From NCBI GenBank assembly GCA_002104905.1, contig MCFE01000215.1, positions 62,001 through 126,000 on the forward strand: 64,000 bases of DNA, in the 5' to 3' direction. This stretch comes from Basidiobolus meristosporus CBS 931.73. Lineage: Eukaryota > Fungi > Basidiobolomycota. The notes below the pieces were generated by a model that was not told the origin of the DNA, did not search any database, and saw only the letters and a program-made list of their open reading frames with translations. Shown here piece by piece: positions 1 to 64,000 of the stretch; position 1 is the first letter of the stretch, and each line of letters opens with the position of its first letter. Made by a program: the position numbers and the translations under genes.

Positions 1-162
1 CACATGCTCTTGGGACCTTCCTTAACCTATTCTACGTGTTTGTTATGCCAAGACCATGTAAAAGTATAAATACTACTTTTACATTCAATAAATCATTAAG
101 TGAAACCACATAATCTACTTGTTCTCCCAATCACTTCCAATATCTCCAAGACTCTTACAACA
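1..162 (+). repeat. Copia A 5' LTR (partial, window edge)
   Basis: Matches the 3' half of LTR 8824-9173 and the reverse complement of the copy B LTRs; ends ACAACA; contains TATAAATA and AATAAA. Confidence 0.9.
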
Positions 163-177
163 GGTTATGAGCCCCAA
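163..177 (+). promoter_or_regulatory. Primer-binding site GGTTATGAGCCCCAA (copia/Hemivirus-type, half-tRNA-iMet priming)
   Basis: Directly abuts the LTR end; resembles the Drosophila copia PBS GGTTATGGGCCCA. Confidence 0.75.
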
Positions 178-193
178 GCTGTCACTCTCTGCA

Positions 194-3003
194 ATGTCTA
201 CTACTGCTATTACTGGAATTTTCCCTCTGCTGAAAAGTTGGATGGATCTAACTACCAAGTGTGGAAGGTGAAGATGAAGATGCTGCTACAAGAAAGAGGC
301 CTTTGGGATATTGTCATGGGAGAAGAATGCCCTCCTAAAAACGTGGGAGAGGAAGCCTTAAAGTACCAGAAGAAAGAACAAAGTGCCTTTAACTGCATTT
401 GCCTTAATGTCAAGGACAAATTGCTAATTCAATGCTCAAGAGCAAAAATGGCAAAGAATGCCTGGAAGGCATTAGAAGACACCTACCAGTCATGTTCAGC
501 TGCTAAGAAAATGTATCTGAGACAAAAATTCTTTACTACAAAGATGCTGCCAGGAGAAGAAATGAAAAATCTAATTAACAGAATTACCCTGCTGGTAGAT
601 GAGATGGAATCTGTGGGCGTACCAACTACTGATGAGGATGTGATAGTTACCATCCTGAATAGCCTGACAGACAGGTTTCAGGGCCTTGTATCAGCCCTAG
701 AGTCCAGAACTGAAGATTTGACCTTAATTACATATATGGAAGGCTCCTGGATGAAGAATTAAGAAAATCAAGCGCCAATAAGAAGGAAGAAGAAAATGCT
801 TAATAAGCAATGATAACCAACAAAGGAGGTACCCAAGACCCTACAAAGGCAACAGCAACCTGTTTTGCAACTACTGCAAAAGGAAAGGACACACATCAGA
901 CCAGTGTCTCAAAAAGAGAGATAATCAGCAAAAGAAGCCTGAATATGGAAATGCTGCAACAACTGAAGATAGACTATTCATATCTGCACTAAATATGACC
1001 ACAAACAAGGATTCTCAGACGTGGTATATTGACTCTGGAGCATCTCAACACTTTACACACCAAAAAGAACTTTTTACCCAATATCAAGAAATTCCAATTA
1101 AGAAGGTTTTCATGGGTGACAATAGAACACTTGATGCAGTGGGAGAAGGAACTATCCAAGTAAACCTTAGAAGCAGTGAAGGAAGCCATACACTGACCTT
1201 TAAAGAAGTACTCTATGTACCAGAAATAGCCAAGAACCTACTATCTGTAAGCAAGGCCACAGCAGAAGGACTCAGTTTCAGTTTTGACAATTCTGGATGC
1301 AGGATCACTGATCAAAATGGTGCTCATATTGCTTTGGGTATCAGAGATCAGAATCTATACAAGTTGACTTATATTCCATCATATCTGGAAGCCAATATAA
1401 GTAACTTAAATGAAGAAACACCAATGCTTTGGCACAGGAGATTTGGGCACATCAATTTTGATTATTTGCGTAAAATGATCAAAGATCAGCTAATTTCTGG
1501 AGTGAAAATTGAATCTCCCAGCTAATTTGGAGCACTGTGAAGCCTGCATATATGGGAAACAAGCCAGACAACCATTCAAGAGCTCTGGGTTAATCAAAAC
1601 TAAGAAAAAATTAGATCTAATTCACTCAGATCTGTGTGGACCTATGCAAAATATATCCTTAGGCAGGATGAAGTATTTAATCACTTTATTGATGATTATA
1701 CAAGATACACATGGGTCTACTTCATGGAGAGAAAGGAAAGAAGCTCTGTCTAAGTTCAGGGAGCTTAAAGCCATGGTAGAGAGAGAAACTGGTGAAAAAA
1801 TCAAGAAAATAGCTCTGACAATGGTGGAGAATATACCTCAAAACTCTTCATCCACTTCTGCAAAATTCATGAGATAAAGCAAGAGACTACTGTACCATAC
1901 TCCCCACAGCAAAATGGAGTAGCAGAACATGCTAACAGATCAACAATTGATATGGCAAGATCTATGATCCATGATCAAAATTATCCTATGATTTTCAGGC
2001 AGAATCAGTTGCCACTGCTGTATACCTTAAGAATAGGAGTTATAACAGAATACTTTGTGATTCTACTCCATTTGAAGCATGGTATGGATACAGACCAAGT
2101 GCAGAGCATCTAAGAATATTTGGGTGTACAGCATATGCCAAGAAACTGCCGGAAATCAGTCAAAATTTGAGCCAAAAAGTGTAAAATGCATATTTTTGGG
2201 TTACTGCAATGAGAGTAAGGCATACAGACTCTACAATACCAAAGCAAAGAAGCTAATCAAGTCCAGTGGATGTGTTGTTTGATGAAAATTCAAAATTTTC
2301 ACAAAAAATGACATCAGATGATGACAAAAATCTGATCTCAAGTCCACCAATTGTCAGGATTGAATCAGAGCAAAACAATGAAGATTTTTTCACTCCAGAG
2401 GACTCTACAACTGTGGTTCAGCCAGAATCAGTGCCCAGGAATATCCCAGAAGTGATCATTCCAGTATCAAATGCCCGGAGATCTAATCGGACAAGAAATA
2501 GCCCAAATTACTATATCAATGAGGGTGCAAACTTAGCCTATGCCTATTCAGTCCATATTGATGAACCCCAGACTGTAAAAGAGGCCCTAAATAGCCCTCA
2601 GACAAAGTTTTGGAGATCTGCAATGACTGAGGAATATCAGGCCCTGATGGAAAATCAAACTTGGGACTTAGTCAAATTACCAATCAACCAAAAATCAATT
2701 GGATGCAGATGGGTCTTCAAGACAAAATACAAGGCTGATGGTACAATCAAAGATACAAAGTAAGACTTGTGCCAAAGATACTCTCAAACAAAAGGACTTG
2801 ACTATACTGAGACCTTTGCACTGGTGCCAGTTTAATTCCACTGATTAATATTGGCTATTGCAGCCAAATATAAGTTTTTATTCATCAAATGGATGTAAAA
2901 ACTGCATTTTGAATGGAAAATTATGAGCATGTGTATATGGACCAGCCTGATGGTTTGCTGACCAAGATAACCTCCATTTGGTCTGAAGCAAAATAGTCTC
3001 TAT
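194..3003 (+). pseudogene. Copia A gag-pol, 5' part, frameshifted
   Basis: ORFs 100-762, 995-1525, 1509-1877 and 2266-2763 are fragments of the intact 1314-aa polyprotein of copy B, broken by 1-nt indels and CG>CA/TG changes. Confidence 0.92.
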
Positions 3004-3351
3004 TGCTGTAAGAGTCTTGGAGATATTGGAAGTGATTTGGAGAACAAGTAGATTATGTGGTTTTCACTTAATGATTTATTGAATGTAAAAGTAGTATTTA
3101 TACTTTTACCATGTCTTGGCATATACAAACACGTAGAATAGGTTAAGGAAGGTCCCAAGAACATGTGTGCAAAGTTTGGGGCTGTTTGGACAACTTTGAG
3201 AATTTACATGTTCTGGGTACCTGGTATTTTGGTGAAAATATTCTAAGTAAATCCCGACAAGGAATTTGGTCAGTATTCTCTAGGATTTGAAGGTAATGAT
3301 CTAAGTGACTAAGTTAGGTGAATATTTAGGTGGAATACAATTTTTACAACA
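3004..3351 (-). repeat. Copia B 3' LTR (about 348 bp)
   Basis: Direct repeat of 7339-7689 with a few mismatches; preceded on the minus strand by PPT AGCTGAGTGGGAG. Confidence 0.93.
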
Positions 3352-3362
3352 CTCCCACTCAG

Positions 3363-6300
3363 CTAAATGTTCATACTGACTAGTCCTAATTTTGACCTAA
3401 GATATTCAAACTTGTCTCTAGCTAATGGTTTGGTAAGTATGTCTGCAATCATTTCATCTGTAGGACAGTAAACTAAGCTAACTAAGTTATTCTCTATAGC
3501 TTCACGTATGAAATGATGTCTAATATCTATGTGCTTGGTTCTAGCATGAAAAGTTGGATTTCTACCTAATTGTATACATCCTTGATTATCTTGAAATAAA
3601 GTAATAGGCATTTTTTGACATAGGCCTAAATCTGTAAAGAGCTTTCTTAACCACATTGCTTCTTTTGTAGCTTCACAGGCTGCCATATACTCTGCCTCTG
3701 TAGTAGAAAGTGCTACGGTTGGTTGCTTTCTTGAATTCCATGAAATTGCTCCTTTACAGTAAAGAAAGGTGTATCCTGTGGTGGATCTTCTGTCTTCTAA
3801 ATTTTGTCCCCAATCAGCATCAGAGTATCCCACAAGATCCTGTTCTGAATCCTTATAAGTGTATCTTAAGCAGATATCAGCAGTTCCTTTTAGGTATCTA
3901 AAAATCCGCTTAACTGCTGCAATATGATCAGATCCATAATTCTGATTATGTTGGCTGACAACTCCCACTGAATATGAGATATCTGGACGTGTTCCAAGCA
4001 TGATATACATCAGACTGCCGACCATAGATTGATAAGGAAAGTCAGGGCTTTCAGATGGCACCAAGCTCTCTTGATTTGGTTGAGTTTTGACCAAGTTAAG
4101 GTTTGTCTCCATTGGGGTAGCTGCTGGTTTACAGTCTTCCATTTGGTACTTCTTTAGTATATCTTGAATATACTTGGATTGGCTTAGGGTGATAGTCTGG
4201 GTACTTCTGTCTATGGAGAACTTAATCCCTAAGTAGTAACTAAGTTCTCCTAGATCAGACATCTTGAACTCCTTAGATAGGCTGGATTTAGTCTCTTCCA
4301 ATGTTTCTAGGTTATTGGCGGCTATAATAAGATCATCCACATATAGAGCTAATAGAACTGGATTTGCTCTATCTGGCTTATAGTATATACTATAGTCAGC
4401 ATTACTCCTTTTGAAACTCAAAGATTCCAAATAAGAATCTATCTTGCAATTCCAGGCTCTTGGTGATTGTTTGAGACCATATAGTGACTTTTTAAGCTTG
4501 CAGACCAAATGGGGGTTATCTTGGTCAACAAACCCATCAGGCTGGTCCATATACACGTCCTCATCAAGTTCTCCATTCAAAAATGCAGTTTTTACATCCA
4601 TTTGATGAATAAAAAACTTATATTTGGCTGCAATAGCCAATATTAATCTGATGGAATTAAACTTGGCTACCAGTGCAAAGGTCTCAGTATAGTCAAGTCC
4701 TTTTGTTTGAGAGTATCCTTTGGCTACAAGTCTTGCTTTGTATCTTTCAATTGTACCATCAGCCTTGTATTTTGTCTTGAAGACCCATCTGCATCCAATT
4801 GATTTTTGGTTGATTGGTAATTTGACTAAGTCCCAAGTTTGATTTTCCATCAGGGCCTGATATTCCTCAGTCATTGCAGATCTCCAAAACTTTGTCTGAG
4901 GGCTATTTAGGGCCTCTTTTACAGTCTGGGGTTCATCAATATGGACTGAATAGGCATAGGCTAAGTTTGTACCCTCATTGATATAGTAATTTGGGCTATT
5001 TCTTGTCCGATTGGATCTCCGGGCATTTGATACTGGAATGATCACTTCTGGGATATTCCTGGGCACTGATTCTGGCTGAACCATGGTTGTAGAGTCCTCT
5101 GGAGTGAAAAAATTTTCATTGTTTTGCTCTGATTCAATCCTGACAATTGGTGGACTTGAGATCAAATTTTTGTCATCATCTGATGTCATTTTTTGTGAAA
5201 ATTTTGAATTTTCATCAAACAACACATCCCTGGACTTGATCAGCTTCTTTGCTTTGGTATTGTAGAGTCTGTATGCCTTACTCTCATTGCAGTAGCCCAA
5301 AAATATGCATTTTACACTTTTTGGCTCAAATTTTGACTGATTTCCGGCCAGTTTTTTGGCATATGCTGTACACCCAAATATTCTTAGATGTTCTGCACTT
5401 GGTCTGTATCCATACCATGCTTCAAATGGAGTAGAATCACGAAGTATTCTGTTATAACTCCTATTTTTAAGATATACAGCAGTGGCAACTGATTCCGCCC
5501 AAAAATCATAGGATAATTTTTGATCATGGATCATAGATCTTGCCATATCAATTATTGATCTGTTAGCTTGTTCTGCTACTCCATTTTGCTGTGGGGAGTA
5601 TGGTACAGTAGTCTCTTGCTTTATCCCATGAATTTTGCAGAAGTGGATGAAGAGTTTTGAGGTATATTCTCCACCATTGTCAGAGCGTATTTTCTTGATT
5701 TTTTCACCAGTTTCTCTCTCCACCATGGCTTTAAACTCCCTGAGCTTAGACAGAGCTTCTTCCTTTCTCTCCATGAAGTAGACCCATGTGTATCTTGTAT
5801 AATCATCAATAAAAGTGATTAAATACTTCATCCCGCCTAAGGATAAATTTTGCATAGGTCCACACAGATCTGAGTGAATTAGATCTAATTTTTTCTTAGT
5901 TTTGATTAACCCAGAGCTCTTGAACGGTTGTCTGGCTTGTTTCCCATATATGCAGGCTTCACAGTGCTCCAAATTAGCTGGGGGATCAATTTTCACTCCA
6001 GAAATTAGCTGATCTTTGATCATTTTACGCAAATAATCAAAATTGATGTGTCCAAATCTCCTGTGCCAAAGCATTGGTGTTTCTTCATTTAAGTTACTTA
6101 TATTGGCTTCCAGATATGATGGAATATAAGTCAACTTGTATAGATTCTGATCTCTGATGCCCAAAGCAATATGAGCACCATTTTGATCAGTGATCCTGCA
6201 TCCAGAATTGTCAAAACTGAAACTGAGTCCTTCTGCTGTGGCCTTGCTTACAGAGAGTAGGTTCTTGGCTATTTCTGGTACATAGAGTACTTCTTTAAAG

Positions 6301-7307
6301 GTCAGTGTATGGCTTCCTTCACTGCTTCTAAGGTTTACTTGGATAGTTCCTTCTCCCACTGCATCAAGTGTTCTATCGTCACCCATGAAAACCTTCTTAA
6401 TTGGAATTTCTTGATATTGGGTAAAAAGTTCTTTTTGGTGTGTAAAGTGTTGAGAAGCTCCAGAGTCAATATACCACGTCTGAGAATCCTTGTTTGTGGT
6501 CATATTTAGTGCAGATATGAATAGTCTATCTTCAGTTGTTGCAGCATTTCCATATTCAGGCTTCTTTTGCTGATAATCTCTCTTTTTGAAACACCGGTCT
6601 GATGTGTGTCCTTTCCTTTTGCAGTAGTTGCAAAATAGGTTGCTGTTGCCTTTGTAGGGTCTTGGGTACCTCCTTTGTTGGTTATCATTGCTTATTAAAG
6701 CATTTTCTTCTTCCTTCTTATTGGCGCTTGATTTTCTTAATTCTTCATCCAGGAGCCTTCCATATACGTAATTTAAGGTCAAATCTTCAGTTCTGGACTC
6801 TAGGGCTGATACAAGGCCCTGAAACTTGTCTGTCAGGCTATTCAGGATGGTAACTATCACATCCTCATCAGTAGTTGGTACGCCCACAGATTCCATCTCA
6901 TCTACCAGCAGGGTAATTCTGTTAATTAGATTTTTCATTTCTTCTCCTGGCAGCATCTTTGTAGTAAAGAATTTTCTTCTCAGATACATTTTCTTGGCAG
7001 CTGAACATGACTGGTAGGTGTCTTCTAATGCTTTCCAGGCATTCTTTGCCGTTTTTGCTCTTGAGCATTGAATTAGCAATTTGTCCTTGACATTAAGGCA
7101 AATGCAGTTAAAGGCACTTTGTTCTTTCTTCTGGTACTTTAAGGCTTCCTCTCCCACGTTTTTAGGAGGGCATTCTTCTCCCATGACAATATCCCAAAGG
7201 CCTCTTTCTTGTAGCAGCATCTTCATCTTCACCTTCCACACTTGGTAGTTAGATCCATCCAACTTTTCAGCAGAGGGAAAAATTCCAGTAATAGCAGTAG
7301 TAGACAT
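3363..7307 (-). CDS. Copia Gag-Pol polyprotein (Gag, CCHC knuckle, protease, integrase, RT, RNase H), 1314 aa from MSTTAITG
   Basis: Motifs CNYCKRKGHTSDRC, WYIDSGAS, LWHRRFGH, IHSDLCGP/FIDD/SDNGGEY/NGVAE, QMDVKTAFLNG, LYVDDL, YSDADW, EAEY, ADILTK; IN precedes RT (copia order). Confidence 0.96.
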   Translation of the reverse strand: MSTTAITGIFPSAEKLDGSNYQVWKVKMKMLLQERGLWDIVMGEECPPKNVGEEALKYQKKEQSAFNCICLNVKDKLLIQCSRAKTAKNAWKALEDTYQSCSAAKKMYLRRKFFTTKMLPGEEMKNLINRITLLVDEMESVGVPTTDEDVIVTILNSLTDKFQGLVSALESRTEDLTLNYVYGRLLDEELRKSSANKKEEENALISNDNQQRRYPRPYKGNSNLFCNYCKRKGHTSDRCFKKRDYQQKKPEYGNAATTEDRLFISALNMTTNKDSQTWYIDSGASQHFTHQKELFTQYQEIPIKKVFMGDDRTLDAVGEGTIQVNLRSSEGSHTLTFKEVLYVPEIAKNLLSVSKATAEGLSFSFDNSGCRITDQNGAHIALGIRDQNLYKLTYIPSYLEANISNLNEETPMLWHRRFGHINFDYLRKMIKDQLISGVKIDPPANLEHCEACIYGKQARQPFKSSGLIKTKKKLDLIHSDLCGPMQNLSLGGMKYLITFIDDYTRYTWVYFMERKEEALSKLREFKAMVERETGEKIKKIRSDNGGEYTSKLFIHFCKIHGIKQETTVPYSPQQNGVAEQANRSIIDMARSMIHDQKLSYDFWAESVATAVYLKNRSYNRILRDSTPFEAWYGYRPSAEHLRIFGCTAYAKKLAGNQSKFEPKSVKCIFLGYCNESKAYRLYNTKAKKLIKSRDVLFDENSKFSQKMTSDDDKNLISSPPIVRIESEQNNENFFTPEDSTTMVQPESVPRNIPEVIIPVSNARRSNRTRNSPNYYINEGTNLAYAYSVHIDEPQTVKEALNSPQTKFWRSAMTEEYQALMENQTWDLVKLPINQKSIGCRWVFKTKYKADGTIERYKARLVAKGYSQTKGLDYTETFALVAKFNSIRLILAIAAKYKFFIHQMDVKTAFLNGELDEDVYMDQPDGFVDQDNPHLVCKLKKSLYGLKQSPRAWNCKIDSYLESLSFKRSNADYSIYYKPDRANPVLLALYVDDLIIAANNLETLEETKSSLSKEFKMSDLGELSYYLGIKFSIDRSTQTITLSQSKYIQDILKKYQMEDCKPAATPMETNLNLVKTQPNQESLVPSESPDFPYQSMVGSLMYIMLGTRPDISYSVGVVSQHNQNYGSDHIAAVKRIFRYLKGTADICLRYTYKDSEQDLVGYSDADWGQNLEDRRSTTGYTFLYCKGAISWNSRKQPTVALSTTEAEYMAACEATKEAMWLRKLFTDLGLCQKMPITLFQDNQGCIQLGRNPTFHARTKHIDIRHHFIREAIENNLVSLVYCPTDEMIADILTKPLARDKFEYLRSKLGLVSMNI

Positions 7308-7338
7308 TGCAGAGAGTGACAGCTTGGGGCTCATAACC

Positions 7339-7689
7339 TGTTGTAAGAGTCTTGGAGATATTGGAAGTGATTTGGAGAACAAGTAGATTATGTGGTTTTC
7401 ACTTAATGATTTATTGAATGTAAAAGTAGTATTTATACTTTTACCATGGTCTTGGCATTACAAACACGTAGAATAGGTTAAGGAAGGTCCCAAGAACATG
7501 TGTGCAAAGTTTGGGGCTGTTTGGACAACTTTGAGAATTTACATGTTCTGGGTACCTGGTATTTTGGTGAAAATATTCTAAGTAAATCCCGACAAGGAAT
7601 TTGGTCAGTATTCTCTAGGATTTGAAGGTAATGATCTAAGTGACTAAGTTAGGGGAATATTTAGGTGGAATTACGAATTTTTTACAACA
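7339..7689 (-). repeat. Copia B 5' LTR (about 351 bp)
   Basis: Direct repeat of 3004-3351, followed on the minus strand by PBS GGTTATGAGCCC. Confidence 0.93.
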
Positions 7690-7694
7690 TCTAT

Positions 7695-8812
7695 TTGGTC
7701 TTAAACAATCACTGAGAGCCTGGAGTTGCAAGATAGATTCTTATTTGGAATCTTTGGGTGCCAAAAGGAGTAATGCTGACTATAGTATATACTATAAGCC
7801 AGATAGAGCAAACCCAGTTCTATTAGCTCTATATGTGGATGATCTTATTATTGCTACCAAATACCTAGAAACATTAGAAGAGACTAAATCCAGCCTATCT
7901 GAGAAGTTCAAGATGTCCAATCTAGGAGAGCTCAGTTACTACTTAGGGATTAAGTTCTCCATAGGCAGAAATACCCAGACTATTACCTTAAGCCAATTCA
8001 AGTATACTCAAGATATACTAAAGAAGTACCAAATGGAAGACAGTAAACTGGCAGTTACCCCAATGGAGACAAACCTTAACTTGGACAAAACTCAACCAAG
8101 TCAAGAGAGCTTGGTGCCATCTGAAAGCCCTGACTTTCCTTGTCAATCTATGATTGGCAGTCTGATGCATATCATGCTTGGAACATGTCCAGCTATCTCA
8201 TATTCAGTGGGAGTTGTCACCCAGAGTAATCAGAACTATGGATCTGATCATATTGCAGCAGTTGAGAAAATTTTTGGATACCTAAAAGGAACTGCTGATA
8301 TCTGCCTAAGATACACTTAAAATGACTCAGAACAAGACCTTGTGGGATACTCTGATGCTGATTGGGAGCAAAATTTGGAAGACAGAAGATCCACCACAGG
8401 ATACACCTTTCTTTACTGTCAAGAAGCAATTTCATGGAACTCAAGAAAGTAACCAACCATAGCACTTTCTACCACAGAGGCAGAGTATGTGGCAGCCTGT
8501 AAAGCTACAAAAGAAGCAATGTGGCTAAGAAAGCATTTTACAGACTTAGGCCTATGTCAAAAAATGCCTATTACTTTATTTCAAGATAATCAAGGATATA
8601 TACAATCAGGTAGATATCCAACTTTTCATGCTAGAACTAAGCACATAGAGATTAGACATCCTTTCATATGTGAAGCTATAGGGAATAACTTAGTTAGCTT
8701 AGTTTACTGTCCTTCAGATGAAATGATTGCTGACATATTTACCGAACCATTTGCTAGATACAAGATTGAATATCTTGGGTCAAAATTAGGACTAGTCAGT
8801 ATGAACATTTAG
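7695..8812 (+). pseudogene. Copia A RT/RNase H, 3' part, with stops
   Basis: ORFs 7640-8320 and 8489-8812 match the RT/RNH of copy B with many substitutions and internal stops. Confidence 0.9.
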
Positions 8813-8823
8813 CTGAGTGGGAG

Positions 8824-9173
8824 TGTTGTAAAAACTTGTAATTCCACCCAAATATTCACCTAACTTAGCCACTTAGATCATGATCTTCAAATCCTACAGA
8901 ATACTGACCAGATTCCTTGTTGGGATTTACTTTGAGAATTTTCATGTTCTGGGTACCTGGTATTTTGGTGAAAATATTCTAAGTTGTTCAGACAGCCCCA
9001 AACTTTGCACACATGCTCTTGGGACCTTCCTTAACCTATTCTATGTGTTTGTTATGCCAGGACAGTGTAAAAGTATAAATACTACTTTTACATTCAATAA
9101 ATCATTAAGAGAAGATCCTTATAATCTACTTGTTCTCCTAATCACTTCCAATATCTCCAAGACTCTTACAACA
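8824..9173 (+). repeat. Copia A 3' LTR
   Basis: TGTTGTA...ACAACA, preceded by PPT GCTGAGTGGGAG. Confidence 0.9.
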
Positions 9174-9282
9174 GCAACTGAGTTCTCCTAGTTCAGACAT
9201 CTTGAACTCCTTAGATTGACTGGATCCAGTCTCTTCCAATGTTTCTACATCATTGGTGGCTATAATAAGATAACCCATATAT

Positions 9283-9803
9283 TGTTATGAATAGACACAA
9301 GGCAGGAGGAAAAGCTAGGCACGGCAGGAAAGGACTTAGGTGTGGACCATCAAGGCAAGGCAGGATTCAAGGCAAGGCTGTTTATTCAAGACCTGTGTTT
9401 ATCAGACTGAGGAATACTTAAGGGGGGATAGGACTATATATACTTTTTGGCTATATTGATGCCGAGAGATGTTAGCTAATACTAATGGGGTTGTGGGGTG
9501 AGGCACAGCAATGGTGCTGGGGATAATGACATAGATGACACGGTACTGAGACAGGATGGGAAAATGGATTGGGTCACCTGATCATGTGACTAAGTCATGT
9601 GACCTGGTATTTCCATATATGGTACTGGACTATAAAAAATACGATGGAAAGCTTCCATGGAATGTTCCATTGTGTAACAATGGTTTGGAATGGTCAGGAA
9701 CTTTCTGGAAGGTGGTAGAAGGTTCCGGAAGGAATCTCTTAGAAATTGAGCTGGGAAGCTGAAACTTGGCATGGGTGTTCATGGTTGTCATGTGATCATG
9801 ACA
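9283..9803 (-). repeat. Chromovirus 3' LTR
   Basis: TG..CA ends, offset 5381 from the 5' LTR, no differences seen. Confidence 0.96.
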
Positions 9804-12800
9804 CTATTCTCCTCTTCCAGGCGGAGCTCTGTTTCCCTTTGGGGCAGGTTTTGCAGGATATTGTTGGTGGAACTGGGTAACTAGTTCTTGACAATTAGTG
9901 AGATGTGTAGCTGGTTCCCATGTTTGGTCACTTGGGCCATAACCAATCCAGTCTACTAAGTAGTACAGCTTTGACCGGATATACTTGGAGTCTAGAATCT
10001 GTTTAACTTCAAATTCTTGATGTTGGTCAACCTGGATAGCTTGGGGCTTTGCTTCTTGCCAGTTTGGCAATGTGTTCCTACAATACGGCTCCAGGAGGGA
10101 CACATGGAAAGTATCATGGATTTTCATACTTGCTGGTAACTGTAGCTGATATACTATAGGGCTAAGCTTCTTCTTGATCTTGAAGGGACCAAGTTTCTTG
10201 AAATCCAACTTGTCACAAGGGCGGTTGGTGCTGATGTTTCTTCTGAGCAACCATACAGAATCTCCTTCATTAAGATCAGGGCTGGGATGCCGTTTTAGAT
10301 TGGCAAATTTCTTGTAGCTTTCCTGAGCTAAGGATAGCTCTTCCTTGAGGGTGTTCTGGATGTCCTGGATTGCTTGGGCATGTTCAGCCGCATGTGGGCT
10401 CATTGGGTTTGTTGGAATCTGGATATCAAACTGAGGGTGGAATCCATAGTTTGCATAGAATGGTGTAAAACCGGTTGCACTATGGCTTGAGTTGTTGTAG
10501 GCAAACTCAGCAACAGGGAGTAGATCAACCCAATTGTCTTGCTGGTAATTGATATAGCACCGGAGGTATTGCTCCAGAATCTGGTTGATTCTTTCAGTCT
10601 GGCCATCAGACTGTGGATGGAAGGCAGTAGAGAGCTTGACTTGAACACCAAGGTATTGCATGAAGTGTTTCCAAAACTTGGACACAAACTGTGGGCCTCT
10701 ATCTGACACAATATCACTGGGGATACCATGAAGGCGGAAAATATTCTTCAGGACTAAAGCAGCAGTTTCTTTTGCATCAGTGTTCTTACAGCAAGGGATG
10801 AAGTGAGCCATCTTGGTCAGCCGGTCAGCCACTACAAGTATAGTATTGAAGCCACATGACTCAGGGAGGTCAGTAATGAAGTCCATAGATATAGATCTCC
10901 ATTGGTGTTCTGGGATAGGCAGGGGTTGAAGAAGTCCATAGGGCTGGTGTCTGGCTGGTTTTGCACGGTTGCAAATATCACAAGTCAGAATGTACTCTTT
11001 GATAAGAGTTATCATTCTAGGCCACCAGAAATCTCTTTTGATAGCATTCAAGGTTTTGGCAGTACCAAAGTGGCCTGCAGCCATTGAATCATGCCGAGAC
11101 TTAATGATGTCTAGCTGGGTGGCAAGGTCTGGGACATAAAGCTGCTGCTTGTGGTAGATGAGGTTGTTTACCAAATGCAGGTTCTGGATGTTTGGGAACT
11201 TGGGAGGGGGCCCAACTGGGGATTCCAGATATTTCTTGATGGTGCTGGAAGTCATATCAGAGGCTTGGGATTCTGATATCCTTACTAGGAATGAAGGGAT
11301 GACAAGACTTGAGGACTGGGTGGCAAGAATCTCAAAATGTTTCTTGCTCAGCAATGGGTGTTCCATTTGCCGACAGGCATCATCTCCCTCTTCCAGGGCA
11401 TATTCCTTTTTTCTGGACAGGGCATCAGGCTTTCCTTGCTTTGCACCAGGTCTATAGGTGATAGTAAAGTCAAAGCTGGACAGGAAGAGTGACCATCTGG
11501 CTTGTCTCCGGTTTAGTACTTTGGAAGTTGTAAAGTACTCAAGGTTCTTATGGTCACAGAAGACTTTGATATTGTGTTTTGCACCGTCCAGGTAGTGTCT
11601 CCATTGCTCAAAGGCTACAATGATGGCAAGCAACTCCTTATCATAGATATCATAGTTGATCTCTGCAGGGGAAAACTTCCGAGAGTAGAATGCAATGGGG
11701 TGCAACACATTGTCCTCATCATACTGGGAGAGTATGGCACCAAGGGCAAAATCAGAAGCATCAGTCTCCACTATGAATTGCTTCTCAAGGTCAGGGTGGG
11801 CAAGCAGGGGGGCCTTCAGGAAAGATTTCTTGAGTTGGTTGAATGAGCTGGATTGCTCCTCATTCCAGGCAAAAGGTGTGTTCTTCTGGGTAAGCTTTGT
11901 CAGAGGGGTGACTATCTTGGAGTAGTTGGCTATGAACCTGCGATAGAAGTTGGCAAATCCCAGGAAGGATTGTACTTCCTTGACTGAGCTTGGAGTTTTC
12001 CAGGACTGGACTGAGTCAACTTTCTCTGGGTCCATTCTTGTTCCCTCAGGGCTGATGAGGTAACCCAGAAATTCTACTTCTCTCTGGTCAAATTCACACT
12101 TCTCTAACTTGGCATAGAGACCGGCAGAGTCTAGTTTTCTCAATACTTTCTTGACATGTTCATCATGTTCATCTTGGCTCTTGGAGTATATGAGAATATC
12201 ATCAAGGTAGATTACCACAAACTGGTCAAGGTATTTGCGGAATATGTCATTCATGAGGTGTTGAAACACAGCAGGGGCATTGGTGAGGCCAAATGGCATT
12301 ACTTTGTACTCAAAGTGACCATATCTTGTGCGAAAGGCAGTTTTCCATTCATCACCAGGCTTGATTCTGACAAGATTGTAAGCTCCTCTCAAGTCTATCT
12401 TGGTGAAGACTTGGGCAGCAGATAGCTGATCCAACAGTGTGTTGATCAGGGGCAGGGGGTAGCGGTTCTTGACTGTGATCTTATTCAAAGCACGGTAGTC
12501 CACACACATTCTGAGGGTGCCATCCTTCTTCTTGACAAAGAGGATTGGGGCTCCAGCAGGTGATTTGGAGTGCTGAATAAAACCCTTCTGGAGGTTTTCT
12601 TGAATATAACCATGGAGTTCTTTCAACTCCGGCTGGGAGAGGTTATATATTGGGCCAAATGGAGGGACTTTTCCATCTTCAAGGTCAATAGGGCAGTCAT
12701 AAGGCCGATGGTCAGGGAGGAGTTCTGCATTCTTCTTGTCAAAGACATGGGCAAACTCTTGGTACTTGGCTGGTATAGTTGCTGAGGGGGCTCCTTCAGC

Positions 12801-13352
12801 TGGCAAGGTATCTTGGGCTGTTGAACTGTTGGCAACCGTCTTTTCACGGTTATCAGGGTCTGGAGATTTCATGGAGTTGACTTGGTGGGATCTGGTGAAT
12901 GACAGGATCTTGGATTTCCAATCAATACTCGGATTGTGGTAGCTCAGCCATGAGCTTCCAAGCACAATAGGATAGTGTGGTGAGTTGATGATGTTGAAGG
13001 CGATTCTTTCTTGGTGGGCAGTACTGGATAGCTGGAGTAAGCATGTTTCATGGGTAACAGCACCAGAGGAGAGTGATCTTCCATCAATAACTTCTACTTG
13101 GACTGGACAGGATTTCAAGGTAACAGGAATAGAGTGCTTCTGGACAAAGGCTTGGTCAATGAAACAGGATGAAGCACCGGAATCAATCAGGGCTAGGGCT
13201 GGGACAGGACTGGAGTCAGGGATCTGGATTTTGACAGGCATTCTCAAGGACTGGATAGATTTTGTGGCAAAGGAAGATTCTTGTATATGCTGGATTTTCA
13301 TGGGTGGGTCCAGTTGCAAGCCTGTCAGTGCAACTGGACATTGGAGTTTCCC
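9804..13352 (-). CDS. Chromovirus Pol (PR-RT-RNH-IN-chromodomain), reached by -1 frameshift from gag
   Basis: [76 protein letters not shown] and chromodomain [11 protein letters not shown]...YLVDWIGY...TWEP; the frame is open back to the slippery site. Confidence 0.95.
13308..13352 (-). promoter_or_regulatory. -1 programmed ribosomal frameshift signal (G GGA AAC + 6-nt spacer + 11-bp stem-loop)
   Basis: Slippery heptamer at 13352-13346 in the gag frame; GTCCAGTTGCA/TGCAACTGGAC perfect stem with 10-nt loop; the -1 frame runs into pol. Confidence 0.88.
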
Positions 13353-14257
13353 GACAGATCTGGATCAGGTTGGTTGCTGGAGGACTGCATCAGCTTGAAG
13401 CTGGACTTCTTGTTGGGGCAGGACTTGGCAAAGTGACCTGGTTGGCCACAGTATAGACAGAGGTTGGCTTGTTGACATCTGGACTTTTCACTCTTTGATA
13501 GTTTCCTGTATTTGGCACTATCAATCTGCATAGGATCTTCTGGAGTGACTTGGGGAGCAGGAGGGGCTGGGACTGCAACAGGAATGTGTCTTTGACGGTT
13601 CTTTTGCTTCTTCTGGAATAGTCTGTTATCACACCGGATTGCTTGGTGCATAGCTTCAACCAATGTATCTGGATCTGGGAGTGTGAGTAGCAGATCACAA
13701 ACTTCATCATTGAGGCCATCTTGGAATTGGCTAATCAAGGCTGCTTGACCCCAGGAGCTGAGGTCACTGGAGAGTTGTCGGAATTCTGAGGCATAGACTG
13801 ATGCTGGTTTGTTCCCTTGCTTGAGGGTCTTGATCTTGTTGGCAGCAGTTCTGGCTTGGTCAAGGTTACCAAATGTTAGCTCCATTTCAGTGAGGAAAGC
13901 TTGGTAGTCTCTGAGGAGGGGAGAGTTGGTCTCCACTAATGGGGAGAACCACTTGAGAGCTGTACCAGTAAGCAGGTTGGAGATGAAACCAACTTTGGCC
14001 TGGTCAGTGGGGTACCGGTTGGGCTGGAGTGCAAGATTGTTCTTCACCATGTTGATGAAGCCACGGAATTCATTCTGAGAGCCATTGAACTTGGTAGCAG
14101 GAGTATACTTGGGTTCTTGGTAGACTGGGACATGGCTAGTTTGCTGGACACTTTGGTTCTGGAACTGAGCAAGAGTGTTTCTGAGGTCTGCATGGTCTTG
14201 CTGCAGTTGGGTAAAGGCAGCCATGAGCTGGGCAAAGTTCAGCTCTAGGTTGGACAT
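13325..14257 (-). CDS. Chromovirus Gag (retrotrans_gag-like capsid + CCHC knuckle)
   Basis: Likely start accATG MSNLEL at 14257; [50 protein letters not shown]. Confidence 0.93.
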
Positions 14258-14284
14258 GGTAGCAGAGGAAGGCGGATGAACTTG

Positions 14285-14600
14285 CAAGGAATACTGGAAT
14301 ATACTAAACTAGATTGTGGGTTTGTAAAGCCACTAGTATGTCAAGAATACAACTATTGAGCCACAATCCCCAACTTAAATAAGTTAGCGTCACTTCAGAA
14401 GGTACTGGTTTCAATGTCCTTTGATAGAGTATTGTACTAAAGCTTCCAATACTGTAACAACTGTAAACTCCACCAGCAGGGTAATAAAGTGAATGCAGCT
14501 TTGACCAATAGTTTTACAAAGATAAAGTATCTTTGCCTTTATAGGACAAGACTAGGGAAAGATGATGGGTGATACTTATGGTGAGTATTCCTTTTACAAG
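14285..14600 (-). ncRNA. Putative structured cis-acting RNA module in the chromovirus 5' leader, shared with the Gypsy-2 LTRs
   Basis: Homologous to 21455-21790, 27564-27900 and 30410-30740; closing helix AACTATTG/CAATAGTT; hairpin with compensatory changes and an AAGCTT loop. Confidence 0.6.
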
Positions 14601-14650
14601 TTTTCTTCAAACTTTGGGCAGAAGGCAGGGATCCACAGGTAAGTCAGGGG

Positions 14651-14661
14651 AGTCTGATAAA
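14651..14661 (-). promoter_or_regulatory. Self-priming PBS TTTATCAGACT (Tf1-type)
   Basis: Exactly complementary to AGTCTGATAAA at 14789-14779 in the LTR, 34 nt downstream of TATATATA (14823-14816). Confidence 0.85.
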
Positions 14662-14663
14662 AC

Positions 14664-15184
14664 TGTTATGAATAGACACAAGGCAGGAGGAAAAGCTAGG
14701 CACGGCAGGAAAGGACTTAGGTGTGGACCATCAAGGCAAGGCAGGATTCAAGGCAAGGCTGTTTATTCAAGACCTGTGTTTATCAGACTGAGGAATACTT
14801 AAGGGGGGATAGGACTATATATACTTTTTGGCTATATTGATGCCGAGAGATGTTAGCTAATACTAATGGGGTTGTGGGGTGAGGCACAGCAATGGTGCTG
14901 GGGATAATGACATAGATGACACGGTACTGAGACAGGATGGGAAAATGGATTGGGTCACCTGATCATGTGACTAAGTCATGTGACCTGGTATTTCCATATA
15001 TGGTACTGGACTATAAAAAATACGATGGAAAGCTTCCATGGAATGTTCCATTGTGTAACAATGGTTTGGAATGGTCAGGAACTTTCTGGAAGGTGGTAGA
15101 AGGTTCCGGAAGGAATCTCTTAGAAATTGAGCTGGGAAGCTGAAACTTGGCATGGGTGTTCATGGTTGTCATGTGATCATGACA
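14664..15184 (-). repeat. Chromovirus 5' LTR
   Basis: Identical direct repeat of 9283-9803; TATA box, predicted TSS at 14789, AATAAA just downstream. Confidence 0.96.
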
Positions 15185-17605
15185 TATATAGAGCTAATAG
15201 AACTGGATTTGCTCTATCTGGCTTATAGTATATACCATAGTCAGCATTACTCCTTTTGACACTCAAAGATTTCAAATAAGAATTTTTCTTGCAATTCCAG
15301 GCTCTTGGGTATTGCTTAAGACCTTATAGTGACTTTTTTAGCTTTCAGACCAAATAGAGGGTTATCTTGGTCAACAAAACCATCAGGCTGGTCCATATAG
15401 ACATGCTAATCAAGCTCTCCATTCAAAAATGCAGCTTTTACATTCATATGATGAATAAAAACTTATATTTGGCTGCAAATGCCAATATTAGTCTGAAGGA
15501 ATTAAACCTGGCTTCCAGTGCAAAGGTCTCAGTATAGTCAAGTCCTTTTGTTTGAGAGTATCCTTTGGCCACATGTCTTACTTTACATCTTTCAATTGTA
15601 CCATCAGCCTTGTATTTTGTCTTGAAGACACATCAGCATCCAATTGATTTTTGGCTGCTTAGTGACTTGACTAAGTCCCAAGTTTGATTTTCCACCAGGG
15701 CCTGATATTCCTCAATCATTGTAGATCTCCAAAACTTTGTCTGAGGGATATTTAGGGTCTCTTTTACAGTCTGGGGCTCATCAATATGGACTGAATAGGC
15801 ATAGGCTAAGTTTGTACCCTCATTGATATAGTGATCTGGGCTATTTCTTTTCTGATTAAATCTACAGGCATTTGATACTGGAATGATCACTTCTGGGATA
15901 TTCCTGGGCACTGATTCAGGCTGAACCACAGTTGTAGAGTCCTCTGGAGTGAAAAAATCTTCATTGTTTTGCTCTGGTTCAATCCCAACAACTGGTGGAC
16001 TTGAGATCAGATTTTTGTCATCATCTGATGTCATTTTTTGTGAAAATTTTAAATTTTCATCAAACAGCACATCACTAGCCTTCATTAGCCTCTTTACTTT
16101 GGTATTGTAGAGTCTGTATGCTTTACTCTCATTGCAGTAACCTAAAAATATGCATTTTACATTTTTTGGCTCGTATTTTGACTGATTGCTGGGCAGTTTC
16201 TTGGCATATGCTGTACACCCAAATATTCTGAGATGTTCTGCACTTGATCTGCACCCATACCATGCCTCAAATGGAGTAGAATCACAAAGTATTATGATAA
16301 AACTCCTACTTTTATGGTATACAGCTGTGGAAATCAATTCCGCTTAAAATCATAGGATAATTTTGATCTTGGAACATAGATCTTGCTATGGCAATTACTG
16401 ATCTGTTAGCCAATCCTGCTACTCCATTTGCTGTGGGGAGTATGGTACTGTAGTCTCTTGCTTTATCCCATGAGTTTTGCAGCAGTGGTTGAAGAGTTTT
16501 GAGGTATATTCTCCACCATTGTCAGAGAGTATTTTCTTGATTTTTTCACTGGTCTCTCTCTCCACCATGGCTTTAAGTTCCCAGAGGTTGGACAGAACTT
16601 CTTCCTTTCTATCCATGAAGTAAACCCATGTGTATCTTGCATAATCATCAATAAAAGTGATGCAATGCTTCATCCCACTTAAGGATAAATTTTGCATAAC
16701 TCCTCACAGATCTGAGTGAACTAGATCTAATTTTTTCTTAGTTTTGATTAATCTAGAGCTCTTGAATGGTTGTCTGGCTTGTTTCCCATGTATGCAGGCT
16801 TCAAAGTGCTCCAAACTAGCTGGGTGATCAATTTTTACTCCAGAAAATAGCTGATCTTGGATCATTTTGGGCAAATAATCCAAATTGATGTGCCCAAATC
16901 TCCTGTACCTAAGTATAGGTGTTTCTTCATTTAAGTTACTTATATTGGCTTCCAGATATGATGGAATATAAGTCAACCTGTATATATTCTGATCTCTGAT
17001 ACCCAAAGCAATATGGGCTCCATTTTGATCAGTGATCCTTCATCCAGAATTGTCAAAGCTGAAACTAAGTCCCTCTGCTGTGGCCTTGCTTACAGATAGT
17101 AGGTTCTTGCTATTTCTGGTACATACAGTACCTCTTTAGAGGTCAGTGTATGGCTTCCTTCACTGCTTCTAGGTCTACTAGGATAGTTCATTCTCCCACT
17201 GCATCAAGTGTTCTATCATCACCCATGAAAACCTTCTAGATTGGAATTTCTTGATAGTGGGTAAAAAGTTCTTTTTGGAGTGTAAAGTGTTGAGATGCCC
17301 CAGAGTCAGTGTACCACATGTGAGAATCCTTGTTTGTGGTCATACTCAGTGCAGATATGAATAGTCTATCTTCAGTTGTTGCAGTATTTCCATATTCAGG
17401 CTTCTTTTGCTGATTTTCTCTCTTTTTGAGACACCAGTCTGATGTGTGTTCTTTCTTTTGCAGTAGTTGCAAAACAGGTTGCTATTGTCTTTGTAGGGTC
17501 TTGGGTACCTCCTTTGTTGGTTCCCATTGCTTATTGCAGCATTTTCTTCTTCCTGCTTATTGGCACTTGATATTCTTAATTCTTCATCCAGGAGCCTTCC
17601 ATCCA

Positions 17606-18440
17606 ACTGTCAATGATTCTGGTGATATAGTTGTATCAATTCTCTGATTCATCTTTTCTGCATTTGAGATACTTTGGCCTGTGCTTCTTGACAACTCTGT
17701 TCCAGCTGCAGGTGTCTACTTGGCTGACCAAGTTCATCTTCTAAGGTTTCTGTAAGCTTTGGTTGTGTGAGATCTCCTGGAATCCTTGGTTCACATCCAT
17801 ACACTATGTAAAATGGCAATTGTTGGGTGGTGTTGTGTATTTTTACTCTGCATGCAAAGTGTGCTTGGTCTATATACTCATCCCATCTACTGATAGCTCC
17901 ATTTGCATACTTGGTCAGCATTTTTCCAAATAGCCCATTAAATTGCTCAGTGACTCTATTAGCTCTAGGGTGATATGCCAAGGTTTTCAAGTGTATGATG
18001 TGCTGCATTTCCAGGTAAGCTTGCAATGCCTTTGCTATAAAGTTTGCTCCTCTTTTGGATGGAATCTCTATTGGGCACCCAAACTTCATAAGGATCTTAT
18101 GGTAGATGAAACTTGCAACTTCTTTTCACTGGCTACAGGTACTGCTTTAGCCACTTGCCATTTAGTTGCATGGTCAATTGCTACTAGGATCCAACAGTTG
18201 CATTTCCTGGTAGTTGGCAGTCTTCCAATAAAGTCAATTCCCCATCTTTCAAATGGTCTTACAGGCTCTAAGCAAAAGAGGTCAGCAGTTCTCTGTGGTT
18301 GACCTTGGTTGATTTGGCCATTGGGCATGTTTTCACTAGCTTCTCAATGTCTTGTTTCATTCTGGGCCACCATGCTCTGGTTTTCTCAAGGCTAGAGGTT
18401 CTTTCAGTTTCAAGATGTGCATATCCATTGTGAAGCTTAT
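17606..18440 (-). pseudogene. Ty3/Gypsy integrase remnant of a third family
   Basis: Fragments AWWPRMKQDIEKLVKTC, PFERWGIDFIG, VAIDHATKW, YHPRAN..TEQFNG in ORFs 17649-18089, 18086-18328 and 18268-18468. Confidence 0.8.
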
Positions 18441-18625
18441 AGACTTGATCTGTTGGATAGTGCCACATAGTGCCAGCCTGTTAATAGTGCCAGATTGATC
18501 TGCACCCTACAGCACTATCTGGCACTATAACTTCTACCATGATGCCAGTGGTATGATACAATTACTGGTAATTTTACTCAATCTTACTTATGTTGCTCCA
18601 AATAGTGCTTTCCTTGCTTTATTTA

Positions 18626-19500
18626 CTATTCATAATGCTCCAGACACATTTCTCTCAGTGGATGTCTTCTTGTATGAGCATACTGTGCATTAATAGATAT
18701 CTTAACTATTTTACCTATTCTGCTGTTTTCTCCTATATATGACTTTCCTTTGTATTTACCTGCCAGTATGCTGAATCTCTTCAGATATTCAAGTATGTGC
18801 TCTACCCTCACTCTGAAATGATTAAATATCTCATTGTAGAGCTTCTGCTTCCTGCTGAGCACACCATTCCTTGGCTTCCTATCAGCTGTAATACAACCTA
18901 ATCTGTGACAATCCTCTCCTATATAGGCTAAGTCTGCCATACATTTCTCTCCTCTACTGAATTCAGGATGATTCTCTACCCAGAGTGCTTTGTCATGCCT
19001 ACTTCCAGCAAATGGCCCACTAAACCAGATGATGCTACCCTCAATGTCAGACAGTGCATGAAACTTCACACAGTGTGCCTTGTGCTTGCCAGAATAAAAG
19101 TGCCCCTGTCCTCTAGAAGGTCTGTTAATCCTCACTGGGAAGGTATCCAAAATACTCCGGATATGGGACCTGTTGCTAAACACTCAGGGATATGGAAGTC
19201 TACTGGAGCTTCTGAACCTAGTATTCCAAGCTTGCTCTAAGTCTTTCATACACTCAGCAAGGTGGTTCTCCATTGCTGTCAGCTGGGATTGAAAGCTTCT
19301 AGGACTTTTGTTGCCATGGATGTTGGGATGAAAGCTTGTAGGGCAATAGTTCTAGTAATAGCAGAAAAGCTTAACAAGGGATCTCCTTGAGTAGATTGAG
19401 GTAGATGGTCCATAGTACTTGGAATAGATCCCCTCTAGTGTGTCAAAAGGAAATCCAGTGGTAGTGATGGGATTGATGAGAAAAGACCATTCAGATGAGC
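18626..19500 (-). pseudogene. DDE_Tnp_4-like (IS5/Harbinger family) transposase, interrupted
   Basis: ILDTFPVRINRP (D), HCVKFHAL, GPFAGSRHD, CMADLAYIG (D), RKPRNGVLS..YNEIFNHFRVRVEH (E). The frame continues upstream of 19183 past one TGA. The 5' boundary is approximate. Confidence 0.8.
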
Positions 19501-19958
19501 AAGTCATATTCAAATTGGTGGATGATTGTATGGAGGTGGATTAAATTGATTTGGTGCAATCTGCATTATTTATCTGACTTTTAATGCATTATGATTAAAT
19601 CTCCATCAATTGCCATGTATCCCATCATTATGTTGCAAAAATTATCTGCAAACAATGCCTTGGTACTTTTATTAATGCTTTACTCCTAGGTCTATAATCA
19701 AATAGGAAATCTGCAACTGATGTGATCTGGTCCGTGTCAACATGATCTGAGATGCATCATGCATAATATATGGAAAATTCAACAATCACATTAGTTTTCA
19801 TATTTATTTCATATAAGACCAGGTTTATGCCAATATACTGCTGTATAAGTATCCAAATCTGTTGCTATGGTCCCCATACCAAGTCTCAACTCATCTTTAG
19901 TACAACCCAGACAAAACCCATCCCCAGCTCACAAGCGCGGTCCAGACCAGAAAAGTCA

Positions 19959-20687
19959 ATGTTGGATCTGTTCAAGTTCTTGCCAAATGATTTTAGTATA
20001 GCCCAGGTGTCTATGATGAGCCTTCATACAAATATTTGGGCACTACTGATTAATCTAGCAGATCTAGATACCCCAGTGAGTCAACAAAGATGGAAGAATT
20101 TGAGTAGAAAGCTGTGGCATGAGTTTTACATCAAGATGCAAGCCAATGTATGCAAGAAGATATATAACAAGACAAGTATTGAAATCAAGAATGAGCTCAG
20201 AGTGAAGGAATTTGATGAAGAAGCCGCATGGGAACAATTTTGTGTGCAATTTGCACAGTACAGGCTGGACGTGTCTGTTTGTGCCTCAACTTTGGGAACC
20301 AAAGAGATTTTGAATGAGTTTTTGCCTCATATGACTAATGTACGACATGATATATTAGTAGAGCTAAGTGGCTTCCAAGAGCAATATACACAGGTCTCAT
20401 CCAGGCAACAGCTCCAAAGTATCAAACACAGGGTAAGTGAATACCTTGAGGAATCAGATGGTGAGCCTCAGGAGGAAGAATACAGACCGCAAGCAACATT
20501 GTCCAGATTGTGCCAGCATGCCTTGCTGGATTCCTTACCATCTCTTGCAATACAGCGTGCCAGCGTATGTCAGTCCAGACTACACCAACACCCTTTACCA
20601 GAACAACCCGCATTGAGTCAATGCGCGTTGGGTCAATGCATGTGCTTCAGAGCAAAACTACCAGAACTTGCCAAACTGCTCATTTAG
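19959..20687 (+). CDS. Hypothetical protein, candidate accessory gene of the PHIS element (may splice into 20762-21112)
   Basis: Long open frame with CpG retained, divergent from the transposase; no family recognised. Confidence 0.4.
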   Translation: MLDLFKFLPNDFSIAQVSMMSLHTNIWALLINLADLDTPVSQQRWKNLSRKLWHEFYIKMQANVCKKIYNKTSIEIKNELRVKEFDEEAAWEQFCVQFAQYRLDVSVCASTLGTKEILNEFLPHMTNVRHDILVELSGFQEQYTQVSSRQQLQSIKHRVSEYLEESDGEPQEEEYRPQATLSRLCQHALLDSLPSLAIQRASVCQSRLHQHPLPEQPALSQCALGQCMCFRAKLPELAKLLI

Positions 20688-21359
20688 ACACAAGTTCATT
20701 GGAGCAGACCAAGTTGCATCAACATGCAGCATCACATTGAACTCAGCCAAGGGCCATCTCAATGTGTCAAGTTGCGCCTGCACATGCTGTTTTGTCTGAC
20801 CATCAGCAAGTTACTTTTGGTGAACTGACTGATGATGACCAACATGAAGTGCCTCAATCACCAGAGCCCTTGGCAAGTAAAAGAACGTGTCAGCGCGTGG
20901 CACTCCAGGCTGGCTCAGTTGGTTCAGTTGGAGCAATTCAGCACGGCCAAGCTGCAGCATTGCACTCATCAACTAGGAGGCAAAATACTGACTACAAATA
21001 CACAAGTAGCCAAGATGATAGTCAGCCAGGAAGTAGTATAGGTGTGCAAAGCGAGTCACTACCAAATGCTTCAGTAGTAATCCCTGTGAGAAAAAAACCC
21101 AGGAGAAGATGATGCAATTGCTTTGAATTGCTATTATTTGTAATGATCCCTACAACCCATTTTTTTTGCAATCTGAATTAAGCCATTGCAAATCAGTGAT
21201 CATCGAATTTTTGATATAAGTAATATCAAGGTTGTCTCACATTTGAGACAGAACCCCTATAAATAAACACCCTGCATATATATACATCATCTGTAATACC
21301 AGTGCAGCTATTGGATCTGTTTTGCACCTACCCAATTGCTTGCGTGCTAGCTATGACGC

Positions 21360-22437
21360 TGTGGTGGTGTATAAGTCCAAAGGGCAAAATACGGCCAACA
21401 CTTCTCAAGTGTGAATGTGTGTGGGGTGTTCACTGGGTGCGATAACCTCTGGCAAAAGCTTGCTAGGAATACTGGGTCTTTTATCTAATCTAATGTGATG
21501 GGGGATAAAGCCTCAAGCTTGTCAAGGGAAAACTATTGAACTACAATCCCCAACTTAGTTGGCGTCTTAACAAAAGTTTATAATGGCTTCGACGTCCTTT
21601 GAGATGACAATGTACTAAAGCTTCCAAAGTCAAAACAACTGTAAACTCCACCAACAGGGACTTGATAAGAATGCAGCTTTGACCAATAGTTACAAAGACT
21701 GAAAAGTATCTTTGCCTGTACAAGAACAAACTTGGGAAAACAAACAATATAATAAAATATACCTACTCTGAGTATTCCTCACAAGTAGTGCCTCCAAGGT
21801 CAGTTGGCTGTCAGCGCGGTTTCCTGGGAGTATCGTCAGGTCTGAGTCAGAAAATAGTGGTAATAGGTAGCGGTGATCTCACTAATCAATAAGTTGGAAT
21901 ATTGGAAGAGGGATGATTTATTTTAAGGGATAGCCTCCCTTATATACTTTTTTGCTGCTCAATTTCTTGCTAGAAAATACTTTCCGGAAGTTTCCAGAAG
22001 GTAGTAGACAACCAATCATGTCTTTGTGTACTAAAAATAGCGCAAATTCTTGGCGGATTGTTCCATGAGACATAGTAGTACCTAGCCAATCAGGTATTGG
22101 TAACATGAAACCTCTGTGTCATGTGGTTGCCTCTTATGGTAGTGAGATGGGGGATTATGAAACCAGGATGGTCACGTGACATGGGCACTGTTGGGGTACT
22201 TGCCTTATAAGGTAACTATCTTATCTTGGCATCTCGGCAAGGAATAAGAATAGCTTGTGCAATGGGTTAATAGGGACAAATAGTTTGTCAGGTTGCATAG
22301 TAATAATCACATAGACAAAAATAGGAAATATTGCAAATTTGGGATGATAATAATATGGGCGGGGTAATCCTTTTTAGGGAAGTGAATGCATAAGAATGAG
22401 CACATCTGCCTGTGGGTGTCACTGTGACCCCACTACA
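21360..22437 (-). repeat. Gypsy-2 3' LTR
   Basis: TGTGGTGG...CTACA on the + strand; offset 6109 from the other LTR. Confidence 0.94.
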
Positions 22438-22476
22438 TCCACCCCCCTCTCAGCTTTGAACTCAGGTCAAAGCAAA

Positions 22477-25400
22477 CTAAATGTGATGTGCGAAATTCCG
22501 GTGCTTGAATAGCTTAAGTCGGTTTCCTGCCACAGGTGCTCTTAGCGGTGTTCCATCAAGTTCAGACAGGTAGTAGCTTCCATTTCCAATCACCTTAGAG
22601 ACAATATATGGGCCAGACCACTTATTGTCAAATTTGCGACTCCACTGCTTGTCTAAAGTGGAATCATAGAGCAGTACTGGATCTCCTTGCAGTAATGGCT
22701 TTGGTCTAAGGCTATGTGACTTGTCAAATGGTTCCTTGTTCTGAAGTCTTGTCTCTTTGAGTTTACAGCTGCTTGGGTAATATCAAGTTCATGGTGATCA
22801 AGCTGTTTGATGCGTGTAGTCAGTAGTTCTTCTGTACTCATTGTAGTTCTCCACTCTAGCATGTTCCAGGATATTGAGTCAAGCTCTATGGGAAGAACGC
22901 AATCATGTCCGTAAAGCAATTTGAATGGAGATAGACCTGTGCTGCGCTTTGTAGTGATTCTATCTGCCCAGAGTGCTAGATGAAGTTGTGTAGGCCACTG
23001 TAGTGTCATGTTGTTGCAGCTCTTGACCAGGGAGTTAACTAACGGGCCATGGCCTCTTTCAACCATTCCATTGGCCTGTGGGTGATAAGCGGTAGTGAAA
23101 GCAATATGAATCTTGTATTGTGAGCAGAGTTCCTGGATCAAATTTGAAGTCATTTCTCCTCGGTCAGCAACAAACTGGCTGATGCAGCCAAATCTGCATA
23201 TTATATCTTCAAGAATAAATCTCCATATGGTGTGGCTTTTGTTATTGGGTAGGGCTCGAGCTTCTACCCACCCACTCAGATCATCTCTGGCAACAACAAG
23301 GTACTTCTTGGTTCCAGCAGTTGGCATGTGGACCAGGTCAATGCCAACCTTCTGCCATAGACAAGGTGTGTAGGTTGGATGGAGCGGCTCCTCATATCTC
23401 TTGGTTGACCTTCTTTGGCAAATGTCACAAGATTCAACAAAGTGTTGGACATCATGATACATATGCTCCCAGTAGTATCTACTGGAAACAACATTGTAAG
23501 TGGCATCTCTGCCTCTATGACCACCGGGTCTTCCTTCATGAAGGCTTGACATAATAGTCAGTTGTTCTTGGGGCTCAACTATAACTCTTCTTGGTGTCTG
23601 TCCAGGCTTTACTCGTTTGAAGAGGAGGCCATCTTTTATGTAGAAATGATGGGCCTTCTTCCTGAGCTTTCTGAAATCATGTGGGCTCATTCCTGGTGGC
23701 TTCTCTAAGGTTCTCAGATAGTCTTGAATGGTGTTCCACGTAGAGTTGCTGGGCTTCTTCACGTGTAGTTGCCGGATTTCTGCATCAATTATGTCATCAA
23801 AGTCAGGGTCCATATCTTCAGACAACTGTGGTCCCTTCCTGGAGAGTGCATCAGCCACAACATTTGTCTTGCCAGGGATATGTCTGACCTCAAAGTCAAA
23901 CATTTTCAGCCATGCCATCCACCGATTTGTGGCATCATCAGGTAGATCAGGTTTGTTGATCATTCCTATAAGTGGCTTAGCATCTGTCTCCAGGATGAAA
24001 TGTGTCATGTAGAGTTGTGACTTCAGCTTTCTCAGCATCTTCACAACTCCTAGTAGCTCTCTCTTAATCTGTGAGTATCTTTGTTCTCTAGGAGAGAAGA
24101 GGCAGCTCTCATATCTGCAGGCATAGCGGTTACCATCTTCATCATCTTGGCCAAGTAGTGCTCCAGCTCCTACAGGGCTTGCATCCACCGTCAAGATAGG
24201 TGGGCATTCAGTGTTCTGATAGTCAAGAGGTCTCAGAACTGGTGGAGATATTAAGGCCTCTTTTAGTAATTGCATGGCTTCTTCTTGCTCTTCTCCCCAG
24301 TTAAATGGGGCATTCTTTCTCTGTAGTCGGTAGATTGGTTCTGCTATCTCAGAAAATCTTGGGATCCAGATCCTAAAGAACCCACAAGCTGCCACAAAGC
24401 CACGAGCTTGTGTTAGATTTGTGGGGGTAGGCCAGTTGCATATCTTTTGTGTCTTGGAGTCTCCGGGTGAACGGCCAAAGGTGTTGCATTTTTGTCCAAC
24501 AATGGATATCTCTGATACACCAAAGCTGCTTTTCTCACCACTGATGGTGAGTCCAGCTTCTTCAATGGCTCCTAATATGGCATCATTGTCTGAAATATGG
24601 TCATAGACAAACTTTCTTACTCCAGGCATAACTTCAGTTGTGTCCCGGAGTTTTGGTCCTTTGATGCCTATGTCATCAACAAAGACAGCAAGTTTCTCAG
24701 GTATAAACCGGTAGAGCACATTTACCATGCACCTCTGGAACTGAGCCACGGAGTTTGTTGCCCCTTGGCTAAGTCTTGTCATTCTTAACAGTCCAAATGG
24801 TGTCTGGAGTGCAAACATATCTCTTGATGTCTCATCTAGGGGAATCTGGTCGTATCCTGAGTAGAGATCATATGTTGAGTAGATGGAGTGACCACTAAAG
24901 CTTTCTGCAAAGTCATCAATAGACGGAGGTATTGCGGCATCTCTGATAGTGACGGCATTTGCAGGTTGCATGTCTTGAATGAATCGGAGCTTCCCATTCT
25001 TCTTTTTGGTCACAAACCATCTGTTAGCATAAGGTCCATGGCAAGGTTCTAGGATACCAGCTTCAATCTTCTTCTTAAGTAGGTCATGCACATCAGCTTG
25101 GAGTCCTCTAGGCAGTGGGTAAGGTTTAAATGACCAGGGTGTGTGGGGCACTGTATGAATTTTGATAGGTTTTTCAACTGATGTCTTTAAGAGTCCCATC
25201 TCCTTGTCATTATATGAGAAAACCTTATCATGCCTTTTCAGGGTTTCTTCAAATAGTAAGATCTCCTCCGGTGTTAGGTTTCCATCACCAATGATAAGTT
25301 GCTTAAGTCTCTCAGGTGTAAGTCGTATATCTTCTGGTGTTCCTTCTGGTGGTCTGATGTAATCAGCAGGTCGAGACCCATCAGTTAAAGGCGTAAGTGA

Positions 25401-27328
25401 TGGTCTAATCTTCTGTTCCACTGTCTTGTATTTTGTGCGAACCATAGCTGTCTGCTCCTGTATACCTAATGAGTAGCTCCAACTGTTAGGGTGTATACTG
25501 TCAGGCTCCTCATCTTCTTCTATAACAAGATGTGTCTTCTGGCAAGCGGTATGTGTCCTCTTATTGTTGGGTGTTACCCCACAAAATGTTGACTGTAGTC
25601 CTGGGTTGGATCCTTGTATAGTGTACCACACTGACCCATCAGAATAGTTGGTAGTTGTAGCCTTAGTACTGGTCTCCCATGGTCTGCCTAACAGAAGGTC
25701 AAAGTTTGCCTTCTGGCAGATAAAGAGGGGAAGCCAGACCTTGATTCCTTGTACCTCAATAGGGAACTTGTGCACTACACCATAGAGTGGGCTAGACCCT
25801 GAGTTTGCATCAGTCATGTTCCATCCAATATCTCTATCAACAGGCAGTAGCTCCTTGCTTCTAAGTGTCTTCCAGAAGTCTAGCGGCATAACACAAATCT
25901 CTGAACCACTGTCAATATGGCAGTCAACAGGGTCATCATATATATACCCTTTCACCACAGCAGTTGCAACTGAGTAAAAGGTCTTGTATTTGGTAGCGGT
26001 GTCATCCTTTTTGTGGTCTTCATGGTTTGTCTGGATTATATGGGTGTCCATATGTTCAACAGCTTGTCTTCTTGTTCTAAGCTGCTCATCAAAGGTCTTC
26101 CTAACAGACGGTGATACACTCATGATTTCTCCAACTGACAAAGTGAGGTTCTGCTTCAGTAGTTTCTCAGTAATCAATTGGGGGCTTGAGTAGCCAGCTA
26201 TCTTTGAGGTCATCTGAAAGTGAGGTAATGGGTCTTGAGTAGGCAGTGTTCCAGGCCTCTTGTCAATAATAACCTCAGGCTCTTCAAATCGTGGTCTTCT
26301 AAGGATGGGTTTGACAGGTTCTTCAGGAAGGTGTCTCTTAGTAGCAAAGGTGTCTACTTCGTATTTTCTGTTGTCAGGGCTGTTTGGACTCACTGTATGA
26401 GTCTCAATAGGGGCATCAACAGTAATCTTTCTAGTTGCTGAGTCAGACTTCTGGAAAAGGGCTCTCATTCCGCCTCTTCGGAAATTAGTGGGAATCCTTT
26501 TTCCTTCCTTATCAGCAAGCATTCCATCAGCATCAAACTGTACTGTTCCTTCTCTAAGTAGCTGGCTAAGCTCTGAGCATTCACGTCTGGCATGCTGAGT
26601 AGAGTCACACCAAATGCAGTGTCTAGGCAAAGCTCTTTGGCCCTCAGTAGCTACCTCAGCTGAGCCGTTAACCTTGAGGGCTAGCTTTTGTAGCTGTTCA
26701 GCAAGTTGGTCAATTCTGTCGGTAGTGTAGGTCTGATTGTCAGCAACAGCACTCTTTAGCTCCTTGGTTGGCTGGTCTGGCAGATTAGATGTCAAGAGTC
26801 TCATAAAGGTAGAAGTTTGCTTTGCCTCTAGGAGTACACGTTTCATCTCTGCAAAGCAAGGAATGCCAGACTTGTCATCCTTGGCTGCATGTAGGTCAAC
26901 TTTCCTTGCCAACTCCTGGGGAAGCCCTTGTGCAAGGTAAAGTGTCATGGTAAACTCAGTTATTGCCTGGGACTCTAGGAGTGGCTTGGCCATATCTTCA
27001 TATTGTTGAATGAACTCTTCAAGTGGTAGCTTGGAGAGTCCCATCCTTCCAAAGTGTCTGAGGTCCTCAATTCCATAGTATATCTGGGGTCTGCCATACT
27101 CGGTCTGAAGGTAGGTCTTCATTAAGGTCCAGTCAGTCAGAATGTCTCCTTGTCTGAGAAGCTTAGTAGTAATATCATCGTGCAGTAGTAGGGGAAGTCT
27201 TCAGCCATTTCTTGTTCAGATAGGCTGCACATCTTGCAGAGCTTCTCCCATTTGTATATGAAGCTCTCCACATTCTTTCCATCAAACTGTGGGGCTCCAT
27301 GTGAGAGTGGTAACGGCATAGAGTTCAT
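22477..27328 (-). CDS. Gypsy-2 Gag-Pol (Gag-CCHC-PR-RT-RNH-IN-GPY/F) with two 1-nt frameshifts (about 27180 and about 22768)
   Basis: MNSMPL start; CIWCDSTQHARREC, HIDSGSE, YDLYSGYDQI, FVDDIGIKG, VDASPVG, GHRGRDAT/CDIC, GIDLV, ADRG, NGMVERGH; alternative frames restore DDITTKLLRQGD and the KWSGPY tail ending at 22477. Confidence 0.9.
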
Positions 27329-27447
27329 TTTGGGTAGGTAGGTTGGTGTTGTAGTCTTGATAATATTGGTAGTCTTGTTTCAATAAATGGGTAACGGCTC
27401 AAATCTTCAGGTAAATCTTGTAGGGTCCTAGGGAGCTTGTATGAACC

Positions 27448-27464
27448 CCCCACGTTGGGTGCCA
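27448..27464 (-). promoter_or_regulatory. PBS TGGCACCCAACGTGGGG (tRNA-Lys type)
   Basis: One CG>CA change from the classic tRNA-Lys1,2 PBS TGGCGCCCAACGTGGGG; 4 nt from the LTR. Confidence 0.85.
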
Positions 27465-27468
27465 AATA

Positions 27469-28545
27469 TGTGGTGGTGTATAAGTCCAAAGGGCAAAATA
27501 CGGCCAACACTTCTCAAGTGTGAATGTGTGTGGGGTGTTCACTGGGTGCGATAACCTCTGGCAAAAGCTTGCTAGGAATACTGGGTCTTTTATCTAATCT
27601 AATGTGATGGGGGATAAAGCCTCAAGCTTGTCAAGGGAAAACTATTGAACTACAATCCCCAACTTAGTTGGCGTCTTAACAAAAGTTTATAATGGCTTCG
27701 ACGTCCTTTGAGATGACAATGTACTAAAGCTTCCAAAGTCAAAACAACTGTAAACTCCACCAACAGGGACTTGATAAGAATGCAGCTTTGACCAATAGTT
27801 ACAAAGACTGAAAAGTATCTTTGCCTGTACAAGAACAAACTTGGGAAAACAAACAATATAATAAAATATACCTACTCTGAGTATTCCTCACAAGTAGTGC
27901 CTCCAAGGTCAGTTGGCTGTCAGCGCGGTTTCCTGGGAGTATCGTCAGGTCTGAGTCAGAAAATAGTGGTAATAGGTAGCGGTGATCTCACTAATCAATA
28001 AGTTGGAATATTGGAAGAGGGATGATTTATTTTAAGGGATAGCCTCCCTTATATACTTTTTTTGCTGCTCAATTTCTTGCTAGAAAATACTTTCCGGAAG
28101 TTTCCAGAAGGTAGTAGACAACCAATCATGTCTTTGTGTACTAAAAATAGCGCAAATTCTTGGCGGATTGTTCCATGAGACATAGTAGTACCTAGCCAAT
28201 CAGGTAGTGGTAACATGAAACCTCTGTGTCATGTGGTTGCCTCTTATGGTAGTGAGATGGGGATTATGAAACCAGGATGGTCACGTGACATGGGCACTGT
28301 TGGGGTACTTGCCTTATAAGGTAACTATCTTATCTTGGCATCTCGGCAAGGAATAAGAATAGCTTGTGCAATGGGGTAATAGGGACTAATAGTTTGTCAG
28401 GTTGCATAGTAATAATCACATAGACAAAATAGGAAATATTGCAAATTTGGGATGATAATAATATAGGCGGGGTAATCCTTTTTAGGGAAGTGAATGCATA
28501 AGAATGAGCACATCTGCCTGTGGGTGTCACTGTGACCCCACTACA
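27469..28545 (-). repeat. Gypsy-2 5' LTR
   Basis: Near-identical repeat of 21360-22437. Confidence 0.94.
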
Positions 28546-31384
28546 GCGGTGTTGTATAAGTCCAAACTGAGCTATAAGAGCTACTAGGAGATAAACTTGG
28601 GCAACTTAAGTCTGAACTTGCAAAAGATGATATATAACAGAGAGTATTTTTGTGTCATGTGAACTATATAGATTCAAGACAAAAAAAGATGTAGTAGAAG
28701 CCCATGCAAAAGGTATGCACAAAGATAAACAAAAGCTGTATAGCAATGTTGTTGAACTACTCTCCCAACTGCAGTTGCAACTGAGTAACAGGTCTTATAC
28801 CTAGTACCCTCATCATCCTTTTGGTGGTGTTAGTGGCTTGTTGGAATTATATGAGTATCCATGTACTCAATGGCTTGTTGTCTTGTTCTAAGCTGCTCAT
28901 TAAAGGTCTTCCTAATAGATGGGGATACACTCATGATCTCTCCAACCAGCAAAGTGGAGGTTTTGTTTCAACCACTTTCTCAATGATCAGATGAGGGCTT
29001 GAGTAGCTTGCAATCTTTGAGGTCATCTGAAAGTGAGGTAATGGTTCTTGGGTGGTCAGCATACTGGGCCTCATGTCAATGGCAACTTCAGGCTCTTCAG
29101 ATTGTGGTATTATGAGGATGTGTTTGACAGCTTCTTCAAGAAGGTGTCTTTTGGCAGCAAAGGCATCAACTTCATATTGTCTGTTGTCAGGACTGCTTGA
29201 GCTCACTGTAAGACTCCCAATAGGGGCATCAACTGTAATCTTTCTGGTTGCTGAGTTGGAAATCTGGCAAAGGGCTCTCATACCTCCTCATTGGAAATTG
29301 GTGGGGATCCTTCTTCCTTCCATGTCGGCAAGCATTCCATCAGCATCCAACTGTACAGTTTCTTCTTTGAGCTGTTGACTAAGCTTAGAGTATTCTCTTT
29401 GGGCATGCTGAGTGGAATTACACCTGATGCAGTGTCTGGGCCAAGGTTTTTGGCTCTCAGTAGTTATTTCAACTGAGCCATCAATCTTGAGGGCTAGCTT
29501 TTGCGGCTGTTTGGCAAGTAGGTGATTCTTTTGGTAGTATAGGTTTGTTTGTCAGCAACAGCACTCCTTCACTCCTTGCTCAGCTGGTCTGGCAGATTAG
29601 ACTTCCGGAGTCTCATAAAGATGGACATCTGTTTTGCTTCTAGGAGAACATGTCTCATCTCTGCAAAGCATGGAATGCTGGGCTTGTCACCCTTGGCTGC
29701 ATGTATGTCCACTTTTTTTGTCATGTCTTGGGGAAGTCCTTGTGCAAGGTAAAGTGCCATGGTAAACTCAGTAATAGCTTGGGAATCTAGGAGTGGCTTG
29801 GCCATGTCTTCATACTGCCAAATGAACTCTACATGTGGTTGCTTGGAAAGTCCAGTTCTTCTAAAGTGGCTCAGATCTTCAATTCCATAGCTTATTGGGG
29901 GTCTACCATACTTGGCTTGTAGGTAGATCTTCATTAAGCCCAGTCAGTGAGTATTTTCCCTGTCTGAGAAGCTTGGTGGTATCTTTAGTGCAGTGGTAGG
30001 GAATTCTTCAACCATTTCTTGTTCAGAGAGGCTGCACATCTTGCAGAGCTTCTCCCACTCAAATAAGAAGCTTTCCACATTCTTCCCATCAAACTCTGGG
30101 GCTCTGTGTGAGTGTGGTAATGGCACAGAATTCATTCTGTGTAGGTAGGTTGGTGTTGTAATCTTGATAATATTGGTAATCTCCTTACAATAAGTGTGTA
30201 ATGGCTCAAATCTTGGGGTAAATCTTGTTGGGTCCTAAGGAGCTTGTATGGGCCCCACATGTTGGGTGCTAAATATGTGGTAGAGTATAGTGTAAAGGAG
30301 AAATATCTCATATGTTGTAGAGTATAAGTGTAAAGGAGAAATATCTCCAACACTTCTCAAGAGTTTTGTGTGTGGGGTGTTCACTTGGTGCAATAACCTC
30401 TGGCAAAAGCTTGCCAGGAATACTTTGGTTCTGTCTCTAATCTAATGTGATGGGGAATAAAGCTACAAGCTTGTCAAGGGAAAACTATTGAGCTACAATC
30501 TCCATGTTAGTTGGCATCTTAACAAAAGTATTAGCTGGGTTCAGTATCCTTTGAGATGACAGTGTACTAAAGCTTTCAAAGTCAAAACAGCTGTAAACTC
30601 CTCCAGCAGGGACTTTATTAGAATGCAGCTGTAGTCAATAGTTACAAAGACAGAAAAGTATCTTTGCCTGTGCAAGAACAAACTCAAGAAAGAATCAAAT
30701 ACAACAAAACATACCTAATCTGAGTATTCCTCACAAGTAGTGCTTCTATGGTCAGTTGGCTGTCAGTGCAGCTTCCTGGGAGTGTCCTGTAGTCTGGAAT
30801 TGGAAGTTCAGGTAGCAGTAGGTAGCAGTGATCACACCAATCAACAAGTTAGTATACTAATAATAGGGATGATAATTTATTGTGGAGGGATTGCCTCCCT
30901 TATATACTTTTCTCACTGGTTAGGTGATTACTAATCAAGGTATTCCAGAAGGTTCCAGTGGTCAAATAGAAATATTATTGACATCCAAATGAGCTAAGAA
31001 TGCTCTAAGTAGGTGCCAGAAGGTTCTAAGAGGCACAGCACCCCCAACCAATCAGGGATCAATATATTGGAGCCTGTGTAACATAGGAATACCATATATG
31101 GTATCAAAATGGTAAGGATAGTGACACAGCTTGATCATGTGTTACAGGTACTGGTTTGGATACCTGCCTAACATAGAAGCACTTACATCCAGTAATCTAA
31201 CTTAAAGTGAGGGACAACTTATGCAATAAGGTAAGCAGGTGTGATAGTCAGCCAGCTTATGGGATAATACTGATCAAGTAAGACAAATGGGATAAAACTA
31301 ATATAAGGGTAGTAGAAAAATAGGGAAGTAGAAACTATGGGAATGAGCACATCTGTCAGTGGATGTCACTGTGACCCCGCTTCA
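28546..31384 (-). mobile_element. Older, truncated Gypsy-2 relative: LTR fragment 28546-28772, gag remnant about 28775-30135, degenerate PBS, diverged LTR 30276-31384
   Basis: ORFs 28931-29281, 29569-29934 and 29944-30135 are paralogous to Gypsy-2 gag; LTR ends and the RNA module are conserved while the U3 middle has diverged. Confidence 0.85.
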
Positions 31385-31385
31385 A

Positions 31386-34300
31386 TGTCCTCAACTCATC
31401 TGTTAAGCTGTTCCATTGATTAGTCATCTGAGATCTATCCAACTACTTAGCAGTTTCCAAGACATCAGCTGATTATTGAAGCAATTTCTCATTTATCTTA
31501 TGCACCTATGAACACCCCAACATATTCAATGAGTCCAGTCACTTGGTGCTTACTAATTCAACTTGATCAGAAAAGTATTGATAAAGTTTACTGAACCTTT
31601 TGGTTTAGTGAGTGTCTCAACGAAAACAAGATTGTGCCTCAGCAAAATTAAGAATTCAACAACTCTGGTTTAGTTTCCATCCAAGTCTAGTATATCTAGC
31701 ACTCCCAAGAAACCAAGCCTAGCCTACATAGCTAACCAAATCTGTTGCCTTTATAGCCCAGCTTGGCTATATACAAGACTATTATTAGACCAGAGCTTCT
31801 CTGGTAATATTTCTGTCACTCTTGACAATTGTAAGATTTTACGCTTAGTTGCTACTTAGGCACAGTTAACTCATTCAAGAGTTTATTACACTTTTATCTT
31901 GGAAACAACAAAGTGACCTTCTGAAGCCATTTCAACCAGGAGTACACTGGAAGCATTGGGAATCATATGTAGACCTTATAAGAATATTTATCCAGAAGCA
32001 GATCACCAATACCAACTTGACACATCCAGAGCTTTTGAGTAAGGAGTCTGTGATGTGATTTTAGTGGCAATACCTCAAATATAAAGCTGAATGCAGAGAT
32101 CTCTGCTGCTACTATATCCATTCTCTATTCTATCTTGCTAGGTGTGTAGAGAATACTGGCCATTGCTTCATCTTTTGAGAGTTTCCTATGGAGCAGATGT
32201 GTGGGGAGATCAGTAGACAAGTCAAGTTGCAGGTACTACCATATCCCAATCTCATCACAAAGATACATGGAATTCATTAAGGAAGACTTAGAAAATACTG
32301 AGGAGATATATGCACATGGCAACACCTATACCATGGCAATAAGAAGCTAAGCAGCCGCAATGCCTGGGTAATCAGTTAAGTAATGCAAAGTTGAGCTAGC
32401 AGCAACTGGCAACTAATTTACATTAGAAACACTCTACCAAAGTATGCAGGGTTTCTCTTGGTTGCAAGCCAGTTTCTACATCATTGAATATGAAATTTAC
32501 ACAAACAAGTGGCAGAGCGCACCTTTAAGGGGGACTAGAATCTGGCAGGGAGAAGGAATATATTGGCTCAATTCCAAAAAGCTCTTTTTGGATATTTGGG
32601 AGGAATTCATGGCATCAGTGACAGTAACCAGGCATATGTTTGCAAGATGCATATGTTACCAGCAATACAAGGTCTATGGTAACTTTTGAAGTACCATATT
32701 GAGCAGATACATAGGTAAGGTGATAGAAGTGTGCTAGTTGTAACAGGTGTGCATGTTTGTAGAGGTTAATAAGCAGGAGGCCATAGTTTATTTTTTGATT
32801 TGAGCTATTTGTGGCATACCCAAGGTAGTGGTGGGTAGGCAAATAAACAGGGGTGATTATACAATGGAATATATTAATTGCATATGGGGAGATACATAAT
32901 AGTAAATTGGTATGGTAGCATTATACAGAGCTAGCTGTAGGCCACCATACTGCTGTAATAATATCATCAGAGGCTTGCAATGAGGCCATCAAGATACTAT
33001 CAAGTTTTTTGCCATATATGGCAATGGGATGTACTAGCTGGTTAGATCCACTCAAATAGCTATAAAGTGCAGTAAGACTGCAATAATGCTATGCCACCCT
33101 TGGCCAAATACCACCCAAACACCATAGTGTATTTGAGCATTGGTTGGCAGTAAAATTGGCCAAACACTGTTGTGATCCCATCTTAAGACTACATAGAGTG
33201 TCATGCATTCTAAGCTACTAGTATAAGTAGTATTCAACAATGACAATGCAAGTACTGGATGCACTGGATATGTATTTGGACAAGTGGCCTTTATAAGCAT
33301 TTCTACCCAGAGTACATTGGAAGCATTGGGAGGCATACATTGACATTGTAGGAATAATTATGCCAATGCAGATCACCAATGACAACTTGATCATCTGCAG
33401 CTTTTATGCAAAGGGCTTGTGACATGATTTGCGTAGCTATACTGCAAGCACAAAGCCAAACATGCAGATCTCTGCAACTACTGCATTCATACTCTAATCC
33501 ATCTTGCTTAATGTGCAGTGAATATTGGACCTTATTTCACCTTTTTGGAGTCTCTTATGGATTGGATGTGTGTGCAGATAGGTAGACATGTCAACTGGCG
33601 ACTACTACCAGATCTCAATCTCATTACTAATGTGACCTTCAATTTTTTTATGCGTATGATGAGTTTGCACTTGGAGGACACCCTGGAAGAGTTGGAATAC
33701 ATTGGGGAGCAATGTGCACATGGAGACACCTATGCCATTGGCATTAAGAAGCTAAGCAGCCCCAATGCATGGTGGAATAGTTAAGTATTGCAAAGTTGGG
33801 TTGGACATAACAAGCAACTAGTTTTTATTGGGAAAACTTTGCCAAAGTATACTGGGCTTCAATTGGGTATAAGCTGATTCTACACTATTCAATATTGAAC
33901 TAATACAAACAAGAACCAGAGTGTACCTGGAAGTGGGAGTTAGATCTAGAAGGGAGAAGGGATATATTGGCCAAGTATGAGAAAGCTTTATGAGGATATT
34001 ACACAAGTGTTCATGGCAAAAGTGGTGGCAACCTAGCATACCTTTGCAAGATGAATATGTAACCAGCAATACAAGCTTTATAGCAACTTTGGAAGTACTA
34101 TGCTGAACAGATATATAGTTGAGGAGATAAAAGTGTGTCAATTGCAGCAGGTGTGTTCTTATGTTGGGGTTAGTAGGCAGGAGGCCATATTTGATTTGAT
34201 TTAAGCTATACATGACATACCCATGGTAGAGTGGGTAAGCAAATAAATTGGGATGATTCTGCAATGGTGTATATGAATGGTGTAAGGGGAAGTTGCTAAT

Positions 34301-35200
34301 GGAAGTACCATTTGGTAAATTGGTAAAGTAGCATTATACAAAATTGGCTGTAGGCTGCCATACTGCCATTTTAGTAACAATAGATGTCTGCAAGAGGGCC
34401 ATCAAGATACTATCAGTTGTTTTCCATATATTTTAATTGGATGTACTAGCTGGCTGGAACTGCACAAACAAGTATAGGCCAACATGGAACCATGTGTTGT
34501 GCATCAACATTTAACACTTAGCCAACTTCACTCCATTACAAAATCTAGTACTCTAACTGATTTTCCCTAACCCAAACATAACTAATCCCTGTTATGGTTT
34601 ATTTTATCACTTCTCAGAAGCTATTTTTAGCTGTCAAACCTGATCAATTTTTGAGTGGTCATTATGTCCTCAACTGATCTGCTAAGCCTTTCCAAAGGAT
34701 TAGTCATCTGATATCTATCCAACCACTTAGTAATTGTCAAGATATTAGCTGATTAATGATGCAATTTCTCATTTATCTCACGCACCTATCAACACCCCAA
34801 CAGATTTCATTTAGTCCAGTCTCTTGGCACTTACTAATTCTACCTGATTAGAAAAATATAAATAAAGATTACTGAACCTTTTGGTTTAATGTGTGTCACA
34901 ATAAAATTAAGATTGTGCCTCAGCAAAATTAAGAATTCAGCAATTCCATTCTGGTTTCCACCCAAGCCTAGCATATCTAGCATTCCCAAGAACATAAAGC
35001 CTAGCCTGTTTAGCAAACCAACCCTGTTGTATTTATATCCCAACTTAACTATATACAAAACCAATATTAGACCAGAACTTCTCTGCTGATATTTCTGTCG
35101 CCCTTGACAATTCTAAGATTCTGTGCTTAGTTGTCACATAGGCTCAATTAACTCATTCAAGAGTTTTATTACACTTTTCTCTTAGATACAACACCATGTA
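31386..35200. repeat. Highly decayed duplicated repeats (31386-31920 similar to 34665-35200; 31937-33050 similar to 33307-34460), possibly old LINE remnants
   Basis: Visible direct similarity between the blocks; only weak RT-like residues (YLG); no intact ORF. Confidence 0.55.
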
Positions 35201-37667
35201 AATACTATCAGAACCCTGTTGCAGGACCATTATAATGCCATTAAATTTACTTACCTATTTAGCAGTAGTCTCAGCTATACACCATCACAATCTCATCATA
35301 TGACTGTAATGAGGGTTAATGATTCCAAGCTGCAGGCATTATGCTGGCCTCATAATGAGATAATCATCAAGGTTGCCAGGCATGTACTTAGTCATAACAG
35401 TACTGATCATTGCAAGCTTATCACCAGGCTTGTAAGTTTTTGGCATTCCAGATTTGGCTAAGACCATACATTTTATATCAAATGCCATAGCTGTTGGGAA
35501 AGTGGGCTTGTTATCATTGATGGGTGATATTTCTGCTGAGTGAGAAACATGTTGGGTTGGGAGTTGGGTAATGGAGCTTTCAGGTGTGGTTTATGCATAT
35601 TTAATCTGGACCCAACCAACAAAGCTGAGGTTGTATTTAGATGTAAAAATTGGAATACATTCAGGTTTGCACATATAACATAAAAATGGGGTAGCATGTT
35701 GAACAAACTCTTTCAGGTGCAAATAGTGTATGTAAGTAATTTTAATAAGAGATTTTTAATTTAATGGCAAGAGATGTTGGCATGTAAACTTTTTGGATGT
35801 AAAAATAAGTATTGCTTTGATATTGGCAGATGTCTTTAATTTTGGCATGACAAAGATCAACATAACACTAAGGTTTAAACCCATGAATAGCAAGTAAAAT
35901 TGCTTGGCTATTATATTTAGCATATCTGTAAATAACTACAGGAGCATCAGAAACCAATTGCAGATTGTATAAAAGCAGTCAATGACTAAAAAACATAGAG
36001 AGCAAAGTAACAAGAATTGATACTAAACAATATAGTAAAATAATAATACACTAGCAATGCATAAGTAAGACAAGTAGTTATAATAAATAAAGTTTTAAAA
36101 AGTATATATCAATTACTCCAACTTGAACGTTTGAAAACTATTTGTTAATTACAACCAAATTTCACCATTCAAGAATATTTAATTAATATGAAGTCAAACC
36201 TGGTGTTTGAACTTGTTTTGTAATTCAAAATTAAATATCCAACATCAAAAATCAAACATCAGATATCAAATTTTAAACTTAAGTATCAAACATCAAATAT
36301 CATATATAATACTTAAAACTTTTTGAAAGTAACCTAAATATATAATACAAAAACACAACTCCTGTAATATATAGTATAATGTATATATTTTATATCATAG
36401 GTGTTTGGTTTATTAACTCTCTGATCTTTTTGGCATTGCATTTTTAATTATAACCCAATTCCTATCTAACATATTTTGTTCTTTAATAATATCAACATAT
36501 GGATCTCAAGATGAACAATACATTTGCATTAATTTTTTCCATATAACATCCTTTTTTCTTTAACCTCAAGATGTGTAGACAGACTGTTATTAAGTCTTTC
36601 CACAAAGTTTGTAAAAGCGCCAATATAACAGCCAAACACATCTTTTAAAAATGTTAAACTTCTTCCATGTCAATCCATTCTTCTACCTTCATCGGAATGT
36701 TTTTGCATATATCCAACTTTAATGTGCATTTAATTTCTAATATAGATATAAAACTGAACAATGGATACTTAGAACTGTCACATTTTGAATTATTAAACCT
36801 AATAGTAAAAACCTCCATTATTATTTTCTTGTCCTCTCTGTCTAAATTCACCCACTTACCATTCCTTTCTTGTAGCTACTGCAAAAGCAAAGGACACACA
36901 CCAGACCATTACTTTGCAATGATATATAATCAGCAAAAAAAGCATGAATATTGAAATGCTACAACAACTGAAGATAGACTGTGCATATCTGTACTGAAAA
37001 TTGCCACAATCAGGGAATCTCAGATGTATATTAACACTGGAGGATCTCAACACTGTGCATACCAAAAAGAACATATACCCAGTATTAAGATAATCAAATT
37101 AGGATGGTCATGAGTGATTACAGAGCACTGGATGTATTTGGAGAGGGTACTATTCCAGCTAACCAAGGAAGCAGTGAAGGAAGCCACATACTTATCTTCA
37201 TGGAGGCACTCTATGTGCCAGATATAGCTAAGAACCTACAATCTGTAAGCAAGGTCACAGCACAAGAATTCAGTTTCAGTGCTGACAATGCTGGTTGCCA
37301 GATCACAAATCAAAATGACACCTGAATTACTTTGGGTTTCAAAATAAAATCTATACAAGTTGACTTATATTTGATTATATCTGCAAGCTAGCATGAATAT
37401 CTTAAATGAAGCAACACCAATGAACTGGCACAGGAGATTTGGACACACCAATTATGGTCAATTGTGCTTAATACTCAAAGATCAGCTAATATCTGCAGTA
37501 AAAACTGATCCCCAAGCAGATTTGGACATCAAGGAAGCCTGTGTATATGGGAAGTAAGCAACACAATTGATCAAGTGCTCTGGGCTAGTTTAAATTGAAC
37601 ATAAATTAAATCTAAATCAATCAGAATCATGTGGATATATGCAAAATATATTCACAGGTTTGATTAT

Positions 37668-38394
37668 AGACTTATTTTGTTGGATGGTGCAACATCCAGC
37701 CATGAGTGCCAAATGATGCCAAAATGTGCCAGGGAGGCCAAGTGAGCCTATAGTTGGCCACAGAGTGTAAAGCATGCTCTTCATCTTCATGCAAAGCAGC
37801 TCCTGTGTTTCACCCATTGTGCTGGAGAAAATCCATTTTTGACATTTTTTTAGATCAATGTTGTGCAGGATGTGTAAGAGCACATCAGGATTGAAGACAT
37901 GCATCTGGTACTCAATACCTATGGCACTTTGAATCCAGCTCCTGTGGCTTTTGTCACCTCACAAGAATGCATGGCACTATATTGGTTCACTGGTAATATC
38001 TGGCACTATAAGTGCGTTATATAGGTTTTACTTAAGGGCTAATATTTAAATATGGTACCAGATAGAATCAGGGCACCAGGATAGTGCCAATCATTTTAAT
38101 GACAGGATACAAGCCACAAAAGCTAGATTCAGAGGGCCGTGAGAATGGAGAATCAGATGCATGTCTTCAATCCTGAAGTGTGCTTACACATCCTGCACAA
38201 CATTGATCCAAAAAAAGGGTCAATAAATAGATTTTGCCAGTACAATGCAGGAAGCACAGGGGCAGCTTTGCATGAAGATGAAAAGCTATGTTTCACACTC
38301 TGTGGCCAAGTTTAGGTCTAGTATACCCCACTAGTACACAATGCACTATTTTGCACTCATGGCTCAATGTGGCACTATCCAATGAAACCAGTTT
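37668..38394. mobile_element. Foldback MITE with about 300-bp inverted arms
   Basis: The left arm is the reverse complement of the right arm; AGACT...AGTTT ends; flanks TAT/AAT; interrupts Copia integrase sequence. Confidence 0.85.
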
Positions 38395-38815
38395 AATGTA
38401 TTTAATCACTTTTATTGATGGCTAACAAAATACAAGTAGGTTTGGCTCAGCACAAGAAAAAAAGTGGCTCTGTCTTAGTTCTGGGAGCTTACAATCAGAG
38501 TGGAGCAAGAAATTGGCAAAAAAATCTAGTAAATAGGCTCTGTCAACTGTAGGGAATATACCTCTAAACACCTCATTGACTTCTGCATGATTTGTAAGGT
38601 AAAGCAAGAGACTTCTGTACCATGCTCTTCATATCCAAATGCAGTGGCAGAATGTGTAGACAGATAAATCACTGATATAGTAAGATCTGTGAGTCATGAC
38701 CAAAAATACTCCAGTGATTTTTTGCAGAATCAGTTACTGTAGCTGTATATGTCAAAATTGGAGCTATAGCTGAATCCTTGTAATCCTGCTCCACTTGAGG
38801 CATGGTACATATATC

Positions 38816-39050
38816 AGATGTATTGCATTGAATGGTGCTACATTGAGCTACCTGTGCCAAATAATGCCATAGTGTGACAGCAAGGCATAGCATACCTATA
38901 TTAGGCCACAGAGTGTCAAAGATATCTTAACATCATCATGCAGAGTAGCCCTTGTGTTTCACCTTCTGTGCTGGATAAAATCTGTTTATGGCCTTTTTTT
39001 TGTATCAATGCTGTACAAACTGTGTTAGAGTACAGAGGGCCTTATTAGAT
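38816..39050. mobile_element. Partial (single-arm) copy of the same MITE
   Basis: Matches the left arm of 37668-38394. Confidence 0.65.
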
Positions 39051-39470
39051 GCTTTTTAAAGCTATAGACTTTTGTCAAAAAGCACCTGTTATTTATTTCA
39101 AAAAAATGAAGGACCTATTTCAATGGCTGGAAACTTACCTTTTCATTCTAGAAGTATGCATATTGATATTAGACATCATTCCATATATAAGGCCATAGGG
39201 AATATCTTAGTTAACTTAGCTTAACAAGAAGGAAGAAGATGACTCTTGAATCAGCAGTGAAAACCAGCAAAGGACATACCTAATACCAACTAATGGCAGG
39301 AGCAACCTTTCTTGGAGCTACTTCACAAGGAAAGGACTCACATCAGACCAGTGCCTCAGAAAGAGAGATTATCATCAGAAAAAGGATGATTAAAGAAACA
39401 CTGCAATAAGTCAAGATATACCATACATACTTGTACCAAAGGTGACCAAAAGAAAGTATACACAGTCATG

Positions 39471-40187
39471 AGACTTGTTTGGTTGTATAATGCAACATTG
39501 AGCCATGGATGCTAAGTAGCGCCATAGTGTGCCAAAGAGGCATATCCAACCTATACTTTAGCAAACAATGTGAAACACAGTTCTGCATCTTCATGCAAAG
39601 TAGCCCTTGTGTTTAATCCATTATGCTGGCAAAAATCCACTTTTTAATCTGTTTCTTGGGATCAGTGCTTATGTCCATGTGTAAAAGCACCAAGGGTCTA
39701 AAGACATTCAACTGGTATTCAACACCCTTGGCACTCAGAATCTGACTGCTGGGGTTTATGCCATGTTGCAAATATGCTTGATACTATCTTGGTCCACTGG
39801 TACTATCTGGTGCTATATTTAAGCATTATACCTAAAGTTAGAACCATATAAAGCACTTATAGTGCCAGACAGTGCCTGTAATAACTAAGTGACATATTAC
39901 AAACCTCTGCAGCTAGATTCAGATTTCCATAGATATTGAGTACCAAATGCATGCTTACAGTTCTTCTGTGCTCAAGCACATCATGGACTGCATCAGTCTC
40001 AAAAAAAATGTTAACAAAAGGATTTTCTCCAGCACAGTAGACAAAACACAGGGGCTGCTGTACATAAAGATGTAAAACTATGCTTTAAACTCTGTTGCCA
40101 AGTACAGGTCAACTTTGCCTTTTTGGGACACTATGGCACTATTTGTAACTAATGGCTCAATGTAGTACTGTCCAACAGAGCAAGTCT
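39471..40187. mobile_element. Foldback MITE copy 2 with 3-bp TSD ATG
   Basis: ATG|AGACTT...AAGTCT|ATG; removing it restores the Copia protease-coding text. Confidence 0.85.
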
Positions 40188-43100
40188 ATGGTTTATCAAC
40201 TCTGGAGCATCTCAGTACTGGGCATTTAGAGAGAACCTTTCACCCAATTTCAGAGATCTGAAGTAAAAAGGCTTTCCTGGGTAGTAATAGAACACATGAC
40301 CAAGTTGTAGATGGTACTATCAAGGTAAATCTCAGAGTAGTAAAGGAAGCCTCATACCTACTTTTATAGAGGCTCTTTAAGTACCAGAAATAGCCAAGGA
40401 CCTATTATCTGTGAGCAAGGCCACAAAAGAAGGAGTCAGTTTTGTTTGACCATTCTGAATGAAGGATCACAAATCATCACTGTGAGCTTGTTGCTTAGGG
40501 TATTTAGATCACAACCCCACAGGCTTACTTATGTTGCATCAATACAGGAAGCAAATATTAGTAACTTAAGTGAACACCAATGCTTTGGCCCAGGAAATTG
40601 GCAAGCATCAATTTTGATTATTTGCACAAAATGATCAAGGATCAGTGAATTTCTGGAGTAACCTCATTCCCACAACTGGTTTAAAGCACTGAGAAGCCTG
40701 TATATATACTGTTGAAGAGCTGTGGGCCAATCAAACTCAGCAAAATTCTGATCTAATTTACTCAGTTTTGTGTGAACCTATGCTAAGAGTAAATTTACAC
40801 AGAGTGAGGTATTTGGTTATGTTGGAAGATACTTATGCAAGTTACATGTAGGTGTACATCATTGGAAGAAAGGAAAAAGCTCTCTAATCTCAAGGATATC
40901 AAAGCCATGGTGGAGAGAGAAACTGGCAACAAATATCAAGAAAAAACACTATGATAGAGGTAGAGACAACATATCAAAGCATTTGGGATAAAGTAAGAGA
41001 CATCTGTTCCATGTTCCTCACTCCAGAATAGAGAGTCAAAGGTGCAACAGGATTAGAAACTGGCACAGCAACCCCTGTGATCCATGAGCAGATATTATCC
41101 AATGATTCTGGGCAGAAACAGCTGCTACAGCGGTATATCTCAAAAGTAGGAGTTATAGCAGAGTACCTTGTGATTGTACTCTATTCTAGGCACTGCTTGA
41201 GCATAGATCAAGTGCAGAGCACCTATTTGTATTGGGATGCATAGCATATGCCAAGAGCCTGCCTAGAAATCAGTCAAGACTTGAACCAAAGAGTGTAAAG
41301 TGCATAGTTTGGGCTACTGCAACAAGAGTAAGGCATACAGTATCTACAATACCAGAGCAAAGAGGTTGATCAAATCAAAGATGAAGGGATGAATGAATGA
41401 TCACATTTCTCATAATACATCTCATCAGACAATGACAAGATGTGGACCCTAATTTCACCAATAGTCAGGATTGAACAAGAGTAAAACAGTGAGATTATTT
41501 CATTCCAGAGGACCCTGCCAAAGTGGCTCATCCTGAATTAGTGTTCAGGGACATTGAGAAGTGACTACTTTAGTACCGCAAGGCAGGAGATCCAAATGGA
41601 TCAAAAATAGCCAAAATTGCTATATCATTGAGGGTTCTAGCTTAGCCTCTGCCTTGTTGGTATACATTAATGAGCTCTAGTTTGTAAATGAGGCCCTTGA
41701 TAGCCCTTGGACAATTTTTTGGAGATATGCATTGACTAAGGGGTAGCAGGCCCTGATAAAAATTCATACATGGGACTTAGTCAGGTTGCCAATCAACCAG
41801 GAATTGCCTGGATCCAGAGAGGTGCTCAAGACAAGATACTAGGCTGATGGTATAATTGAGAGATATAAAGCAACACTTTTGGCCAAAGGATACTCTCAAA
41901 TAAATGCTCTGGACTATGCTAAGACCTTTGCACTAGCTGCCATATTTGATTCCAGTGGACTATTATTGGCTGTTGCAGCCAAACATAGGCTTTCTATGCA
42001 TCAAATGGATGAAAAAGCTGCATTTGCAAATGGATAAGTTGATGAGGATATGGATATGGATCAGCCAGATGGGTGGTTTGGCTAAGATAGCACCTATTTG
42101 ATCTACAAGCCTAAAAAGTTGCCATATGGTCTCAAACAATCATTAGGAGCCTGGAAATGCAAGACAGATTTTTTTATGGTTTCTTTGAGGCTCTAAAGAA
42201 GTCCTGCTAGCTATATTAATGACTATAAGCCAGGCAGAGCAATTGCAGCTCTAGGAGCTGTATATGTGGATCATCTTACTGAAGCCTCAAAAACCAAGAA
42301 CCTTTGGAAGAGACTAGGTCCAGCCTGTCTAAGTACTTCAAAATGTCCAATCTAAGAGAGCTCAGATACTATTTAATGGTAAGATTCATTACAGATGGAA
42401 TTACCCAATCCATCAGCCTAAGCAAGTCAAGTATATTCAAGATATACTCAAGAAGTACCCAAGGACAACAGTGACCAGTAGTCACCCAAACAGAGACAAT
42501 GCTTTACTTGATCAAAACTCAACCAAATGCCAGCCAGCATAATCAGAACTACGGATCTGAAAATACTGCAGTAGTTAAGTAGATTCTTGATACTTAAAAG
42601 GAACTACTAGTATTTGCGTAAGGTACACCTACAAAGACTAAGAATAGGATCTTGTGCAATATTCTGATGCAGACTGGGGGCAAAATTTAAAAAACAGAAG
42701 ATCCACCACATGATACACATTTCTTTACTGTAAAGCAGCAGTGTCATGGTACTCAAGTGAGCCTTGAACTATGGCACTTGCTGCCACAGAGGCAGAGTGT
42801 ATGGTGGCATTTGAAGCTACAGAAGAAGCAATGTAGCTACAAGGGCTTTCCAAATACTCAGGCTTATGTCTAAAAGCCCCCATTACAATATTTCAGCATA
42901 ATAAGCATATATAAAATTAGGTAGTAGTTCAACTTTTTATGCTCAAACTAAGCATATAGATAGTAGACATCATGTGATATGTGAGGCCACAGCAAATTGG
43001 TTAGTTAGCTAAGTTTACTGTCCTACAGATGAAATGATTGCGGACATATTTGGCAAACCATTGGCCAGAGATGAGCCTGAATATCTTAGATCACAATTGA

Positions 43101-45682
43101 CACTGATTAATATTGATATCTTGTTCAGTGTGAGTATTGTGAAACTTTATGATTCAACCTAAACACTCACCTAACTAAGTCATTTAAATCATCCCCAAGA
43201 AATCCTACAGGTTACTGGCCAAATTGCCTGTTGGGCTTTATTCCAACTTCTTTGCCAAAACATCATCTACCCAGAACACAACAATTCTCAAAGTGGTCCA
43301 AACAGTCCCTGACTTTGCACATATGCTCTTGGGACCTTCCTAGGTATATTCTACATGTTTGTCTCACCAAGACCATATAAATATACATGTACTACTTTGA
43401 TATTGAATATATCATTAGATGAAAACCACATACTTTACTTGTTCTCCAAATCACTTCTGGTATCTCCAAAGCTCTTACATCAGGAAGCTCCCTGGCCATC
43501 ACCATTGGCTACTCTGAGTATATTTAAGATGTACAGGATTTTTTGGGATACTGTGGTGTGGAGACTGGAAACAAGATCTGGAAGATGGGAGATTCACTGT
43601 GGGATGCACCTTTCTTCATCACCAAGGAGGATTCTCATGAGATTCAAGAAAACAACCAGCTGCAGTACTTTCCATCACCATGGCAGAGTATATGGCTGCC
43701 TGCAAGGCTATGAAAGAAGCAATTTGGTTAGGAAAATTCAGTAGACTTAGGTTCTTGTCAAAAAAGACCCTACCACTATATATTGAGATGCTCAAGGAAG
43801 TACCCAGTTGGTGGAAACCCAACTGTTCATGCTAGAACTGAACACACAGGTATTAGGCTTAGTTTCATCAACTGAGCCATGAAGAATAGCTTTGGTAACC
43901 TAGTTTACTCTCCAACCAACAAAAGGATTGTGGCTATATTCACCAAACCATTGGCCGGAGACCATACAAATATCTAGTCGGGTGGGAGTGTGAAAAACTT
44001 GGTAACCACACCCAAATACTCCCTCAACTTGGTCACATAGATCATAGTCTACATGTCACTGAGAATTCTGCCCAATGGCATGAAGCAGGGGAAACCACTG
44101 GCCAAAGTGGCCGCTCACTTTTGCTTACCTGTCCGTGGTCCATCCAAGAAAGCACCTTCGCACACACATGGACCACCAAACCCCTTGGACACCAGCACCC
44201 AAACAAAAAATGTGGGGTGCCACGGAAGGTGGTTTGCGAAGCGGCAGGCAACACGGAGATCTTGACGACTTATGTGTGGAGAGAAATACCCTAGCCACCC
44301 TGTTGACAAGGAAAGCCGAGGAACCCCGTCGCCAGCCACCTGTCACTGAAGGTTGACCGCGTCGGTAGGAAAACGGTGCGGAGGTATGTAGGAGGCGCGA
44401 CCGGTCGCCAGATATCCCGTGCCGTCCCTTACAGCAGTGCTCCCCAACGGGCCAGGCCCTCGGTTGCCAACCAAGATAAAGGTCAGTTCTTGCATACGGG
44501 TGAGCTCTTGAGCGAGTGGTGGTGGCGGAATTTCCAGCGTTCACGTCCCCAACTGACTCAACAATCCGTTCCATCACCTCAGAAATCGGTCTCGATTGGT
44601 CGGCCCACTTGAAGTTCGAGGCCACCAATAACTCCAGGCGAATCCCATCCCACCAGTGAATAACTGAACCCTCCCCATCCGGTGACGTCATCATCCCAGC
44701 CCCCTTAGCAGTAAGTGTCCATCCAAATTCGAGATCTGGAAAGGCGATAATTTCTTCGGACCACCGCATGGCCCGAGCTAGCGGCGACCCTTCACCCAAC
44801 CCACGCACCAGGGGAAGGTCGGTCGCCGCGAGAGGTTCAGCCGACCAGTACCCCGAACGCCCGCCACCTAGGAAGAGTTGGAAGCCAGGGTCCCAGACTT
44901 GACGGGGAATAGAGCCGGTGGAAGGGCGCTAAGCTTCCCCCTTTTTCACCTCTCCCATAACCTCGTTATCACACGCGTCGGTGGTCCGATTGAAGTCTGG
45001 GGAGGTACGGTGGGAAGCAAATGCCGACCGTCACCACCCGCTCCGCGTTTACGGAGGTGGGCCGTCATGAAAGGTCCGCGCGTACCTCGAAAGCCGCGTC
45101 CTTTCGGACCGGAAGCCCCATGAAAGCGGGCCACCTGTATGACGAACCAAGACCGATCGGTTATTGACCACCTGGTCCGCACGACCAATCCCTTCGAAAA
45201 CTTTCGTACCTTTATGCCATACTCCGTGGGACCAGTGTCGACCTGAAGAAGTTCCCCCTCCCCCTCCACCTCCCTCACCACCAACCACCATATTTCAAAT
45301 TTCTCCGGAGGCCTGACTACCTCGAGGTTCACCCCTCACGCGCGCCCAGATTCCTGACCGATGTGAGCTATATGTACAGACGACACGCAGGTTTATTTAT
45401 CCGGAAGGTCGATAGGAAATGAATCGTGGAATACCCGGTAATCTAATTGCAACGGGGGGGGGCTCGATGGCGACACATGGTAGCCTTGGAACTTCAATAG
45501 GATTTCCACACCGTCACATAAACGATCTATTGGTGTAGGTGGGGTTGGGATTGGGATTGGGATTGGTAAGTGAAAGGGATATCAATATTGGTATGCGGGT
45601 AAGTATGCTGGAGGTGGACCCCAAGGGACCTGGGTATAGTGGTTATGTACGTGATGAATCCACGAAGGTGTCGGTACGGTCA

Positions 45683-47470
45683 TTACTCGGATTTGTCGGT
45701 GATGGGCTTGTAGGTCGGCTCCCACATGCTTTTCTCCACGTATTTCAGCAGCTCCTCCCATGCGGGTGTGCCCACCTTGCTGGACGAACCGGAGGGCAAG
45801 ATGGAGAGGATTCTGGGATCCGTGGCGAGGTTCTCCTTGACTGCTTGGCGGCACACCGCGGCTGCTACCACCGCGGAGACCTCCCGAATCCGCTCGATTC
45901 TGGGGTAAAGAAGGTGTGACTTTCGCTCGTCCTCCGTCAGCGAGTCGGCCAGTGCCGCGGCCGAGGCGTAGATGATCGTGTCGGTGATGCGCGAGGGTCT
46001 GGAGAGGATGGCTCCGAGGCCAAGTCCTGGGAAGATGTACATGTTGTTGCCTTGGCCGGGGACATGCTCCTTCTTGTTCTCATCGACGTAGCGTGGGAAG
46101 GCAGTGCCTGACGCGAAGAGCACATTTCCATTGGTGTGGATCATGGCCTGTTCAAACGAGCATTCGGCTTGGGTGGCGGGATTCGAGAGGGGGAACACGA
46201 TTGGTCTTTCGTTGATGTCCGCCAAGAGCTTCAACACCTCCGCGTCGAACACCCCGCCCTGCGAGCTGAGGCCGATCAGGGCGGTGGGCTTGACGTATTC
46301 GATCGTCTCCTTCAGGTCCTTGAGTTGACGGCCCTCGTTGTCGTCTCTGGCGAAGTACACCTTGTGCTGGGCAAGCTTGTCCCCTCTGTCCTGGGTCACA
46401 AGGCCCTTCGAGTCGTTCAGCCAGAAGAGCTTCTTGGCCTCCTCCTCGGTCATGCCGTGCTCCAGCACGAAGTAGTCCATGATCTGCTTGGCAACCCCCA
46501 CCCCTGCCGACCCGGCCCCGAAGAAGAGCAGTCGATGCTGCTTGGCCGGGATCCCGACCTCCCTCACCGCATTGATGAACCCGGCGAGGATGACCGCCCC
46601 GGTGCCCTGGATGTCGTCGTTGAAGCTGAGGTAGCGGTTGCGGTGACGCTCGAGGAGCTCGAATGCGTGCTCCGAGGAGAAGTCCTCGAACTGGATCAGC
46701 ATCTTGGGGAAAGCCTTGTTCAACGTGGCCAGGACCGAGTCGACCGCCTTGTGGAACTCGTCCCCCTCCGGCCTCTTTCTGCGCAGTCCGAGGTAGAGCG
46801 GGTCGTCCAGGTTCTTCTGGTTGTTCGTGCCGAAGTCGAGGCAGATCGGAAGCGTTCTTCTGGGATCGAGGCCTGCCGCCGCCACGTACAGCTGCAACTT
46901 CCCGACTGGGATGCCCATGCCTCCAACCCCCAGATCGCCAAGTCCGAGGATGCGGGATCCGTCGGTGATGACGGCAATATCCGGAGTGATGGAAGGGTCG
47001 GGGAGGGCGTTCTTGTAGTTCTCGATGAGTTGGTCGAGGACAGGGATGTCATCGATGGAGATGAACAAGCCGTCGAACGATCCGTTAGGGGCTAAGAATG
47101 GATAGATGTGGGAATAATTGGCGCAAGCGGTGCCAACGGTGGGGGTGTAGATGAGTGGCATCAACTCCTCGGGGGAATCCAGAACCATCCTGTAGAACAG
47201 GTTCGAGTTGGTGTTTCTCAGCCAGGCCAAGAAGATGTACTTCTCCAGGCCAGTTGTCTTGCCACGCAGTTGCTCGAATGCTCTCGATACCTGCTTGCCC
47301 ATCGTCTCGAGGGCAGGAGGAAGAAGACCTCGCAACTGTCGGCTATCCCGCTCGGTAAGGGATGTGGCCGTTCCTTTGGCATAGAAGGGAGAGCGGATGT
47401 TGTAGGACATCCGTCTGCATTGGGTAGACCTAGCTAGTCGGGTGGATGCTAAACGTAATGCAGTGAACAT
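45683..47470 (-). CDS. MAE1: Malic enzyme, mitochondrial-presequence form (595 aa), probably NADP-preferring
   Basis: IYTPTVG, TDGSRILGLGD, GKLQLY, QFEDF, FNDDIQGTG, GAGSAG, PLSNP, GQGNN. Start MFTALRLASTRLARSTQCRRM is Arg/Ser/Thr-rich with no acidic residue; second ATG at 47410. The symbol reflects family, not proven orthology. Confidence 0.95.
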   Translation of the reverse strand: MFTALRLASTRLARSTQCRRMSYNIRSPFYAKGTATSLTERDSRQLRGLLPPALETMGKQVSRAFEQLRGKTTGLEKYIFLAWLRNTNSNLFYRMVLDSPEELMPLIYTPTVGTACANYSHIYPFLAPNGSFDGLFISIDDIPVLDQLIENYKNALPDPSITPDIAVITDGSRILGLGDLGVGGMGIPVGKLQLYVAAAGLDPRRTLPICLDFGTNNQKNLDDPLYLGLRRKRPEGDEFHKAVDSVLATLNKAFPKMLIQFEDFSSEHAFELLERHRNRYLSFNDDIQGTGAVILAGFINAVREVGIPAKQHRLLFFGAGSAGVGVAKQIMDYFVLEHGMTEEEAKKLFWLNDSKGLVTQDRGDKLAQHKVYFARDDNEGRQLKDLKETIEYVKPTALIGLSSQGGVFDAEVLKLLADINERPIVFPLSNPATQAECSFEQAMIHTNGNVLFASGTAFPRYVDENKKEHVPGQGNNMYIFPGLGLGAILSRPSRITDTIIYASAAALADSLTEDERKSHLLYPRIERIREVSAVVAAAVCRQAVKENLATDPRILSILPSGSSSKVGTPAWEELLKYVEKSMWEPTYKPITDKSE

Positions 47471-50400
47471 GTGACAATCGAGGTAAATGAGATACCGTAG
47501 CAAGCAATGAGGGATTCGGAAGTGGTTGGAGTATATATGTAATCGGCCAATGCCACATGGAGTGGTCAACATGACTAACCCACCAGTCTAATCGTATCAT
47601 GGTTACGAAAAGCCACATCTCTCGCGAAACATCAAGGGCAGCGTCAGGCCTTGATGTACCAACCCTAACAATCCATTAATCATCACCACTTGCCTAATCT
47701 GGCCGGACGCCACCGAATCTTCGAATTGCGGGCGAACCATGCGATCCATCATTTGGTAAAGAGTTAGTGAGCAGCATTCGGTCGCATTCCCAGTCAATGA
47801 GCGGTCGCCATTGGAATCGAGCCTCGTAGGAATCAGCAATCTACATCACTAAACCAATAATTCATTGTGGAACGAGACAAACTATAAGCCATCTCAGATT
47901 GCGTTGGCCCTGAAGATTATCAACGGCATTTGGCAAGTTATCGATTGGCGGCAGATCAATCAGTGGAGATGAGCACTTGCTGATGGTGATGCTCACGCAA
48001 GAGATGACTGCCGGTGGGCGCGAGGTCCCGTGCCTTGCCTAAGCACGACTTCTCCCTGGATGGCTGATGCTGTGTACCACATGGCAACGCTGATTATCTT
48101 GGGTCAGAAGTGCACTTGATGCAGCCGCACAAGTCCCTACCTCTCCGGAACCCCAACCAGCCCGAGCCTCCAAATCCTACCGGCATGGCGGCCAGGGACT
48201 CAAGCAGACCAACAATTCAGAGCGAGCGTTTCCCTGGGAATATCCCTTCCAGGCTGCAGAGGCGGTGGTGGTCGTGTTGCGACTCCGCTGCCAACCATGC
48301 AGACGTTGATAATCGCGGATGCTCATGCCCCCATCTGTAGATAACCAGGCATCCCAAAAGATATCGCAAGATCATACCACTCCGTGTCCAAAATCAACCG
48401 CTGACCTAGGTGCTTCCCGACGCCACACATGTCTAGGTTGACTTCCCAGGGGCCAGCTGCAGGAGGCAGCCCGCCGGCGCCGCGGGTGGGGATTCTCGGA
48501 AACCAGCGGTTTGTTTGTTCAAGTCCCCGAAGCAGACATAAGAGCAACCATGGGACTCTCTCATTCACGAATGCGTGGGACTCAGCATGTGTAGGAACTT
48601 CCCTGCCGCCACACCATTGGCGTGTCGGATTGCACACCCATTTGATCCCATGCTGGTTAAATGATGCGCATGTAGGTGGGTAAGTCAGAATGCCATTATT
48701 GGCCATGAGAAATACCATAGGATGCAAATGGGCTACAGCGATGCACAAATGAAGAACGAGTCCCCCTGGTACATTGTGCGCCGATTTCCAGTATCTGACG
48801 ACACGGGAGGATTACGTTAATTACCTCTGGACACTCTGCTTGGACGAAGCATACCTTGAGGCGAGGCACTGTGTTCCCAGCGCCGTTCATTATCGGCTCC
48901 ATCAACACTCGGGTGAAGCGTGGCTCTACTTAATGCCATCACCAATACCATTCGTCCAGCGTGCTCCGGAAATCCCCGAGCAGACCCAGGCTTTGCGAGC
49001 CAATTAATTAGAGTTTCATTAGCAGTGGGGGTACAGCTGGCATTAGGCAGGATCGCACCTTCCTCTAGGAGAATTTTGTTTACAAATGGTACGTCGATCC
49101 GGATCCAGGTGGGCACCTCGATCTATCATGAGCTCGACTTACGGAACATGCACCGAGAGTAGAAAACGGATGGGGATTCCCAACCGCTCCGAATCAATCC
49201 GTAGCGCAGGATGCAGGACGAGGGGAAACCGAAATTTCGGAATATGAAACCTCTCTACTGATCCGCCCCTTCCCACGAATGCACAAACCTCCTCAGAACT
49301 CAGATCCACGCCTCGGTGGCACTTTCCTCTAGAGTCTTGTCCCTCATCGCAGTCGACCCATCATGCCTAACCAGCATGCGGAGGGCTCGCTTCCCACCAG
49401 CGGCTCTAGCACGACTTGCTGGAACCAACAAGGTTTGGCGCGTGAGCAAGATAGGCGATGCTGATTCGGTGCGGGGCCATCCGAGATAGGATCCCATTGC
49501 TATCAGGATTCCCACCTGGGGATGCATTTGGAATGATTGCGACAAAAGTGTGCTCTGCCATCCCAAGAAGGAATGCGACGGTGGGATTGCACAGTGGGAC
49601 GATCTGGTGGGAGCAGGACGCAGCGTGTGCGGAGAAACCCACTGCTTGCGGGTGGAGCGCCTCCACCAGCTAGCTCCATGCCAACTGGAGGCCATTCCGG
49701 TTTCCAGCGCGGTGGCTGGATGACGGTTGTGCTGCTTGGAAAACGCGGGCGGGTGGCCAGCAAAACGGTTCGCTTATAGATTTCCCCTGAGCCACGACTA
49801 TGGTCGCAATTGGAAAGTGTGGTAATGGAACCAAATATGGCAGTGGGTTAGAGGTGATTTGGGGTGGCGACGAAATGTGTCAGGCTTGCCGCTGTCGACG
49901 CTGGCCAACCAGCGTCGCCCATTCCGTGTACCGGGTTGCACTATTGGGAATTTCAGCTGCGTGATATAGTTGGTGAGAGCATGGCTGCAGATGTTCGTGT
50001 GGGAAGCAATGGTGGGAGCCATAAGTGGCGATTGAGGGGCTGGTATTGCATATGGCGAGTGGAACTGTGGGGAAGGGCTGCTGCAATGCAGGACGAGCAG
50101 TTCGAGGTGGGACCACTTGCGAGAACCACGATCGATCTCGTTCTGTGCGGACACCCAGCCAGCCTTGACCAATAAGTTCGTGGGCATGTCGAAAGGGGAA
50201 GAGCGCAATAGAGGGCACCCCGCTGCCGCATCATTTTGGGAATCGATGGTAGCATAGAGGGAATGAGGATCATTAGCCTTGTTATACTAACAATTTGCTG
50301 CACCGCCTTTTTTTAGCATGCCACCGACGAAAATGCTCGATTTGTTTTGATCAGCCTATTGGATCACGCTGCTCATAGCTGATTCAATCACCTCTCTGCA

Positions 50401-51497
50401 TTCTCCGCAAATGGTGCATGTACCAGACGGCGATTCCCGGAAACTCGCTGCACATTCATTCTGTTGGACTAGTCGCAGCTTCGTCGTCCGCTGGACGCGC
50501 TGCTGCAGCAGGATGGGCCCCTCCGCGAGACCTAAGCACCAGTGCCCCATCCTCCAAAGCCCTCTCCACACCGCGCTCCCCTCATGGCTGGTGCTCGGAA
50601 TGCTGCCCGTCCTCTGAGGATCCCCACTCTGGCTGATCAGCATGGATCGGTGGCGCCCGTGCTGGCTGTCTCTCTGAATTGAAGATTGGGTGATTGTCTG
50701 CCTTGGGCTAGAAGGGGATTTCGTCGTGGCGCCTAATTTAGACTCAATGGACGACCTCGGGGGATTCCGGAGGATGGCCTGCTGAAGGTAGTAACCGTTG
50801 GTTCCGTAAAATCTCGAGAGACGAGCCTAGCAGCAGGAATAAGAATATCTGGATTTTATTGGCTTGTGCGACGTCCACTCCCCCATCGAGCAAACACCAG
50901 TTGCTCAACTTGAGATGAAGCTGCATGCCGTCATTCATCTCAGTAGAGCATTGATAGCTTGAATTAGATCTCCGTTTCTTGAAATAGAAATGCCAATCGA
51001 ATCTAGTCTCCAGAATCACTGGAAAATCATGGACACGGCCATCACTGCTGTCGAGGTGGTAGACAGCTTCATGCTTCCCTTCGTGAGGAGCCCCTCGCTC
51101 GCCCCCGACAGTGTGTTCCGCGTTGAAACCCAGGCCGAGTGGACAAGTGGAGCCGGCCAACTCTTGGAACCAGATTGGCCCACTGATGGGAAAAAGCCCC
51201 GATTTATGCCCACTCCATACACCAATACGTACCCTCTGCTGCACTGAATAAATCAATCCCTTCGCCAATATAAACAAACGAGATACTGGTTCGGAAGCAC
51301 GATATTTGCCCAGCTATGACAAATAATGTCCAATCAGGTTTCCCTTTTTGTGGCAATTCATGGATTTGTCACCTGCTATCAATTTGGGTTGAGTCACTCC
51401 CGTACGAAGTATAAAAGCGGCCAGCCTCGGCCGCTGAACAACTCATCAGTTCGTCGACTGGATTGTATTCAGCAGTCTGCACCAAATCAAAAGCACT

Positions 51498-53222
51498 ATG
51501 CCCAACATCCGATCCTCTTTCTTATCCCAAGGAACCGCCACCAATGAATCCGACCGGGATGCGTTCAAGCTACGTGGCCTGATGCCTTCCGTGGTGGAGT
51601 CCATGGAGAAGCAAGTTGCTCGTGCCTTCGAGCAGCTTCGTAGCAAGCCCACCGACTTGGAAAAGTACATCTTCCTCGCCTGGATGAGAAACACCAACAC
51701 CCGGCTCTTCTACAAGATGATCCTGAGCTCCCCTGCTGAGCTGATGCCACTCATCTACACCCCCACCGTGGGCGCTGCCTGTGTCAACTACTCTCACATC
51801 TATCCATTCCTCGCTCCCAATGGAACCTTTGACGGGCTGTTCATCTCCATCGATGACATCCCTGTCCTCGACCAGATCCTTGAGAACTACAAGAGCGCCC
51901 TCCCCGACTCCTCCTTAACACCTGATATCTCGGTCATCACCGACGGATCCCGCATCCTCGGACTTGGCGATCTCGGGGTTGGAGGCATGGGCATCCCAGT
52001 CGGGAAGTTGCAGCTGTACGTGGCGGCGGCAGGCCTCGATCCCAGAAGAACGCTTCCGATCTGCCTCGACTTCGGCACGAACAACCAGAAGAACCTGGAC
52101 GACCCGCTCTACCTCGGACTGCGCAGAAAGAGGCCGGAGGGGGACGAGTTCCACAAGGCGGTCGACTCGGTCCTGGCCACGTTGAACAAGGCTTTCCCCA
52201 AGATGCTGATCCAGTTCGAGGACTTCTCCTCGGAGCACGCATTCGAGCTCCTCGAGCGTCACCGCAACCGCTACCTCAGCTTCAACGACGACATCCAGGG
52301 CACCGGGGCGGTCATCCTCGCCGGGTTCATCAATGCGGTGAGGGAGGTCGGGATCCCGGCCAAGCAGCATCGACTGCTCTTCTTCGGGGCCGGGTCGGCA
52401 GGGGTGGGGGTTGCCAAGCAGATCATGGACTACTTCGTGCTGGAGCACGGCATGACCGAGGAGGAGGCCAAGAAGCTCTTCTGGCTGAACGACTCGAAGG
52501 GCCTTGTGACCCAGGACAGAGGGGACAAGCTTGCCCAGCACAAGGTGTACTTCGCCAGAGACGACAACGAGGGCCGTCAACTCAAGGACCTGAAGGAGAC
52601 GATCGAATACGTCAAGCCCACCGCCCTGATCGGCCTCAGCTCGCAGGGCGGGGTGTTCGACGCGGAGGTGTTGAAGCTCTTGGCGGACATCAACGAAAGA
52701 CCAATCGTGTTCCCCCTCTCGAATCCCGCCACCCAAGCCGAATGCTCGTTTGAACAGGCCATGATCCACACCAAGGGCAAGGTGCTCTTCGCATCAGGCA
52801 CTGCCTTCCCAAGTTACATTGATGAGAACAAGAAGGAGCATGTCCCCGGCCAAGGCAACAACATGTACATCTTCCCAGGACTCGGCCTCGGAGCCATCCT
52901 CTCCAGACCCTCACGCATCACCGACACGATCATCTACGCCTCGGCCGCGGCACTGGCCGACTCGCTGACGGAGGACGAGCGAAAGTCACACCTTCTTTAC
53001 CCCAGAATCGAGCGGATTCGGGAGGTTTCTGCGGTGGTAGCAGCCGCGGTGTGCCGCCAAGCAGTCAAGGAGAATCTCGCCACAGATACAGAAATCCTTT
53101 CCATTCTCCCAGTCAATGCGTCAACGGAAGTAGGCACACCAGTATGGGAAGAGCTGATCCAACATGTGAAGATGAACATGTGGGAGCCGGTTTACGAATC
53201 GGAGATCGCCAGCAAGATGTAA
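51498..53222 (+). CDS. MAE1: Malic enzyme, presequence-less (cytosolic) form (574 aa), probably NADP-preferring
   Basis: Same catalytic motifs; in-frame TGA at 51435 with no ATG before 51498. The symbol reflects family, not proven orthology. Confidence 0.95.
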   Translation: MPNIRSSFLSQGTATNESDRDAFKLRGLMPSVVESMEKQVARAFEQLRSKPTDLEKYIFLAWMRNTNTRLFYKMILSSPAELMPLIYTPTVGAACVNYSHIYPFLAPNGTFDGLFISIDDIPVLDQILENYKSALPDSSLTPDISVITDGSRILGLGDLGVGGMGIPVGKLQLYVAAAGLDPRRTLPICLDFGTNNQKNLDDPLYLGLRRKRPEGDEFHKAVDSVLATLNKAFPKMLIQFEDFSSEHAFELLERHRNRYLSFNDDIQGTGAVILAGFINAVREVGIPAKQHRLLFFGAGSAGVGVAKQIMDYFVLEHGMTEEEAKKLFWLNDSKGLVTQDRGDKLAQHKVYFARDDNEGRQLKDLKETIEYVKPTALIGLSSQGGVFDAEVLKLLADINERPIVFPLSNPATQAECSFEQAMIHTKGKVLFASGTAFPSYIDENKKEHVPGQGNNMYIFPGLGLGAILSRPSRITDTIIYASAAALADSLTEDERKSHLLYPRIERIREVSAVVAAAVCRQAVKENLATDTEILSILPVNASTEVGTPVWEELIQHVKMNMWEPVYESEIASKM

Positions 53223-54129
53223 GGCAACGCTTCTCGTGAATGGCCCCTTAGTCACCTGGAAACGACTCCTAGGACCTCGACAATACTACGTTAATTTCCC
53301 CAACCACTGTATTCCTAGCTGAAAACTTGGCCTTGTTCCTGTATATTGATGTCGATATCAATACTATCTCTTGATTCGGCATTCCATATGACCGGGCCAT
53401 GTATTTGTGAATAAATCGAATTTAATTTTCCAACAAACCGCCAGGTATGTTGTGCCCAATGCGTGTCTCAGATGGAACTTGACCACCCATACGATCCTAT
53501 GATGCACTCCGTCCCAGGTCAGGATTCGTGTGGGGTGCAGAATGGTGATACTTCCCCTCGTTAATGATCATTCAAGCCCGCATCCGGCCAGTTAGTTTCA
53601 AAAGCTGGTATGTCTGCTTACAATCCACCGTCATACGATGTCACATGGTGCGGATTGGCCTTCTTTGGGACATCCTAAGCATGACTACGTCAATAGGGTT
53701 CTCTAATCAGGTATGGTTTCCACGATCTACTGTTGAGAGTTGTGCAGCAACTTGGCGCCCCTCACATCGTGTGAACCAACCACATATTCAGCTGAAGCAT
53801 GCGGTAATATTGCAGTTGGACTTTTGTTGCTGGTTAATGAGCGGGTGGAGTACTCAGTACTAAGTCAAATGCCCCTCCAATATGATGCTTCAAAAACAAG
53901 TGGGAAATGTTGACGCATCCTATAACAGAATTGAAGTACTTGGTGGTTGCTATAGTATGAGATTGATCTACTGGAATCTCAAAATCGGATTCTTCTTATT
54001 ACTTCAGTACCTTCAATGAGCTCTTGGGGGAGACTGATTTGTAGGCTGCTAGGATAAGTCAATTCCAATTACCCTATGCGCTATATGTGCACCACAGCAT
54101 ACTTGTTTAAATATACAATGGAAAAATGG

Positions 54130-56036
54130 TACGAGTATAGATGTTTTATCAAACATTACAAAAGGCATGAAAAGTTGGAAATTGTCTGTAAAAATTGTAC
54201 TTGGGAAACAAGTGTTGTTGAAATGGAATTGAGTATACTGGATTCTCTGATAACCTTAAAGAATAATATCACCCTGTTGCAAGAGTTTTGGAGATATGAA
54301 AAGTGACTGGGAGAGCAAGCAGATTATGTGGCTTTCGCTTTATGGTTTGTTGAATATGGAAGTAGTATCTTTAAATTTGCATAATCCTGATATCAAAAAC
54401 ATAAAATTTGCCTGGGAAAGTGTCAAGAATTGCTGTGCAAAGATTGCAACTCTGTGGAAAACTTGAAGTATTTCCACAAAATATCCAGTACCCAAACATG
54501 AAAAATTTCCCAGTAGCTCAAAATAAAATCTAATCAGGTATCTGGCCAGAGTTATGTAGAGATTTTAAGCTAAGATTTAAGTTGCCAACTTCACAGAATA
54601 TCATGGGTAATTACCCTACCTACAATACTCCCGCTCAAATCAATACCATTCTAACTGTTGTAAGAGCTTTCAAGATACTGCTAGTGATTGGTAGAACAAA
54701 TTGATTAGGTGGTTTTCACTCAATGATTTATTGAATGTAAAAGTGGTATTTATACTCTTGCATGATCTTGGCAAGAGAAGCACATAGAGTATGTCTTGAA
54801 AGGTCTTTAGGGCATGTGTGCCAAGTTTTGGGCAGTTTGGACTGTTTTGAGAATATGTATATACTGGGTAACTGACTTTTTGGTGAAAATATGAGAAGAA
54901 ATCCAGACAAGGAGCATGGTTGGTATTCTCTAAGATTTGTAGGTAATGATGTAAGTGACTAGTCAGGCAAATACTTAGGTGGAATTACAGATTCCACAAT
55001 ACTCCCATGCAACTAAATATCCATATTAGTTAATCTTAATGTGATCTAAGATATTGAAGTTTGTCTCTAGCAAATGGTTTTATGAATATGTGTGCAATCA
55101 TTTCATATGTAAGCAGTAAATCAAGCTGATTTATTTTCATAGCTTCATATATGAAATTGTATTAGATATACATGTGCTTAGTTCTTGCATGAAAAGTCAA
55201 ATCTCTACCTAATCTTATACATTTTTGATTTTCTTGAAATGATGCAGTAGATGCTTTTTGACATGATCTAAAGTATGTAAAAGGCTTTCTTAGCAACATT
55301 ACTTTTTTCTAGCTTCACAGGCTGCCACATACTCTGCCTCTGCAATGGAAAGCACTTTGACTGGCTGCTTTCTTGAATTCTATGATACTCATGCTTTGCA
55401 GTAAAGAAAGGTTTATCCCATGGTAGATCTTTTTTTTGAGTTTTTTCCCCAATAAGCATCAGGATATCCCACAAGATCTTCTTCTGAATCATTTTAGGTG
55501 TACCTTAAGCCAATAACAACAGTTCCTCTTAGGTATCTAAAAGTTGGCTTAATGCTGCAATATGATCAGATTCATATTTCTAATTATGCTGGCTGGCAAC
55601 TCCCACAGGATAAGAGAAATCTGGACATGTTCCAAGCATATCTGATTCAGACTGCCAGGTATAAATTGGTAAGGGAACTCTGGGCCTTCAGAAGATACCC
55701 AGCTCTCTTGATTTGGCTGAATTTTGACCAAGCTAAGGTTTGTCTCCATTACAGTAGCTGCCAGTTTACAGTCTTTTATTTGGCACATCTTAAATATATC
55801 ATTGATATACTTGCACCGGCTTAGGATGACAGCATGGGTACCTCTTTCTATGGAAAATGCTATCCATAGGCAGTATTTGAACTTCCCCAGATTGGATATT
55901 TTGAGCTGCTTAGATAGGCTGGATTTAGTCTCTATCAATGTTTATTAGTTATTGGTGCCTATATTGATATCCTTCACATAAGTATATAATAGTGCCAGAT
56001 TTTCACCATCCAATGTATAGCATATACTATAGTCAG
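54130..56036 (-). mobile_element. Decayed Copia remnants with two LTRs (about 54275-54627 and about 54656-55001) and RNH/RT
   Basis: Similarity to copy B LTR, PPT and RT/RNH; ORF 55549-55938. Confidence 0.8.
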
Positions 56037-56041
56037 GCTTA

Positions 56042-56147
56042 GGGGAGGGAAAGTCCCCAAGGTAGGTGAAATCTTTATTTGATTTCAGACAAGTCTAACT
56101 ACAAATAAAGAAGCCAGCTGGGAAAAGTAGATTCCCAAAGTAAACAT
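56042..56147 (-). mobile_element. Array unit 1: 3' tail only of a LINE-family element
   Basis: Carries the shared GGGG-AG..AGTC(A/C)CC..GGTGAAATCTTTATTT..AAAGAAGCCA end. Confidence 0.75.
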
Positions 56148-56155
56148 TTAGGGTA

Positions 56156-56617
56156 GGGGGGGGGAGACAGTCACCAATAGGTGAAATCTTTATTTCAGTT
56201 GAAACAAAGAAGCCAGCGCTACTGTTGTAGCTTTGATACAAGAGTGTGTAGCTGAGGGGAATTTGTAGGTAAGTTAATAAGAAGTGATGATAGTTCTTCA
56301 GTGCTCAAGACACTGTTCAGTGGGAAGGGGGGTAGCAAGAGAGGTAAGAATGACTTGTGAACAACATTAATGAGGGGAATGTGATAAGGATTGATATTCA
56401 TCAGAAAGGGAGTGTGCTGCTGCAGATATTGCTGCCAAAGGTCTGTCAAGTACTTCAGGTAGGCCAGCTTGGGTTTTTCTGACTGCAGAATATAGTGGGC
56501 AAACTTCTTGACTTCAGGATCTCCAAGTATAGTTCTCCAGCAGGAGTCAGGTGTTGTATGGTGTGTTCTCTTCCAGGCCTTAATCAGTGGGTTGTTGCAG
56601 TTGTGAAGTCTGAGGTA
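56156..56617 (-). mobile_element. Array unit 2: 5'-truncated copy of LINE-a (ORF2 C-terminus + 3' tail)
   Basis: Near-identical to 59661-60120; ORF 56219-56449. Confidence 0.9.
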
Positions 56618-57531
56618 GGGGAGGGAAAGTCACCGAGTTGGTGAAATCTTTATTTGAGTTAAGAACTAATCTAAGTACAAATAAAGAAGCCAATTCAGAG
56701 GTCTAGAACCTCTCTAATAAGTAATCTAATTTATGTTTTGTTTCATCTCTAATATTTTTTTTAATAAAGTAAAGCTCATTAGGGGTAAATATAAAATTCA
56801 GGGGTTTTGGGGGAAGTACAAATTGTAGATGTTTCTGATCAATATAATCCAAGACTGGAACCCAGCCTGGGATTAGGTGCAGTAGGAAAGGTGTATGGAC
56901 TTGTAAGTAGCTCTGCCACATAGATCTTAGATGGTCCTGAGCCAGTAGTCTTGGTTTCTCAGCTTTTTGAAGTTTTGAAGCAAGCTCTGTTACTACAGCA
57001 GAGCCAACCAGGGTGTGCCAGCAAGAAGATTTCAGGGAGGAGTTAGATTGAAGCCATTGTTTGATGGAGGGGTTATGTGATTTCTGAAGTTTGACTAGGA
57101 AGGAAGCACGGAGATAGATCATTCGGATTTGGTATGGGTAGAACCCAAAGGCTCCATTAGTTGCATGGATATAGGGAGATACTGGAGATAAGGTACCAAG
57201 GATCTGATACACTGATGGAGAAATTTATCCAGGCGGTGAAGTTCTCTGGAGGTTAGGGGTATAATGTGGAGACCAAATTGAAGTACTGGCAGCACATACT
57301 GCTTCAGAAGTATAGGGATCTTTTGAATTGGAGTGTCTGGAGTGACTACTACCGGAAGCTTTTTGAGAGCCTGTTGGGCAAGATGGATCCTATTATTCAG
57401 GTGGAGCTTGGAGTCAATCCCATGTTGACAAAACAGCAGACCTAGATATATTGCAGTTTGTTGTGGCAGAATGCTAGTGTTCTGTATAGTTGTAGTGCAT
57501 CCTATTGGGACTGTCTTGGAAATTGAGGGTA
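56618..57531 (-). mobile_element. Array unit 3: 5'-truncated LINE-b (related subfamily, ORF2 C-terminal part)
   Basis: ORF 56703-57212 is homologous to the LINE-a C-terminus (GAFGFYPYQIR vs GAFGFMPYKIR); shared tail. Confidence 0.85.
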
Positions 57532-58029
57532 GGGGGGAGGAAAGTCACCAAGTGGTGAAATCTTTATTTACTTATGACAAGTATCTAAAGAAGCCAAGTT
57601 AATCTGAAGTAATTCCTAGAAAGCTAGGTCTGAGAGTTGACAAGCTGAGTGGTACTATATTTCCTAGTTAGCTAGGTCTGAGAGAGGTTTCCTGGAAAGC
57701 CAGGCCTGAGAAGTGAGAATCTGAATATATCTGAGCTAAGTTATACTGGTTTGCGGTAGCTGGATTGTGGCCGGAATGGCCAGTAGACTGGGGGAGCTGA
57801 GATGAATTTCTGGGCGATCACTGGCCAAATTTACTAGGCAAATCTGGCCATTAGCATTTCAAGGATTTCAGCCAATCAGAGCCTTTACTTTGCCCGATGG
57901 TTGATCAAGCCATCTCCCAATGAGCACACATCAATTTATTAATCAAATTTTGCTGGATCCAGGATTTGAACCCACAACCATGGGTATGGAAGGGTTAGGG
58001 ATAACCACAAGGCTAAGTGTTCTTGGTTA
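57532..58029 (-). mobile_element. Array unit 4: tRNA-derived SINE with LINE-type 3' tail
   Basis: A-box-like TAGCCTTGTGG (58015-58005), B-box GGTTCAAATCC (57972-57962), non-coding body with AGGTCTGAGA subrepeats, shared tail. Confidence 0.85.
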
Positions 58030-58477
58030 GGGGGAGGAAAGTCACCAAGTGGTGAAATCTTTATTTACTTATGACAAGTATCTAAAGAAGCCAAGTTAAT
58101 CTGAAGTTATTCCTAGAAAGCTAGGTCTGAGAGATATCTTCCTGGTAAGCCAGGTCTGAGAGTTGAGAAGCTGATTGGTACTACATTTCCTAGTTAGCTA
58201 GGTCTGAGAGAGGTTTCCTGGAAAGCCAGGTCTGGGAAGTGAGAATCTGAATATATCTGAGCTAAGTTATACTGGTTTGCGGTAGCTGAATTGTGGCCAG
58301 AATGGCCAGTAGACTGGGGGAACTGAGATGAATTTCTGGGCGATCACTGGCCAAATTTACTAGGCAAATCTAGCCAATTAGCATTTCAAGGATTTCAGCC
58401 AATCAGAGCCTTTACTTTGCCCGATGGTTGATCAAGCCATCTCCCAATGAGCACACATCAATTTATTAATCAAATTT
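58030..58477 (-). mobile_element. Array unit 5: 5'-truncated SINE lacking the tRNA head
   Basis: Near-identical to units 4 and 6 up to ATCAAATTT, then replaced by AGGGTTA. Confidence 0.88.
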
Positions 58478-58484
58478 AGGGTTA

Positions 58485-59012
58485 GGGGGGAGGAAAGTCA
58501 CCAAGTGGTGAAATCTTTATTTACTTATGACAAGTATTTAAAGAAGCCAAGTTAATCTGAAGTTATTCCTAGAAAGCTAGGTCTGAGATATATCTTCCTG
58601 GTAAGCCAGGTCTGAGAGTTGAGAAGCTGAGTGGTACTATATTTCCTAGTTAGCTAGGTCTGAGAGAGGTTTCCTGGAAAGCCAGGCCTGAGAAGTGAGA
58701 ATCTGAATATATCTGAGCTAAGTTATACTGGTTTGCGGTAGCTGAATTGTGGCCGGAATGGCCAGTAGACTGGGGGAACTGAGATGAATTTCTGGGCGAT
58801 CACTGGCCAAATTTACTAGGCAAATCTGGCCAATTAGCATTTCAAGGATTTCAGCCAATCAGAGCCTTTACTTTGCCCGATGGTTGATCAAGCCATCTCC
58901 CAATGAGCACACATCAATTTATTGATCAAATTTTGCTGGATCCAGGATTTGAACCCACAACCATGGGTATGGAAGGGTTAGGGATAACCACAAGGCTAAG
59001 TGTTCTTGGTTA
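58485..59012 (-). mobile_element. Array unit 6: full tRNA-derived SINE
   Basis: A-box-like 58998-58988, B-box 58955-58945; same 5' end as unit 4. Confidence 0.87.
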
Positions 59013-59660
59013 GGGGGGATGATAATCACCACAGGGTGAAATCTTTATTTAAATTGTAAATAAAGAAGCCAAGTTTGAATATGAATATCTGAGATAAAAT
59101 AAGCCTACAAGATAAACTTGGACTTTGCTGTATCCCAGATATCCTCAATATCAAAGTTTAGAGGAGAATGTAGCAAAACTGCTTGTTCACTGTAGTATTT
59201 CTTGAGGAAGTTTGTGACTTGAAGGGAAGGAGAGTTTTTCAACAAGCTGGTAAACCTTTTGAGGAGTTCTTTTTCCAGAGAGAATGGTACAAAGAGTGGA
59301 ATGTCTAAATGATGTCTGAATATATGCTCTGAGAGCTCCCAATCCAGCATATTTTTGACTTCCTCTGTAAAATCTTCCACAATATCTTTGTCAAGAATGA
59401 CTTCCAAGAGATCCCTGGCAATGTACTGAATGTTAATAATCTTGGGCATATGAATACCTAGGTCCTTGAGGTAGTTTCTTTGTTCTGAAATTGGAAGATA
59501 GCCAGCATTTCTGAAATAGCAAACAGCCCAATTGGCAGTGGGAGGAGTATCAGGGCTGACAGGGAATCTTCTTCTGGCTTTAGGGTGCACTGGCTTAGGT
59601 GGCTGTCTTATTGGGAGAACAGTGGACTTTGGATGAGCTTGAAGTGCTTGGGAAGGGTTA
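59013..59660 (-). mobile_element. Array unit 7: ORF1-only non-LTR element (5'-truncated); coding part 59105-59660
   Basis: WAVCYF..LPISEQR..IINIQY..LLEVILD aligns with LINE-a ORF1 WTVVYL..TPISNIR..IVNLAW..ILEVILD; the stop is followed by 92 nt and the shared tail, with no ORF2. Confidence 0.8.
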
Positions 59661-59721
59661 GGGGGGGAGACAGTCACCAACAGGTGAAATCTTTATTTCA
59701 GTTGAAACAAAGAAGCCAGCG

Positions 59722-62491
59722 CTACTGTTGTAGCTTTGATACAAGAGTGTGTAGCTGAGGGGAATTTGTAGGTAAGTTAATAAGAAGTGATGATAGTTCT
59801 TCAGTGCTCAAGACACTGTTCAGTGGGAAGGGGGGTAGCAAGAGAGGTAAGAATGACTTGTGAACAACATTAATGAGGGGAATGTGATAAGGATTGATAT
59901 TCATCATAAAGGGAGTGTGCTGCTGCAGATATTGCTGCCAAAGGTCTGTCAAGTACTTCAGGTAGGCCAGCTTGGGTTTTTCTGACTGCAGAATATAGTG
60001 AGCAAACTTCTTGACTTCAGGATCTCCAAGTATAGTTCTCCAGCAGGAGCCAGGTGTTGTGTGGTGTGTTCTCTTCCAGGCCTTAATCAGTGGGTTGTTG
60101 CAGTTGTGAAGTCTGAGGTATAATCTGGTTCTAAGGTAGAGAAGTCTGATCTTATAGGGCATAAACCCAAAAGCACCAAGAATAGCATGTCTGTAGGGGC
60201 ATTCAGGCAAATGAGGCACCAAGGAGGTAATGCACCATACTGCAAACTTGTCAAGCTTAGTGCAGTCTCTAGAAGTAAGAGAGAGAAGTGGTAAGCCAAA
60301 TTCCAGGACAGGGAAGACAAACTGCTTGAGTAGAAGGAGGCAGCTGGGAGCTGAAGTTGTAGGAGGAGTAACAGCCAGTAGCTTGTGGAGTGCCTGTCTT
60401 GCTAGGATAATTCTCTTCTTCAGGTGTGCTCCAGAGTCTAGTCCAGTAGGCAGGAAAGGAAAGCCAAGATATGTAGCAGAAACCTGAGCAGGTAGAGTGG
60501 AGTTCTCCAAGTTGATGGGAGAGCCCAAAGGTACTGTCTTTGCAATGGAAAGCTGGAGATTATTCTTCTGCAGATACTGGTGGATGGTCTGGGAGTCTTG
60601 TTGCACATTGGAGGAGGATATTCTGATGTCATCAGCAAAGAGAGTAACCAGGCAGTCAGCTGAGAGTCTTGGGAAATCATTCAGGAAGATGGCAAACAGT
60701 ATAGGACCAAGCACAGAGCCTTGAACCACTCCATTAGGAACTGAGAACACAGCTGATTGCTCACTTGGGTGCAGAATTCTTGCTTGTGGATCCAGAAACA
60801 GAGACCTGACAAGGAGGGTGAGAGAGGTACTGGAGAAGCATTGCAACTTGGACCAAAGCAGATTTCTGTCAACTGAATCAAAGGCCTTGGTAATATCAAA
60901 CAGAACAGAGGGATACTTGCACTGGAGAGAGTGATCTTGGCTAAGTATGACTGCATATTCCAAGGAGAGGCCAGGAACAAAGCCAAACTGTGCAGGATGA
61001 AACTTGAGGGAGTCAGAGTAGAGCTCCTGAGCAAGCAGAAGCTCAAACACCTTTCTGCAGGTGGGCAGCAGAGATATTGGCCTGTAGGAGCTAGGATCCA
61101 GGTGCTTTCCTTTACCCTTGTACAGTGGCAGAACATTTGCAAAGGACCATTCCTCAGGAGTAGAAAGCTGGGCTGAGCATTGCTGAAACAGTGGAAGCAG
61201 AAGTGCAGACATGGCCTTGGTACTAGTCTTCAGAAGCTCATAAGAGATTGTGTCCACACCTGGAGCAGTAGAGTTGGGAAGCCTCTTGAGCACATTATGG
61301 ATTCTCCTTTGATCAAGTGCAAGTGGGATGGGCAGAAGTCTTGAAGTCAGGATGAAAGCCAGGAGTTGAGTACTGCTTTGTAGAGAAGAAGATGTTAGCC
61401 AGCTGTTCTGTTGAAGGTAACTTCCTGGAAGAGGGCCTCATTGCCCTGTAGAGTCTTGATACTGTTCTTGTTATAGAGTTGGAAGATTGCAGAGGCAAGG
61501 AACTCATAATATGATCCCAGAGCTGAGTATGCAGAGTGTGGTGAATTGCCTTGGAGTGGTGTATTGCTGTCAGGAGGAGTTTCTCTGTTTTTGGGTTAGG
61601 GAAGCTCAGGTAGCTTTGTTGCAGGGCTGAAACAATGGATTCCCATTTTCTTGAGGTAACAGCAGTAGTCTTGCATGGCAGTGAGAGGGAGGCAGACACC
61701 AGAATCAGATGCTTCACAAAGAGCCAGGCAAAGTTGAGATCATCTGGCAGAGAAAGTAGCAAACTGGCAAGCTTCAAGTAGTTCCCAAAGTCATTCTTCT
61801 GATTCTTGGTAGCTTTGTGGGTGAGCACAGTAAGTTTTGGCAGCTTCTTCTTCACAACTGGTTGCATAGAAAGGGACCAGGCTGGGTGGTCAGAGGCTCT
61901 CAAGGATCCTAGCTCAGCTCCAGAGAATTGCTTAACTTCATTCACAAAGTAGAGGGCAGCAGCAGAAGGGCAGATCCAGTCAACACATCTTTTCTCAGAT
62001 TGAGCACCTAGTGCTAGCAGGTGGCTTTCTCTCAGGAAGTTCAGTAGGAATGTAGACCTTGGCTTCATTCTTGCAGTCAGAGTAGTCTTGTTCTCAGGAT
62101 GGGGAATGTTGAGATCTCCAAGCAAGATAACAGGTGTTGATATAGATTGTTGGTATTGCTGAACCTTCTGGCATATAACTTGCACTTCCTGAAGGGCTAG
62201 ACTTGGAGGCAGATAGCAGAGCACCAGACTGATAGTTGGCAACTGGAGAGCAGCACAGTAAGGGGAGTAAAGAGGAACACAGAGCTGAGGAGTATTGATG
62301 GTAGAAGAGATGAAGCAGATAGAGGAGGTATTCTTTGTTCTAGGAGTAGAAAAGCAATATAGATTAGTCAAAAGTATAGAGGGTAGCTGGACATCAATCA
62401 AACACAGGAGGGAAAATCTTGACAGAAGTCTCTCTAGAGTTGGTCTTGATGGCTGTATGCTGTTGCAGTTAAGCAACAGAACTTCAGGTAG
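59722..62491 (-). CDS. LINE ORF2 (AP-endonuclease + reverse transcriptase), one +1 frameshift near 61313-61400, no initiating ATG
   Basis: LLNCNS, LLGDLN, VDWI, SDH (APE); APGVD, YRPISLL, QFGF, FDITKAFDSV, GVVQGSVLGP, LFADD, TYLG (RT). Confidence 0.9.
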
Positions 62492-64000
62492 TCAGGCAGA
62501 GGTTGTAGCTTCTTCAGAGGCAGCATTAACAATGTGACCTGCAGAGTCCCAGAGCTCTTCAAATGGTGCATCACTTAAGTCAGCAAGGAGGGAAATGGCA
62601 TGGTTCTTGAGGAAGTATGCCACATCATAGGAGGGGGCTTGTCTCTTGATGGCAGCAAAGAAAGACAGAATGGCAACATGGGCTGGAGGCTTGTTGAACA
62701 GTAGAGAGTCAGAGGATTCAGATTCTTCAGGCACTATCTTGAAGTCAGTTTTCAGCCAGTTAAGGTTCTTCTCCACAAAGGCAACAAATGGGTCAGCAAT
62801 GTTTTGGTCTAGGATAACCTCCAGAATCTTCCCTTTTCTCCAGGCCAGGTTGACAATTCTTGAGAGCTGAATATTGCATGCCTTGAGTGCTTTCCTGATG
62901 TTGGAAATGGGGGTCCAGGGAACTTGCTTCAAGTACACCACAGTCCAGGTAGAAGCTGGTGGTAGGTTTGCTGGGGGCTTGTAAGTCCTTCTGTGTTGCA
63001 ATGGAGCTGCAGTAGTCAGATTGGAGTCCACATTCTCAGTAGAAGGTTTTCTTGATGTGTCTTGCTGAATAGTACTGGAGCTGGATGTGCTGATAATTCT
63101 TGCTAGAACCTTGCCTGCATAAGTCTGAGGTATAGCTGAGGTGACTGTAGAGGTGGTGGCAGCTGGTGCAGGTGGAGAGGCAGAGACTGAAGCAGGAACT
63201 GAGGTCACCTGGGAGAAGGCAGTAGAAGCAGGTTTTCTGGGAGGAACAGAGTTCACTATCCAGTTGTTCTGTAAAACACTGGAGTAGCTTTTCTGTGGAA
63301 CAGGATCTTGCTCTTGAACAGGAACAGAAGCAGGAGGCTGGGGCTGAGCAGTAGTGGTAAGGCAGTGGCACTCCAAGGAAGCTTTTTGCAAGGCATCTCT
63401 GGCAGTTTTCAGGGCAGTATTGGCTTCATTCTTGAGCTTCTTGCATTGGGCATCCAGTCTCTTGTTTTCAATAGCCAGGGCAGTATTGGCAGCCTCTAAA
63501 TCAGCAATTCTCTTCTCAATTGCAAGGAATCTCTGAAGAAATGCATCAGTAGAAGTGCTGGCATCTGGGAGAGCAGTGGCAGGAATAGAGTCCATTGACA
63601 GTGGGCTTCTTGGAGGCAAGGAAAGTGGACTGGCAGATTCAGGCACAAAAGGAGATATCCTGGCAGGAGGAGAAGGAGTATCCAAGGCAGTAACAGAGGC
63701 AATTCTTGTTGGTGAAGCAGCAGCAGGGGAGGCAAGCCTGTTCAGAAACTGGGCAGGAGAGAGTGCTTGAGGAGAGGGAGTCTTCAGCTTGCCAAGCATG
63801 TCTTCCATCAGAGTGATACCAATATTCCTGGTGCATTTGCAGAGAAAAGTAAGCTTCCTGAGTCTGCCAGCTCTTCCATTCCTTCTGATAGTTCCTTTGT
63901 TTCCACAGTTGGGGCAAGAAATCTTCTTGACAGACTTGTCAAAGCAATCAAGAACCTTCCTTTCAGGTGTAGTGGGCTCCTGTTGAGGTTTTGGTGGCAT
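62492..64000 (-). CDS. LINE ORF1 protein (Cys4 zinc ribbon, Pro/Ser-rich linker, coiled coil, RRM-like C-terminal domain)
   Basis: 502-aa ORF: CPNCG..RRNG..FLCKC; heptad stretch FLAIEKRIADLEAANTALAIENKRL. The ATG lies exactly at the window edge, so the true start is uncertain. Confidence 0.85.
   Translation of the reverse strand: MPPKPQQEPTTPERKVLDCFDKSVKKISCPNCGNKGTIRRNGRAGRLRKLTFLCKCTRNIGITLMEDMLGKLKTPSPQALSPAQFLNRLASPAAASPTRIASVTALDTPSPPARISPFVPESASPLSLPPRSPLSMDSIPATALPDASTSTDAFLQRFLAIEKRIADLEAANTALAIENKRLDAQCKKLKNEANTALKTARDALQKASLECHCLTTTAQPQPPASVPVQEQDPVPQKSYSSVLQNNWIVNSVPPRKPASTAFSQVTSVPASVSASPPAPAATTSTVTSAIPQTYAGKVLARIISTSSSSTIQQDTSRKPSTENVDSNLTTAAPLQHRRTYKPPANLPPASTWTVVYLKQVPWTPISNIRKALKACNIQLSRIVNLAWRKGKILEVILDQNIADPFVAFVEKNLNWLKTDFKIVPEESESSDSLLFNKPPAHVAILSFFAAIKRQAPSYDVAYFLKNHAISLLADLSDAPFEELWDSAGHIVNAASEEATTSA

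What the first reader, a model, noticed from the sequence alone, without database searches (positions are those of the whole stretch)
14285..14600. About 300-nt structured module shared between a chromovirus leader and the LTR of an unrelated Gypsy lineage, with compensatory base changes
Seen: 14285-14600 aligns with 21455-21790, 27564-27900 and 30410-30740, although the two elements differ in priming (self vs tRNA-Lys), gag-pol strategy and protein sequence. Sense-strand helices: P1 AACTATTG/CAATAGTT closing about 160 nt; P2 AGCTGC with GTGGCT, GTAGTT or GTAGCT (G-U pairs favour the sense strand); hairpin AGTATTG/CAATACT versus TGACTTTG/CATTGTCA with three compensatory pairs around a near-invariant loop; CCAAC/GTTGG versus CTAACTT/AAGTTGG. 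In the chromovirus it ends about 25 nt before the gag ATG. I do not recognise it as a known Rfam family. Inference: an exchanged cis-acting RNA (packaging signal, IRES-like element or ribozyme).
Basis: partly seen in the sequence, partly recalled or inferred. Interest (0 to 1): 0.75.

Follow-up and report, generated by a model that had tools for sequence, protein, structure and literature searches.

The report
RNA module swapped between fungal retrotransposons
Two distantly related retrotransposon families of a Basidiobolus-like fungus share one 320-base non-coding stretch near the start of their RNA that is predicted to fold into a self-closed domain, and it likely acts as a genome packaging and pairing signal that one family likely captured from the other.

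Summary
An intact chromovirus (A) and a non-chromo Ty3/Gypsy family (B, D; Pol 24% identical to A) share a 73%-identical segment of about 320 nt (E 1e-36). In A it fills the leader between the self-priming site and the gag ATG; in B and D it lies in the LTR, upstream of the PBS. Six of 43 core pairs change on both sides (1 of 500 shuffles), family variants mostly keep pairing, and the apical loop matches the AGUA/GAA bulged-G motif and holds a palindrome. Contigs of a second isolate carry both layouts, so it is not a one-off recombinant. No Rfam or ribozyme match. Limits: three distinct sequences, no RNA data, no homologue outside this fungus, and the inner arm is not the lowest-energy fold in the broken copies B and D. 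Best reading: a captured packaging/dimerisation domain (0.4); translation or export control are rivals. The scan's notes hold no earlier report of this module.

The parts
14279..14602 (-). Shared module in chromovirus A, filling the leader between the self-priming site and gag
   Evidence: model equals the MFE: -78.8 vs -78.9 kcal/mol
14584..14602 (-). P0 5' strand (closing helix, 10 bp plus 7 bp outer part)
   Evidence: probability 0.86 in the whole leader
14279..14295 (-). P0 3' strand; A/B homology ends here, 21 nt before the gag ATG
14333..14555 (-). Long-range helix Pa (14555-14545 with 14342-14333); one double change against B
14516..14536 (-). Hairpin Pb; an alternative helix Px (14577-14571 with 14531-14525) would exclude it
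14351..14513 (-). Core domain closed by P1 and P2, with arm P3-P4-P5 and hairpin P6
14390..14492 (-).
14428..14453 (-). P5 hairpin: three adjacent double changes; 12-nt cap with GAA/AGUA (bulged-G-type) motif and a GAAGCUUU palindrome
27568..27894 (-). Module in the 5' LTR of element B (inferred U5, upstream of the PBS)
   Evidence: TATA 28055 and AATAAA 28031
21459..21785 (-). Identical module copy in the 3' LTR of B
30410..30737 (-). Module in the LTR of D, a decayed, truncated relative of B
9283..15184 (-). Element A: chromovirus, identical 521-bp LTRs, TATAT target duplication, gag 14257-13325, pol frame 13364-9804 with chromodomain
14630..14663 (-). Self-priming site of A, complementary to 14789-14775 (inferred RNA 5' end)
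14717..14731 (-). Only upstream AUG in A's leader: a 4-codon uORF in the LTR
21360..28545 (-). Element B: non-chromo Ty3/Gypsy, 1.08-kb LTRs 99.35% identical, tRNA-type PBS near 27463, gag ATG 27328, reading frame broken near 27190 and 22653
28760..31384 (-). Element D: one LTR (30313-31384) plus a truncated, multiply broken gag region, about 81% identical to B

Best explanation
The segment is a roughly 320-nt RNA domain, predicted to fold as one unit closed by a terminal helix, that sits in the 5' leader region of two distantly related Ty3/Gypsy lineages and likely serves as their packaging and dimerisation signal, likely captured whole by the chromovirus from the U5 of the other lineage. Shown: the shared sequence, its two positions, the end of homology at the closing helix, retained pairing, the AUG-poor leaders and the presence of both layouts in a second isolate. 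Inferred: the RNA folds into P0 > Pa > (Pb, P1-P2 > P3-P4-irregular 17x17 helix-P5); the exposed palindrome in the P5 cap starts a kissing contact between two genomes; the purine-rich irregular helix and bulged-G-type cap bind the CCHC nucleocapsid of Gag; and the same RNA is scanned open when used as mRNA, so it would alternate between a translated and a packaged state. The capture would be a double template switch by reverse transcriptase in a particle holding both RNAs.
For: Structure: 6 of 43 core pairs change on both sides (1 of 500 shuffles as high; slid controls 0-1) and 89% of cells pair. A's own MFE pairs are broken less in B and D than when substitutions are permuted (13 vs 22.1, p 0.003; 19 vs 30.8, p 0.0004). 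In each element the best partner of P0's 5' strand is the module's own 3' end (-17.7, -17.9, -20.5 vs next -11.5, -12.8, -16.3). Of the 40 listed variants (of 95) among family contigs laid on B, 8 fall on model helices: 7 keep, restore or extend a pair and 1 breaks a terminal pair (one search read). Boundary: no homology 3' of P0 (815 and 694 of 1000 shuffles as good). Persistence: contigs at about 84-85% identity join module and chromovirus PBS/LTR in both isolates (records 3, 11, 20) and module and B-type LTR end in the second isolate (records 17, 25). Function: position in the 5' leader on either side of the PBS; a self-complementary 8-mer in the apical loop of all three sequences whose only change keeps the duplex; Ty3 dimerises through a palindrome in a hairpin apex (PMC11381356, passages); a CCHC knuckle in A's Gag (Pfam) and a CCHC pattern seen by eye in B's. 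Leaders: 0 ATG in 699 nt of B (8.8 expected) and 1 in 528 nt of A (7.5 expected).
Against: Only three distinct sequences; the structure was derived from them; the tool warns that related sequences can beat all shuffles. With a MAFFT alignment the A-to-B test is weaker (broken pairs p 0.065, double changes p 0.015), and 2 of 16 control windows also gave p below 0.01 for broken pairs. The antisense strand scores too when B or D is the reference (p 0.0004, 0.002). Folding z-scores are modest (-2.0, -1.35, -1.5). In B and D the model lies 7.6 and 11.7 kcal/mol above the MFE, and P3, P5 and P6 have probability 0.14 or less in their whole leaders. B-versus-D changes show no excess pairing. The double changes come as two 3-bp blocks, which single template-switch events could make. 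About 10% of random 12-mers self-pair as well as the loop. Nothing here tests Gag binding or dimerisation. The direction of capture is unrooted.
Confidence: 0.4

Rival explanations
1. The domain controls translation initiation: it recruits ribosomes or factors (IRES-like or enhancer) and delivers them near the gag AUG, useful to A because its capped 5' end is tied up in the self-priming duplex.
For: In A it ends 21 nt before an ACC-ATG start; the 5' end is predicted paired (0.95); a 4-codon uORF precedes it; bulged-G motifs occur in some viral IRES domains (recalled).
Against: In B the AUG is 240 nt further on, beyond the PBS; leaders purged of AUG throughout suggest ordinary scanning; no Rfam IRES match.
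Confidence: 0.2
2. It is a host-factor-binding export or localisation element like the constitutive transport elements of simple retroviruses, which work regardless of position.
For: It sits on different sides of the PBS in the two lineages; the most invariant letters lie in a symmetric purine-rich internal loop, as in such elements (recalled).
Against: No sequence match to any Rfam family; known examples lie mostly near the 3' end (recalled).
Confidence: 0.12
3. It is functional only in the B lineage's U5 (or not at all) and is a passenger in A, picked up by recombination from an unsampled B subfamily close to it.
For: Contigs at about 89% identity to A's core with unaligned flanks exist in the same sample (records 2 and 10), so the true donor may be closer than B; the statistics are modest.
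Against: A, an intact element with identical LTRs, has the best-formed helices; the module is nearly its whole leader; homology stops at the closing helix; the layout persists in copies about 16% apart and in a second isolate.
Confidence: 0.13
4. It is an unrecognised self-cleaving or self-splicing ribozyme.
For: Ribozymes occur in 5' UTRs of fungal RNA viruses and in retrotransposons and can drive translation (PMC13725137, abstract and passages); tertiary-type motifs are present.
Against: No Rfam match at E 10; no hammerhead core on either strand; a cut in A's leader would separate the priming site from the genome, and a cut in B's U5 would remove R (inference).
Confidence: 0.05
5. It is a small inverted-repeat DNA element (MITE-like) inserted in both families, or it hosts a small spliceosomal intron (GUA...AG, 39-47 nt) that the fold regulates.
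For: P0 is an imperfect terminal inverted repeat; GUA and AG|G frame a pyrimidine-rich stretch in all three sequences.
Against: No target duplication at the ends (by eye); the repeat keeps a U-G pair in all three, which suits RNA rather than DNA; no free-standing copy in the window; donor positions +5/+6 vary and the A intron would be 39 nt.
Confidence: 0.06

Closest known systems
Ty3 and Ty1 5' dimerisation/packaging regions; retroviral Psi/DIS
   Same: 5'-proximal structured RNA with a short palindrome in a hairpin apex (Ty3 PAL6; PMC11381356, passages; Ty1 papers PMC5454406 and PMC6844567 seen as listings only).
   Different: Ty3's dimerisation palindrome lies in the gag region of one family; here a wholly non-coding 320-nt closed domain is shared by lineages with 24% Pol identity and lies on opposite sides of the PBS. 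No sequence match; function untested.
Inter-element recombination and LTR swapping in LTR retrotransposons
   Same: Exchange of non-coding sequence between co-resident families, explained by cross-packaging and template switching (PMC6894440, section 9).
   Different: That review says exchange between very distant or unrelated elements must be rare, with only a handful of cases; here an internal structured unit, not a whole LTR, is shared, and at a different position.
Shared non-coding regulatory sequences of grass pararetroviruses
   Same: Different reverse-transcribing species keep a common non-coding region through recombination (PMC5491270, abstract).
   Different: Those partnerships involve non-autonomous viruses; A is autonomous and its module is 23-29% diverged from B and D, with compensatory changes rather than homogenisation.
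Sarcin-ricin / bulged-G motif
   Same: A and B have GAA opposite AGUA, D has AAA opposite AGUA; both are among the four sequences derived for the motif (PMC1865062, passages).
   Different: Here it would be capped by a 5-nt loop, not by a further pair and a GNRA tetraloop; geometry untested.
Tf1/sushi-type self-priming chromoviruses and Ylt1-like/SN_1006 fungal Gypsy elements
   Same: A has a chromodomain and a self-priming site; B is a non-chromo fungal Ty3/Gypsy, the other main fungal group (PMC2864245, PMC3248453, passages).
   Different: B's assignment to Ylt1 was not tested (no reference sequences); the passages read mention no such leader domain.

Membership tests
Any Rfam 15 family | Match to a covariance model | tested here: not met
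   0 hits at E<=10 for 14000-15300; two chance-level hits (17.9 and 15.3 bits against cut-offs 90 and 60) for 27400-28600
Retroelement dimerisation/packaging signal (Psi/DIS) | Lies in the 5' region of genomic RNA | tested here: met
   Leader of A; LTR of B and D downstream of TATA and AATAAA; the U5 assignment is inferred
Retroelement dimerisation/packaging signal (Psi/DIS) | Conserved palindrome in an apical loop | tested here: met
   8-nt self-duplex in A, B and D, but about 10% of random 12-mers do as well
Retroelement dimerisation/packaging signal (Psi/DIS) | Drives dimerisation, Gag binding and encapsidation | not testable with these tools
   needs experiment
IRES | Structured domain ending close to the start codon | tested here: inconclusive
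   21 nt in A, 240 nt in B
IRES | Cap-independent initiation | not testable with these tools
   needs reporter assay
Hammerhead ribozyme | CUGANGA catalytic core | tested here: not met
   absent on both strands of A, B and D
HDV-like, twister and other small ribozymes; group I/II introns | Match to their Rfam models | tested here: not met
MITE | Terminal inverted repeats with target duplication and free-standing copies | tested here: not met
   imperfect inverted repeat present; no duplication seen; no solo copy in the window; rest of the genome not available
Sarcin-ricin / bulged-G motif | AGUA opposite GAA or AAA, stacked on a helix | tested here: met
   the pattern also occurs at 7 other places in 128 kb of both strands
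Sarcin-ricin / bulged-G motif | S-turn geometry | not testable with these tools
   needs probing or a structure
Chromovirus (element A) | Chromodomain at the end of integrase | tested here: met
   PF00385, E 1e-13
Ylt1-like lineage (element B) | RT/integrase clade membership | not tested
   no reference sequence available; closest proteins 45-55% identical, mostly unnamed, named ones from Riccia and Rozella

The most novel reading that the evidence does not exclude
A portable RNA packaging domain, recognised independently of Gag lineage and priming mode, lets two unrelated autonomous Gypsy lineages pair and package each other's genomes; it switches between two exclusive helices (Pb and Px) to choose translation or packaging and displays a ribosome-like bulged-G cap.
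Probability: 0.15. Interest if true: 0.75.

Novelty: new variant of a known kind. Interest (0 to 1): 0.5.

Why it matters
Cis-acting RNA signals are mapped for very few LTR retrotransposons (mainly Ty1 and Ty3), and exchange between distant lineages is described as rare. A natural swap of one self-contained folded domain between a self-priming chromovirus and a tRNA-primed lineage marks out the functional unit, supplies compensatory pairs, and makes a direct test possible of whether packaging signals are portable across Gag lineages. It also adds a candidate structured RNA absent from Rfam.

Tried and rejected
Homologue hunting: no whole genome is held; a pattern scan of viral contigs gave 0; a pattern scan of metagenomes gave 2 chance hits inside bacterial genes; RT searches in viral contigs gave none for A or B; the scan's earlier notes hold nothing like this sequence. 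No RNA holder was listed, so expression, splicing and RNA ends are open. Parts without contig cover in the second isolate (A 14108-14311; low cover of B upstream of 27952) are not counted as evidence. 5'-3' cyclisation idea: A's LTR has an exact 9-mer copy of P0's 3' strand just before the inferred start site and B has a look-alike in U3, but B's site is not among the 8 best partners and D lacks it: rejected as a shared mechanism. Homology upstream of P0: 42 of 1000 shuffles as good against B, 262 of 1000 against D: not accepted. Ribosome shunting of the caulimovirus type: the uORF ends 115 nt before the stem in A and B has none: rejected. Captured tRNA: none in the window. Paper searches for a described element of this kind listed nothing matching; the library lacks most subscription journals and no supplements were read.

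Full report
Setting. The window is a nest of retrotransposons in a fungus of, or close to, the genus Basidiobolus: its malic enzyme is 89% identical to that of B. ranarum, 83-84% to B. meristosporus and at most 66% to other named fungi listed. Element A (9283-15184, minus strand) has identical 521-bp LTRs, a TATAT target duplication, an open gag and an overlapping open pol with a chromodomain, and a site after the LTR that pairs with the inferred RNA 5' end (-14 kcal/mol). It is an intact, recently inserted, self-priming chromovirus. Element B (21360-28545) has 1.08-kb LTRs 99.35% identical, a tRNA-type PBS (Lys by recall), one long gag-pol frame broken twice, and no chromodomain hit. D (28760-31384) is a decayed relative of B, 81% identical, with CpG almost gone. 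A and B Pol proteins are 24% identical over 760 aa. B's closest database proteins are 45-55% identical and mostly unnamed; fungal Gypsy elements fall mainly into chromoviruses and Ylt1-like elements (PMC2864245 and PMC3248453, passages), but I could not test B's membership.

Observation. A 14281-14560 matches both B LTRs at 72.9% (E 1.5e-36) and D at 71.4%. Only these four copies exist in the window and the two B copies are identical. In A the segment is most of the leader and ends 21 nt before the gag ATG at 14257. In B and D it lies in the LTR, downstream of a conserved TATA and AATAAA pair (28055/28031; 30906/30881), so it is probably in U5, upstream of the PBS and 240 nt from the gag ATG. 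U3/R/U5 borders need RNA data (PMC3601003, passages).

A terminal helix (P0; 9 invariant pairs plus 5 outer pairs with a U-G in all three) closes the whole unit of about 320 nt. Its 5' strand has no better partner in any of the three elements. Homology between A and B/D stops at its 3' end (815 and 694 of 1000 shuffles align as well downstream) and is at best weak upstream (42 and 262 of 1000). Inside are a 9-10 bp long-range helix (Pa, one double change), a hairpin (Pb), P1, P2, a helix P3 with three more double changes, P4, a symmetric 17x17 purine-rich loop, P5 and P6. The P5 cap reads GAA...AGUA in A and B and AAA...AGUA in D; both are among four sequences derived for the sarcin-ricin motif (PMC1865062, passages). 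The pattern occurs at 7 other places in 128 kb, so it is suggestive, not proof. The same cap holds an 8-nt self-complementary stretch, which about 10% of random 12-mers match in energy.

How strong is the structure? For the 43-pair core, 89% of cells pair, and 6 pairs change on both sides (1 of 500 shuffles; slid controls 0-1), but the structure came from these three sequences and the shuffles ignore relatedness. A less circular test takes A's MFE alone and permutes the other sequence's substitutions. With a pairwise aligner broken pairs are 13 against 22.1 for B (p 0.003) and 19 against 30.8 for D (p 0.0004), double changes p 0.07 and 0.02. With MAFFT, which misplaces two helices, broken pairs give p 0.065 and 0.06 and double changes p 0.015 and 0.085. 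Against this: 2 of 16 control tests in the B/D coding region also reached p below 0.01, B versus D shows no excess, the antisense strand scores when B or D is the reference, and z-scores are -2.0, -1.35 and -1.5. The model equals the MFE in A, but lies 7.6 and 11.7 kcal/mol above it in the broken copies B and D, whose P3, P5 and P6 are not favoured. Independent support comes from family contigs laid on B (40 of 95 variants listed, phase not given). Eight listed variants fall on model helices: 27649 and 27651 keep P2, 27792 keeps P1, 27809 extends Pb, 27691 strengthens P4, 27692 with 27763 turn B's U-U mismatch in P4 into a standard pair, and 27696 breaks P4's terminal pair. The common variant at 27867 completes a 10-bp alternative helix (Px), which is 7 bp in A and excludes Pb. 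This hints at two states and is untested. Invariant G-U pairs in P0, Pb and P2 favour the sense strand.

Is it a one-off? No. Contigs about 84-85% identical join the module to the chromovirus priming site or LTR in the best-holding sample (records 3 and 11) and in a second isolate that shares next to no 31-mers with A (record 20). The second isolate also has contigs running from the module to the B-type LTR end (records 17 and 25). These are two samples and contigs only. Contigs 89% identical to A's core with unaligned flanks (records 2 and 10) leave room for a donor closer than B. No homologue was found outside this fungus, in collections that hold few fungi.

Mechanism. Both leaders are purged of AUG: 0 in 699 nt of B (8.8 expected; 3 of 2534 windows are as low) and 1 in 528 nt of A (7.5 expected; 21 of 2540), while decayed D has 5. 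That points to scanned, translated leaders and argues against a shunted or purely IRES-driven leader. Self-cleavage would damage the replication template at either position; no ribozyme model matches, although ribozymes in 5' UTRs do exist (PMC13725137, abstract and passages). What both elements need at the 5' end, regardless of priming mode, is dimerisation and packaging. Ty3 does this with a palindrome at a hairpin apex (PMC11381356, passages). I therefore favour a packaging/dimerisation domain (0.4), opened for translation and closed by P0 for packaging, ahead of translation control (0.2), a passenger (0.13), export (0.12), MITE or intron (0.06) and ribozyme (0.05). That the segment is a selected RNA fold in at least one lineage I put near 0.85. 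Capture by template switching in a mixed particle is the standard route, and exchange between unrelated elements is called rare (PMC6894440, section 9). The direction B-lineage to A is a parsimony guess: contig cover of the B family runs beyond P0 on both sides, whereas A shares only the closed unit. It is unrooted.

Verdict. A real, apparently undescribed structured leader domain shared by two distant Ty3/Gypsy lineages; a new variant of a known kind (cis-acting retroelement RNA, inter-element exchange), with function inferred only. Searches listed no description of it. Interest 0.5.

Noticed in passing
window 14791-14799 and 9410-9418: A's LTR carries an exact 9-nt copy of P0's 3' strand directly before the inferred start site; at the RNA 3' end it could pair with the leader next to R. 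Not shared by B or D.
   Followed up: partly
window 45716-47402 and 51503-53189: Two malic enzyme genes without apparent introns, 91% identical, in inverted orientation in a GC-rich island among transposons; B. meristosporus also has two close copies in the hit list.
   Followed up: partly
window 56158-62491: A LINE-like RT/endonuclease region (59722-62491) next to 460-bp direct repeats (56158-56617, 59661-60120; 98.9%) and about 450-bp tandem units (57520-59085).
   Followed up: no
window 28546-28780: LTR end of a more distant B-like family abutting B; it shares the terminal motif but the module model does not detect it, so some relatives may lack or have lost the module.
   Followed up: partly
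window 1-9282, 15175-17602, 36864-43962, 54273-56036: Several nested Ty1/Copia copies 70-97% identical; the one at 3363-7457 has an open frame; A is inserted into one of them.
   Followed up: no
window 37667-38398 and 39467-40187: About 730-bp self-complementary (foldback) elements, two related copies.
   Followed up: no
window 27496-27565 and 27895-27951: The B family appears conserved beyond P0 on both sides in the second isolate, suggesting further U5 structure not shared with A.
   Followed up: no
window 13337-13343: G GGA AAC slippery heptamer at the gag/pol overlap of A, fitting a -1 frameshift.
   Followed up: partly
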